Source of the DNA: Bifidobacterium longum subsp. longum JCM 1217
GTDB lineage: Bacteria > Actinomycetota > Actinomycetes > Actinomycetales > Bifidobacteriaceae
Length of the DNA stretch: 32,000 bases
Assembly: GCF_000196555.1 (NCBI RefSeq)
Contig: NC_015067.1
Location: 1,230,001 to 1,262,000, forward strand
Reading direction: 5' to 3'
In this document: piece after piece, positions 1 to 32,000 of the stretch
Position numbering within the stretch: position 1 is the stretch's first letter
Layout of the letters: each line of letters opens with the position of its first letter
Made by a program: the position numbers and the translations under genes
The notes under the pieces: generated by a model
What the model saw: only the letters and a program-made list of their open reading frames with translations
The model's database searches: none
What the model was told of the DNA's origin: nothing

Positions 1-723
1 GCCCGGAAAAAGCCCGAAAACCCTTATATATAAAGGGAAAAACAGAATTCCTTTCTCTTGTATGCATTGTATGCATCAATATAAGGGGTTTCCTTCCTTT
101 TTCTCGAATCCTCTATAAGGGAATGATGCATACAATGCATACACGCCCCCGGACCATCCCCGGAACGTTGGAACCAAGCCGAAACGGGAAGAGAAGATGT
201 ATGCATCCCCGGATGCATACGGATGCATACAGGCCGGCCGGAATGCATACACGGCCCGGGGCCGGCGACCGCCGGCCACCGTTTTGCCGTGAGGGTGCCC
301 CGCCTTTAGGCGTGGGGAGGACGTCAAGCGATCCTCCGATCCGTTTCGCCGGGCTCCCCGGGGGTTCGCGATGCTGTGGAGCCGCATGCGCGGGACCGTG
401 TATGCATTCCGGTTCGCGTGTATGCATTTGTATGCATCCGGGGATGCATACAGAAAAAGCCCGGAAAAAGCCCGAAAACCCTTATATATAAAGGGAAAAA
501 CAGAATTCCTTTCTCTTGTATGCATTGTATGCATCAATATAAGGGGTTTCTTCCCTTTTTCCCGAATCCTCTATAAGGGAATGATGCATACAATGCATAC
601 ACGCCCCCGGACCATCCCCGGAACGTCGGAAACAAGCCGAAACGGAAAGAAAAGATGTATGCATCCCCTGATGCATACGGATGCATACAGCCCGCCCGGA
701 ATGCATACGCGCCCCGGGGCCGG
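1..723. repeat. Non-coding direct repeat. Two ~265-bp copies (1-~265 and 459-~723, 458-bp period, a few mismatches) plus a ~195-bp spacer. Together they carry 20 copies of the 8-mer GTATGCAT/ATGCATAC.
   Basis: Hand alignment of 1-265 against 459-723. Forward motif TGTATGCAT starts at 59, 68, 198, 399, 419, 429, 517, 526, 656. Reverse motif ATGCATAC starts at 126, 135, 213, 223, 243, 444, 584, 593, 671, 681, 701. Phased A-tracts (AAAAAGCCCGGAAAAAGCCCGAAAACCC) and the AT-rich near-palindrome CCCTTATATATAAAGGG sit at each copy start. Copy 1 begins at the window edge, so the array may extend further left. Confidence 0.9.
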
Positions 724-925
724 CATAGCCGCGCCGCATGAACGGCTTGAGACCATACGCGGTCCGGTTCACGGTGTCCGCCTCCCTGTGGATGACGACC
801 ACCGGCGACGAGGTGTGTTTTAGCAAGTTGGCGTCCGCTTTGTGAGCGGTGTTTTTCCGCAGTGTAGGCAGCGGGTTTTCCGCAGGGTGTGCGGTATCGG
901 CCGCTGCCTGTCTGCGTTGTGTTGG

Positions 926-1711
926 TTATTTGGTCATGAGGGCGTGTTCGCTTCGGTAGGAGCGGCCCTCGAATCTGATGAGCCGTCCGTGGTGGACGGT
1001 GCGGTCGATGAGGGCGGCGGCCATGTTCTTGTCGCCGAGCACGCGTCCCCATCCGCTGAATTCGATGTTGGTGGTGTAGATGATGCTCCTTGTCTCGTAG
1101 GAATCGGAAATGATCTGGAAGAGGAGCCTGCTGCCCTCCTCGTCTATGGGCAGGTAGCCGAACTCGTCGATGATGAGAAGTCGGGCCTTGCCGATGCTCG
1201 CGAGTTCCCGGTCGAGCCGGTTCTCCTGCTGGGCGCGGCGCAGACGCATGAGCAGTCCGGTCGCGGTGAAGAAGCGCACCGGGACGCCCCGCTCGCAGGC
1301 GAGCCGTCCGATCGCGATGGCCAGGTGGCTCTTGCCGGTGCCGACGGGCCCGTAGAGCACGAGGTCCTCGCATCCGGCGACGAAGTCGAGGTTCTCGAGC
1401 TGCGCGCGCCCCCAGTCGGCGGGCATCTTCAGGTTGGTCCAGTCATAGCCGTCGAGGGTCTTGTCGGCGGGGAAGCCGGCCTGTTTGAGCAGGCGCAGGC
1501 GTTTGGATCGCTCGCGCGAGTCGAGTTCGGCCGTGAACCATCGTTCGATGAAGTCGAGCTGGTTGGGCGTGGCCTCGGCGAGCGTGCCCGCGAGCACGCT
1601 GCGTGTCAGGGTCAGGCTGCGGCTCATCTTCAGGATCCTCTCGCTCTTCTCGGTCGTGGACGCGCGACGGCGGCGGGTCTCCGGGATCACCGGATCGGGT
1701 CTGACGCTCAC
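926..1711 (-). CDS. istB: IS21-family helper ATPase IstB
   Basis: Walker A GPVGTGKSHLAIA, Walker B LLIIDEFGY, and an IstB-like C-terminus (IYTTNIEFSGWGRVLGD...DRTVHHG). GTG start at 1711 overlaps the istA stop (GTGA). The upstream part of ORF 926..1921 is read-through. Confidence 0.85.
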   Translation of the reverse strand: MSVRPDPVIPETRRRRASTTEKSERILKMSRSLTLTRSVLAGTLAEATPNQLDFIERWFTAELDSRERSKRLRLLKQAGFPADKTLDGYDWTNLKMPADWGRAQLENLDFVAGCEDLVLYGPVGTGKSHLAIAIGRLACERGVPVRFFTATGLLMRLRRAQQENRLDRELASIGKARLLIIDEFGYLPIDEEGSRLLFQIISDSYETRSIIYTTNIEFSGWGRVLGDKNMAAALIDRTVHHGRLIRFEGRSYRSEHALMTK

Positions 1712-3210
1712 CGTTCTTCCCCTCCGTCGTCCGTGCCGGTGATGAACCGGTCGTAGCCGCTCAGGTCGGGCTCCTCGATCCCGCCGGGGTATTCCCACTC
1801 GCCGTCGCGCATGCGCAACGCGATAGGGGTGAGCGAGTCCGCGTGCAGGCCCATGTCCCTGTTCGAGCGCAGGATCTCGCCGCACGCCTGCATCGCGGGA
1901 TCGAACCCGGCCGCCCGGCACGCGTCCCCGATCGCTTTGAGGCTCTCCCTCAACGTCTTTTCGTCCATGGAATCAAGCCACGCGCGTATATCGTCGGGCA
2001 CGTCCGGGCGGATCGAGCTTTCCCGCCACGCGCGGGGTTTGACCGCGAGCCGGGGAAGCACGAGCGCGGGATCCTCCACATTGCGCGACCGTCCGTACTG
2101 TCTGGGATACTCCGCGAAGAGCTCGCCGGTGGCGGGCGAGGTGAGCGTGACCGTGTCCCACCGGATCGCGGCCAATACCCTGGAACGCGCCGAATCGGGG
2201 CCGGCGAGGTACCGGTTCGAGTCGATGTCGACCAGCCCGTACTTGTCGGCCGTCCGGCTTTCCCAGCGAACCGGGTCGAACGCCGTGGACGGCAACGGCA
2301 TCAACGCGGCCCTCTCCTCGTCGAACACCTCGGCCACGGGCACGTCCAGCAACCTCGGGCAATACGAGTCCCTGGCGAGCCCGTCGCACCGCTCCAGCAG
2401 GAGACGGCTCAACTGCCCATACGATTCCGCGCGCATGGGCGGCACCATGAGATTGCGCCGCAAAAACCCGACCGCGTTCTCCACGCTGCCCTTCTCGTTG
2501 CCCGAATACGGGTTGCAGAACCGGACCTCGAGCCGGTAATGCGCCACGAACGCGGAGAACACCCCGGTCAACGCGACCTCGCCCTTCGCGTTGCGCCGGC
2601 CGGCACCGGTCGCGTTGTCCATCACGATCACGGGAGGAACACCCCCGATATGCTCGAACACGAGCATCAGGCCATGGCACAGACACTCCGCGTTCTCGCC
2701 CGGCAACGCCACGCACAACCGCATGTTCGAATACGGCAACGAGACCACCAGGCAATGCACGTCCGCCATCTCGCCAGCGATCCGGGCCCGGGCCACGCCG
2801 AAATCGACCTGCATGCTGCCCGCCGCCCACTCGAGCCGCACGTACCCCTCGCGATCCGGCACGCCGCGGTTCGCCTCGCGCCACCGGTGCACGTAACGCA
2901 TCGTGGTCGAATACTCGCCGTCGTAATCCGTCTCCGCCAGCAGACGGTCGTGCACGCGCCTGATCGTGTGCCGCTGCTTCCTGGGCAGCAGACGATCGGC
3001 CTCCAGCCACTCGTCCACCAGATGCGCGTACGGGTCGATCTTCGACCCGTACCTGCGATCCGCCTTCGGCTTGGGCGAGCAATCCTCCATATCCGCGTAC
3101 TTCGCGACCGTCCCGCGATCCACGTGAAGACGCCGCGCTATCTGCGCGCGCGACATTCCCTGCCGGTCGAGTCTCCTGATATCTTGCACAATGGGCATCG
3201 GTATCGCCAT
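1708..3210 (-). CDS. istA: IS21-family transposase IstA
   Basis: N-terminal HTH (MSRAQIARRLHVDRGTVAKY) and a DDE integrase-core region (SMQVDFG...VVMDNATGAG...). Start taken at the ATG at 3210, preceded by GGAAGGAAAGGAAC. ~500 aa, typical IstA size. Confidence 0.85.
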   Translation of the reverse strand: MAIPMPIVQDIRRLDRQGMSRAQIARRLHVDRGTVAKYADMEDCSPKPKADRRYGSKIDPYAHLVDEWLEADRLLPRKQRHTIRRVHDRLLAETDYDGEYSTTMRYVHRWREANRGVPDREGYVRLEWAAGSMQVDFGVARARIAGEMADVHCLVVSLPYSNMRLCVALPGENAECLCHGLMLVFEHIGGVPPVIVMDNATGAGRRNAKGEVALTGVFSAFVAHYRLEVRFCNPYSGNEKGSVENAVGFLRRNLMVPPMRAESYGQLSRLLLERCDGLARDSYCPRLLDVPVAEVFDEERAALMPLPSTAFDPVRWESRTADKYGLVDIDSNRYLAGPDSARSRVLAAIRWDTVTLTSPATGELFAEYPRQYGRSRNVEDPALVLPRLAVKPRAWRESSIRPDVPDDIRAWLDSMDEKTLRESLKAIGDACRAAGFDPAMQACGEILRSNRDMGLHADSLTPIALRMRDGEWEYPGGIEEPDLSGYDRFITGTDDGGEER

Positions 3211-3411
3211 GTTCCTTTCCTTCCCGAGCGCCGGCCGGCGGCAACCGGCCGAATCAAAACCGATTGGCAACTCGGGAATATACAGGCGGCGGCACCGATG
3301 CCTATCACATCACCGGGAAACGATGACGACACCGGGGAAAACCATCAGCCCACACTACGGAAAAACACTGCCGAACCTGTCGAACAAACATTGAAGCAAA
3401 ACAACGAGGAC

Positions 3412-4161
3412 GTGATCGAACGGAAACGGCGGCGGGGACGCCTGCGCGCCTACGGACGGCAGGTGTGGCGGGAGGCGAAGACCGCGGGCGCGCCCCGGGT
3501 CAACCGGTACATGATGCTCGTCACCGTGGGGGGACGCCCGGAAAGCCCCGTGCTCGCCGCCGAGACCCTGAAGCCCCTGATCGACGCGGGCACGGACGAG
3601 GCCCTGTGGCCGGACGACGACCCGTACCATCGCGTGATGACCTGCTATCTGAGGGATCCCCGCCCCCTGCCGGGCGGCCGGGCGGAACTGTTCATCTGGG
3701 TGATCCCATTGGCCCCCGGCGTCGACCCGCTGGCCCGGCTGCTGGCCCGCGTGCCCGGCTCCAAAGCGACCCTGGCGCGCGCCACGTTCGGCGAGGATTC
3801 GTGGCTGACCAGCAACATGCGCATGACGGCCCGGGAGCGCAAGGCGATGCAGACGCGTGCCATGCGCGCCTGCCAAGGCGCATGGCACGCGAGCCCGGGC
3901 GCCTGCTGCGGCGTCGTCTGCCAGGTCCGCTACCCGGATCCGAGACGCGAATACAAGGGCGATCCGGACAACGTGGCGGAGACGGCGACCGCCATGTGGG
4001 GCGTCGGCGTCATGCAGGGCCTCCTGCCCGCCAGCCCGGGCGTCTTCTGCTTCATGCTCGCCGACGGGGAATCCGAACCGAAGCACCATGATCTCGACAT
4101 GCTCGCGTTCACCGTGCCGTCCGACGCGGACTGGCCCCGCCTGCTGCTCGGGGACGCATAG
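3412..4161 (+). CDS. Hypothetical protein with two tandem RusA-like (Holliday-junction resolvase fold) halves. Start is uncertain: GTG 3412 or ATG 3511. The 5' end may be affected by the IS21 insertion.
   Basis: High GC3 frame. The second half carries a RusA-like acidic motif and context (VRYPDPRREYKGDPDNVAETATAMWGVGVMQGLLP). The first half has the RusA-like C-terminal pattern (LKPLIDAGTDEALWPDDDPYHRV...GGRAELFIWVIP) but lacks the D-x-D-N motif. Assignment is by eye only. Confidence 0.4.
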   Translation: MIERKRRRGRLRAYGRQVWREAKTAGAPRVNRYMMLVTVGGRPESPVLAAETLKPLIDAGTDEALWPDDDPYHRVMTCYLRDPRPLPGGRAELFIWVIPLAPGVDPLARLLARVPGSKATLARATFGEDSWLTSNMRMTARERKAMQTRAMRACQGAWHASPGACCGVVCQVRYPDPRREYKGDPDNVAETATAMWGVGVMQGLLPASPGVFCFMLADGESEPKHHDLDMLAFTVPSDADWPRLLLGDA

Positions 4162-4200
4162 GAGCATGGCGAAAACGCAACCGACCGGAGGGAGGCCGTC

Positions 4201-5250
4201 ATGGTCATGGACAGGCATAACAGGAGCCACAAGCCGAAGGGCACGCCCGACGGCGGCCGATACGAGGCGAAAAACGGTTCGGCCGGGTCGGATGACGTGG
4301 CCGAACCGTCGGGGGCGGACCCGTCGGCCCGCATCATCGGCTCGCACGAACCCCTCACCGGGGATGACATCGAGTACATTCGCACCGTCTCCGGCCCCGA
4401 CACGATCGGCCTGATGGCCGCCCACCGGCCCGAGGTGGACGCGTGCCTCGCGTCGAATCCGAACCTCACGGAGGATGACGTGGACAGGCTCGTATTCCGG
4501 CAGAAGTCGAATTCGGCACGCGCGGACACGGTGTCCGGCGCCTGCATGCGCCCCGTCATGTCGGACGCGTTCCGCGACCGCTGCGTGGGCTGGATGCGCG
4601 ACCAGACCCCGCGTATCAGGCACGCGGCCATCGACGCGATAGGCTCCAACCCGCACGCGGCTCCCGAACTCGTCAAGGAAAGCCTGTGGGCCGACCCGTG
4701 CATGCGGCAGGCCGTCCGCGTGGCCGCGAACCCGGCGGCGGACGATTCGACGCTCGCCCTCGCCGTCAACATCCACCCGCGCGACAGCAGCGTGTTCGCG
4801 GGCAAGGTGCTCCGCCATCCGCATTGCGGCCCCGACGCGCTGCACGCCATCGACGAGAGGACCACGGACCCGTGGATCCGAGAACGCGTGTGGAGCCATC
4901 CGCGCATGGACATGGCGACGCTCGCCGACTGGAAGAGCCACGTGTCCTACGACCGGTACGAGGCCGCGTTCGGCGCGGCCATGAGCCCGAAGCTCGACTT
5001 CGCGCTCGCCTCAAGCCTTGCATCCTTGAACAATCCGGATGTGGACAGGCGGCTCGCCTACAATCCGAGGACGCCGTCGGAGCTGCTGGGCTCGTTCGCC
5101 GGACGCGGCGACCGTCAGACCGACCTGAACCTGGCCGGCAATCCGAGCCTGCCGTTGGCGAGCCTCAAGGTGCTGCGCGACCGGTATCCGGACGATTCCG
5201 ACATGCATGCCATACTGGCCGGCAATCCGGTCCTGAGCGGCCTGCGCTGA
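4201..5250 (+). CDS. LRV (leucine-rich repeat variant)/HEAT-like repeat protein with a conserved N-terminal MVMDRxNRSHxPKGTPDGGRYE module
   Basis: RBS GGAGGGAGG upstream of the ATG. High GC3. Repeated NP-containing ~25-30 aa units (LASNPNLTEDDV, VAANPAADDSTLALAV, LAYNPRTPSELL, LAGNPSLPLASL, LAGNPVLSGL). Confidence 0.7.
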   Translation: MVMDRHNRSHKPKGTPDGGRYEAKNGSAGSDDVAEPSGADPSARIIGSHEPLTGDDIEYIRTVSGPDTIGLMAAHRPEVDACLASNPNLTEDDVDRLVFRQKSNSARADTVSGACMRPVMSDAFRDRCVGWMRDQTPRIRHAAIDAIGSNPHAAPELVKESLWADPCMRQAVRVAANPAADDSTLALAVNIHPRDSSVFAGKVLRHPHCGPDALHAIDERTTDPWIRERVWSHPRMDMATLADWKSHVSYDRYEAAFGAAMSPKLDFALASSLASLNNPDVDRRLAYNPRTPSELLGSFAGRGDRQTDLNLAGNPSLPLASLKVLRDRYPDDSDMHAILAGNPVLSGLR

Positions 5251-5269
5251 AAAGGAAAGGAAAACCATC

Positions 5270-5728
5270 ATGGTCATGGACAGGAACAACAGGAGCCACA
5301 GGCCGAAGGGAACGCCCGACGGCGGCCGGTACGAGCCGAAGAACGCCGCCGGCGTATCGGGGGATGTGGCCGCGCCCCGGAACACGCCGGACCCGCATGA
5401 TCTGGCCGCGATCTTCGACCGGCCGGACCTGGCCCGCCAAATCGACTTCACGCTCGCGGACGGCAGCCATGTCAACGGGTACGCGATGGACTGCGAACGC
5501 CTCCCCCGCGAGCATGTGCCCGCCGGGTGGCATGTGTACGCGATCATGGAAAGCGAATCCGACGACGACGATCTGGACATCATGACCATCAGGGAGAACA
5601 CGTGGGTGAATCATCGCATGGATTTCGCCACCGACCGGGACCTGACCGGCGTCATCGACGATCCCTCGTTGGAGAACGTGGCGGACTGGGGGTTCACCGA
5701 CCGGACGCTTGCCGACGATCTCGCCTGA
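5270..5728 (+). CDS. Hypothetical acidic protein sharing the N-terminal MVMDRxNRSHxPKGTPDGGRYE module with the preceding gene
   Basis: RBS AAAGGAAAGGAAAA upstream. The first ~75 nt are ~90% identical to 4201-4275 by hand alignment, then unrelated. The C-terminal part (LPREHVPAGWHVYAIMESESDDDDLDIMTIRENTWVNHRMDF) is reminiscent of small domains in conjugative-element polyvalent proteins; this is unverified. Confidence 0.65.
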   Translation: MVMDRNNRSHRPKGTPDGGRYEPKNAAGVSGDVAAPRNTPDPHDLAAIFDRPDLARQIDFTLADGSHVNGYAMDCERLPREHVPAGWHVYAIMESESDDDDLDIMTIRENTWVNHRMDFATDRDLTGVIDDPSLENVADWGFTDRTLADDLA

Positions 5729-5790
5729 TGTCAACGACCGCAATGACGAGCATTGCGGCTTGTCCCTGTCCGGTAGTGCCAATGGAAACC

Positions 5791-5830
5791 GCGACGGCCC
5801 CGCATTCCGGAAGGGAGGCGGGGCCGTCGC
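5791..5830. terminator. Bidirectional stem-loop between convergent genes
   Basis: Perfect 13-bp stem GCGACGGCCCCGC (5791-5803) / GCGGGGCCGTCGC (5818-5830) with a 14-nt loop. It lies between the 3' ends of 5270..5728 (+) and 5864..6154 (-). Confidence 0.6.
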
Positions 5831-5863
5831 GCATGCATTGCGGCCGTGAAGACGCGCCCCGGA

Positions 5864-6154
5864 CTATCCGACCTCATCCCCCATGATCATGTCGAAGAAC
5901 GCGTCCGGATCGTCCACGACCCACACGTGGAAGCCGCGTGTTTCGAGTTTCGCGAACATGGCGCTCTGGCTGGCCCTGGGCTTTCCTCCCGGCCGTTTCA
6001 GTTCCACGAGATACAGCCTGCCGCCGGGCATGAACAGGAGACGGTCGGGCACGCCCAACCGTCCGGGCGACACCCATTTCAGGGACAGTCCCCCATGCCG
6101 TCTCGCCAGCATGTTGAACCGGCGTTCCACCGTGTTCTCCCTCACCGCCGCCAT
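5864..6154 (-). CDS. VRR-NUC domain (PD-(D/E)xK) nuclease
   Basis: Motifs GVPDRLLF ... LYLVELKRPGGKPRASQSAMFAKLETRGFHVWVV match the VRR-NUC pattern G-x-PD ... E-x-K ... Q. Strong RBS GGAGGGGG upstream of the ATG at 6154. Confidence 0.8.
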   Translation of the reverse strand: MAAVRENTVERRFNMLARRHGGLSLKWVSPGRLGVPDRLLFMPGGRLYLVELKRPGGKPRASQSAMFAKLETRGFHVWVVDDPDAFFDMIMGDEVG

Positions 6155-6561
6155 CCGAACCCCCTCCGCGCGTCCGGCCCGTCCGGCTCGACGGGGAGCA
6201 TGCGGATCAGGCGCGCCCGTTCCGGGAAGCCGGCCGCCTCCAGGACGCGCGCATCCAAGTCCGTGCCGAGCACGCGCAGCGTCTCCGCGTCCAGATCGGT
6301 CCGGGTCGCGAGCACGCGGCGCACGCGCGCATCCCGGTCATGGGCGAGCGTGGACATCAGCGCCGCGTCCAGGCCGGGCCGGGCGGCCACGCGGGCGCGC
6401 ACGCAGGCCGCCGGATCATCCGCCAGACGTTCCACGACACGGTCGGGCAGCGGCATGCCCGCCGCATGCGCGCGCACCACCGGATTCGGGTCGAACGCGG
6501 CCCGACGCGCGTCCCCCGACCCGTCCAGCAGGGCCAGGACCCTGTCATGCCAATCATCCAT
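6142..6561 (-). CDS. LRV/HEAT-like repeat protein, translationally coupled to the downstream VRR-NUC gene
   Basis: Repeats of the type DPNPVVRAHAA / DDPAACVRARVAARPGLDAALMSTLAHDRDARVRRVLA. Start chosen at the ATG at 6561 (GGGG RBS) rather than 6600. Its 3' end overlaps the VRR-NUC start by 13 nt. Confidence 0.6.
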   Translation of the reverse strand: MDDWHDRVLALLDGSGDARRAAFDPNPVVRAHAAGMPLPDRVVERLADDPAACVRARVAARPGLDAALMSTLAHDRDARVRRVLATRTDLDAETLRVLGTDLDARVLEAAGFPERARLIRMLPVEPDGPDARRGFGWRR

Positions 6562-6656
6562 GCCCCATCGTATGCGTTGCGCGGTTGCGCATAGACGCAT
6601 TCCGACGCGTGCGGGGCCGGTTCCAGGCCCGCACGACGATTCGGAAAAGGAGAACC

Positions 6657-9068
6657 ATGGACAAACGAATCAGCAGGACCCTGGCCGCGACGCTCGCCGC
6701 GGCCACCCTGGCCGGCGGGACGGCCGCACCCGTCTGGGCCGACCAGCCGACGGCGGGCGGGGCGGCGACCCGCACCGGACAGCGCGCGCCCATCGCCGGC
6801 CTGGCCGGCGTGACGGCCCGGTGGAGGGACGCGCAAGGCGGCACCGGCCCCGTCACGGGATTCGATCCGGCCAACGGGAGGGGAGGCGACGTGCCCGCCG
6901 GCACGACCGCGGTCACCCTTGACGGCCTGCCCGACGGATGGACCCAATCCGTCTCCAAGGACGATCCGCTGACCGTCACCCTCGCCGCGCCCGATCAGGC
7001 CCAGTCCCGCACCTACACGTTCCGCGCCGTGTCCGCCGCCGACCGGTTCAGGGAATCATTGAAGAAGGCCGAAACGATCCGCGACGACAGGGACGCGACG
7101 GACGCGTACGACCGGGCGAGCCTCGACGCGCTCGGCAAGGCGATCGGCGACGCGGGGAAACTGGACGCGGACACCGCCGGCGACCAGATGCTCGCCAAGG
7201 CCGCGGACGGCCTCGACCAGGCGGTCGCGGGCCTGCGCGTCGTCAACTGGACGTTCCACGGCCAGACCCTCGCCTACGACGTCGCGTCGAAGACGTGGAC
7301 GCCCGCCACCCCGTTGGGCCAGGCGCCCGGCACGGACGAGAAGATCACGGGCGGCAGCACGTCCAACCGGATCGAAGTGTCGACCACGGCCTCCGCACCC
7401 GACGTCAGGAACACGCTGGCCGGCGTCACCGAAACGGATCAGGTCCTGACCGCGTCCCACGGCGGCGAATCGTTCCGCATCCCCATACGCATCGTCCAGG
7501 GCACGGAGATCACGTTGAAGGACGGGACCCGTTTCACCGGTTCGGAGAACGGCTCCGAATGGACCGTCACCGACACCGGCCACCGGCTCGACAAGGACAA
7601 CATGCCCGACACGGACAAGGTGGAACTGTCCGACGGATCGACGCTCCCCGTCGCCTGGGGCAAGGCCACGCTCGACCCGTCGGGCGCGGCCGGCCCCGTA
7701 TGGACCATGAGCGGGAAGGCCACGCGCACGCTCGACAACGGGCAGACGCTCACGGTGAACCTGACCGCCAGCCGCGCCTGGGACGCGAAACTCAGCATCG
7801 GCGTGGAGCATCGGACCGCCGACGGGAACACGACCCTCATCCCCGGCGTCGACCTGGAGGACGCGACCGCCGCGGACACCCCGTTGGACGTGACCCTGCC
7901 CACGCTCCCCTACGCCGCGGCCGGCGACCAGTACGCGCCCGCCGTGACCGGCGGCGACGACGCGACGGTCACGTTGAAACCCACCGGGCTCGGCGATGAC
8001 GGGATGCGCGTGTTCACCGGCACCGTCAAGGCGACCAGGACGGACGGCACCATCGTGACCCGCAGGTTCACGATCCGCCAGCCGTTCGACAAGCCGTCCA
8101 GGACCGTCGGCGCGCCGGACGCCGCACTGGACGGGCTGCTCGTCAACGGCCAGCCCATCCAAGGGTGGGATCCCGACATCCTCGAATACACGATCACCGC
8201 GGGCGAGGACGACAAGGTCACGGTCAGTCCCAGGGCGAAGGCCGGGCAGACGGTGAAGGCGTCCGACACGACCCTGACCGCGCACAGCACCGTCCAGCAT
8301 TGGACGGTGACCGGGCCGGACGGCGGGAACCGTACGTACACGGTCACGCTCGTCCGCGACCACAGGACCCCCACCGCGGACGAGGCGTTCAAACCCTCCG
8401 ATCCGAAGGACACGGGCGGCACCCGGGAGGCTCCCGGCCCGGACACGGCCACGCTGAAAAGCGTCGGCTGGACGAAGGACGGCACGTACCACGCGGAGAA
8501 GGGCGACGAATACCTGATCCCGGAGGGCGGCTCGTTCGCCTACGAATCGTACCTGGGCCAGATCGTGAAGATCACGCCGGGCCGCGACCACGGCATGACG
8601 TGGAAATACCGGATCGGGGTGCTCGCCCCCGACGGCGTCACCTACCGGACGCGTACCGTCACGGTCACCTACCTGACGGAGGCGACCCACAGGGCGGGCC
8701 TGACCGGGTTGAGTGTCGACGGGCGCGACGTGGACGGGTTCTCGCCGGACAGGCTCGAATACACGGTCGGGGTCGCCAACCCGGAACGCTACGTGGTCAC
8801 CCCGTCGTGGGACAAGCAGACGGGCATGAGCGTCACCAAGCATGTGGACGGCGCGGACACGACGCTCACCGTGACCAGCGCCGACGGGCTGACGTCCGTC
8901 GTCTACAGGGTGCACGTCGAATACGATGCGGGGCTCGCCGCCACCGGCGCGGGCGTGACGGGCGTGATCATGATCGCCGTCGCCGCCGTCCTGGCGGCCG
9001 CCGGCACATGGTTCGCGTCCCGGCATAAGCCGCATGATCCGGACGGGGACACGGACGCGACCATGTGA
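6657..9068 (+). CDS. Cell-wall-anchored surface protein with cadherin-like beta-sandwich repeats and an LAXTG-type sorting signal
   Basis: RBS AAAGGAGAACC. Signal peptide MDKRISRTLAATLAAATLAGGTAAPVWA/DQ. Two repeats of the type L(D/T)GL.V.G..(I/V).G(W/F).PD.LEYT(I/V) ... Y.V.(L/V). C-terminus is LAATG + hydrophobic helix + RHK tail. The upstream part of ORF 5883..9068 is rejected because it overlaps minus-strand genes. Confidence 0.8.
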   Translation: MDKRISRTLAATLAAATLAGGTAAPVWADQPTAGGAATRTGQRAPIAGLAGVTARWRDAQGGTGPVTGFDPANGRGGDVPAGTTAVTLDGLPDGWTQSVSKDDPLTVTLAAPDQAQSRTYTFRAVSAADRFRESLKKAETIRDDRDATDAYDRASLDALGKAIGDAGKLDADTAGDQMLAKAADGLDQAVAGLRVVNWTFHGQTLAYDVASKTWTPATPLGQAPGTDEKITGGSTSNRIEVSTTASAPDVRNTLAGVTETDQVLTASHGGESFRIPIRIVQGTEITLKDGTRFTGSENGSEWTVTDTGHRLDKDNMPDTDKVELSDGSTLPVAWGKATLDPSGAAGPVWTMSGKATRTLDNGQTLTVNLTASRAWDAKLSIGVEHRTADGNTTLIPGVDLEDATAADTPLDVTLPTLPYAAAGDQYAPAVTGGDDATVTLKPTGLGDDGMRVFTGTVKATRTDGTIVTRRFTIRQPFDKPSRTVGAPDAALDGLLVNGQPIQGWDPDILEYTITAGEDDKVTVSPRAKAGQTVKASDTTLTAHSTVQHWTVTGPDGGNRTYTVTLVRDHRTPTADEAFKPSDPKDTGGTREAPGPDTATLKSVGWTKDGTYHAEKGDEYLIPEGGSFAYESYLGQIVKITPGRDHGMTWKYRIGVLAPDGVTYRTRTVTVTYLTEATHRAGLTGLSVDGRDVDGFSPDRLEYTVGVANPERYVVTPSWDKQTGMSVTKHVDGADTTLTVTSADGLTSVVYRVHVEYDAGLAATGAGVTGVIMIAVAAVLAAAGTWFASRHKPHDPDGDTDATM

Positions 9069-9081
9069 TCCGGATACCCAT

Positions 9082-9143
9082 ACGCGCGGGAAGGCCGGAT
9101 GCGGGGGGCGCGTGTTCTCCCCGCATCCGGCCTTCCCGCGCGT
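9082..9143 (+). terminator. Long perfect hairpin immediately after the surface-protein gene
   Basis: 25-bp arms ACGCGCGGGAAGGCCGGATGCGGGG (9082-9106) / CCCCGCATCCGGCCTTCCCGCGCGT (9119-9143) with a 12-nt loop. No T-tract. Confidence 0.6.
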
Positions 9144-9365
9144 ATGTTCACACTGTTGGTCAAACAGGGCGGTATCCGTTATGAGGTGACACCGGGTGGT
9201 CAGAAGGTATACGATCCGCATGAGATCGACCGGTACATGGCCGAACGTCAAGGCAAGCCGATCCCCGAGGGGAAGCTCGTGTTCTATGTGCGTGACAGTG
9301 AGGGGAACATCGTTCGCATGAACACGCAGGTGGAACGGTTGACGGTCGCATACGGCAAGCCGGTG
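9144..9365 (+). pseudogene. Decayed fragment resembling the N-terminus of a MerR-HTH + small serine recombinase (IS607/resolvase-like)
   Basis: The pattern GIRYEVTPGGQKVYDPHEIDRYMAER ... KLVFYVRDSEGNIVRMNTQVERLTVAYGKP resembles the '...TPGGHRRY...' HTH tail followed by a 'YARVSSxxQ' catalytic-serine segment. The first HTH helix and everything after ~75 aa are missing. This stretch is locally lower in GC than the rest of the island. Confidence 0.35.
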
Positions 9366-9516
9366 AGGGGCCGGCATCCTTCCACTCCCAAGGACTACCA
9401 GGAGTGGCGACGGCGACTATCCGGAATAAAAGGAAGCAGACAACCACCGTCACACTACGGGCCAGCGTTGCCATGCAGTTATGGCAGGAACCACAACTAC
9501 CTCATCCCGAATAACC

Positions 9517-9798
9517 CTAGGCGGCCGGGTCGAGGGCCGCGGCCCGCCTGGTGGCGAGCATGCCCGCACGGCACATGATCGACGCCTGGGCGGGCGTCAG
9601 GCCGCCGCCGAACCGTCCCATGAGACGGAACGCGTCCTCCATTAGAATCCGGTCCGTTCCGGGCAGTGTTTCCAGGCATCTGGCGGCGCGGGCGAACACT
9701 TCCGCATCATGCTCCAGCATGGCGTACGCGTCCATCATGCGCGTCCCGCCCTCACGGCTGATGCTCTCCGCCGCGCGATCCCAATCCATTCCGGTCAT
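9517..9798 (-). CDS. Small hypothetical protein (93 aa) downstream of the Replic_Relax-like gene
   Basis: High GC3 ORF. GGGGG RBS-like stretch upstream of the ATG at 9798. Co-directional with and 36 nt from the upstream gene. No recognisable motif. Confidence 0.45.
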   Translation of the reverse strand: MTGMDWDRAAESISREGGTRMMDAYAMLEHDAEVFARAARCLETLPGTDRILMEDAFRLMGRFGGGLTPAQASIMCRAGMLATRRAAALDPAA

Positions 9799-9834
9799 GC
9801 CCCCGTATATGCGTTCCGGCCACCCGCCTGTCGC

Positions 9835-10821
9835 TCAGCCATGCCAATGCCCGCGCATGCGCTCCGGCAGCCGCCATGAGGCGGCGTTCGGCAGGCCGAA
9901 CACGCGGCCGAGCCTGTCCATGTCATGTCCCGTCCACCCGTCCAGGGGGACGGGAATGCCGGGTGAGGGCGTCCACCCGTCCGTCATGAAACCGCCGGCC
10001 ATGACGGACGCCGCGTCGCCCGCATGCTGGCGGGAGCGTGCCGCGCACAAGCCGTCCAACCGTTCCAGGATCCCCGTGTTCCCGTCGCCGCGGCCGGCCG
10101 ACAGCCACAGGACATGCGTGTTCCGGCAGGCCGGATGGTCGAGCACCCTGTCCCACCGGCGGAACTTCGTCTCCAATGACTGTCCGGTGGACGCGGTCAG
10201 TTCCACGCATACGAGCAGGCCCTCGCCGATGAGCGCCAGATCGGGGCCGCCATGGCCCATGATCGGATCATCGCAGATCCGGTCGAACCGGCACCACGCC
10301 TCCCCCGCGGTCAGCCACCCGTCGCGCCGGGCGCGGATGGCGAGCCCCGTGCAGATCAGGTTGTGCCGGTCGTACTGGCGTTGCCCGCGCAAAGGGCCCG
10401 GCCCGATGTCCGCGATCTCGACGGGCGTGAGGCCCAGCCGGCGCAGTTCCGGGTCGATCGCGTGGTGGACGGGCAGGCGGACGGCCATGAAGCCCGCGCT
10501 TTTCGGCCCCCATCCGCCGCGCCCGTTCACGTTGATGGGGAAGCCCAGGTCGATGAGGCGCATGCCGGCGAGCATCATCCACAGCGTGGACCGCGGGTCG
10601 GCGGGCAGCCGCGGGTCGAGCTCGTGGAGTTGGCTTGTCTCGCAGGTCCTGTGCGAGCGGATGAGCGCGAGCGCCGCCCCCGTGACGGGGGCATGCCGTT
10701 CCAGCCATGCGAGCGCCCTCTCCCGGTCGGGGAGCCATGCGGGAGGGTCGGCCACGCGGCTGTCCCACCAGTTGAGGGCCGATCCCGCCGACCACCATGA
10801 TTCGTCGAAAGCGTCGAACAT
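9835..10821 (-). CDS. Replication-relaxation (Replic_Relax)-like winged-helix protein; tentative
   Basis: N-terminal wHTH-like segment (AALALIRSHRTCETSQLHELD...LWMMLAGMRLIDL), a central H-x-L segment (YDRHNLICTGLAIRA), and a PD-(D/E)xK-like GPDLALIGEGLLVCVELT. By eye only. Confidence 0.4.
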   Translation of the reverse strand: MFDAFDESWWSAGSALNWWDSRVADPPAWLPDRERALAWLERHAPVTGAALALIRSHRTCETSQLHELDPRLPADPRSTLWMMLAGMRLIDLGFPINVNGRGGWGPKSAGFMAVRLPVHHAIDPELRRLGLTPVEIADIGPGPLRGQRQYDRHNLICTGLAIRARRDGWLTAGEAWCRFDRICDDPIMGHGGPDLALIGEGLLVCVELTASTGQSLETKFRRWDRVLDHPACRNTHVLWLSAGRGDGNTGILERLDGLCAARSRQHAGDAASVMAGGFMTDGWTPSPGIPVPLDGWTGHDMDRLGRVFGLPNAASWRLPERMRGHWHG

Positions 10822-10931
10822 GACGGCCGGCTATGCGGGTCGTCCGCGTACGGCGTGTCGCCTTGCGCCGGCCGGGATGCGGGGTGGTGGCGAAACGCAT
10901 GGTATGTGTCCCGGGACGCATACGCGCCCGC

Positions 10932-11969
10932 ATGTCAGACGATAACCTCGCATGCACTCCCGCGCAATGGGAGCGGATCATCAGCCGATACGCCGACCCG
11001 GCCCGGTCGAACTCGCCGGCGGGCCGGGTCGCCGCCCTGCTGCGCGACGACGCGCGCGCCTCCGACCTGGTGCGCGAATGGGTCGAGGACCAGGCCATGC
11101 GATGCATGGCGAAGGGGCAGACGGTCACGCCCACGCTGCTGACCATGATCTGCAAACGGTGCAGCAAGGAGGCGATCCTCCACAGGGAGCTGGGCGTGAG
11201 CGTCAAACTGCTGCGCGCCGGCGCCGCCTATGAGAAACGTCTCGCCGAATACCGTAACGATCATGCGTCCGCCCACCCCTCCCGGCCGGTCAGGGAACGC
11301 CTGTGGGACGAGGCGGTGGACGCGCATATCCATGGTCAGATGGAGCGCGGCGTGAGCAGCATGGTGTTCCTGCCCTACCATGACGGGCGCAACTCGCATC
11401 CGGGCTCGTCGAACCTGCTCGCATGCGGCGGCCTGCCGGAATGGGAGGCGCTGTTCGGATCGAAGCGGCGTCGTTTCGCCCCGTTGGAGGATGTGGACGA
11501 GGATCATGATCCGGCGCTCATGGACCATACGGGCGGCATGCCGTTCGAGGTGACCGCGGAATGGCTCGAACGGCATGGGATCACGCCCGCCATGCTGAAC
11601 CGTCTGACCGACACGGATCTGGCCGTATTGGGCGTGGACGTCAGGTCCGCGCGCCTCGAATCCGCGGGCGGCGTCCTGGACGGGGTGGCGGGCCGCCTCG
11701 ACCTCATATTGGACGATCCGCGGGCGAGCCAGGCCCTGGCGGCCGGCCGGCCGATGCTGGGGGCCGTGGAGATCCTCCACTCGCTGGGCATGGATGTGGG
11801 CATGATCCGGGCGGGCATGCGGCTCGGCCGCTGGTCGCGGGCCGGGGACGTGCACGATCCGGGCATGCTGCGCGCCGCATGGGACCGGATCCCGGGCCGT
11901 GGGGGCACGTACGACGAGTATCTGCGCGCCGTGTCCGACATTCTCGACAAGGCCCACGCCCTCGCATAG
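10932..11969 (+). CDS. Hypothetical protein (345 aa). Start is uncertain (ATG 10932 or 10899).
   Basis: Long high-GC3 ORF, divergent from 9835..10821 and first of three co-directional genes. No recognisable domain. Confidence 0.55.
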   Translation: MSDDNLACTPAQWERIISRYADPARSNSPAGRVAALLRDDARASDLVREWVEDQAMRCMAKGQTVTPTLLTMICKRCSKEAILHRELGVSVKLLRAGAAYEKRLAEYRNDHASAHPSRPVRERLWDEAVDAHIHGQMERGVSSMVFLPYHDGRNSHPGSSNLLACGGLPEWEALFGSKRRRFAPLEDVDEDHDPALMDHTGGMPFEVTAEWLERHGITPAMLNRLTDTDLAVLGVDVRSARLESAGGVLDGVAGRLDLILDDPRASQALAAGRPMLGAVEILHSLGMDVGMIRAGMRLGRWSRAGDVHDPGMLRAAWDRIPGRGGTYDEYLRAVSDILDKAHALA

Positions 11970-12012
11970 CGAGGCGATGAACGTTGTTTTCCCGAGGGAA
12001 AGGAGACCGGTC

Positions 12013-12525
12013 ATGACCGTTGACGCGCATGGGAGAAGCCACAGGCCGTCCGGACTGCCCCAAGGGTATGCGGGCACGTATGACGGGGGCACGGGCGCGT
12101 CCGGGGGCATGGACGTGACGCCGCCCTCCTCCTATTACGACGGGCGCATGGGCGAGGCGGAACGCGCCGACCGGCCGACCGGCACGTGCCAGCGTCCACC
12201 CTCCGAAACCTCGCATGCAGGACAATTGCGCCGTCTTCTGGGCGACGATCCGGTCGAGGGAAGCGTTTCGAGCGTCGCCGGATCGTACCCGGGCCCGAAC
12301 GCGCGCCTGTACGCTGACTTCGTGCGTCATCCGCGCCGCCGCACCTACACGCTGGAGGGCGAGACCATGACCCGCTCCCAGGCCCGCGACTACGCGCGCG
12401 GCATGCTCGTCGAATCGGCGCGCAACGATGCCGGGGCGTGGGGCGACGGGTATGATCCGGACGCCATGGCCGAACAGGCAGGCGACTGGTTCGACAGGAC
12501 ATATCCCATGCCGAAACGACGTTGA
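12013..12525 (+). CDS. Hypothetical protein with an N-terminal RSHRPSGLPQG module related to those at 4201 and 5270
   Basis: RBS GGGAAAGGAGACC upstream of the ATG at 12013. N-terminus is MTVDAHGRSHRPSGLPQGYAGTYDGG. Confidence 0.6.
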   Translation: MTVDAHGRSHRPSGLPQGYAGTYDGGTGASGGMDVTPPSSYYDGRMGEAERADRPTGTCQRPPSETSHAGQLRRLLGDDPVEGSVSSVAGSYPGPNARLYADFVRHPRRRTYTLEGETMTRSQARDYARGMLVESARNDAGAWGDGYDPDAMAEQAGDWFDRTYPMPKRR

Positions 12526-12565
12526 CGGAGATCCATGACGGAGGGAAACGGTATCATGGGCGACC

Positions 12566-13519
12566 GTGACCGGATTCATACTGATCTTTGCCCTACTGTT
12601 CCTTCTCGGCATGATCGCCCTGCCGTTCATCCCCGTCATCGCGATCATCCTCCAGCGTCGGCATAACAGGAAACGCGCGCAAGGAGGCGTGTTCGTCTCG
12701 CATCGGAGCGAATACGCGAACATGGAGCCTTCGCCCGCGGACGTGGCGCACGTCGCCGCACGATACGGGATAATGCCCGATGCGCGTGGATGGATGGGAT
12801 GGCGGTGCGTGACGCATGATGCGGGCGGCATGGGGGACAACATCCGCGGGGTCGCCGCGACCGTGGATCTGAACGGCTTGGCGACATATGGGCTTGTGCG
12901 CGGCGTGCCCGGCTCGGGTCTGGAAGACTCCTCGTTCACCGCGGATCAGATAGGCGCGGGCATATGGGGGGAAAGCCTGCTGGCCCGCGCGATCATGGCC
13001 GGCCGGCCGCGAGTCTTGTCATGGTGGAGCCTGTACGGTTTCGACGAATGCCTGCGCCTGTCGGACAGTGACATCGACTGCGTGCTGGTCGGGATTCGTC
13101 CCGACGGCAGGCCTGTCGCATGGTTCGTCGACGCGAAACGGTACAAGGGCGGTTCGGACACGAGTTACGTGAATGTGGATGCGTGGCATCTGGCGCGCGT
13201 CAGCCGGGCGAGACGCGCGTTCGTGCTTGACTCCGCGGGCCGCGCGTGGACATCGATGAGCCCGAACATGTGGGAGCAGCGGGAACGGTGGCAGGGTCTG
13301 CTGGCCCGATACGGCGTCGTATCGTATTGGGTGGTGTGCGTGACCCCGCCGGGCGGGCATGGGACCCCCGATATGACCACTGCCGTATGGCCGGGTGGCG
13401 TGACCTGCATGGACATACCATCGCTTCGCGCGATGATCGATTCCGTGTGTGTTCCGGACATGTTCGCCGCGATCCCGCCCGGACTGGTCTCCCTGCTTGA
13501 TTCGCATATCAAATATTAA
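12566..13519 (+). CDS. Membrane-anchored NERD (nuclease-related) domain protein
   Basis: GTG start. N-terminal TM helix FILIFALLFLLGMIALPFIPVIAIIL followed by the basic stretch QRRHNRKR. NERD-like motifs: WGESLLARAI ... DSDIDCVLVG ... VAWFVDAKRYKGG ... SPNMWEQRERW. Confidence 0.6.
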   Translation: MTGFILIFALLFLLGMIALPFIPVIAIILQRRHNRKRAQGGVFVSHRSEYANMEPSPADVAHVAARYGIMPDARGWMGWRCVTHDAGGMGDNIRGVAATVDLNGLATYGLVRGVPGSGLEDSSFTADQIGAGIWGESLLARAIMAGRPRVLSWWSLYGFDECLRLSDSDIDCVLVGIRPDGRPVAWFVDAKRYKGGSDTSYVNVDAWHLARVSRARRAFVLDSAGRAWTSMSPNMWEQRERWQGLLARYGVVSYWVVCVTPPGGHGTPDMTTAVWPGGVTCMDIPSLRAMIDSVCVPDMFAAIPPGLVSLLDSHIKY

Positions 13520-14903
13520 CGCCCGCCGTCTCTCCTTCCAATGCGTCCATGACCGCCTCGTGCAGCATCATGCGGCCGGTCAATACGTCGAGCTTGCGAC
13601 GGTCCACGGTGTTCGACTCCAATAACCGGTGGACGCGCACCGTCCTTTTCTGCCCCTGACGGTGTAATCGGTCGCATGCCTGACGGTAGTCGTCGAACGA
13701 CCAGGGCAGGCTGGTCCACACGATCTCGTGTCCCCCGTCCTGGATGTTCAGCCCGTATTTCGCGGCCTGGGGGTGGGCGGCCAGGAGCGGGACGCGGCCG
13801 TTGCGCCATTCCTCCAGCACGCCTTGCTCATGCACCTCGCGCATGCCGGGGAAGCGTGCGCGCATGCGCTCCAATTCGTCGGTGAACTGGTAGAACACGA
13901 GCACCGGGCCGTCCGCCGCTGATATGATGTCCGCCAACGCGTCGAGCTTCACGTCGTCCACGTGCCGGATCGTCCCTTCCGGATCGTCCGCGTCCGGGTA
14001 CAGGCAGCCGCACGTCAGTTGGGCCAGCTTCGCGGTCAGGACGCCCGCGTTGGCGACGGTGACGGTCGTCCCGTCATCCAGGTCGGCGACCATCTGCCGA
14101 CGCAGCCGGTCGTACGTGTCCCGGGTCGGTTTCGGCATGTCGAGCCAATGGTCGGTCTCGATCAGGGACGGGAGTCCGGGCAGTTTGTCGCTTGCCTTCA
14201 TGGAGAGGCAGAACGGTTCGATGAGGTCGAGGATCTCCTGTTGGGCGCCGTCGCGGGGCGTGTAGTCGATGGGCTGCCGGCGGCCGCCCATGTCGATGTA
14301 CCGGGTGGGCGTGAACCAGCGTTCCCGGTAGCGGGTCATGGACCGTTCCAACGTTTCGGACCGGTCGATGACCGCGATTTCGCCCCACAGGTCCAATAGG
14401 TTTTTGGTGGCGGGCGTGCCGGTCAGTCCGAGCGCCCAACGGGCCTTCCTCGCATGACGGCGCAATACGAGCCCCCGGTTGGAGCGGGGCGTCTTGTAGC
14501 CGGACAGTTCGTCCACGACGAGGCCCGTCCACGGCCAGTCCCCCACCTTCCCGTCCAGCCATTTGAGGTTGTCCTGCCCGATGACGGTCACGTCCGCGCC
14601 GGCGTCCAGCGCCTGCGACCGTTGCCGCGGCGTGCCGACGGCGACCGCCCAGGTCAGGGAGTGCATGCCCTTCCAGCGTTCGAGCTCGTCGGGCCACGAG
14701 TTGCGGGCCACCAATGCGGGCGCTATGACGAGGAACCGGGCGTGCGGGTCGGCCGCGTGCATGATGTCCATGACGGCGATGCTGGTCAGCGTCTTGCCGA
14801 GCCCGGGTTCGAGGAACAGGCCGCATCCGCGGGACGGGGAGGCGAACGCCTTCAGGGCGAACCGGATGGCCTGTTTCTGGTAGTCGTGCAATGGGGTTTC
14901 CAT
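13509..14903 (-). CDS. SNF2-family (phage/ICE-type) DNA helicase/translocase
   Basis: Motif I LEPGLGKT, motif II VVDELSGYK, motif III LGLTGTPATKN, and C-terminal helicase motifs (LLAAHPQAAKYGLNIQDGG, CDRLHRQGQKRTV). Its 3' end overlaps the NERD gene by 11 bp in convergent orientation. Confidence 0.85.
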   Translation of the reverse strand: METPLHDYQKQAIRFALKAFASPSRGCGLFLEPGLGKTLTSIAVMDIMHAADPHARFLVIAPALVARNSWPDELERWKGMHSLTWAVAVGTPRQRSQALDAGADVTVIGQDNLKWLDGKVGDWPWTGLVVDELSGYKTPRSNRGLVLRRHARKARWALGLTGTPATKNLLDLWGEIAVIDRSETLERSMTRYRERWFTPTRYIDMGGRRQPIDYTPRDGAQQEILDLIEPFCLSMKASDKLPGLPSLIETDHWLDMPKPTRDTYDRLRRQMVADLDDGTTVTVANAGVLTAKLAQLTCGCLYPDADDPEGTIRHVDDVKLDALADIISAADGPVLVFYQFTDELERMRARFPGMREVHEQGVLEEWRNGRVPLLAAHPQAAKYGLNIQDGGHEIVWTSLPWSFDDYRQACDRLHRQGQKRTVRVHRLLESNTVDRRKLDVLTGRMMLHEAVMDALEGETAGVNI

Positions 14904-14976
14904 GCACGCGCGTATGCGTCAGAACCGGGACGCATATGACGGGTTCGGTGGAGGACGTCCGGAAAGGGGTTCCGTC

Positions 14977-15225
14977 ATGTTTGATTCCGTCGTGGCCTGG
15001 TATGGCATGCTGCCCGTCGGGGCGAGGGGCGCGGTCACGCTGGCCGTGGGCCTGCTCGTCGCCTGGATCGCGTTCAGGGTGGCGGTCAGGCTGGTGAAGG
15101 GCCTGGTCCGTTCGATCGTGGCCGCGGTGCTCGCGTTCCTGCTGGCGACCGTGCCGGGCAATCTCATCCTGCATGACGCGTACGCGCAGCTGAGGGAGAG
15201 GGCGTCCATGTCGGCCGTCATGTGA
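14977..15225 (+). CDS. Small two-helix membrane protein
   Basis: RBS GGAAAGGGG. Hydrophobic segments GAVTLAVGLLVAWIAFRVAV and IVAAVLAFLLATVPGNLIL. Confidence 0.5.
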   Translation: MFDSVVAWYGMLPVGARGAVTLAVGLLVAWIAFRVAVRLVKGLVRSIVAAVLAFLLATVPGNLILHDAYAQLRERASMSAVM

Positions 15226-15327
15226 CGTATGGCGTCCGTCCGCCTCCGGACGCGGGTCCCGGACGTCCTTTGCGGGAAACGCATATCCATGGGTGTCCAT
15301 CGTGTTTCCCGTCGTAAGGAGCCTGAC

Positions 15328-15522
15328 ATGGCCGACAAGCCGTTCGTCCCCGTCGAGCATCGTCTCGCGCTGACCGTCCCCGAGGCGGCGGCCCTGTGCG
15401 GCATTCCGGAGAAGGTGGTGCGCGCCGCGGTCGTGCACGGCGATCTGAGGCATTTCGAGAAGGGGTCCACGACCGCCAGGATCCGCAGGTCGGATCTGGA
15501 GGATTGGGTGGCCTTGCTGTGA
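15328..15522 (+). CDS. Excisionase/AlpA-type helix-turn-helix DNA-binding protein
   Basis: RBS AAGGAG. LTVPEAAALCGIPEKVVRAAVVHGDLR...ARIRRSDLEDWV matches the Xis-family HTH pattern. It is the last GC-rich gene before the compositional drop. Confidence 0.6.
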   Translation: MADKPFVPVEHRLALTVPEAAALCGIPEKVVRAAVVHGDLRHFEKGSTTARIRRSDLEDWVALL

Positions 15523-15671
15523 GTCCGACACGGATAGGCACACTTAGGCACACATGCCGTGTATGATGTTCTCCAGATGCGCGTGATTCCGCCATTCCGT
15601 GGTGCCGGCTGACTTAGTGTACGTTATGTCAGATTAGTTATCCTTGACAAGGATTCGGTCGCCTGTATCAA

Positions 15672-15926
15672 CTAGTCCACGCATACCAAGGCCGACAGCC
15701 AAAGGAGCACCGGAGCATACCAGGCCGACAGCCAAAGGAGCACCGGAGCGACCACCGCAATTGCAAGAATCGCCGTGCCTTTCAGCCAATCCTTGTCATC
15801 TCGTTTCCAGTGGAATGCTCGCCAAATGAACCATATCAGCATGGGAATCTCATACAGCGACAGCAATGGCAAACCGATGAAAACCAGGTCGAAGCCCGCG
15901 GCGCAGGCTCCATCGCATCCCATCAT
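15672..15926 (-). CDS. Small hydrophobic membrane protein containing an in-frame 33-bp tandem duplication
   Basis: 84-aa ORF, mostly hydrophobic. Repeated peptide APVLLWLSA(WY)/APVLLWLSA(LV). Confidence 0.4.
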   Translation of the reverse strand: MMGCDGACAAGFDLVFIGLPLLSLYEIPMLIWFIWRAFHWKRDDKDWLKGTAILAIAVVAPVLLWLSAWYAPVLLWLSALVCVD

Positions 15927-15949
15927 GAAGAAGTCCTCGCCGTTGTGTT

Positions 15950-16669
15950 TCAGTGTGTTTGGAAATAACGGTTTACGGCTTCTTCGATCTGCTCGGGCTT
16001 CTCGATGATTTCGTAGGCACCGTGTTCTTCCATCTCACCGGCCGGAGCGTAGCCCCAGCGGCAGCCAATGGCGTCCAGATTGCAGGCGTGGGCGCCGTCG
16101 ATGTCGGTGTAGCGGTCGCCGATCATCACGGCCTTGTCCCCCGCTGCAGCATCAAAACCGATTTTGTCGAAGCAGTACCGAATCACCTGATCCTTGTCCA
16201 AACGAGAGTTATCCCTGGATGCGCCATAGATGCCGTCCAACAGCTCGGTCAGATGGAAATGCTCACAGATCGGAACGCATTGGTACTCGGGCTTGCAGCT
16301 GGCCAACGCCAGATAATAGCCGTCGGCACGCAGCTTGAGCAGCTGTTCGCGGATACCGGGAAACACGACGTTCACCAAGCGGCCGGGAACTTTGTTGCCG
16401 GGCTCGTTCGGATCATCGAACACGGCGCGATCCGCATAGTAGCTGCGGTAGATGGTGACCGCCCGGTCAAGCTCATCCTCCGGCACATGGTTGCGTCGCA
16501 GCGATTCGATGATGGCCGGACCAATGAAACGATGCAGCTCGGCATCGTCGGGAACCGGGCGACCCAATTCCTCGAACGTCTTGACGACGGAGGCGATGAT
16601 GCCGCCGTCGGACTTGGTAAGCGTGCCGTCGAGGTCCAACAGGACCACTTTCATCGGATGCTGTGCCAT
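15950..16669 (-). CDS. HAD-superfamily hydrolase (phosphatase, subfamily IA-like)
   Basis: Motif I LLDLDGTL, motif III/IV region KAVMIGDRYTDIDGA. RBS GGGGAG upstream. Confidence 0.8.
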   Translation of the reverse strand: MAQHPMKVVLLDLDGTLTKSDGGIIASVVKTFEELGRPVPDDAELHRFIGPAIIESLRRNHVPEDELDRAVTIYRSYYADRAVFDDPNEPGNKVPGRLVNVVFPGIREQLLKLRADGYYLALASCKPEYQCVPICEHFHLTELLDGIYGASRDNSRLDKDQVIRYCFDKIGFDAAAGDKAVMIGDRYTDIDGAHACNLDAIGCRWGYAPAGEMEEHGAYEIIEKPEQIEEAVNRYFQTH

Positions 16670-16748
16670 TGAGATTCCACTCCCCTTTGTTCATGTCGAC
16701 TGCTTTGAATGGTCGTCAAACGATATGCGACTTGTTCCAACAATGATT

Positions 16749-16773
16749 ATGCCCAGTCGGGATGACTGGGCAT
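16749..16773 (-). terminator. Stem-loop downstream of rbpA
   Basis: 10-bp arms ATGCCCAGTC / GACTGGGCAT with a 5-nt loop, ~28 nt after the rbpA stop. Confidence 0.55.
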
Positions 16774-16800
16774 CAAGTTCACGTGTTGTTCAGTAGGAGA

Positions 16801-17148
16801 TCACTCGTAGTCAGGAATCCAACCGTCACGGTGCATTTGCAGGCGCTTTTCGAGTAGGGTGGCCAGTTCCTCTTCGCTACGGCGTTCCAGCAGCATGTCC
16901 CAGTGGGTGCGGGTGGGTTTGCTGATCTCGTCGCCCTCACGGTCGGCGTCGCCCTCACGGTGGGCCACGGAACCACAACGGCACTCCCACTCGTCCGGGA
17001 TTTCGGCACCCTCGGCAAACGGCAGGATGGTGCGGTGGCCCTTCGGGCATACATACGCCACATCGTTTCGTGCGGCGAAATCGACGTTGTCGTCGGACTC
17101 CAGCGATTTCGCTCCGATGCTCATGCCCCTGAGGCTACGTTCTGCCAT
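16801..17148 (-). CDS. rbpA: RNA polymerase-binding protein RbpA
   Basis: Matches the actinobacterial RbpA pattern: LRG..IGA.S.E.D....A.R, the Cys/His cluster (CPKGH...CRCG), and a highly conserved C-terminal PRTHWDMLLERRS.EEL..LL..RL. Confidence 0.85.
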   Translation of the reverse strand: MAERSLRGMSIGAKSLESDDNVDFAARNDVAYVCPKGHRTILPFAEGAEIPDEWECRCGSVAHREGDADREGDEISKPTRTHWDMLLERRSEEELATLLEKRLQMHRDGWIPDYE

Positions 17149-17263
17149 ATCGGCATCCTCCTTGAAAGATCTTTAACCCTACTAATTTACGCAACAGTTC
17201 GGACTTGGCCGCTATTCCAAGCTTCCGACGTCGGCTGACAAACTCCCATCAAACGGCCCCCCG

Positions 17264-19855
17264 TCAGTCCACGCCGGAGTAGGCCACCACGCCACGATTG
17301 ACCCGGTCGGCCGCTTCGTGGGCGAGGCCTGCCAGCCGCTCTCCCCCGTCGAACGGCAGCGGCTGGGCGACAGCGATCTGCTGCAGCACGTCAGCCAGTC
17401 GTTTGGCAGTGCGCACGAAGTCGCCGCCGGTCATGTCGGTGCCGTACAGGCACGATCCCAGCGAACCGCCATCCGCCCATTCATACATGATGTCGAGAAT
17501 GCCGAAGTCCGGCCGCTGCATCTCGTCCAGACCGTGATCCTCGCACAGGATATCGATGTCTTCACAGATGCCCTTGAGCTTGGACGAAGCGATTGCGATG
17601 GGCCCGGAGATGCCGCCCGGGTAGTGCCTCGGTTCGCCGTCTCCCCCGCGTCTGGCCTCGTATACCAGTGAAGAGAGCACAGCGGCCAGTCCGTTGGCGT
17701 CGAGCTTGTCGAACGTGCCGGCGAGCAGCGCCTCGCACAGTTCCAGGTCATGTTCACTGTAGATGCGGCGCAGCAGCGAGCCTTTTTCGGTCAACGTCAT
17801 GTCAATGTGGCCGGCCGCATTGACATGACGTTCGAGGTAACCAAGCCCGGTGAGAATATCGCAGATGCGATCGAACTGACGGGCCACGGACCCGGTACGG
17901 GAGTCGTAGCGATCGGTGACGCGCTGCAGTTCGCGGGTCTCGCGGGCCCAGCGGTGGCCCCACTTGAGGTGTTGCTGGAGGTCCGGGCAGTTGCGGCATG
18001 GATGCTCGTGCTCCGCCTTGCGCAAATCGCGAATGCGCTGGTCAAGGTTCTGGAAGGCGCGTGAACGCTCCTGATCGGTCAGGAACACTTCGTGCTTCAG
18101 TTTGCGGCGGCCTTCCTTTTCGATGTCGCTCAGCTCCATACGCAGGGTCATGAACTGTTTGAAGTCGCCGTGTTCGCATGCGAACGCCTGTTCGTATCCG
18201 GCCAGCGCGTTCTTCAGTGTGTTGATCTGCGATTCCAGCTGCCAGGCCGATTCGTTGGCCTCCCACTGGGCAAACGACTGGTCCAGGGTAACGTGCGCGG
18301 TCTCGTAGTCGCTGGAGTTGAGCAGGTTCACGGCCATGTTGAACGTGGGTCGGAAGCTCGAGTGCAGCGGGTAGACACGCTTGGATGACAGCGCGGCGGC
18401 CGTGGCGGGCACAAAACCGTGATGGTCAACCACGATGGCGTGGCCGATGGTGTCGATGCCGCGCCGACCGGCACGACCGGTGAGCTGCGTGAATTCGCCG
18501 GGCGTCAGGCCCACATGACCGGTACCGTCGAACTTCTCGAGTTTCTCTACCACCACGCAGCGGGCCGGCATATTGATGCCCAAGGCCAGTGTTTCCGTGG
18601 CGAACACCATTTTGACCAGACCTTCTTCGAACAATCGTTCGACTATCTGGCGGAACAGGGCAATCATGCCGGCATGATGCGAAGCGAAGCCTTCTTCCAA
18701 CGCAAAGCGGAACTTGGAGAACTGCAGGGCTTTCAGGTCTTCCTGAGTGAGTTGCCCCTCCACCATCTCATCCACGATGCGGCGAATCTTGGTCACTTCC
18801 TCATCGGTGGTGAGCTCCAGTCCAGCGTTGATACACTGTTCCACGGCCTGGTCACAACCGTTGCGCGAGAAGATGAAGTAGATGCCGGGCAACATTCCCA
18901 GAAAGTTAAGCTCGTCCACCACGGCCCAGCGGCGCGGGGTGTGGCGTTCCGCTTTCGGGGCATGGCCCTTGGCGCCTTTGCCGCCGCGGCCTCTGCCGAA
19001 GCCCTTGCGCTTATCGGGGCGTTCCTCGCCGCGCCGGCGTGCGGCCTTGCGGTCCAACTGGTCGAGCCGGTTGATGAGTTCGGCGTTGAGCTTGGTGGTC
19101 TGCTCGCCGTTGCCGTCGCGGCGATAGAGATCCAGCACCTCAGGCTCGGTGTGTTCGTCCGCCTGCACGATGACGTGCTGTTCCAAAGGCACGGGGCGGT
19201 GTTCGCTGATCACCAGTTTGGTGTCGCCTCGCACCGAGGCAATCCAGTTGGAGAAATCCTCCACGTTGGACACGGTAGCGGACAGGCCGACGATCTTGAC
19301 CGTCTTGGGCAGGTGGATGATGACTTCCTCCCACACGGGCCCGCGGAACCGGTCGGCCAGATAGTGCACTTCGTCGAGAATCACGTAGCGCAGTGCGTTC
19401 AGCGTGGTGGAACGCTCGTAGAGCATGTTGCGCAGCACTTCGGTGGTCATGACCACGATGTCCGCCTCGGAGTTGATCGAGGTGTCGCCGGTGAGCAGGC
19501 CTACCTTGTCCGGGCCGTACACGTCGACCAGATCATGGTATTTCTGATTGCTCAGCGCTTTGATCGGTGTGGTATAGAAGGCTTTGACGTTGCGTTCCTG
19601 GGCGAGATAAATGGCAAAATCCGCCACTACGGTTTTGCCGGCACCGGTTGGGGCCGCGACCAGTACGTTGCTGCCGGCTTCGAGCGCGTCATTGGCTTCG
19701 GTCTGGAAGTCGTCCAGTTCGAAGGGCAGGGATTCGGCGAATCGCGCTGCTGCGGACGCCCGATGGCGCTGGACTTTTTGGAATGATGCGTACCGCTGCG
19801 AAGGGCTCAGCGTCTGGGAATCGGCATTGCCCTTATGGTGTTGGTGACGTGCCAT
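17264..19855 (-). CDS. helY: Ski2-like DEAD/DEAH-box RNA helicase HelY
   Basis: Motif I AAPTGAGKT, motif II ILDEVHY, SAT (LSATV), HHAGM, motif VI TGRAGRRGID, and a long DSHCT-like C-terminal region. Its position next to a PafBC-like gene matches mycobacterial synteny. Confidence 0.85.
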   Translation of the reverse strand: MARHQHHKGNADSQTLSPSQRYASFQKVQRHRASAAARFAESLPFELDDFQTEANDALEAGSNVLVAAPTGAGKTVVADFAIYLAQERNVKAFYTTPIKALSNQKYHDLVDVYGPDKVGLLTGDTSINSEADIVVMTTEVLRNMLYERSTTLNALRYVILDEVHYLADRFRGPVWEEVIIHLPKTVKIVGLSATVSNVEDFSNWIASVRGDTKLVISEHRPVPLEQHVIVQADEHTEPEVLDLYRRDGNGEQTTKLNAELINRLDQLDRKAARRRGEERPDKRKGFGRGRGGKGAKGHAPKAERHTPRRWAVVDELNFLGMLPGIYFIFSRNGCDQAVEQCINAGLELTTDEEVTKIRRIVDEMVEGQLTQEDLKALQFSKFRFALEEGFASHHAGMIALFRQIVERLFEEGLVKMVFATETLALGINMPARCVVVEKLEKFDGTGHVGLTPGEFTQLTGRAGRRGIDTIGHAIVVDHHGFVPATAAALSSKRVYPLHSSFRPTFNMAVNLLNSSDYETAHVTLDQSFAQWEANESAWQLESQINTLKNALAGYEQAFACEHGDFKQFMTLRMELSDIEKEGRRKLKHEVFLTDQERSRAFQNLDQRIRDLRKAEHEHPCRNCPDLQQHLKWGHRWARETRELQRVTDRYDSRTGSVARQFDRICDILTGLGYLERHVNAAGHIDMTLTEKGSLLRRIYSEHDLELCEALLAGTFDKLDANGLAAVLSSLVYEARRGGDGEPRHYPGGISGPIAIASSKLKGICEDIDILCEDHGLDEMQRPDFGILDIMYEWADGGSLGSCLYGTDMTGGDFVRTAKRLADVLQQIAVAQPLPFDGGERLAGLAHEAADRVNRGVVAYSGVD

Positions 19856-19867
19856 TGCTGCTTTCCG

Positions 19868-20185
19868 TTAGTTGTTGAATCGCTTCCAGCGGGCCCATGC
19901 CTGGGTGTGGCGTTCGCGCTTGGCGGCCTTGCTGCGAATCACGTCCGCATGGGCCTCGGCATAACGATTCTGTGCCACGCTGAGCGGCTGAGTGAACAGA
20001 GGCGGCTCGCTGGTGTCGGCAGAGGTGCCAGACTCCCCCATCGCGGCCACGCGTTCACCGAGTTGGCCGCCGATGTCGGACATGTCTTTCAAGGCACGGA
20101 TTCCATGAAGGGCTGCATAGATGAGTCCGGCAACAATCATGGCCAGCATGAACAGGGCCAGAATCAGCCATATCCACCAAGGCAT
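19868..20185 (-). CDS. Small N-terminally anchored membrane protein, hypothetical
   Basis: TM helix WWIWLILALFMLAMIVAGLIYAAL. Tightly packed between the WYL gene and helY. Confidence 0.5.
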   Translation of the reverse strand: MPWWIWLILALFMLAMIVAGLIYAALHGIRALKDMSDIGGQLGERVAAMGESGTSADTSEPPLFTQPLSVAQNRYAEAHADVIRSKAAKRERHTQAWARWKRFNN

Positions 20186-20195
20186 GAAAGGCTCC

Positions 20196-22109
20196 TTACT
20201 TGTTCTCGCTGATGCTCAGTTCGCGTTCGGCGCGTGCCACGATCATGGTGCGCAACGTTTCCGGGGCGACCGCCGTGATATGACGCGCGTGTGCGATGCA
20301 GAAGGCCACGAACCAGGAGTCGGAGGAAACGGTCAGATGCACCTTTTCACCGGCACCGCATTGTTCGACGGTAGCGCCCGGCAATGTCTTGATGAATGCC
20401 AGATCGCGCTGATCGGTGATGAACACCGCGTCGGTACCGTTGTCGAAACTCCACTTGCGCAGTTCGCTCACCGGCATGTTCGGGATGTTGATCTGCTTGG
20501 TGGGCTTGACCAGTTCCGCCTTTTCGATACGGGCCAAGCGCAGCACCTGCCAGATGCGCGGCTTGCCGTTCGCCTTGTCGATGGTCTTGTCTTTGGAGAC
20601 GTAGGCCTTCTTGTCCTTAGGGGCGGCGGAACCGACATCCGTGTAGACGGCGGCATAATACACGCCTTCGTCGATGAAAATCTTGGCGGGGGCCACCAGC
20701 TTGCGACGGGTACTACCGGTACCGTCGGAGTACTCCATGTCCAACAGCGAATCGGTGTTGATCGCGCGCTTGACGATGGAGAAGCTTCGGGGCTCCAGCT
20801 CATAGCCGGTCAGGCTCAGCCACGGGGTCTGGCCCGGGCTGACATGGCGGCGCAAACGCTCATACAGGGATTCGGCCTGCCCACGCTGCTTGTCCGGCAG
20901 TAACGGCGAATGCGCCAAGTAGCTGACCGAGGCGGTGAGCATGCTGAGGTATTGCGGCGAAATGCCGGCAAGACGTTCAAGGCCCAACGAATTGGTGGCG
21001 GAAACAATACCCTCGGCATCCAGCAGCGGCCAGTCGATATCGAAGAACTGGCTGCCAGCCATCTCACCATCGTCGGAAACGGTGGTCAGGGTGTTGATGT
21101 CCTTATGAATGATGTTAACGAATTTCTTGAGCTCGTCGTCGTTCTTCGGTTTGCCGATAAAGCGCTCGGCCAGCTCGCTCATCGAGAATTCCTCACCCAG
21201 GTGAGCGGAGAGGAACAGCATCAGACGCAGGCGACGATCCACCTCGCTGCCCGTTTGGAAAGCGGGGCCGTTCTTCTTGTTCTGGGCCTTGATCGACTCG
21301 GGATCACCCGGCTCACGAACATCGCGACTAATCGACGGGGAAACCACCGAGGCGCTTACAGGGCTGGCGGATTCGTCAGCCAGAGTGAATCGGCTGGCGG
21401 CGTGCAGGCGGCGATGATAGGCGTCCACAGCCTCCTGCGGGCTGACAATCGTGGCACCCGGATGCTCCAGCACAAACATGGCCAAATCGTCGGAATCGGT
21501 GTAGGCCACGTTCAGGTGTTCGCCGTCCACATCAACGGTGGCGGCAAAGCGACGCGAATCGATAACCTTGACCAGCGAGTCCGGAATGGGCTGCGTGCCC
21601 AAGCCAGGCGCAATCGAATCCAAACCGAGACCGGGAATAGGGGTCTGCGGCACACGCGGCGTGGTGCGCGACGCATGTTGGGCGAGCTGGGACTGATCCG
21701 GCTCGGAGGAAATCGACATCGAACGAGCCAGATAGTTGGCGGCGGCAAGCACCGGCATATCTTCCGGCTCGAACATCAGACGGATGCGCGGTTCGTCGCC
21801 CAACTGCAGACGGTAGGACGCGAAGTCCTGGCCTTCCGACTTGGACGAATACTCAGGCTGCCGTGATTCGATGGCGATGCCCATAGCGGCGAGCTTGGCG
21901 CGATCACGCTGGAACTGCTTGGCGAACGCGGCCTTGGCGGCCTGATCTGCCAGCTCTCCATACGAGTCGGCGTAAGCCTTGACGCGCTGCGCAATTTGGC
22001 GGGATGTGAGCCATTGCGGGAACGCGGATGACAACACAGCCAGTACGTCCAGCTCGTGCTTGCCCCATTTGTCGGAAAAACGCCGACGTCCGCTTGTGCC
22101 CTCTGCCAT
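20196..22109 (-). CDS. WYL-domain transcriptional regulator, apparently a single-chain PafB/PafC-like fusion
   Basis: 637 aa with two HTH+WYL-like halves. The second half has a WYL-type core (RRKLVAPAKIFIDEGVYYAAVYTD ... WQVLRLARIEKAEL). Located upstream of helY, as pafBC is in mycobacteria. Confidence 0.6.
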   Translation of the reverse strand: MAEGTSGRRRFSDKWGKHELDVLAVLSSAFPQWLTSRQIAQRVKAYADSYGELADQAAKAAFAKQFQRDRAKLAAMGIAIESRQPEYSSKSEGQDFASYRLQLGDEPRIRLMFEPEDMPVLAAANYLARSMSISSEPDQSQLAQHASRTTPRVPQTPIPGLGLDSIAPGLGTQPIPDSLVKVIDSRRFAATVDVDGEHLNVAYTDSDDLAMFVLEHPGATIVSPQEAVDAYHRRLHAASRFTLADESASPVSASVVSPSISRDVREPGDPESIKAQNKKNGPAFQTGSEVDRRLRLMLFLSAHLGEEFSMSELAERFIGKPKNDDELKKFVNIIHKDINTLTTVSDDGEMAGSQFFDIDWPLLDAEGIVSATNSLGLERLAGISPQYLSMLTASVSYLAHSPLLPDKQRGQAESLYERLRRHVSPGQTPWLSLTGYELEPRSFSIVKRAINTDSLLDMEYSDGTGSTRRKLVAPAKIFIDEGVYYAAVYTDVGSAAPKDKKAYVSKDKTIDKANGKPRIWQVLRLARIEKAELVKPTKQINIPNMPVSELRKWSFDNGTDAVFITDQRDLAFIKTLPGATVEQCGAGEKVHLTVSSDSWFVAFCIAHARHITAVAPETLRTMIVARAERELSISENK

Positions 22110-22248
22110 TAGTCCTCACGTATAGTTATTGTTTCGTTATAAGTGCGTATGAGTTTCCTCACACTCACTCTATCTTAGAGGCTTTTTCCGCACTTGAGCG
22201 CCATTTCACAAAAATAATATCTTTTTTATCGTTCGACCGTGTTGTAAA

Positions 22249-23778
22249 TCACACCCAATCGTCCGGTTCGATGCCTTGCGGACCAACGTATTCGCCGTTC
22301 GGCACATAGCTTGGCTCGCCTTTATCTTCAAGTTTGGCGTCGGCGAACATCATGACGTCACGTCCGAATGTCCAGTCGCCCTGAATGGAAACCGAGTTGG
22401 CTGCGGCCAAAGATGGCACGGCGTAGGGGAACCGTTCGTCGAAATCGCGGATGTTCTTGTAGTATCGCGGATCAAGTTCGACGTTCGGGAAGATGTAATT
22501 GCCGTCTTCCATCTCATACGTGTCCGTCAGGTGGAAGCGATCGGAACGCATAATGAACAAATCATTGGTGGTTTTCACCGGAAGGAAGCGCATACGATCC
22601 ACTTGGACGCAGATGGAACCGTTGAACAGACCGATTGCGGCACCCATGGCGGTTTCCAGCTGAATCACCTGTTCGGAGTTCGGGTCCGTGGGATTCACGG
22701 TCTTTTTGTTACGAATCACCGGCAACGGCAACACACCATCGCATTCGGCGAGCTTGTCTTTCAAAGCGTCGATGCGAATCCAGATCGAGTTGGTGTTGAA
22801 GTAAGGATGCTTGGCGATGTCTTGGGCCGCTTCCTTATCATCCGGATGGACCTGGCTCATTTCACGCAGGATCAGGCGACCAGTGGCCTTGTCTCGCACG
22901 ATATGGCCTCCCTTGCGATCGGCCTTGGTGCGGATGGCCACTTCAGCCATAAACGGGGCACCTGTGTTTTCGAAGTGCTGGGCCAACGTACGCGAGGGGC
23001 GTGCACCGAGATTGTCGGAATTGGAGATGAACAGGTACTTGAAGCCGCGCTCCTCCAATACGTCAAGCAGGCCGGACTCCCAGATGGTGGAGAACAGGTC
23101 GCCGTGGCCGGGCGGGCACCATTCCAGCTCCGGGTTCATGGGGTAGCTCACCGGTTCGCCGGTGGCGGCCACGAGTTTGGGTTCCTGATGCTGGATGATT
23201 TCCATCGGCACGTCATGCTGGCTGAACTTGCGATGATGCTTGAGCGCCTTCATCGTGTCCGCCGAAGTGTGGAAGGAGTTCATGAACGTCAGCGGCAGTT
23301 CGACGTTCAGGCGGGTGCGAGCGGTAAGCACCTGACCGATGATGATGTCGATGAAGCGCATCTGCTTGGCCTTGTGCCTACGCACCGGCAACAGCGACTT
23401 GGCCTTGTCTAATCCCATGGAGGTGCCCAGACCGCCATTGAGCTTGAGGAATGCGGTCTTGGCGAAGGCGTCCACGGCCTTGTCGTGGTTGATGGTCTCA
23501 TAGACGTCGTGGAAGCTGGGCACGTGGCCAAGCGGCTCGATGTCGTCCTCACGAATCCAGCTGGAGGCTTCTTCATGGCGCCATACGTCATACAAATGGT
23601 GGAACTGGTTGATGGCGGTTTCGCTCATGCCGTGCTCGCGCATCTTGGCGGCCGAAAGCTCGAAAGTCTCATCCACTTCGGGGGTGTTTACGGTTTCTTC
23701 GGGGGTGTCCGAGGTGACGGCGTCGGTGTCGTCAGCGGCGGCGATATCCAGTTGGGCCTTATCGTTTATTTCGGTCAA
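22249..23778 (-). CDS. ugpA: UTP--glucose-1-phosphate uridylyltransferase (UDPGP/eukaryotic-type family)
   Basis: UDPGP-family signatures LKLNGGLGTSMG and NSDNLGA. ~509 aa, the size typical of bifidobacterial UgpA. Confidence 0.75.
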   Translation of the reverse strand: MTEINDKAQLDIAAADDTDAVTSDTPEETVNTPEVDETFELSAAKMREHGMSETAINQFHHLYDVWRHEEASSWIREDDIEPLGHVPSFHDVYETINHDKAVDAFAKTAFLKLNGGLGTSMGLDKAKSLLPVRRHKAKQMRFIDIIIGQVLTARTRLNVELPLTFMNSFHTSADTMKALKHHRKFSQHDVPMEIIQHQEPKLVAATGEPVSYPMNPELEWCPPGHGDLFSTIWESGLLDVLEERGFKYLFISNSDNLGARPSRTLAQHFENTGAPFMAEVAIRTKADRKGGHIVRDKATGRLILREMSQVHPDDKEAAQDIAKHPYFNTNSIWIRIDALKDKLAECDGVLPLPVIRNKKTVNPTDPNSEQVIQLETAMGAAIGLFNGSICVQVDRMRFLPVKTTNDLFIMRSDRFHLTDTYEMEDGNYIFPNVELDPRYYKNIRDFDERFPYAVPSLAAANSVSIQGDWTFGRDVMMFADAKLEDKGEPSYVPNGEYVGPQGIEPDDWV

Positions 23779-23941
23779 TTCGGGTCCCTTTCGTCAAATC
23801 AATAGGAACCAGTCTAGCCCCTGTTTGGGGCAAACGCATACGACGGGGGTGCGGAGGCGGTGAATTGTCGGTGATAATTCATTACGAATGGCTTACAAAG
23901 GTAAGTCCGTCGTCATGTTGTCTCATATTGTCTGAAAACGG

Positions 23942-23987
23942 AAAAACCCCGGAAGACAACCACTCAAAAGTGGCAGAATTCCGGGGC
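23942..23987 (-). terminator. Rho-independent terminator downstream of tRNA-Pro
   Basis: On the minus strand: CCCCGGAA-(loop with inner hairpin CCACTTTTGAGTGG)-TTCCGGGG followed by TTTTT. Confidence 0.6.
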
Positions 23988-23994
23988 TAATCGG

Positions 23995-24068
<74 letters not shown>

Positions 24069-24132
24069 ATGGTGCAAAAGCACCGAGTAGATAATTTACC
24101 AGATATTTGAAATCTGGCAAATTACGCGCGTG

Positions 24133-26262
24133 TCACTTCCGCTTCTTCTTCTCGCGGATGTTCACGGAGATCTGAATCGGCGTGCCTTCGAAGCCGAATT
24201 CCTCGCGCAGGGAACGCTCGATGTAGCGGCGGTAGCCGTGCTCGAGGAAGCCGGTGGCGAAGATCACGAAACGCGGCGGGCGCGTGGATGCCTGCGTGGC
24301 GAAGAGGATTCGCGGCTGCTTGCCACCACGCAACGGGTGCGGGTGGGCGGCCTGAATTTTGCCGAGGAAGGCGTTGAGCTTGCCTGTAGGAATACGCTGA
24401 TCCCAGGATTCCAAGGCCTTATCCATGGCTCGCGTCAGACGGTTGGTGTGCCAGCCGGTCTTGGCGGACAGATTCACACGCTCGGCCCACATCACACGGT
24501 CGAATTCGGTGTTCCACAGGCGTTCGAGACGCTGCTTGTCGAACTCGTCCATCGCATCCCACTTATTGAACACGAGCACGATCGCACGGCCCGCATCCAC
24601 GGCTGTGGACATGACCTTCAAATCCTGATCGGATACCGGCTGCGAAGCATCAAACAGGATCAGCGCCAATTCACAGCGCTCGATGGCGGCCTGCGTGCGC
24701 AGAGAGGAATAATATTCCGCGCCTGTGAGCTTGTGCTGGCGTCGCTTGATGCCGGCCGTGTCGATGAACAGCCAGTCCTCGCCATCGATGTTGACGATTT
24801 CGTCGACGGGGTCGCGCGTAGTGCCGGCCAAATCGTTGACCACGGCACGTTCTTCGCGCGCCAGCTGATTGAGCAGAGACGACTTGCCCACGTTCGGGCG
24901 GCCCACCAGAGCCACGCGGCGCAGGCCGGAAGGCGTGAGGTAGCCGGAAGTCTTCTCGGCCTGCTTGAGCTTGTCGAGCGCGACGTCCAGCAGGTCGCCC
25001 ACTCCCCTGCCGTGCATGGCGGAAATCGAGTATGGTTCGCCGAGGCCGAGCTTCCAGAATTCGGCGGCAAGATATTCGCTGGCCTGGTCGTCGATCTTGT
25101 TGACGGCCAGCACGACCGGCTTGCCGGCGGCACGCAGCATCTTGACGATGCGCTCATCGGTGGTGGTCATGCCCACTTGACCATCGACAACGAATACCAC
25201 AGCATCGGCCAAGGTCACGGCAACCTGTGCCTGTGAGGCGATGGCGGATTCAATGCCTTCCACGTCGGCTTCCCAGCCGCCCGTGTCCACCAGCTTGAAG
25301 TCAGTGCCGGCCCATTCCGCGTCATAGCTCACACGGTCTCGCGTAACGCCCGGCGTGTCTTCCACAACGGCGGCACGGCGGCCGAGGATACGGTTGACCA
25401 GGGATGATTTGCCCACGTTCGGACGGCCTACAACAGCCAGCACACCCACCGGCTTGGGGCCGGCCTTGCGCGCGCCTTCCGTGAAACCGCGGCCGGAAAT
25501 CAGATCCTCATCGCCTTCGTCCAGCTCATAGCCTTCGAGATTGGCGGCATACTGCTCGTACTCCTGGTTCTCGATGGCGTCCTCGACCAGACCGATGAGC
25601 AGATCGAGCGTGTGGGCGAAGTCCAAATCGGAATTGTCGATGGTAGTAACGCCATCGGCGGCGGTCAGGAAGCTGGTGACCTTGGAATCGGCCTTGTCGC
25701 GCGCAGCCACATCCTCAGCACCCACGCCCTTGACGGCTTGGCCGGTGCGACGGGCCTGACGGACCTCCTCACGGGCGGTCAGCAGCACGCGCACCTCGGC
25801 GTCCGGGGACACCACGGTGGTGATATCGCGGCCCTCGGCCACGATGCCCAAACCCCCGGAGAAGGAGTCGGCCGACGCTTCGCGGGCGATGTAGGCGCGC
25901 TGGGCGGCGATGAGCACGTTGCGCACCGGGATGACGTTCGACACCTTGGAGACATGGCTGGAGACTTCGGAGGAACGAATGGCCTCGGAGATGTCCTCGT
26001 CGTCGGCGAATACGCGGGGGTTGTCCGGGTCCACGGAGATATCGAAATGGTCGCCGGTGAAGAACTCGCCCACCGCTTCGGTGATGACACGCTCATCCAC
26101 GGTTTCGGCGTCCAGATCGATGTCCTGCTTCAGACACCACCAAGCGCAGGCACGATACATCGCGCCCGTGTCAAGGTAAGCGTATCCGAAATACTTGGCC
26201 AGCGCCTTGGACGTGGACGACTTGCCCACGCCGGCGGGGCCGTCGATGGCAACGCGAATCAC
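24133..26262 (-). CDS. der: Bifunctional cytidylate kinase / ribosome-associated GTPase Der (EngA) fusion
   Basis: N-terminal Cmk region ([19 protein letters not shown]...LDTGAMYR). Then two GTPase domains with G1 motifs [10 protein letters not shown] (twice) and DTGG/DTAG, plus a KH-like C-terminus. Confidence 0.9.
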
Positions 26263-27029
26263 AGACCAACCTCCTTGGACAGCGAACGGACTTCCGTCTG
26301 GGACAGCACGCGGTAGGAACCGGGCTTCAAATCACCGAGCTTGATCGGGCCGATCTGGGTGCGCACCAAGCGCTTGACCGGGAAGCCGATTGAGCCGAAG
26401 ATACGTCGCACGATGCGGTTCTTGCCGGAGTGCAGCACGACCTTGACCATCGTGTGGTCACGCGAGGAGTCGATGATCGCGCAGTGGTCGAGCTTGATCC
26501 AGCCGTCGTCGAGCTGCACGCCGGTGGTCACGAGTCGACGGCACACGGTGCCGGAGATCTTGCCTTCCAGCGTAGCGACGTAGGTCTTCTCGACCTCGTA
26601 CTTGGGGTGCATGACGTGCTGCGAGAGCTCGCCGTCGTTCGTCATGAGGATAAGACCCTCGGAATCGTAGTCGAGACGGCCCATGTGGAAGATGCGCTCG
26701 TACTTGTCGCCCACGATGTCGCGCAGCGTGTAGCGGCCCTTCGGGTCGTCCATGGCGGAGAGCACCTTGCGGGGCTTGTTCAGCGCCAGAGTGACGTGGT
26801 TCGGATTGACGCGTACGCGCGAACCGTCTACGCGCACCTGCTGCTTATGAGGGTCAACGCGAGTTCCGAGCTCGGTGACCAGTTCACCGTCGACCTCGAC
26901 ACGGCCTTCGGTGATCATGTCCTCGCACTTGCGGCGGGAACCGAATCCCGCTTGGGCAAGCAGCTTCTGGAGTCGAATGGAATTGGAATCGTCTTGCGCT
27001 TTCGCAGCGCGGGAATATGCGTTTGGCAT
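26259..27029 (-). CDS. rluB: RsuA/RluB-family rRNA pseudouridine synthase
   Basis: S4 domain ([30 protein letters not shown]) and catalytic motif [17 protein letters not shown]. Overlaps the cmk-der start by 4 nt. Confidence 0.8.
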
Positions 27030-27224
27030 CGTTCTCCCAACGTGGCCGGACAGATTCTGTCATCGCAGAGACTGTCGATTTGTATACATACTTCAGAGTT
27101 GGCGGACTGGAATCCCAGTCAATTCCAACCTATATATCATACCGCAACGTAGGACTGCTGCTAGACTGGCAACCGTTTGTGCGGGTTCGCCCGTCTTCCA
27201 ACAGATGAAAAGGAATGAACAATC

Positions 27225-28193
27225 ATGGAAGAAACCAAGCAACAGCCGCTGGCTCTGCGCGTGTGCGCCGAATTGGCCGGCAGCTTCCTGCTGTGCTTTG
27301 CCATTTACGCCTTCTCCACATGGGGTTCGGCCGTGTATGGCATCAATATCGTGTTCTTCGCGTTGGCTACCGGCTTGGCATATGCCGCAGTCACCGCCAT
27401 CTTCTCCCGCGTGTCCGGTGGCCAGCTGAATCCGGCCATCACCGTAGCCTCCGTGCTGGTTTCCAAGACGAAAATCCTGGATGGCATCCTCTATGTGATC
27501 GCTCAGGTCATCGGTGCCATCGCCGCCGGCTTCGCCGTGGTCAAGCTGCTGCCCACATCCGAGCAGGTAGCTGCCAAAGTGTGGCTGACTCCGGCCGTTA
27601 ACGGTTTCGAAAACGGCTCCGTGTCTTACTCGCTGCTGACCCAGTATGGCATTACGTTCTCGATTACGCTGGCGATTGTCGTCGAGGTCGTTGCCTCTCT
27701 GATTGTCGTTGCCACCGCCATGTCTTCTCTGGGTGATCACGGCGAGTCCTCGGACCGTCATGTCATTGCCATGGGTCTTGCCTATGGTCTGGCCACCGCC
27801 ATCAGCTACCCGGTTACCGGTGCCGGTCTCAATCCCGCCCGTTCCACCGGCATCGCACTGGCCGCGATGAATGAGGGTCTTACGCAAAATCCGCTGCAGC
27901 AGCTGTGGGTATTCTGGATTAGCCCGGTCTTGGCCGCCGCTGTGGTGGCGTTGGTCATGATCATCGCGCAGATGATGACCACTCCCAAAGTGCCGGCTGC
28001 CGCCGATCTTCCGCAGACGGATGCCGATGCAAACGCGGACACGCTCGACGATGGCGAATTCTTCGATCAGGCCGCCTCGTCTGATGGCGATTCAGCGGAA
28101 AAAGATGTTGCCGAAGAGTCCAAAGAAGCTGAAGTAGGTAATCAGCAGGCCGATTCCCAAGGCGATGCCGATGAAGGAGTCGAACGCCACTGA
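27225..28193 (+). CDS. MIP/aquaporin-family channel with a long acidic C-terminal tail
   Basis: Two NPA boxes (GGQLNPAITVA and GAGLNPARSTG), six hydrophobic segments, and a ~75-aa D/E-rich tail. Confidence 0.85.
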   Translation: MEETKQQPLALRVCAELAGSFLLCFAIYAFSTWGSAVYGINIVFFALATGLAYAAVTAIFSRVSGGQLNPAITVASVLVSKTKILDGILYVIAQVIGAIAAGFAVVKLLPTSEQVAAKVWLTPAVNGFENGSVSYSLLTQYGITFSITLAIVVEVVASLIVVATAMSSLGDHGESSDRHVIAMGLAYGLATAISYPVTGAGLNPARSTGIALAAMNEGLTQNPLQQLWVFWISPVLAAAVVALVMIIAQMMTTPKVPAAADLPQTDADANADTLDDGEFFDQAASSDGDSAEKDVAEESKEAEVGNQQADSQGDADEGVERH

Positions 28194-28394
28194 GCGCACT
28201 TTCCATGGGCTTCTGTCCTGAAGAATCAGGCGAACAAGCCCGGTGATGATGGCCGTCACGGCAAGTATGACCGTGGCGGCCATCGTATATCCGAAAGCAA
28301 CCAGCAGTGTGATGACGGCGACGACGCCGAGTACGCACCATTCAAACCATGGCTTGCCCTCATGTGCTTCGGATACATAGGGATGGTTGTGCAT
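28092..28394 (-). CDS. Small membrane protein (DUF3017-like)
   Basis: 100 aa with three or four hydrophobic helices. Actinobacterial position next to purH. Convergent 102-bp overlap with the aquaporin tail. Confidence 0.5.
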   Translation of the reverse strand: MHNHPYVSEAHEGKPWFEWCVLGVVAVITLLVAFGYTMAATVILAVTAIITGLVRLILQDRSPWKVRSVAFDSFIGIALGIGLLITYFSFFGLFGNIFFR

Positions 28395-28447
28395 GTTGCG
28401 ATTCCTTCTGTCGAACGGTTACGTGACCACAATAGCAGGCGAATAGC

Positions 28448-28500
28448 AAAGGTGGGATTCCGCTTGGACCCGTTGACGGGTCAGGCGGAATCCCACCTTT
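28448..28500. terminator. Long stem-loop between purH and the DUF3017-like gene
   Basis: 16-bp arms AAAGGTGGGATTCCGC / GCGGAATCCCACCTTT enclosing an inner hairpin GACCCGTTGACGGGTC. A T-rich run (GTGCGTTTT) follows on the plus strand. Confidence 0.6.
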
Positions 28501-28539
28501 GTGCGTTTTGGCTGAGCTGCTCCCCTCAGAGAGTCCCGA

Positions 28540-30177
28540 TCAGTGGAAGAAGTGGCGGGTGCCGGTGAGGTACATGGTCACGCCGGCCTTCTTGGCCGCT
28601 TCGATGACCTCCTCATCGCGGATGGAGCCGCCAGGCTGCACGATGGCCTTGACGCCCGCGTCGATAAGCACCTGGGCACCATCGGCGAACGGGAAGAACG
28701 CATCGGATGCCGCGACCGCACCGGTGGCGCGATCGGCACCATCGGCCAGCGTGTTGGCGCGCTCGACGGCCAAATGGCAGGAGTCCACGCGGTTGACTTG
28801 GCCCATGCCGATGCCAACCGTGGCCTGGTCGTGGGCCAGCAGGATGGCGTTGGACTTCACGCAGCGGATTGCACGCCATGCGAACACGAGGTCCTTCAGC
28901 GTGTCAGCGTCGGCGGCCTCGCCGGCCACGAGCTTCCAGGCGTCCGGATCGTCGCCGACGGCGTTGATCAGATCAGTGTCCTGCACAAGCAGGCCGCCAT
29001 CGATCTGGCGGATGGCCTCGTGGCCCTTCGGCGGCTCGGCCACCTCGAGGATGCGCAGGTTCTTCTTCTTGGTCTGCAGCAGTTCGAGCGCGGCCGGCTC
29101 ATAGTCGGGGGCGACGATGACTTCGGTGAAAATCGGGCGCACGCTTTCGGCCATCTCAAGGGTGACCTTGGAGTTGCAGGCGATCACACCGCCGTAGGCG
29201 CTCATCGGGTCGCAGGCGTGAGCCTTCTTGTGGGCCTCGGCCGCGGTCGCGCCGATGGCCAGACCGCACGGATTGTTGTGCTTGACTACGGCCACGGCAA
29301 TGGCGGGAGCCATATCCCATACGGTGCGCCAGGCGGCGTCCGCGTCCACGTAGTTGTTGTAGCTCATCGGCTTGCCGCCGAGCTGCTCGGCGTGGGCGAA
29401 ACCGGTCTGGTTGAGCGGGTCGATGTAGAGGGCGGCCTGCTGGTGGGAGTTCTCGCCGTAGCGCAGGGTGTGCGCACGATCCCAGGTGCGGGTGAACTGG
29501 GCCGGGAACTTGGCGGAATCGACTTCAGTGCCCTGATCGTCCTTGTCCACCTCGACGGCGTCCAGAGAGGCCGGCTTGGGCCAGTGCTTGGCGGTCCACT
29601 CGTTGATGGTGGCGTCATAGGCGGCGGTGTGCGCGAAGGCCTTGGCGGCAAGCCACTTGCGCTCGTCCAAGGAGAAGCCGGTGCCGTCGGCCACGCGGGA
29701 GGCGACCAGTGCATAATCGGCCGGGTCGGTGACGATGGCCACGGTGGCGTGGTTCTTGGCCGCGCCGCGCACCATGGAGGGGCCGCCGATGTCGATCTTC
29801 TCGATGGTATCGGCCTCGTTGGCGCCGGAGCGCACGGTGTCGGCGAACGGGTACAGGTTGACGACCACCAAGTCGAACGGCTTGATGCCGAACTCCTCGA
29901 GCTGCTTGGCATGCTCGGGGTTGGTCATATCAGCCAGAATACCGGCGTGAATGTACGGGTGCAGCGTCTTGACGCGGCCGTCGAGGCATTCGGGGAATCC
30001 GGTGACATCGGACACCTCGGCTACTTTGACGCCCAGTTCGGCAAGCTTCTTGGCGGTCGAACCAGTGGAAACGACTTCGGTGCCGGCCTTCACGAACGCT
30101 TCCGCGAGTACTTCGATGCCTTCCTTATGAAAGACCGAGACCAGTGCTCGACGTATCGGTCGGTTCGTGTTTGTCAT
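28540..30177 (-). CDS. purH: Bifunctional AICAR formyltransferase / IMP cyclohydrolase PurH
   Basis: N-terminal MGS-like [12 protein letters not shown] and TGSTAK. C-terminal AICARFT motifs ([25 protein letters not shown]). Confidence 0.92.
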
Positions 30178-31504
30178 CCTGTTCCTCCTTGGATTCTTGT
30201 GGTTGTGACGCTAGGAACCGCGCCTGATGAACGGTGGCGGTCTTCGATGTCGCGGCGGTGGTGCGGGAATCCTTGATTCTCTCAACCAACCAGACTATCG
30301 GAAAAACGAGCGCTGTGCCAATCAGCGCGAGCAGCCATGCCGCGGTAAGTCCCAGTGCGGTCGAATGACCGACGACTCTGGTGGAGGCCATGACGTCGAC
30401 GCCTATGTGAGCAAGACGATGATCGCCAAGCGATCCATTGGACAGAGCGAACAGCAATGTGGATGCCAGTGAGATCAGCATCGCGCTCAGGCAGAATGCC
30501 CCGGCGGAGTAGATCAGCGAAACCAGTACCGGGCCGCGGGTGGACGTATCCCGTACATTCAACGGTCTGCAGGCGAATCCTTGCGGTAGGAATACAGCCA
30601 GCAGGCCCACGAGCGCAGCGATGGCGAGAGGCGCGTTCAAGGCAACGGTACGCCATAGTTCGCTGCTGACCGGTTCGGGCAGAATACCGAATACCGGAAT
30701 TGCAGGAAGCTCTTTGGATTGGCCGAGCCATAATGTGAAACTGGCCAAATCACCGATGGCGAATCCGCCGCCGAAGAGCCAGGAAACAGCCCAGAGCATG
30801 ACGTTGGGTAGCCAGATCAGCATGGCGACGGTGGTGAGAATTCGTGAACCTGTTTCCATCCCGGACAATTCGAACAACGATACGACAGCGGCATGGTTGC
30901 GTACCGACCATACGATGACGGTAATCAATCCAATTGCCAGATATATGCTCAGTATCGCGACGGCCAAGGCGACGCCGATTTTCAGGCAGTGGCGTATGTC
31001 CGCCGGCACCTGCTTGCGAGTCCAGTCCCTGAATGCTCGCATTTTGGCTGATTCCGGTACGGCTGCGCATAGGAAACCGATCGAGAATACGATGGCTGCT
31101 TTCAGCAACACCAGCCACTGGTCATCGACAAGACCTAGGTGCACGGATTGCCGGAATGCCTCGTTCAACCCGAGCCAAACAATCAATCCGGCAACATACG
31201 CATGCGGCCCGTATGCCTTGATTCGCATGGTGAGTGCATTGATCAGCCATATCAGCAGTATGGTCAACAGCAATGGCGTGATGGTGAGGGTGAACGAATC
31301 GGTTCTAAAGCCCGATCCCTCACTCAGAAGCACAACGGCCTGTGTCAGCGAGGTTGTGCCGACGGTGAGATTGTCGCCGCCCTCTTCCATAGAGACGACC
31401 AATAACATCAGCGCTGTATAGCAGCCTAATGCAACGGCATAGATGGCCATGGATGCGAGGGCGACTATGGCTCCCCGCACCCATTGGCGAATCACGGCTT
31501 TCAT
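30125..31504 (-). CDS. Polytopic membrane protein, PerM-like (DUF6350-type), in the conserved sucD-perM-pur position
   Basis: ~10 predicted hydrophobic helices. Start taken at the ATG at 31504, just after the sucD stop. The longer ORF to 31720 would overlap sucD. Synteny with mycobacterial sucCD...perM-purN-purH is from established knowledge. The 3' end overlaps the purH start by 53 nt. Confidence 0.6.
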
Positions 31505-31523
31505 CACGATTGGTTGGAACCGA

Positions 31524-32000
31524 TCAGTCGATGTTGGCCTTGGCGAGTACGTCACGCATGATTTCGGCGGCCTGGCCCGGGGTCTTGCCCACGGGGATGC
31601 CCGCCGCCTCGAGCGCGTTCTTCTTGTCCTGGGCGGTGCCCTTGCCTCCGGAGACGATGGCGCCGGCGTGGCCCATCTGCTTGCCTTCGGGGGCGGTGAA
31701 ACCGGCGATGTAGGCGACAACCGGCTTGGTCATGTGCTCCTTGGCCCATGCGGCGGCGTCCTGTTCGGCGAAGCCGCCGATTTCGCCGATCATCATGACA
31801 GCCTTGGTGTCGGGGTCGGCTTCGAATGCCTGCAGGGCTTCCAGCAGCGTCGTGCCGACGATCGGGTCGCCGCCGGCGCCGAGACAGGCGGTGAAGCCGA
31901 TATCGGACAATTCGCCCATGAGCTGGTAGGTGAGGGTGCCGGATTTGGAGACCAGTCCGAGCGGGCCGCGGCCGACGATGCCGTCGGGGATGATGCCCAG
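31524..32000 (-). CDS. sucD: Succinyl-CoA ligase (ADP-forming) alpha subunit SucD, 3' part; N-terminus lies beyond the window
   Basis: In-frame translation to the window edge gives [35 protein letters not shown]...[14 protein letters not shown], covering the SucD CoA-ligase motifs and the phosphohistidine loop. Confidence 0.9.

Follow-up and report, generated by a model that had tools for sequence, protein, structure and literature searches.

An octamer array on Bifidobacterium longum mobile elements: a predicted binding array for an element-encoded transcription factor

An octamer, GTATGCAT, forms a dense array at one end of the window (the whole 32-kb stretch of Bifidobacterium longum DNA analyzed here). 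The array consists of 3.7 tandemly amplified units of 458 bp, each comprising a composite module of ~340 bp and a 115-bp spacer, and the module belongs to a family that is dispersed strictly within one family of mobile elements. A one-mismatch relative of the octamer, GACGCATAC, lies exactly 8 nt before the ATG at no fewer than 30 gene starts of the element. From its sequence organization, the array is predicted to bind a global transcription factor encoded on the element, a reading to which we assign a probability of about 0.5. B. longum is a key gut commensal of infants and adults, and its large mobile elements are poorly understood. An octamer found, in perfect or one-mismatch form, in 12-site modules and at 30 or more gene starts offers a route to the element's master regulator, and such element-specific, perhaps leaderless, expression signals may prove useful as genetic tools for this genus, which is difficult to engineer.

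Structure of the array and of the module

Counted over both strands of the window, GTATGCAT occurs 20 times and every copy lies at 60-708, compared to 0.56 copies on average and 4 at most per 32 kb in whole-window shuffles. The first-pass annotation of this DNA had listed all 20 positions correctly and had noticed the motif nowhere else in the window, as this count confirms. It had also described a 458-bp direct repeat (1-266 and 459-724 are 95% identical), forward pairs facing reverse pairs (TGTATGCATTGTATGCATCA and TGATGCATACAATGCATACA, 100% complementary across a 45-nt AT-richer core), phased A-tracts, the near-palindrome CCCTTATATATAAAGGG and a repeated TATAAGGG, each of which was found in the array as described. 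The promoter-like TTGTAT-N16-TATAAG is present as well, but the promoter quality suggested for it did not hold up in a simple sigma-70 consensus scan. That scan of 1-830 returned one promoter-like site against 0.8 expected, which is no enrichment.

More copies had been suspected upstream of the window edge, and they are seen in the probiotic strain B. longum BB-46 (CP065209.1). Here the full array (locus L004, 4842-6524, equivalent to window -958 to 724) reaches 958 bp past the edge and has a period of 458, 3.7 copies, 97% matches and 47 GTATGCAT sites. The array was also found in LMG 13197 (assembly JGYZ), presumably the type strain of B. longum subsp. longum. The array's neighbors at the window locus are a 110-aa gene and a RusA-like gene, here called gene A. 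Gene A is the gene served by the right-hand array end; its product has a RusA-like PHROG match (E 3.5e-5), an intact copy is present at 9337-10164 of locus L050, and in BB-46 this right-hand target gene is cut by an IS21 element. The insertion was recognized by Pfam IstB_IS21 and rve, by terminal inverted repeats and by the uninterrupted site in L050, and its 6-bp target duplication, ACGAGG, stands at 808-813 and 3404-3409.

Table 1. Features of the octamer array and its surroundings in the window
Feature	Position	Strand	Description
Window share of 458-bp tandem array	1-724		1.6 of 3.7 units; 20 of 47 GTATGCAT sites
Inter-module spacer	268-382		115 bp between tandem modules
52-nt element CCACCGTTTTGCCGTGAGGGTGCCCCGCCTTTAGGCGTGGGGAGGACGTCAA	276-327		inside spacer
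One complete ~340-bp module	383-724	+	B' arm, A-tract linker, core, linker, B arm
B' arm	383-452	+	sites 400(+), 420(+), 430(+), 444(-)
Left linker	453-516	+	phased A-tracts AAAAAGCCCGG/AAAAAGCCCG/AAAACCC and AT palindrome CCCTTATATATAAAGGG; also at 1-58
Core	517-601	+	abutting sites 518(+), 527(+) and 584(-), 593(-); also at 59-143
Right linker	602-655	+	GGAAACAAGCCGAAACGGAAAGAAAAGA, A-runs ~10-11 bp apart; also at 144-197
B arm	656-724	+	sites 657(+), 671(-), 681(-), 701(-); also at 198-266
Gene A 5' end	738-813	+	RusA-like, 275 aa when intact; cut by IS
IS21-family element	814-3403	-	IstA about 1708-3210, IstB about 926-1711
Gene A remainder, downstream of IS	3410-4161	+	
Gene-start signal ACGCATAC-N8-ATG	6559-6577	-	139-aa ORF
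Variant signal ACGCATTC-N6-GTG	6595-6611	+	819-aa ORF; back to back with 6559-6577 signal
Variant gene-start signal ACGCATAT-N8-ATG	9796-9814	-	93-aa ORF
Gene-start signal ACGCATAC-N8-ATG	10916-10934	+	opens 345-aa ORF
Gene-start signal ACGCATAC-N8-ATG	14901-14919	-	SNF2-type helicase gene (13509-14903)

Codon-position GC bias, which the real genes of the window show, is missing from the ORFs over 1-826. The coding reading of the array is therefore rejected, in agreement with the earlier view of these ORFs as artefacts. At gathering thresholds, the sole Rfam match in the whole window was a chromosomal tRNA-Pro, and a search of 1-830 in E-value mode gave only sub-threshold miRNA-hairpin matches. 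A conserved ORF or a known ncRNA over the region had been named as evidence against a cis-acting array; neither an ORF signal nor an Rfam family was found there. In literature string searches, primers and unrelated sequences were all that matched the octamer, its dimers, the palindrome or ACGCATAC, and no published description was found.

The module at 383-724 is found elsewhere in single copies that are dispersed, 44 distinct examples of which were aligned, and it aligns at 90-97% to loci L021, L025, L028, L032, L036, L045 and L050. Each module holds 11-13 GTATGCAT octamers, arranged about an AT-rich core in a constant, mirror-like order, with sites spaced 10 and 20 bp apart within the arms and 9 bp apart in the core, and with phased A-tracts on both sides of the core. 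The B' arm, with start-to-start spacings of 20 and 10 bp, is the inverted partner of the B arm; the arms measure 65-70 nt and are 80-84% complementary. In the core, flanking 20-nt arms with 100% complementarity enclose the AT-richer 45-nt center with its two TATAAGGG, and the folded hairpin has a z-score of -7.8. The left linker is highly conserved among the 44 copies, and the right linker is 10 bp shorter, as calculated from site coordinates. Outside the B' arm lie one to three copies of the palindrome TTTACAATATTGTAAA at 31-bp spacing. This palindrome occurs within 201 bp of a module core in 38 of 39 instances and may represent a second, operator-like site.

The spacer between tandem modules is composite as well. 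Its right half (328-382) adjoins the B' arms of single modules elsewhere, as the 5' region of a minus-strand gene. The 52-nt element CCACCGTTTTGCCGTGAGGGTGCCCCGCCTTTAGGCGTGGGGAGGACGTCAA also stands by itself between genes of pMP7017-type B. longum megaplasmids; a structured RNA was ruled out for this element, which folds no better than shuffles.

As single-stranded DNA, the whole module folds at -92 kcal/mol with a z-score of about -10 on either strand. It could act through structure, as a long ssDNA hairpin or cruciform, for example as an Frpo-like single-strand promoter for early genes after conjugative entry. The flanks of the modules resemble plasmid leading regions (methylases, ssDNA-binding protein, nucleases), and on a 186,745-bp contig carrying six modules, five share one orientation. 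However, variants in the arm spacers are independent and mostly break pairing: the pair 418/693 is represented by 15 G-C, 13 G-G and 12 A-C, and the pair 411/697 by 35 T-C. Because no compensatory changes were seen in the arm spacers, RNA or ssDNA structure was rejected as the main reading, and a hairpin would not need twelve identical octamers. We regard a structure-based function as very improbable.

Distribution of the module and constraint on its octamers

The six modules of the 186,745-bp contig are dispersed along it, and seven modules are found in all of IMG/VR. A further 38 stretches with the module come from human-gut metagenomes. Among 185,579 species-representative genomes the module is absent; two pattern scans of these gave 0 matches and 13 chance matches in unrelated taxa. 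A distant blastn search of PLSDB plasmids with the array gave the 52-nt spacer element as its sole match, and phage records gave no match to the array. The first-pass annotation had regarded a dispersed repeat family unlinked to mobile elements as evidence against its proposal; the family is indeed dispersed, but only inside one mobile-element family.

The host elements are large, conjugative-type mobile elements of B. longum. They carry T4SS-type markers, namely an AAA_10 ATPase and a CHAP/lysozyme hydrolase, and the large AAA_10 ATPase has 32% identity to that of pMP7017, a distant relative. Most genes of the host element have no family assignment, and NCBIfam was uninformative for key proteins except for a P4-type primase domain. 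A 1018-aa neighbor protein has relatives on 13 other contigs, all without the motif; its region is probably shared cargo and not informative.

The module flanks vary and include genes for a PIF1 helicase, a P4-family primase/PrimPol, an RNase T-like exonuclease, an RNA ligase, an N6-methylase and gene A. The number of modules at the window locus also varies, between 1, 2 and 4. Recombination at the modules appears to rearrange operons and to give rise to tandem arrays, and the amplification seen here would stem from unequal recombination between modules. Such recombination bears on genome stability in production strains.

Alignment of the 44 distinct copies, which are 81-100% identical overall, revealed how differently the motif and the surrounding DNA are conserved. 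Among motif columns 87 of 88 are invariant, with one variant cell in 3872, compared to 116 of 211 non-motif columns, with 692 variant cells in 9284 (7.5%; Fisher p = 6e-17, from counts that are not fully independent because the copies are closely related). It is important to note that the search pattern required four octamers per module and that the seven unrequired octamers are equally invariant. In a diverged module at locus L108, the surrounding sequence is different and the octamer is kept. These results demonstrate that selection acts on the octamers themselves, far more strongly than on the DNA between them.

Modules are also placed consistently relative to genes. When most copies are viewed in an oriented frame, a plus-strand ORF begins ~14-26 nt past the B arm and a minus-strand ORF departs from the B' arm. 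By our own count, 18 of the 25 cases with genes on both sides lie between divergent gene starts and one is convergent. Both this placement and the constraint bear on whether the module is a selfish or neutral repeat, MITE-like with long inverted ends, that accumulates in intergenic DNA. The dispersed copies, their identity and the 65-70-nt inverted arms would suit such a repeat, as would the IS607/TnpB elements near modules at two loci. Target-site duplications and sharp common ends were not found, however, and the left end exists in at least two forms. A repeat of this kind is also difficult to reconcile with constraint concentrated on the octamers, a consistent orientation relative to flanking gene starts and absence outside one element family, and we give it very little credence.

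The gene-start signal and its candidate readers

Within module-bearing loci, ACGCATAC occurs 140 times compared to ~11 expected. An ATG lies exactly 8 nt downstream in 26 of 93 distinct contexts, with ~1.5 expected; 35 contexts have an ATG at 6-8 nt, and in 32 of the 35 it opens an ORF of at least 51 codons. In 17 of 33 distinct B-side flanks the signal is found 18-32 nt past the last perfect site. Only 5 of 42 signal sites have a same-strand upstream ORF ending nearby, and the gene-start signals are mostly at the heads of transcription units. Neither chromosomal parts nor pMP7017-type plasmid loci carry the signal. The element thus repeats one short site at many of its predicted promoter regions, and species-representative genomes lack the site, an arrangement expected of a dispersed operator regulon of the KorB, omega or stoperator type.

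We propose that the octamer is recognized by a DNA-binding factor, encoded on the element, through which transcription of the element's operons would be controlled. The factor would most likely be a small dimeric repressor of the ribbon-helix-helix kind, loading cooperatively on the 12 sites of a module, which are mostly about one helical turn apart. Bound repressor may wrap or loop the bent DNA and so reach promoter-proximal sites, and flanking operons would thereby stay silent until transfer or induction. A candidate binder is an 83-aa protein with Arc-like/ribbon-helix-helix similarity, encoded ~160-200 nt downstream of the module at several loci; the similarity falls below curated thresholds (Pfam E 0.0065; PHROG E 5e-4) and the gene is beside some modules only. 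PDB sequence searches with the 83-aa and 110-aa proteins returned nothing significant. Perfect ATGCATAC is found within modules only and ACGCATAC at gene starts, and thus two different proteins could be involved.

No TANNNT-type -10 was visible before the start codons that carry the signal. Given this and the sigma-70 scan, the factor may repress, may activate or may itself be a promoter-specificity factor. The octamer at gene starts may instead be a promoter-specificity element of a transcription system private to the element, read by an element factor and with the modules as hubs. In that case GACGCATAC would occupy -16 to -9 and set the start of transcription on the A of the ATG, so that the mRNAs would be leaderless and their promoters would lack a host-type -10. 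The reader could be an unrecognized sigma-like factor or RNA polymerase among the large proteins without a family, and the 12-site modules could be enhancer-like or sink-like hubs that concentrate or sequester it. An amplified array in an integrated remnant, such as that of BB-46, might then titrate the factor of incoming relatives. We hold such a private system to be unlikely.

Genes for Rep, ParA/ParB and relaxase were not found within 5 kb of any module or in ~112 kb of the 186,745-bp contig, and no par, sigma, RNA polymerase, integrase or relaxase gene was recognizable in those ~112 kb. The label Replic_Relax-like, given earlier to the window ORF at 9835-10821, has no support from Pfam at E<=1 or from PHROGs. 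An oriT is not supported, the module being multi-copy with no relaxase family found near any copy.

A ribbon-helix-helix protein could also bind the modules as centromere-like sites of the parS/parC type that possibly double as operators, as with omega of pSM19035 and KorB of RK2. Direct and inverted short repeats surround a promoter-like AT core as in R1 parC, several arrays lie on one large replicon, and the Arc/RHH-like 83-aa gene that adjoins some modules encodes a basic N-terminal tail. However, a methylase rather than an NTPase comes after this gene, and no ParA, ParM or TubZ-type gene was found within 5 kb of the modules or in the ~112 kb. Partition would also leave unexplained why the related octamer keeps a fixed N8 distance to start codons, and a centromere, too, seems unlikely.

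In the case of replication, the octamers would be iterons for the element's P4-family primase-helicase (PrimPol) and the AT core an unwinding element, with extra modules in the role of P4 crr or of sinks for copy control. In phage P4, octamer iterons bound by alpha are found at two distinct loci. At several loci here, the gene for an 847-aa PrimPol, the C-terminal domain of which is of the P4-family primase type, starts 57 nt from the B' arm. As iterons flank an AT-rich unwinding element, so inverted site pairs bracket the 45-nt AT-richer core, beside which the A-tracts lie. An iteron origin would be a single locus at a rep gene, whereas each element has six equivalent modules, most beside genes unrelated to replication. 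The variation in module number at one locus argues against it too, and the gene-start motif is left without explanation. For the megaplasmid pMP7017, whose origin was tested by a replication-probe vector assay, 20-mer RepB iterons lie at one origin (PMC8313286). We consider an iteron function decidedly unlikely.

A clt-like array read by an FtsK/TraB-type translocase during double-stranded DNA transfer is more doubtful still. The motif has 8 bp, as do the TRS, KOPS and SRS motifs, and a gene for a 1063-aa FtsK/SpoIIIE-like ATPase (PHROG) with an intein lies ~3.7 kb left of the module at the window locus. Neither an Ftsk_gamma nor a winged-helix domain was detected in this ATPase, however, and its gene is near one of six dispersed modules, the sites of which face both ways. 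The T4SS-type markers of the element also speak against this mode of transfer. The first-pass annotation had proposed a cis-acting array of a mobile island, possibly an iteron origin, centromere or clt/oriT-like site. The proposal stands for a non-coding, cis-acting array, of the protein-binding type, on a mobile element; it does not extend to a lone iteron origin, oriT or clt, because the modules are dispersed, lie mostly between divergent gene starts and are accompanied by the fixed N8 signal.

Comparison with known systems

The octamer sites recall those of a small plasmid repressor, omega. Omega of pSM19035 and the inc18 plasmids binds 7-bp repeats grouped by 7-10, some head-to-tail and some head-to-head, and such arrays occur at several promoters of a single plasmid. 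It is a small RHH dimer with a flexible N-terminal tail and cooperative binding, and its arrays are both operator and centromere. Short repeat arrays of mixed orientation at several gene starts of one element are common to both systems. Here, however, the unit is 8-9 bp, spacing is 9, 10 or 20 bp, and sites form three clusters over ~320 bp with bent linkers; there are also at least six modules, and no delta/ParA partner was found.

KorB-OB of RK2, the L5 stoperators and phiC31 CIR represent global silencing, in which one element protein binds a dozen or more short sites, many of them near promoters. The dispersal of one short site over an element, often near gene starts, is shared. Theirs are single sites, whereas the perfect sites described here occur in 12-site modules only and the promoter-proximal sites are a one-mismatch variant fixed 8 nt from the ATG.

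In R1 ParR-parC, a promoter core stands between two blocks of short direct repeats, and the DNA is bent when the protein binds cooperatively. The repeat blocks flanking a core are similar, but parC is single and directly upstream of parMR, unlike the multiple modules here, for which no partition NTPase was found. The octamer iterons of the P4 alpha primase-helicase are found in both ori and crr and run in direct as well as inverted order. Octamers in both orders at separate loci, and a P4-family primase gene adjoining one module type, are points of likeness; P4 has two loci with no relation to gene starts, compared to six or more here. Streptomyces TraB-clt likewise has a repeated 8-bp motif (TRS), with an FtsK-like ATPase gene in the neighborhood as in the present case. 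Its repeats form one locus beside traB and are mostly direct, in contrast to the dispersed, mirror-symmetric modules and an ATPase in which no gamma/wHTH domain was detected.

The relative from the same genus is pMP7017, which has its own 34-bp motif at 19 promoters, absent from chromosomes, with defence and replication/repair functions among the genes concerned (PMC10832533). That motif is unrelated in sequence and is present in single copy over a normal -10, with a 5' UTR and ribosome-binding site and no multi-site module (PMC10832533). Both systems nevertheless place an element-specific motif at many gene starts of a large, conjugative-type Bifidobacterium element.

The module array and its copies

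Counting both strands, the 32-kb window has 20 copies of GTATGCAT, all of them between 60 and 708; when the window was shuffled with its dinucleotides preserved, the mean was 0.56 copies and the maximum 4. A direct recount found all site coordinates in the first-pass annotation to be correct. The 458-bp direct repeat described there was borne out by 95% identity between window 1-266 and 459-724, at a spacing of 458 bp, and across a 45-nt core the facing forward and reverse sites, TGTATGCATTGTATGCATCA and TGATGCATACAATGCATACA, show perfect complementarity. ORFs over the array had been called artefacts, which agrees with their lack of the codon-position GC bias present in the real genes of the window. 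A known ncRNA over the region had been named as a finding that would speak against the proposal; no Rfam family covers it.

Further copies had been suggested beyond the left window edge. A look-up of the window protein at 4201-5250 led to the same genome as CP065209.1 (L004; strain BB-46 of B. longum subsp. longum; PMC10057886, PMC8660834) and to a second assembly, L006. Subtracting 5800 from an L004 position gives the window position. The whole array spans L004 4842-6524 and has 47 GTATGCAT sites in 3.7 copies of period 458, at 97% matches. Each 458-bp repeat consists of a module of about 340 bp and a 115-bp spacer. Within the spacer lies a 52-nt element with the sequence GTGAGGGTGCCCCGCCTTTAGGCGTGGGGAGGACGTCAA (window 276-327), whose fold is not significant and which could serve as an insulator or terminator of the U-tract-less type. 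Isolated intergenic relatives of this element, at 94-96% identity, are found in five pMP7017-type B. longum megaplasmids.

The unit common to all copies is the module of about 340 bp at window 383-724. In order, it has a B' arm with four sites (three forward, one reverse); a linker containing an AT palindrome and phased A-tracts; a core in which two forward and two reverse sites enclose 45 AT-richer bases; a further linker, shorter than the first by 10 bp; and a B arm (one forward site and three reverse). A scan of IMG/VR with the site dimer found the full arrangement at seven places, six of them on one 186,745-bp contig (IMGVR_UViG_2687453622_000001) and the seventh on a 43-kb contig; a second scan with the arm pattern returned the same seven and no extra ones. 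With the strict paired pattern, 38 stretches were identified in contigs of human-gut metagenomes, which carried several each. Among 185,579 species-representative genomes, one scan gave no matches and the other gave 13 chance matches in unrelated taxa, and the module was absent from PLSDB plasmids and from phage records. Between the 110-aa gene and gene A there is one module in the loci L050 and L085, two in L094 and L097, and four cores in BB-46. Because module number at this locus differs between samples, we regard the array as a recent, variable tandem amplification. A diverged second module type lies upstream of gene starts in the locus L108 (9560-9850 and 10310-10590), where GGTATGC(A/G)T sites about 10 bp apart keep the octamer within different surrounding sequence, and the different AT-rich centre bears a single ATGCATACAATGCATAC pair.

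The first-pass proposal is supported in part: a cis-acting binding array belonging to a mobile element stands, but a single origin, oriT or clt does not, since the module is dispersed and multi-copy. An iteron origin serving the P4-family primase would account for octamer repeats around an AT core and for a module that lies 57 nt from the primase gene. It is made quite unlikely by the presence of six equal modules, by their variable copy number and by the 20-mer iterons that pMP7017 uses at one origin (PMC8313286). The 8-bp motif length and an FtsK-like gene about 3.7 kb away recall a clt-type site for that ATPase, an explanation made very improbable by the failure to detect a gamma domain in the ATPase, by sites in both orientations and by the dispersal of the modules.

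Site conservation and genetic context

In an alignment of 44 distinct module copies (81-100% pairwise identity), 87 of 88 octamer columns are invariant, with 1 variant cell in 3872, compared to 116 of 211 non-octamer columns, with 692 variant cells in 9284 (Fisher p = 6e-17 for invariant columns); the copies are closely related, so these counts are not independent events. The search pattern fixed 4 of the 11 octamer sites, and the remaining 7 are equally invariant. This pattern of conservation is the signature left on sites that a sequence-specific DNA-binding protein reads. A neutral MITE-like repeat would also produce dispersed copies with long inverted arms, but the constraint on the octamers, the fixed orientation and the absence of target duplications leave it with little plausibility. 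As single-stranded DNA the module has a strong predicted fold (z-score about -10), and its flanking genes are of the leading-region type, both of which would suit a single-strand hairpin promoter. However, variable positions in the arm spacers change independently and mostly disrupt complementarity, with no compensatory changes seen between arm spacers. Selection therefore acts on the site sequence and not on a hairpin, and a hairpin promoter is highly unlikely.

Copies were brought to one orientation, and genes were called by codon-position GC rather than taken from curated annotation. At most modules a plus-strand ORF begins 14-26 nt past the B arm and a minus-strand ORF leaves the B' arm; where both sides could be compared, 18 of 25 cases are divergent and 1 is convergent. 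The flanking genes vary and reassort between copies, and the 110-aa gene is joined via a module to three different right-hand genes. Among the flanking genes are those for a PIF1 helicase (first in an operon that also encodes a 1382-aa AAA_10 ATPase), for a PrimPol of 847 aa that has a P4-family primase domain, for an RNase T-like exonuclease and for an RNA ligase; a further one encodes an N6-methylase and has the gene of an 83-aa Arc-like protein ahead of it. The pMP7017 megaplasmids are distant relatives of the host element (large ATPase, 32% identity over 98% of its length), which also has T4SS-type markers, a CHAP/lysozyme hydrolase among them. Immediately outside the B' arm there are 1-3 copies of the palindrome TTTACAATATTGTAAA, spaced 31 bp apart. 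Of the 39 occurrences of this palindrome in 411 kb, 38 are within 201 bp of a module core, and a second regulator probably uses it as its operator.

No partition, replication-initiator, relaxase, integrase, sigma or RNA polymerase families were recognised within 5 kb of the modules or in the roughly 112 kb of the 186,745-bp contig that was read. A centromere, perhaps with a regulatory role as well in the manner of omega or KorB, would be in keeping with repeat arrays around a promoter-like core and a nearby ribbon-helix-helix candidate gene, but with no partition NTPase found in either of these regions it is unlikely.

Features of the window and of the array's surroundings
Feature	Location	Strand	Remarks
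Gene-start signal	window 10916-10934, ATG 10932	+	
Gene-start signal	window 14901-14919, ATG 14903	-	SNF2-type helicase
Gene-start signal	window 6559-6577, ATG 6561	-	
Gene-start signal, variant	window 9796-9814, start 9798	-	
Gene-start signal, variant	start at window 6609	+	
TTTACAATATTGTAAA	L004 4774-4820, just left of the window		also in L021, L025, L032, L050 and many metagenome loci
Divergent operon	left of array	-	110-aa protein, RlaP/nucleotidyltransferase-like protein, DEAD-type helicase
FtsK/SpoIIIE-like ATPase with intein	farther along the divergent operon left of the array, beyond the DEAD-type helicase		
Gene A (RusA-like)	right of array; window 738-813 and 3410-4161		interrupted in BB-46 by the IS21-family element
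IS21-family element (IstA/IstB)	window 814-3403		6-bp target duplication ACGAGG
HTH_17 (Xis-like) gene	window 15229-15522		
tRNA-Pro(GGG)	window 23993-24068	-	

In L050, gene A is uninterrupted and the insertion site is without IS21. The same locus encodes a 1063-aa ATPase (2050-5241) with FtsK/SpoIIIE-like and P-loop similarities and a LAGLIDADG-type intein-like insert; its C-terminal end is also found at L004 1-1153, left of the window. In a related strain (L003, CP049767.1) the array and everything to its left are missing. The junction at 9150-9215 joins a chromosomal peptidyl-prolyl isomerase gene and terminator to a 29-bp IS21-end remnant and the rest of gene A, which looks like an IS-associated deletion of the element's left part. 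No family is assigned to most of the island proteins (4201-13519); the minus-strand ORF at 9835-10821, previously labelled Replic_Relax-like, has no Pfam match even at E<=1 and no PHROG match, leaving that label unsupported. GC falls from about 0.67 to about 0.60 near window 15.6 kb, right after the HTH_17 gene, and past about 15600 the genes are chromosomal (HAD hydrolase, RbpA, DEAD/DSHCT helicase, UDP-glucose pyrophosphorylase and the tRNA). No integrase was seen in the island part inside the window.

A related motif at start codons

Directly before many start codons lies GACGCATAC, one base apart from the array's GATGCATAC. In module-bearing loci ACGCATAC occurs 140 times versus about 11 expected, and an ATG stands exactly 8 nt downstream in 26 of 93 distinct contexts versus about 1.5 expected. 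An ATG at 6-8 nt is found in 35 contexts, 32 of which open ORFs of at least 51 codons. With near-identical sequences collapsed, at least 30 different gene starts of the element carry the signal, those in the window and many sites in the loci L021-L110 included. Only 5 of 42 signal sites have a same-strand gene ending close upstream; most signals therefore mark the heads of transcription units. Many back-to-back pairs, GTATGCGTC-N10-12-GACGCATAC, lie between divergent start codons. At modules, the signal is present in 17 of 33 distinct B-side flanks, 18-32 nt past the last perfect site, and in 11 of 37 B'-side flanks.

Perfect ATGCATAC is found inside modules only, and neither the chromosomal parts nor the megaplasmid loci have the gene-start signal. 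The contigs L129-L131 hold a homologous gene block without a module, and an ordinary ribosome-binding site precedes the first gene of that block; in the module-bearing element, this gene family begins with GACGCATAC-N8-ATG. A small gene downstream of one module (L128 7328-7660) has a homologue in module-free contigs (L129 7459-7670), where it has an ordinary ribosome-binding site. After the module-bearing copy comes a duplicated C-terminal fragment of the other version, a recombination scar. Direct reading of the sequences found no TANNNT-type -10 between motif and ATG. GACGCATAC-N8-ATG may be a leaderless promoter or operator signal specific to the element.

A putative regulon and its closest relatives

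Sequence comparison establishes a fixed 12-site module of the protein-binding type, dispersed at operon heads of one mobile-element family, and the relatedness of the array sequence to a motif that stands at a constant distance before many start codons. We infer that one element-encoded factor, or two related ones, would recognise GAYGCATAC and govern transcription of the element; to this regulatory reading as a whole we assign a probability of about 0.5. The putative factor would most likely be a global repressor, with activation or promoter recognition as the other directions of control, and probably a small dimer of the ribbon-helix-helix class. Members of this class (MetJ, omega, ParG, CopG) use short tandem and inverted sub-sites about one helical turn apart. 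The factor would load cooperatively on the module, with the A-tract bends used for wrapping or looping DNA, and would occupy the promoter-proximal sites. The 83-aa Arc-like protein (Pfam RHH_10, E 0.0065; PHROG Arc-like, E 5e-4) is a candidate binder only.

The closest systems in logic appear to be the dispersed operator regulons of mobile elements, such as the omega heptads of pSM19035, the KorB operators of RK2, the L5 stoperators and the phiC31 CIR sites. The motif strings gave no match in searches of the open literature. Similar in logic is the 34-bp motif at 19 promoters of pMP7017 (PMC10832533), a megaplasmid distantly related to the module-bearing element. Unlike the named regulons, the module described here is rigid and mirror-symmetric, with 12 sites in about 320 bp and bent linkers. 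Perfect sites in modules and a one-mismatch variant exactly 8 nt from start codons are strictly partitioned, and the modules apparently serve as recombination points that reshuffle operons and make tandem arrays.

Follow-up and report, generated by a model that had tools for sequence, protein, structure and literature searches.

A portable N-terminal leader on unrelated proteins of a Bifidobacterium integrative conjugative element, probably an undescribed address label

Our analysis revealed that a set of otherwise unrelated proteins encoded by an integrative conjugative element (ICE) of Bifidobacterium longum subsp. longum JCM 1217 carry a common N-terminal leader, which is probably an undescribed address label. 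The leader is modular, begins at residue 1, is constrained at the protein level, is predicted to be disordered and is borne by soluble proteins. It is restricted to one family of ICEs, and the variant in use follows the element. We consider the chances to be about even that it acts as an address tag specific to the element. Transfer through a T4SS would be its most plausible purpose; we infer this destination, like the receptor and the export into recipients, from the genomic context. The leader was found in a window of 32,000 nucleotides (contig NC_015067.1, positions 1,230,001 to 1,262,000), which contains three of the carrier genes and the right-hand end of the ICE (Table 1).

Table 1. Leaders, carrier genes and associated sites in the 32,000-nucleotide window, in window positions.
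Feature	Position	Strand	Evidence or remark
CGCATAG site upstream of carrier 1; candidate common operator/promoter element	4155..4161	+	46 nt upstream
Shine-Dalgarno sequence of carrier 1, GGAGGGAGG	5 nt upstream of 4201 start		
Leader of carrier 1, codons 1-45, GTPDGGRYE subtype	4201..4335	+	leader-HMM E 2e-19
Carrier gene 1: leader and LRV-repeat cargo, 349 aa	4201..5250	+	PF25591 LRV_2, 33.5 bits vs 27
Leader of carrier 2, codons 1-45, GTPDGGRYE subtype	5270..5404	+	68/75 nt identical to 4201 leader; leader-HMM E 2e-18
Carrier gene 2: leader and acidic cargo, 152 aa, weak LPD28 match	5270..5728	+	PF18843
CGCATAG site upstream of carrier 3	11963..11969	+	50 nt upstream
Leader of carrier 3, codons 1-45, GLPQGYAGTYD subtype	12013..12147	+	leader-HMM E 2e-20; Shine-Dalgarno GAAAGGAG upstream
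Carrier gene 3: leader and 170-aa cargo	12013..12525	+	cargo family of 7 members in cluster search
Right-hand end of the ~100-kb ICE	3391..15522	.	gene calls and Pfam matches

The first 75 nucleotides of carrier genes 1 and 2, which are adjacent, were 90.7% identical, and the N-termini of their products agreed at 22 of 25 residues. Beyond this point the similarity fell to background, with 31, 24 and 19 identical positions in the next three blocks of 75 nucleotides. The 60 nucleotides 5' of the two genes were unrelated (18/60 identical), and BLASTP found no meaningful match between the two cargo parts. The abrupt end of an N-terminal similarity of about 90%, as described in the first-pass annotation, was thus reproduced, and the core reported for carrier 3 was also present, reading R-S-H-R-P-x-G-L-P-x-G. 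The number of leader proteins given there, three, was too low: the genome encodes 12 carriers, nine of which lie to the left of the window.

With regard to the cargo in the window, the previous assignment of carrier 1 to the LRV-repeat proteins was confirmed, the LRV_2 profile passing the Pfam cut-off with an E of 4e-8; the start of this gene at 4201 is also that of the public gene calls. The cargo of carrier 2 matched LPD28 at 23 bits, which is below the cut-off of 27 (E 6e-5), and a homologue of this cargo (P0206, 64% identical) is annotated with PF18843 and has no leader. The AF2 model of carrier 2 was too poor for a fold search (pLDDT 53), and carrier 3 had no match in Pfam, NCBIfam or PHROG. 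The end of the ICE further contains a gene for a 256-aa protein, a VRR-NUC and LRV pair, and genes for an 803-aa protein, an SNF2 helicase and an HTH_17 Xis-like protein; housekeeping genes begin at about position 15950 of the window. The CGCATAG site occurs within 60 nt upstream of 8 of the 12 leader genes, compared with 12 of the 79 other ICE genes (Fisher p = 4e-4).

The leader-HMM identified 12 ORFs in the 2.385-Mb genome with E values between 1e-17 and 1e-23, the next best match having an E of 0.17, and every copy begins at residue 1 of its ORF. All of them lie between the gene of the coupling protein (T4CP; genome 1145101-1148382) and the Xis-like end (about 1245500), within an ICE of about 100 kb in which they account for 12 of about 91 genes. 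Two subtypes coexist in this one element, with four copies of one and eight of the other, and a second adjacent pair is found at genome positions 1209173 and 1209682. The remainder of the ICE (genome 1145101-1233000) includes the T4CP, an FtsK_SpoIIIE protein whose best PDB match is 6o1w ('DNA translocase coupling protein'), an AAA_10 VirB4-like ATPase and a lysozyme/CHAP hydrolase. The element also encodes orphan methylases, a PD-(D/E)XK nuclease, helicases and a DNA_pol3_beta-like (beta-clamp-like) protein; NCBIfam added nothing for ten large ICE proteins. A tagged protein of 424 aa adjoins the T4CP and is conserved. Its AF2 model is confident (pLDDT 80), and Foldseek found no relative in the PDB (best E 0.38). 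We considered this protein as a hidden relaxase and, with that Foldseek result, make no such claim.

In a correction to its first description, the leader proved to be bipartite, with a length of about 37-40 aa. Its basic box 1, in which Gly and Pro are abundant, has the pattern M-x-x-D-x-N-G-R-S-H-[RK]-P-x-G-x-P-x-G-(x-A)-G-x-[YF]-[DE] and is separated by about eight variable residues from the acidic box 2, which can be written as D-[DV]-[VIL]-x-P-P or as D-[LVI]-x-P. Seven to nine positions are near-invariant and are kept across 124 representatives. Gly, Pro, Asn, Arg and Asp abound in the leader; box 1 has a net charge of 0 to +3, plus one or two His, and in 10 of 12 copies the net charge of residues 25-45 is negative. 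The leader is predicted to be disordered, with pLDDT <50 over residues 1-37 and 1-40 in two models, the latter stretch being that of carrier 2. All 12 carriers are soluble: their highest 19-residue Kyte-Doolittle mean does not exceed 1.06, and no hydrophobic core is present. A Sec or Tat signal peptide was rejected on these values, given that none of the 12 exhibits a hydrophobic h-region.

The constraint on the leader acts at the protein level. The invariant residues R8, G14, P16 and G18 are each encoded by two to four synonymous codons; R8 is CGG, CGA, CGT or AGA in divergent copies, and P16 has three codons. Most copies are preceded by a Shine-Dalgarno sequence 5-10 nt upstream, which, together with the in-frame conservation and the synonymous variation at invariant residues, supports the start codons. 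The rare codon AGG is strongly favoured, making up 22 of 30 leader Arg codons as against 5% across the genome and 12% among ICE genes, and this preference hints at an added role at the nucleotide level or at recent gene conversion. Some leader pairs are 90-100% identical in DNA between unrelated flanks. No model in Pfam, NCBIfam or PHROG covers the leader, and no paper describing it or a matching signal was found in the literature, in agreement with the initial impression that it is not a described signal. Some variants read E-W-N-E-N-D-H-P-R-K-G...G-G-Q-F and resemble a putative "HPR...G.F" motif that may be common in phage and plasmid proteins; no paper on such a motif was found.

The wider spread was measured by an exhaustive representative search of 1.84 billion proteins with a profile of the 12 leaders (E < 1e-3). 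The profile matched 146 clusters, of which about 139 are true, and in nearly all of these the leader begins at residue 1. A single cluster comprises 1,109 members, and the metagenomic elements number in the hundreds. The cargo comprises at least 44 families without BLAST similarity to one another, with Zeta_toxin, pentapeptide, LPD28, LRV_2 and Fic among those recognised by Pfam, and one cargo family was found with different leader subtypes. The proposal of a portable N-terminal module on divergent cargo is therefore supported by this test, and the leader is not confined to locally duplicated paralogues. A coarse word-index homologue search with residues 1-45 returned only six matches, and a 45-aa leader alignment, which is a short query, gave 170 pattern matches in genome contigs, none of which was confirmed by tblastn.

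Among 234 species genomes of Bifidobacteriaceae, seven encode a full-length relative of the T4CP, and the same seven contain 6-12 leader ORFs each, in the long form in two genomes and in a shorter related form in five. No solid leader match was found in the other 227. In one of the seven (G059), none of the nine copies is more than 80 kb away from the T4CP gene; the leader also occurs in B. felsineum, B. myosotis and B. sp. SO1. The leader variant follows the lineage of the element rather than the cargo: the 424-aa neighbour of the T4CP bears whichever variant its element uses, and this variant recurs on the element's other ORFs. Across elements, the leader DNA drifts and G-x-P...G-G-Q-[FY]...D-L-P is retained. 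Searches with long and short leaders at order level (400 genomes) and at phylum level (400 genomes) found none outside Bifidobacteriaceae, and a degenerate DNA pattern of the leader gave only seven single, out-of-frame chance matches in 185,579 species genomes. In IMG/VR the pattern occurred in one of 2.9 million contigs, a misfiled 187-kb Bifidobacterium stretch that holds the same ICE. In the genomes searched, the leader is confined to elements of Bifidobacteriaceae.

Given that the tag occurs only inside this T4SS-bearing ICE family and that its variant tracks the element, we favour a function related to the T4SS. The tag would mark a cohort of soluble accessory proteins and would be read by an element-encoded receptor, for which the FtsK/TcpA-like coupling protein of the Gram-positive-type T4SS is the best candidate. 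Tagged proteins would be recruited to the mating channel, passed to the recipient along with the DNA and act early there, by helping establishment, countering restriction or manipulating the host; among the cargo are LPD28, LRV repeats, Fic, zeta-toxin-like kinases and pentapeptide DNA mimics. Conjugative T4SSs are known to transfer many plasmid proteins (PMC8406263, PMC11288057). In its strongest wording, to which we give somewhat less than even weight, the leader would be the first signal for translocation to be defined in a Gram-positive (actinobacterial) conjugative T4SS: an N-terminal signal, read by an FtsK/TcpA-like protein, that marks a rapidly reshuffled arsenal of effectors from at least 44 families (Fic, zeta-toxin-like kinases, DNA mimics, LPD) injected ahead of or with the DNA. 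Several points speak against this proposal, the AGG preference of the leader among them. To our knowledge, the T4SS signals described so far lie at the C-terminus or inside the protein and not at the N-terminus. The relaxase is the canonical T4SS substrate, and no recognisable relaxase carries the leader. The co-occurrence with the T4CP (7/7 versus 0/227) would be equally expected whichever core gene of the element were examined, and a model with a single receptor leaves the two subtypes unexplained, since both coexist in one element.

Comparison with known systems places the leader close to several of them. Substrates of VirB/VirD4-type T4SSs bear signals that are read by the coupling protein, and they act in the recipient (PMC8406263). 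Their C-terminal signals (VirE2/VirF of Agrobacterium; TSA/TSB of the F and R388 relaxases; pED208 maintenance proteins) are short, unstructured and charged and occur on unrelated proteins of conjugative elements, as does the leader, with its predicted disorder. Signals of this class carry a net positive charge, and in relaxases an internal TS domain can take the place of the C-terminus. The leader, however, is located at the extreme N-terminus (12/12 copies and nearly all of the ~139 clusters), is bipartite and Gly/Pro-rich with an invariant His and aromatic residue, and belongs to a Gram-positive actinobacterial T4SS with an FtsK/TcpA-like coupling protein, for which the transfer of tagged proteins is putative. 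As in VirB/D4-type systems, all leader copies lie within an element with its own T4CP, VirB4-like ATPase and CHAP hydrolase. A reader of the same ATPase family as the ICE T4CP is found in T7SS, where the FtsK/SpoIIIE-family EccC/EssC recognises a short peptide signal. T7SS signals, in contrast, are C-terminal and carried by helical WXG/LXG proteins, whereas the leader is N-terminal and predicted to be disordered, and its locus contains VirB4-like and CHAP genes typical of conjugation. The polyvalent proteins of conjugative elements and phages (Iyer et al. 2017, PMC5512222) combine similar cargo, LPD28 with nucleic-acid- or host-targeting domains, and their delivery with the invading DNA has been proposed; solo LPD domains, including the LPD28 type, occur beside T4SS genes and have been proposed as early invasion factors (PMC5512222). 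Whereas polyvalent proteins fuse many domains into one giant polypeptide, the Bifidobacterium ICE encodes separate small proteins, each with its own tag, like a disaggregated polyvalent protein.

The leader could instead be a docking peptide for an intracellular hub encoded by the element, such as the beta-clamp-like protein, a replication/relaxosome complex or a chaperone/adaptor, with no export involved. Being disordered with 7-9 near-invariant positions, it resembles a short linear motif; a DNA_pol3_beta-like protein, a PD-(D/E)XK nuclease and helicases are among the ICE products, and a variant that tracks the element would fit any element-encoded receptor. We nevertheless consider docking unlikely, since the leader does not look like known clamp-binding motifs (QL[SD]LF type) and since cargo as heterogeneous as Fic, a zeta-like kinase, a DNA mimic and LRV repeats is hard to square with one replisome-type hub. 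From the misfit of the motif we infer that it is not a mimic of a clamp-binding peptide or an SSB tail. Control of expression is quite improbable. Here the 5' coding region would act on the mRNA or on translation and place the cohort under common control, whether through unstructured, purine-rich sequence at initiation, through a ramp of rare codons or as the target of a common antisense RNA or RNA-binding regulator, which could explain the AGG preference and the near-identical leader DNA between unrelated flanks; the common upstream CGCATAG would also suggest a regulon. Divergent copies, however, swap codons at R8 and P16 and keep the amino acids, the DNA drifts across elements while the protein motif is kept, and the reading frame and residue-1 position are invariant.

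A degron or protease processing site, which would restrict the cohort to a short time window, is very improbable. The boundary of acidic residues and Pro (D-[LVI]-x-P) that is conserved in this disordered tag could be a cleavage or recognition site, and a Peptidase_M50B lies near the T4CP in one related metagenomic element, but a degron for a host protease should track the host, whereas different Bifidobacterium elements use different variants, and no protease gene is conserved beside tagged genes in the loci read. The capsid-targeting sequence (CTS) of phage T4 is, like the leader, an N-terminal sequence common to unrelated proteins (IPI-III, Alt), and T4 internal proteins enter the new host together with the DNA and are the first to act there. 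The logic of a short leader on unrelated, probably early-acting proteins that are packed into a virion for injection is the same. The T4 CTS, however, works in the prohead and is removed by the prohead protease, whereas the ICE has a conjugation apparatus: Pfam found T4SS and conjugation markers and no capsid genes, PHROGs assigned none of ten window proteins to a structural family, and the sole IMG/VR contig with the leader pattern is the Bifidobacterium stretch that holds this ICE. We give capsid targeting hardly any credence. That the leader is a functionless remnant of local gene duplication, as the two adjacent pairs might suggest, is the least credible reading and is refuted by distribution and conservation, given the 12 copies on unrelated cargo in this genome, the clusters and cargo families elsewhere, the near-invariant positions in 124 representatives and the carriers in further Bifidobacterium species.

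According to a 2025 review, nearly all known functions of Gram-positive T4SSs concern DNA transfer, and effector translocation is a long-standing open question (PMC12857230). The leader makes this question testable, as it is a concrete candidate signal of 40 residues with 7-9 near-invariant positions, and candidate substrates are at hand, 12 in this genome and about 139 clusters in all. Should the leader act in export, it would delimit the "conjutome" of a major mobile-element family in infant-gut bifidobacteria, would indicate new anti-defence or establishment factors among cargo that is almost wholly unannotated, and would provide a handle for protein delivery between bifidobacteria. Should its role be docking or regulation instead, the tag would still define a co-ordinated cohort of proteins in an opaque 100-kb element.

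The first-pass annotation had described a common N-terminal module on three island proteins, and this shared leader is a real observation. The translations of ORFs 4201-5250 and 5270-5728, which encode the LRV-repeat carrier and the 152-aa acidic carrier, were as reported, with 22 of their first 25 residues identical. The first 75 nt agree at 68 of 75 positions, and the similarity then ends as abruptly as had been noted, with 31/75, 24/75 and 19/75 identities in the next three 75-nt blocks; the 60 nt upstream agree at 18 of 60. The two cargo parts are unrelated by BLASTP, and the protein encoded at 12013-12525 carries the same core. Many records of Bifidobacterium longum and B. infantis, e.g. 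CP001095.1 and CP065209.1, contain proteins identical to those of the window. In three B. infantis-type records (L006, L008 and L011, locus 9769-9981), the LRV carrier is a 70-aa stump, downstream of which the 152-aa carrier is intact.

The module was correctly assigned to these three proteins; as a count, three proved too low. The host genome is a single contig of 2.385 Mb with 60% G+C, of which the window covers positions 1230001-1262000. In this genome, a six-frame regular-expression scan followed by a leader HMM identified 12 ORFs (E 1e-17 to 1e-23; next match E 0.17), all bearing the leader straight after the start codon and spanning genome positions 1148446 to 1242525. They represent 12 of about 91 genes of an ICE, and one of them carries Fic/DOC cargo (Pfam). 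Two subtypes occur side by side in this element: G-T-P-[DE]-G-G-R-Y-E in four copies, among them the two adjacent genes of the window, and G-L-P-x-G-x-A-G-T-[FY]-[DE] in eight, of which 12013 is one. Downstream of this first box, after about 8 residues, comes another conserved box, D-[DV]-[VIL]-x-P-P. For most copies, a good Shine-Dalgarno sequence precedes the gene by 5-10 nt.

The 12 leaders were aligned (A1), and the resulting profile, run against 1.84 billion representative proteins, matched 146 clusters at E < 1e-3, of which 54 stayed below E 1e-10. About 7 of the 146 were judged by inspection to be Gly/Pro-repeat false positives, leaving about 139 clusters, and in nearly all of these the match begins at residue 1. 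The few exceptions resemble mis-called starts, plus one fusion protein. This protein, P0087 (metagenomic, 685 aa), is the sole true internal case, with the leader at residues 346-386, and appears to join the product of the upstream gene to a homologue of the 12013 carrier. Near-invariant positions over 124 representatives are M1, D4 (99%), H10 (98%), G14 (100%), P16 (99%), a Gly (100%), an aromatic Y/F (99%), a later D (95%) and then L/V/I (96%). The tag is modular as well as N-terminal: cargo after residue 45 divides into at least 44 families that BLASTP does not connect at 1e-5, few of them known to Pfam (Zeta_toxin/AAA_33, two members; pentapeptide repeats, one; LPD28; LRV_2). The leader itself is covered by no Pfam, NCBIfam or PHROG model, and we found no described family or paper for it. 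Carriers with a named source are found in B. longum and B. infantis records, and in B. felsineum, B. myosotis and Bifidobacterium sp. SO1; the others are mostly metagenomic, one cluster having 1,109 members.

With regard to its physical nature, the tag is predicted to be disordered, as the AlphaFold2 models of two carriers stay below pLDDT 50 at the N-terminus, over residues 1-37 in a tagged 424-aa protein (body above 90, mean 80) and over residues 1-40 in the 152-aa protein. The charge of box 1 ranges from neutral to basic, and in 10 of 12 copies an acidic segment follows. The carriers are of soluble type: none of the 12 has a hydrophobic stretch (maximum 19-residue Kyte-Doolittle mean 1.06), and a Sec or Tat signal was therefore rejected.

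The tag follows the element rather than the cargo. The arrangement of the 424-aa protein beside the coupling-protein gene is kept in every related contig read. Among 23 aligned homologues (alignment A3) its body is well conserved; the leader, by contrast, drifts stepwise through several forms, and the remaining tagged ORFs of each element bear that element's variant. These differing tags are divergent forms of one core motif. Several cargo families are found with either subtype, and the 5270 cargo has a 64%-identical relative without leader (database protein P0206). The 424-aa protein may be a core component of the ICE, acting in DNA processing or as an adaptor; since no fold relative of its body was found in the PDB, despite the confident model, it cannot be claimed as a tagged relaxase.

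Features of the ICE and its leader genes (genome coordinates unless marked as window)
Feature	Position	Strand	Length	Details
ICE	1145101 to about 1245500		~100 kb	gene calling and Pfam searches
Tagged 424-aa protein	1148446-1149720	+	424 aa	basic; divergently adjoins coupling-protein gene
Coupling protein			1093 aa	FtsK/SpoIIIE-type; best PDB sequence match "DNA translocase coupling protein" 6o1w
Beta-clamp-like protein	1157793-1158884	+		DNA polymerase III beta-clamp C-terminal domain; score of 25 bits, slightly under Pfam cut-off
VirB4-like ATPase	1165434-1169534	-	1366 aa	Pfam AAA_10
Cell-wall hydrolase	ICE			phage-lysozyme + CHAP
PD-(D/E)XK nuclease	ICE			Pfam
Four orphan DNA methylases	ICE			Pfam
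GmrSD/HNH nucleases	ICE			Pfam
Several IS elements	ICE
VRR-NUC, SNF2 helicase, HTH_17 Xis-like gene	ICE right end, within window
IS21-family element	window 926-3270	-		IstB 926-1921, IstA 1708-3270; between iteron array and 256-aa gene
Long ORF	window 1843-4161	+		antisense shadow of IS21-family element
CGCATAG site	window 4155-4161			upstream of 4201 leader gene
CGCATAG site	window 11963-11969			upstream of 12013 leader gene
Housekeeping genes	from about window 15950			begin again
Leader form, 424-aa homologues				D-R-N-G-R-S-H-R-P-S-G-L-P-Q-G-Y-A-G-T-F-D
Leader form, 424-aa homologues				G-M-S-H-K-P-K-G-T-P-D-G-G-Q-Y-E
Leader form, 424-aa homologues				E-W-N-E-N-D-H-P-R-K-G-K-G...G-G-Q-F
Leader form, 424-aa homologues				S-Q-P-R-K-P-A-G...G-G-Q-Y-D

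Across 234 species-representative genomes of the family, the leader strictly co-occurs with the coupling-protein clade. The long leader was found in two genomes only, this one (12 copies) and G059, another Bifidobacteriaceae species, in which all nine copies lie within 80 kb of a coupling-protein gene (94% identical). Five further genomes encode a full-length relative of the coupling protein (36-39% identity) and carry, on 6-9 ORFs each, a clearly related short leader, M-x(2-5)-R-K-P-K-G-[SA]-P-x-x-x-G-G-Q-[FY]-D ... D-L-P-x-L; a family-wide search for this form matched exactly these five. Leader ORFs and full-length coupling protein are thus together in 7/7 genomes and neither is in the other 227, which is a pattern and not a statistic, because the genomes are related. 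Neither leader was found in 400 order-sampled or 400 phylum-sampled genomes. A degenerate long-leader DNA pattern matched one IMG/VR contig, a 187-kb Bifidobacterium stretch holding the same ICE, and in 185,579 species genomes gave seven single, out-of-frame chance matches.

Two side observations concern the element. The VirB4-like ATPase, with weak DnaB intein and PI-SceI matches at residues 455-526 and 845-925, and a 1063-aa protein (locus L005, 10620-13811, +) with LAGLIDADG and Hom_end matches probably each hold inteins. In the B. longum record L009 (CP049767.1, locus 8122-20253), the module at the right end, which runs from the 256-aa gene to HTH_17 and has three leader genes, directly adjoins housekeeping genes, the remaining ~88 kb of the ICE being absent at that site; this module may be a remnant or separately mobile.

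The leader might instead, though less probably, be an expression-control module. CGCATAG (or CTATGCG) precedes 8/12 leader genes, at a distance of 16-52 nt, versus 12/79 other ICE genes (Fisher p = 4e-4); besides the two in the window, six such leader genes lie at genome 1148-1212 kb. The site is enriched 2.5-4 times in the ICE and, like the iteron array at the window start, contains TATGC as its core; it could therefore place the leader genes in one regulon. Both window copies overlap the upstream gene's stop codon. At positions 5, 8 and 11 of the leader (e.g. window 4213-4233), 22/30 Arg codons are AGG, versus 5% genome-wide and 12% in ICE genes. Recent gene conversion might explain this bias, or else a role at the nucleotide level, and an additional RNA-level role is conceivable. 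However, codons vary at invariant residues (R8: AGG, CGG, CGA, AGA; G14: GGA, GGC; P16: CCC, CCG, CCA; G18: GGG, GGC), and leader DNA diverges between elements while the residue pattern persists, which places the constraint on the peptide.

The near-identical leader DNA on unrelated neighbours (4201/5270 and genome 1207668/1209173) suggests gene conversion. A duplication remnant is very improbable, since the residue pattern heads many unrelated cargo families. A degron or processing site is another improbable alternative; the tag varies with the element and not with the cargo, which speaks against recognition by the host's own machinery. A phage-type CTS, likewise an N-terminal leader, is very improbable, PHROGs having detected no family of phage structural proteins in the window. 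A docking peptide for a hub, with no export, is less probable than the main reading but would agree with the element-specific variation; the beta-clamp-like protein could be such a hub.

By following the element, the tag behaves as a label should if its receptor is encoded by that element. The interpretation with most support is that a set of soluble accessory proteins carries an element-specific tag for addressing or docking, which would belong to the known class of terminal address signals on mobile-element proteins. We infer that the receptor would be the FtsK/TcpA-like coupling protein (T4CP), which would direct tagged proteins to the T4SS, and that early-acting ones would be exported by co-transfer into recipients; this fuller reading, the most plausible version, we regard as having an even chance of being right. 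A 2025 review treats the translocation of effectors by Gram-positive T4SSs as a question still open (PMC12857230). The proposed co-transfer matches that of Gram-negative conjugative systems, which move ParB, SSB and PsiB along with at least 16 further proteins of plasmids (PMC8406263, PMC11288057), and the early role suggested for the tagged cargo matches that of solo LPD domains near T4SS genes, which have been proposed to facilitate early invasion (PMC5512222).
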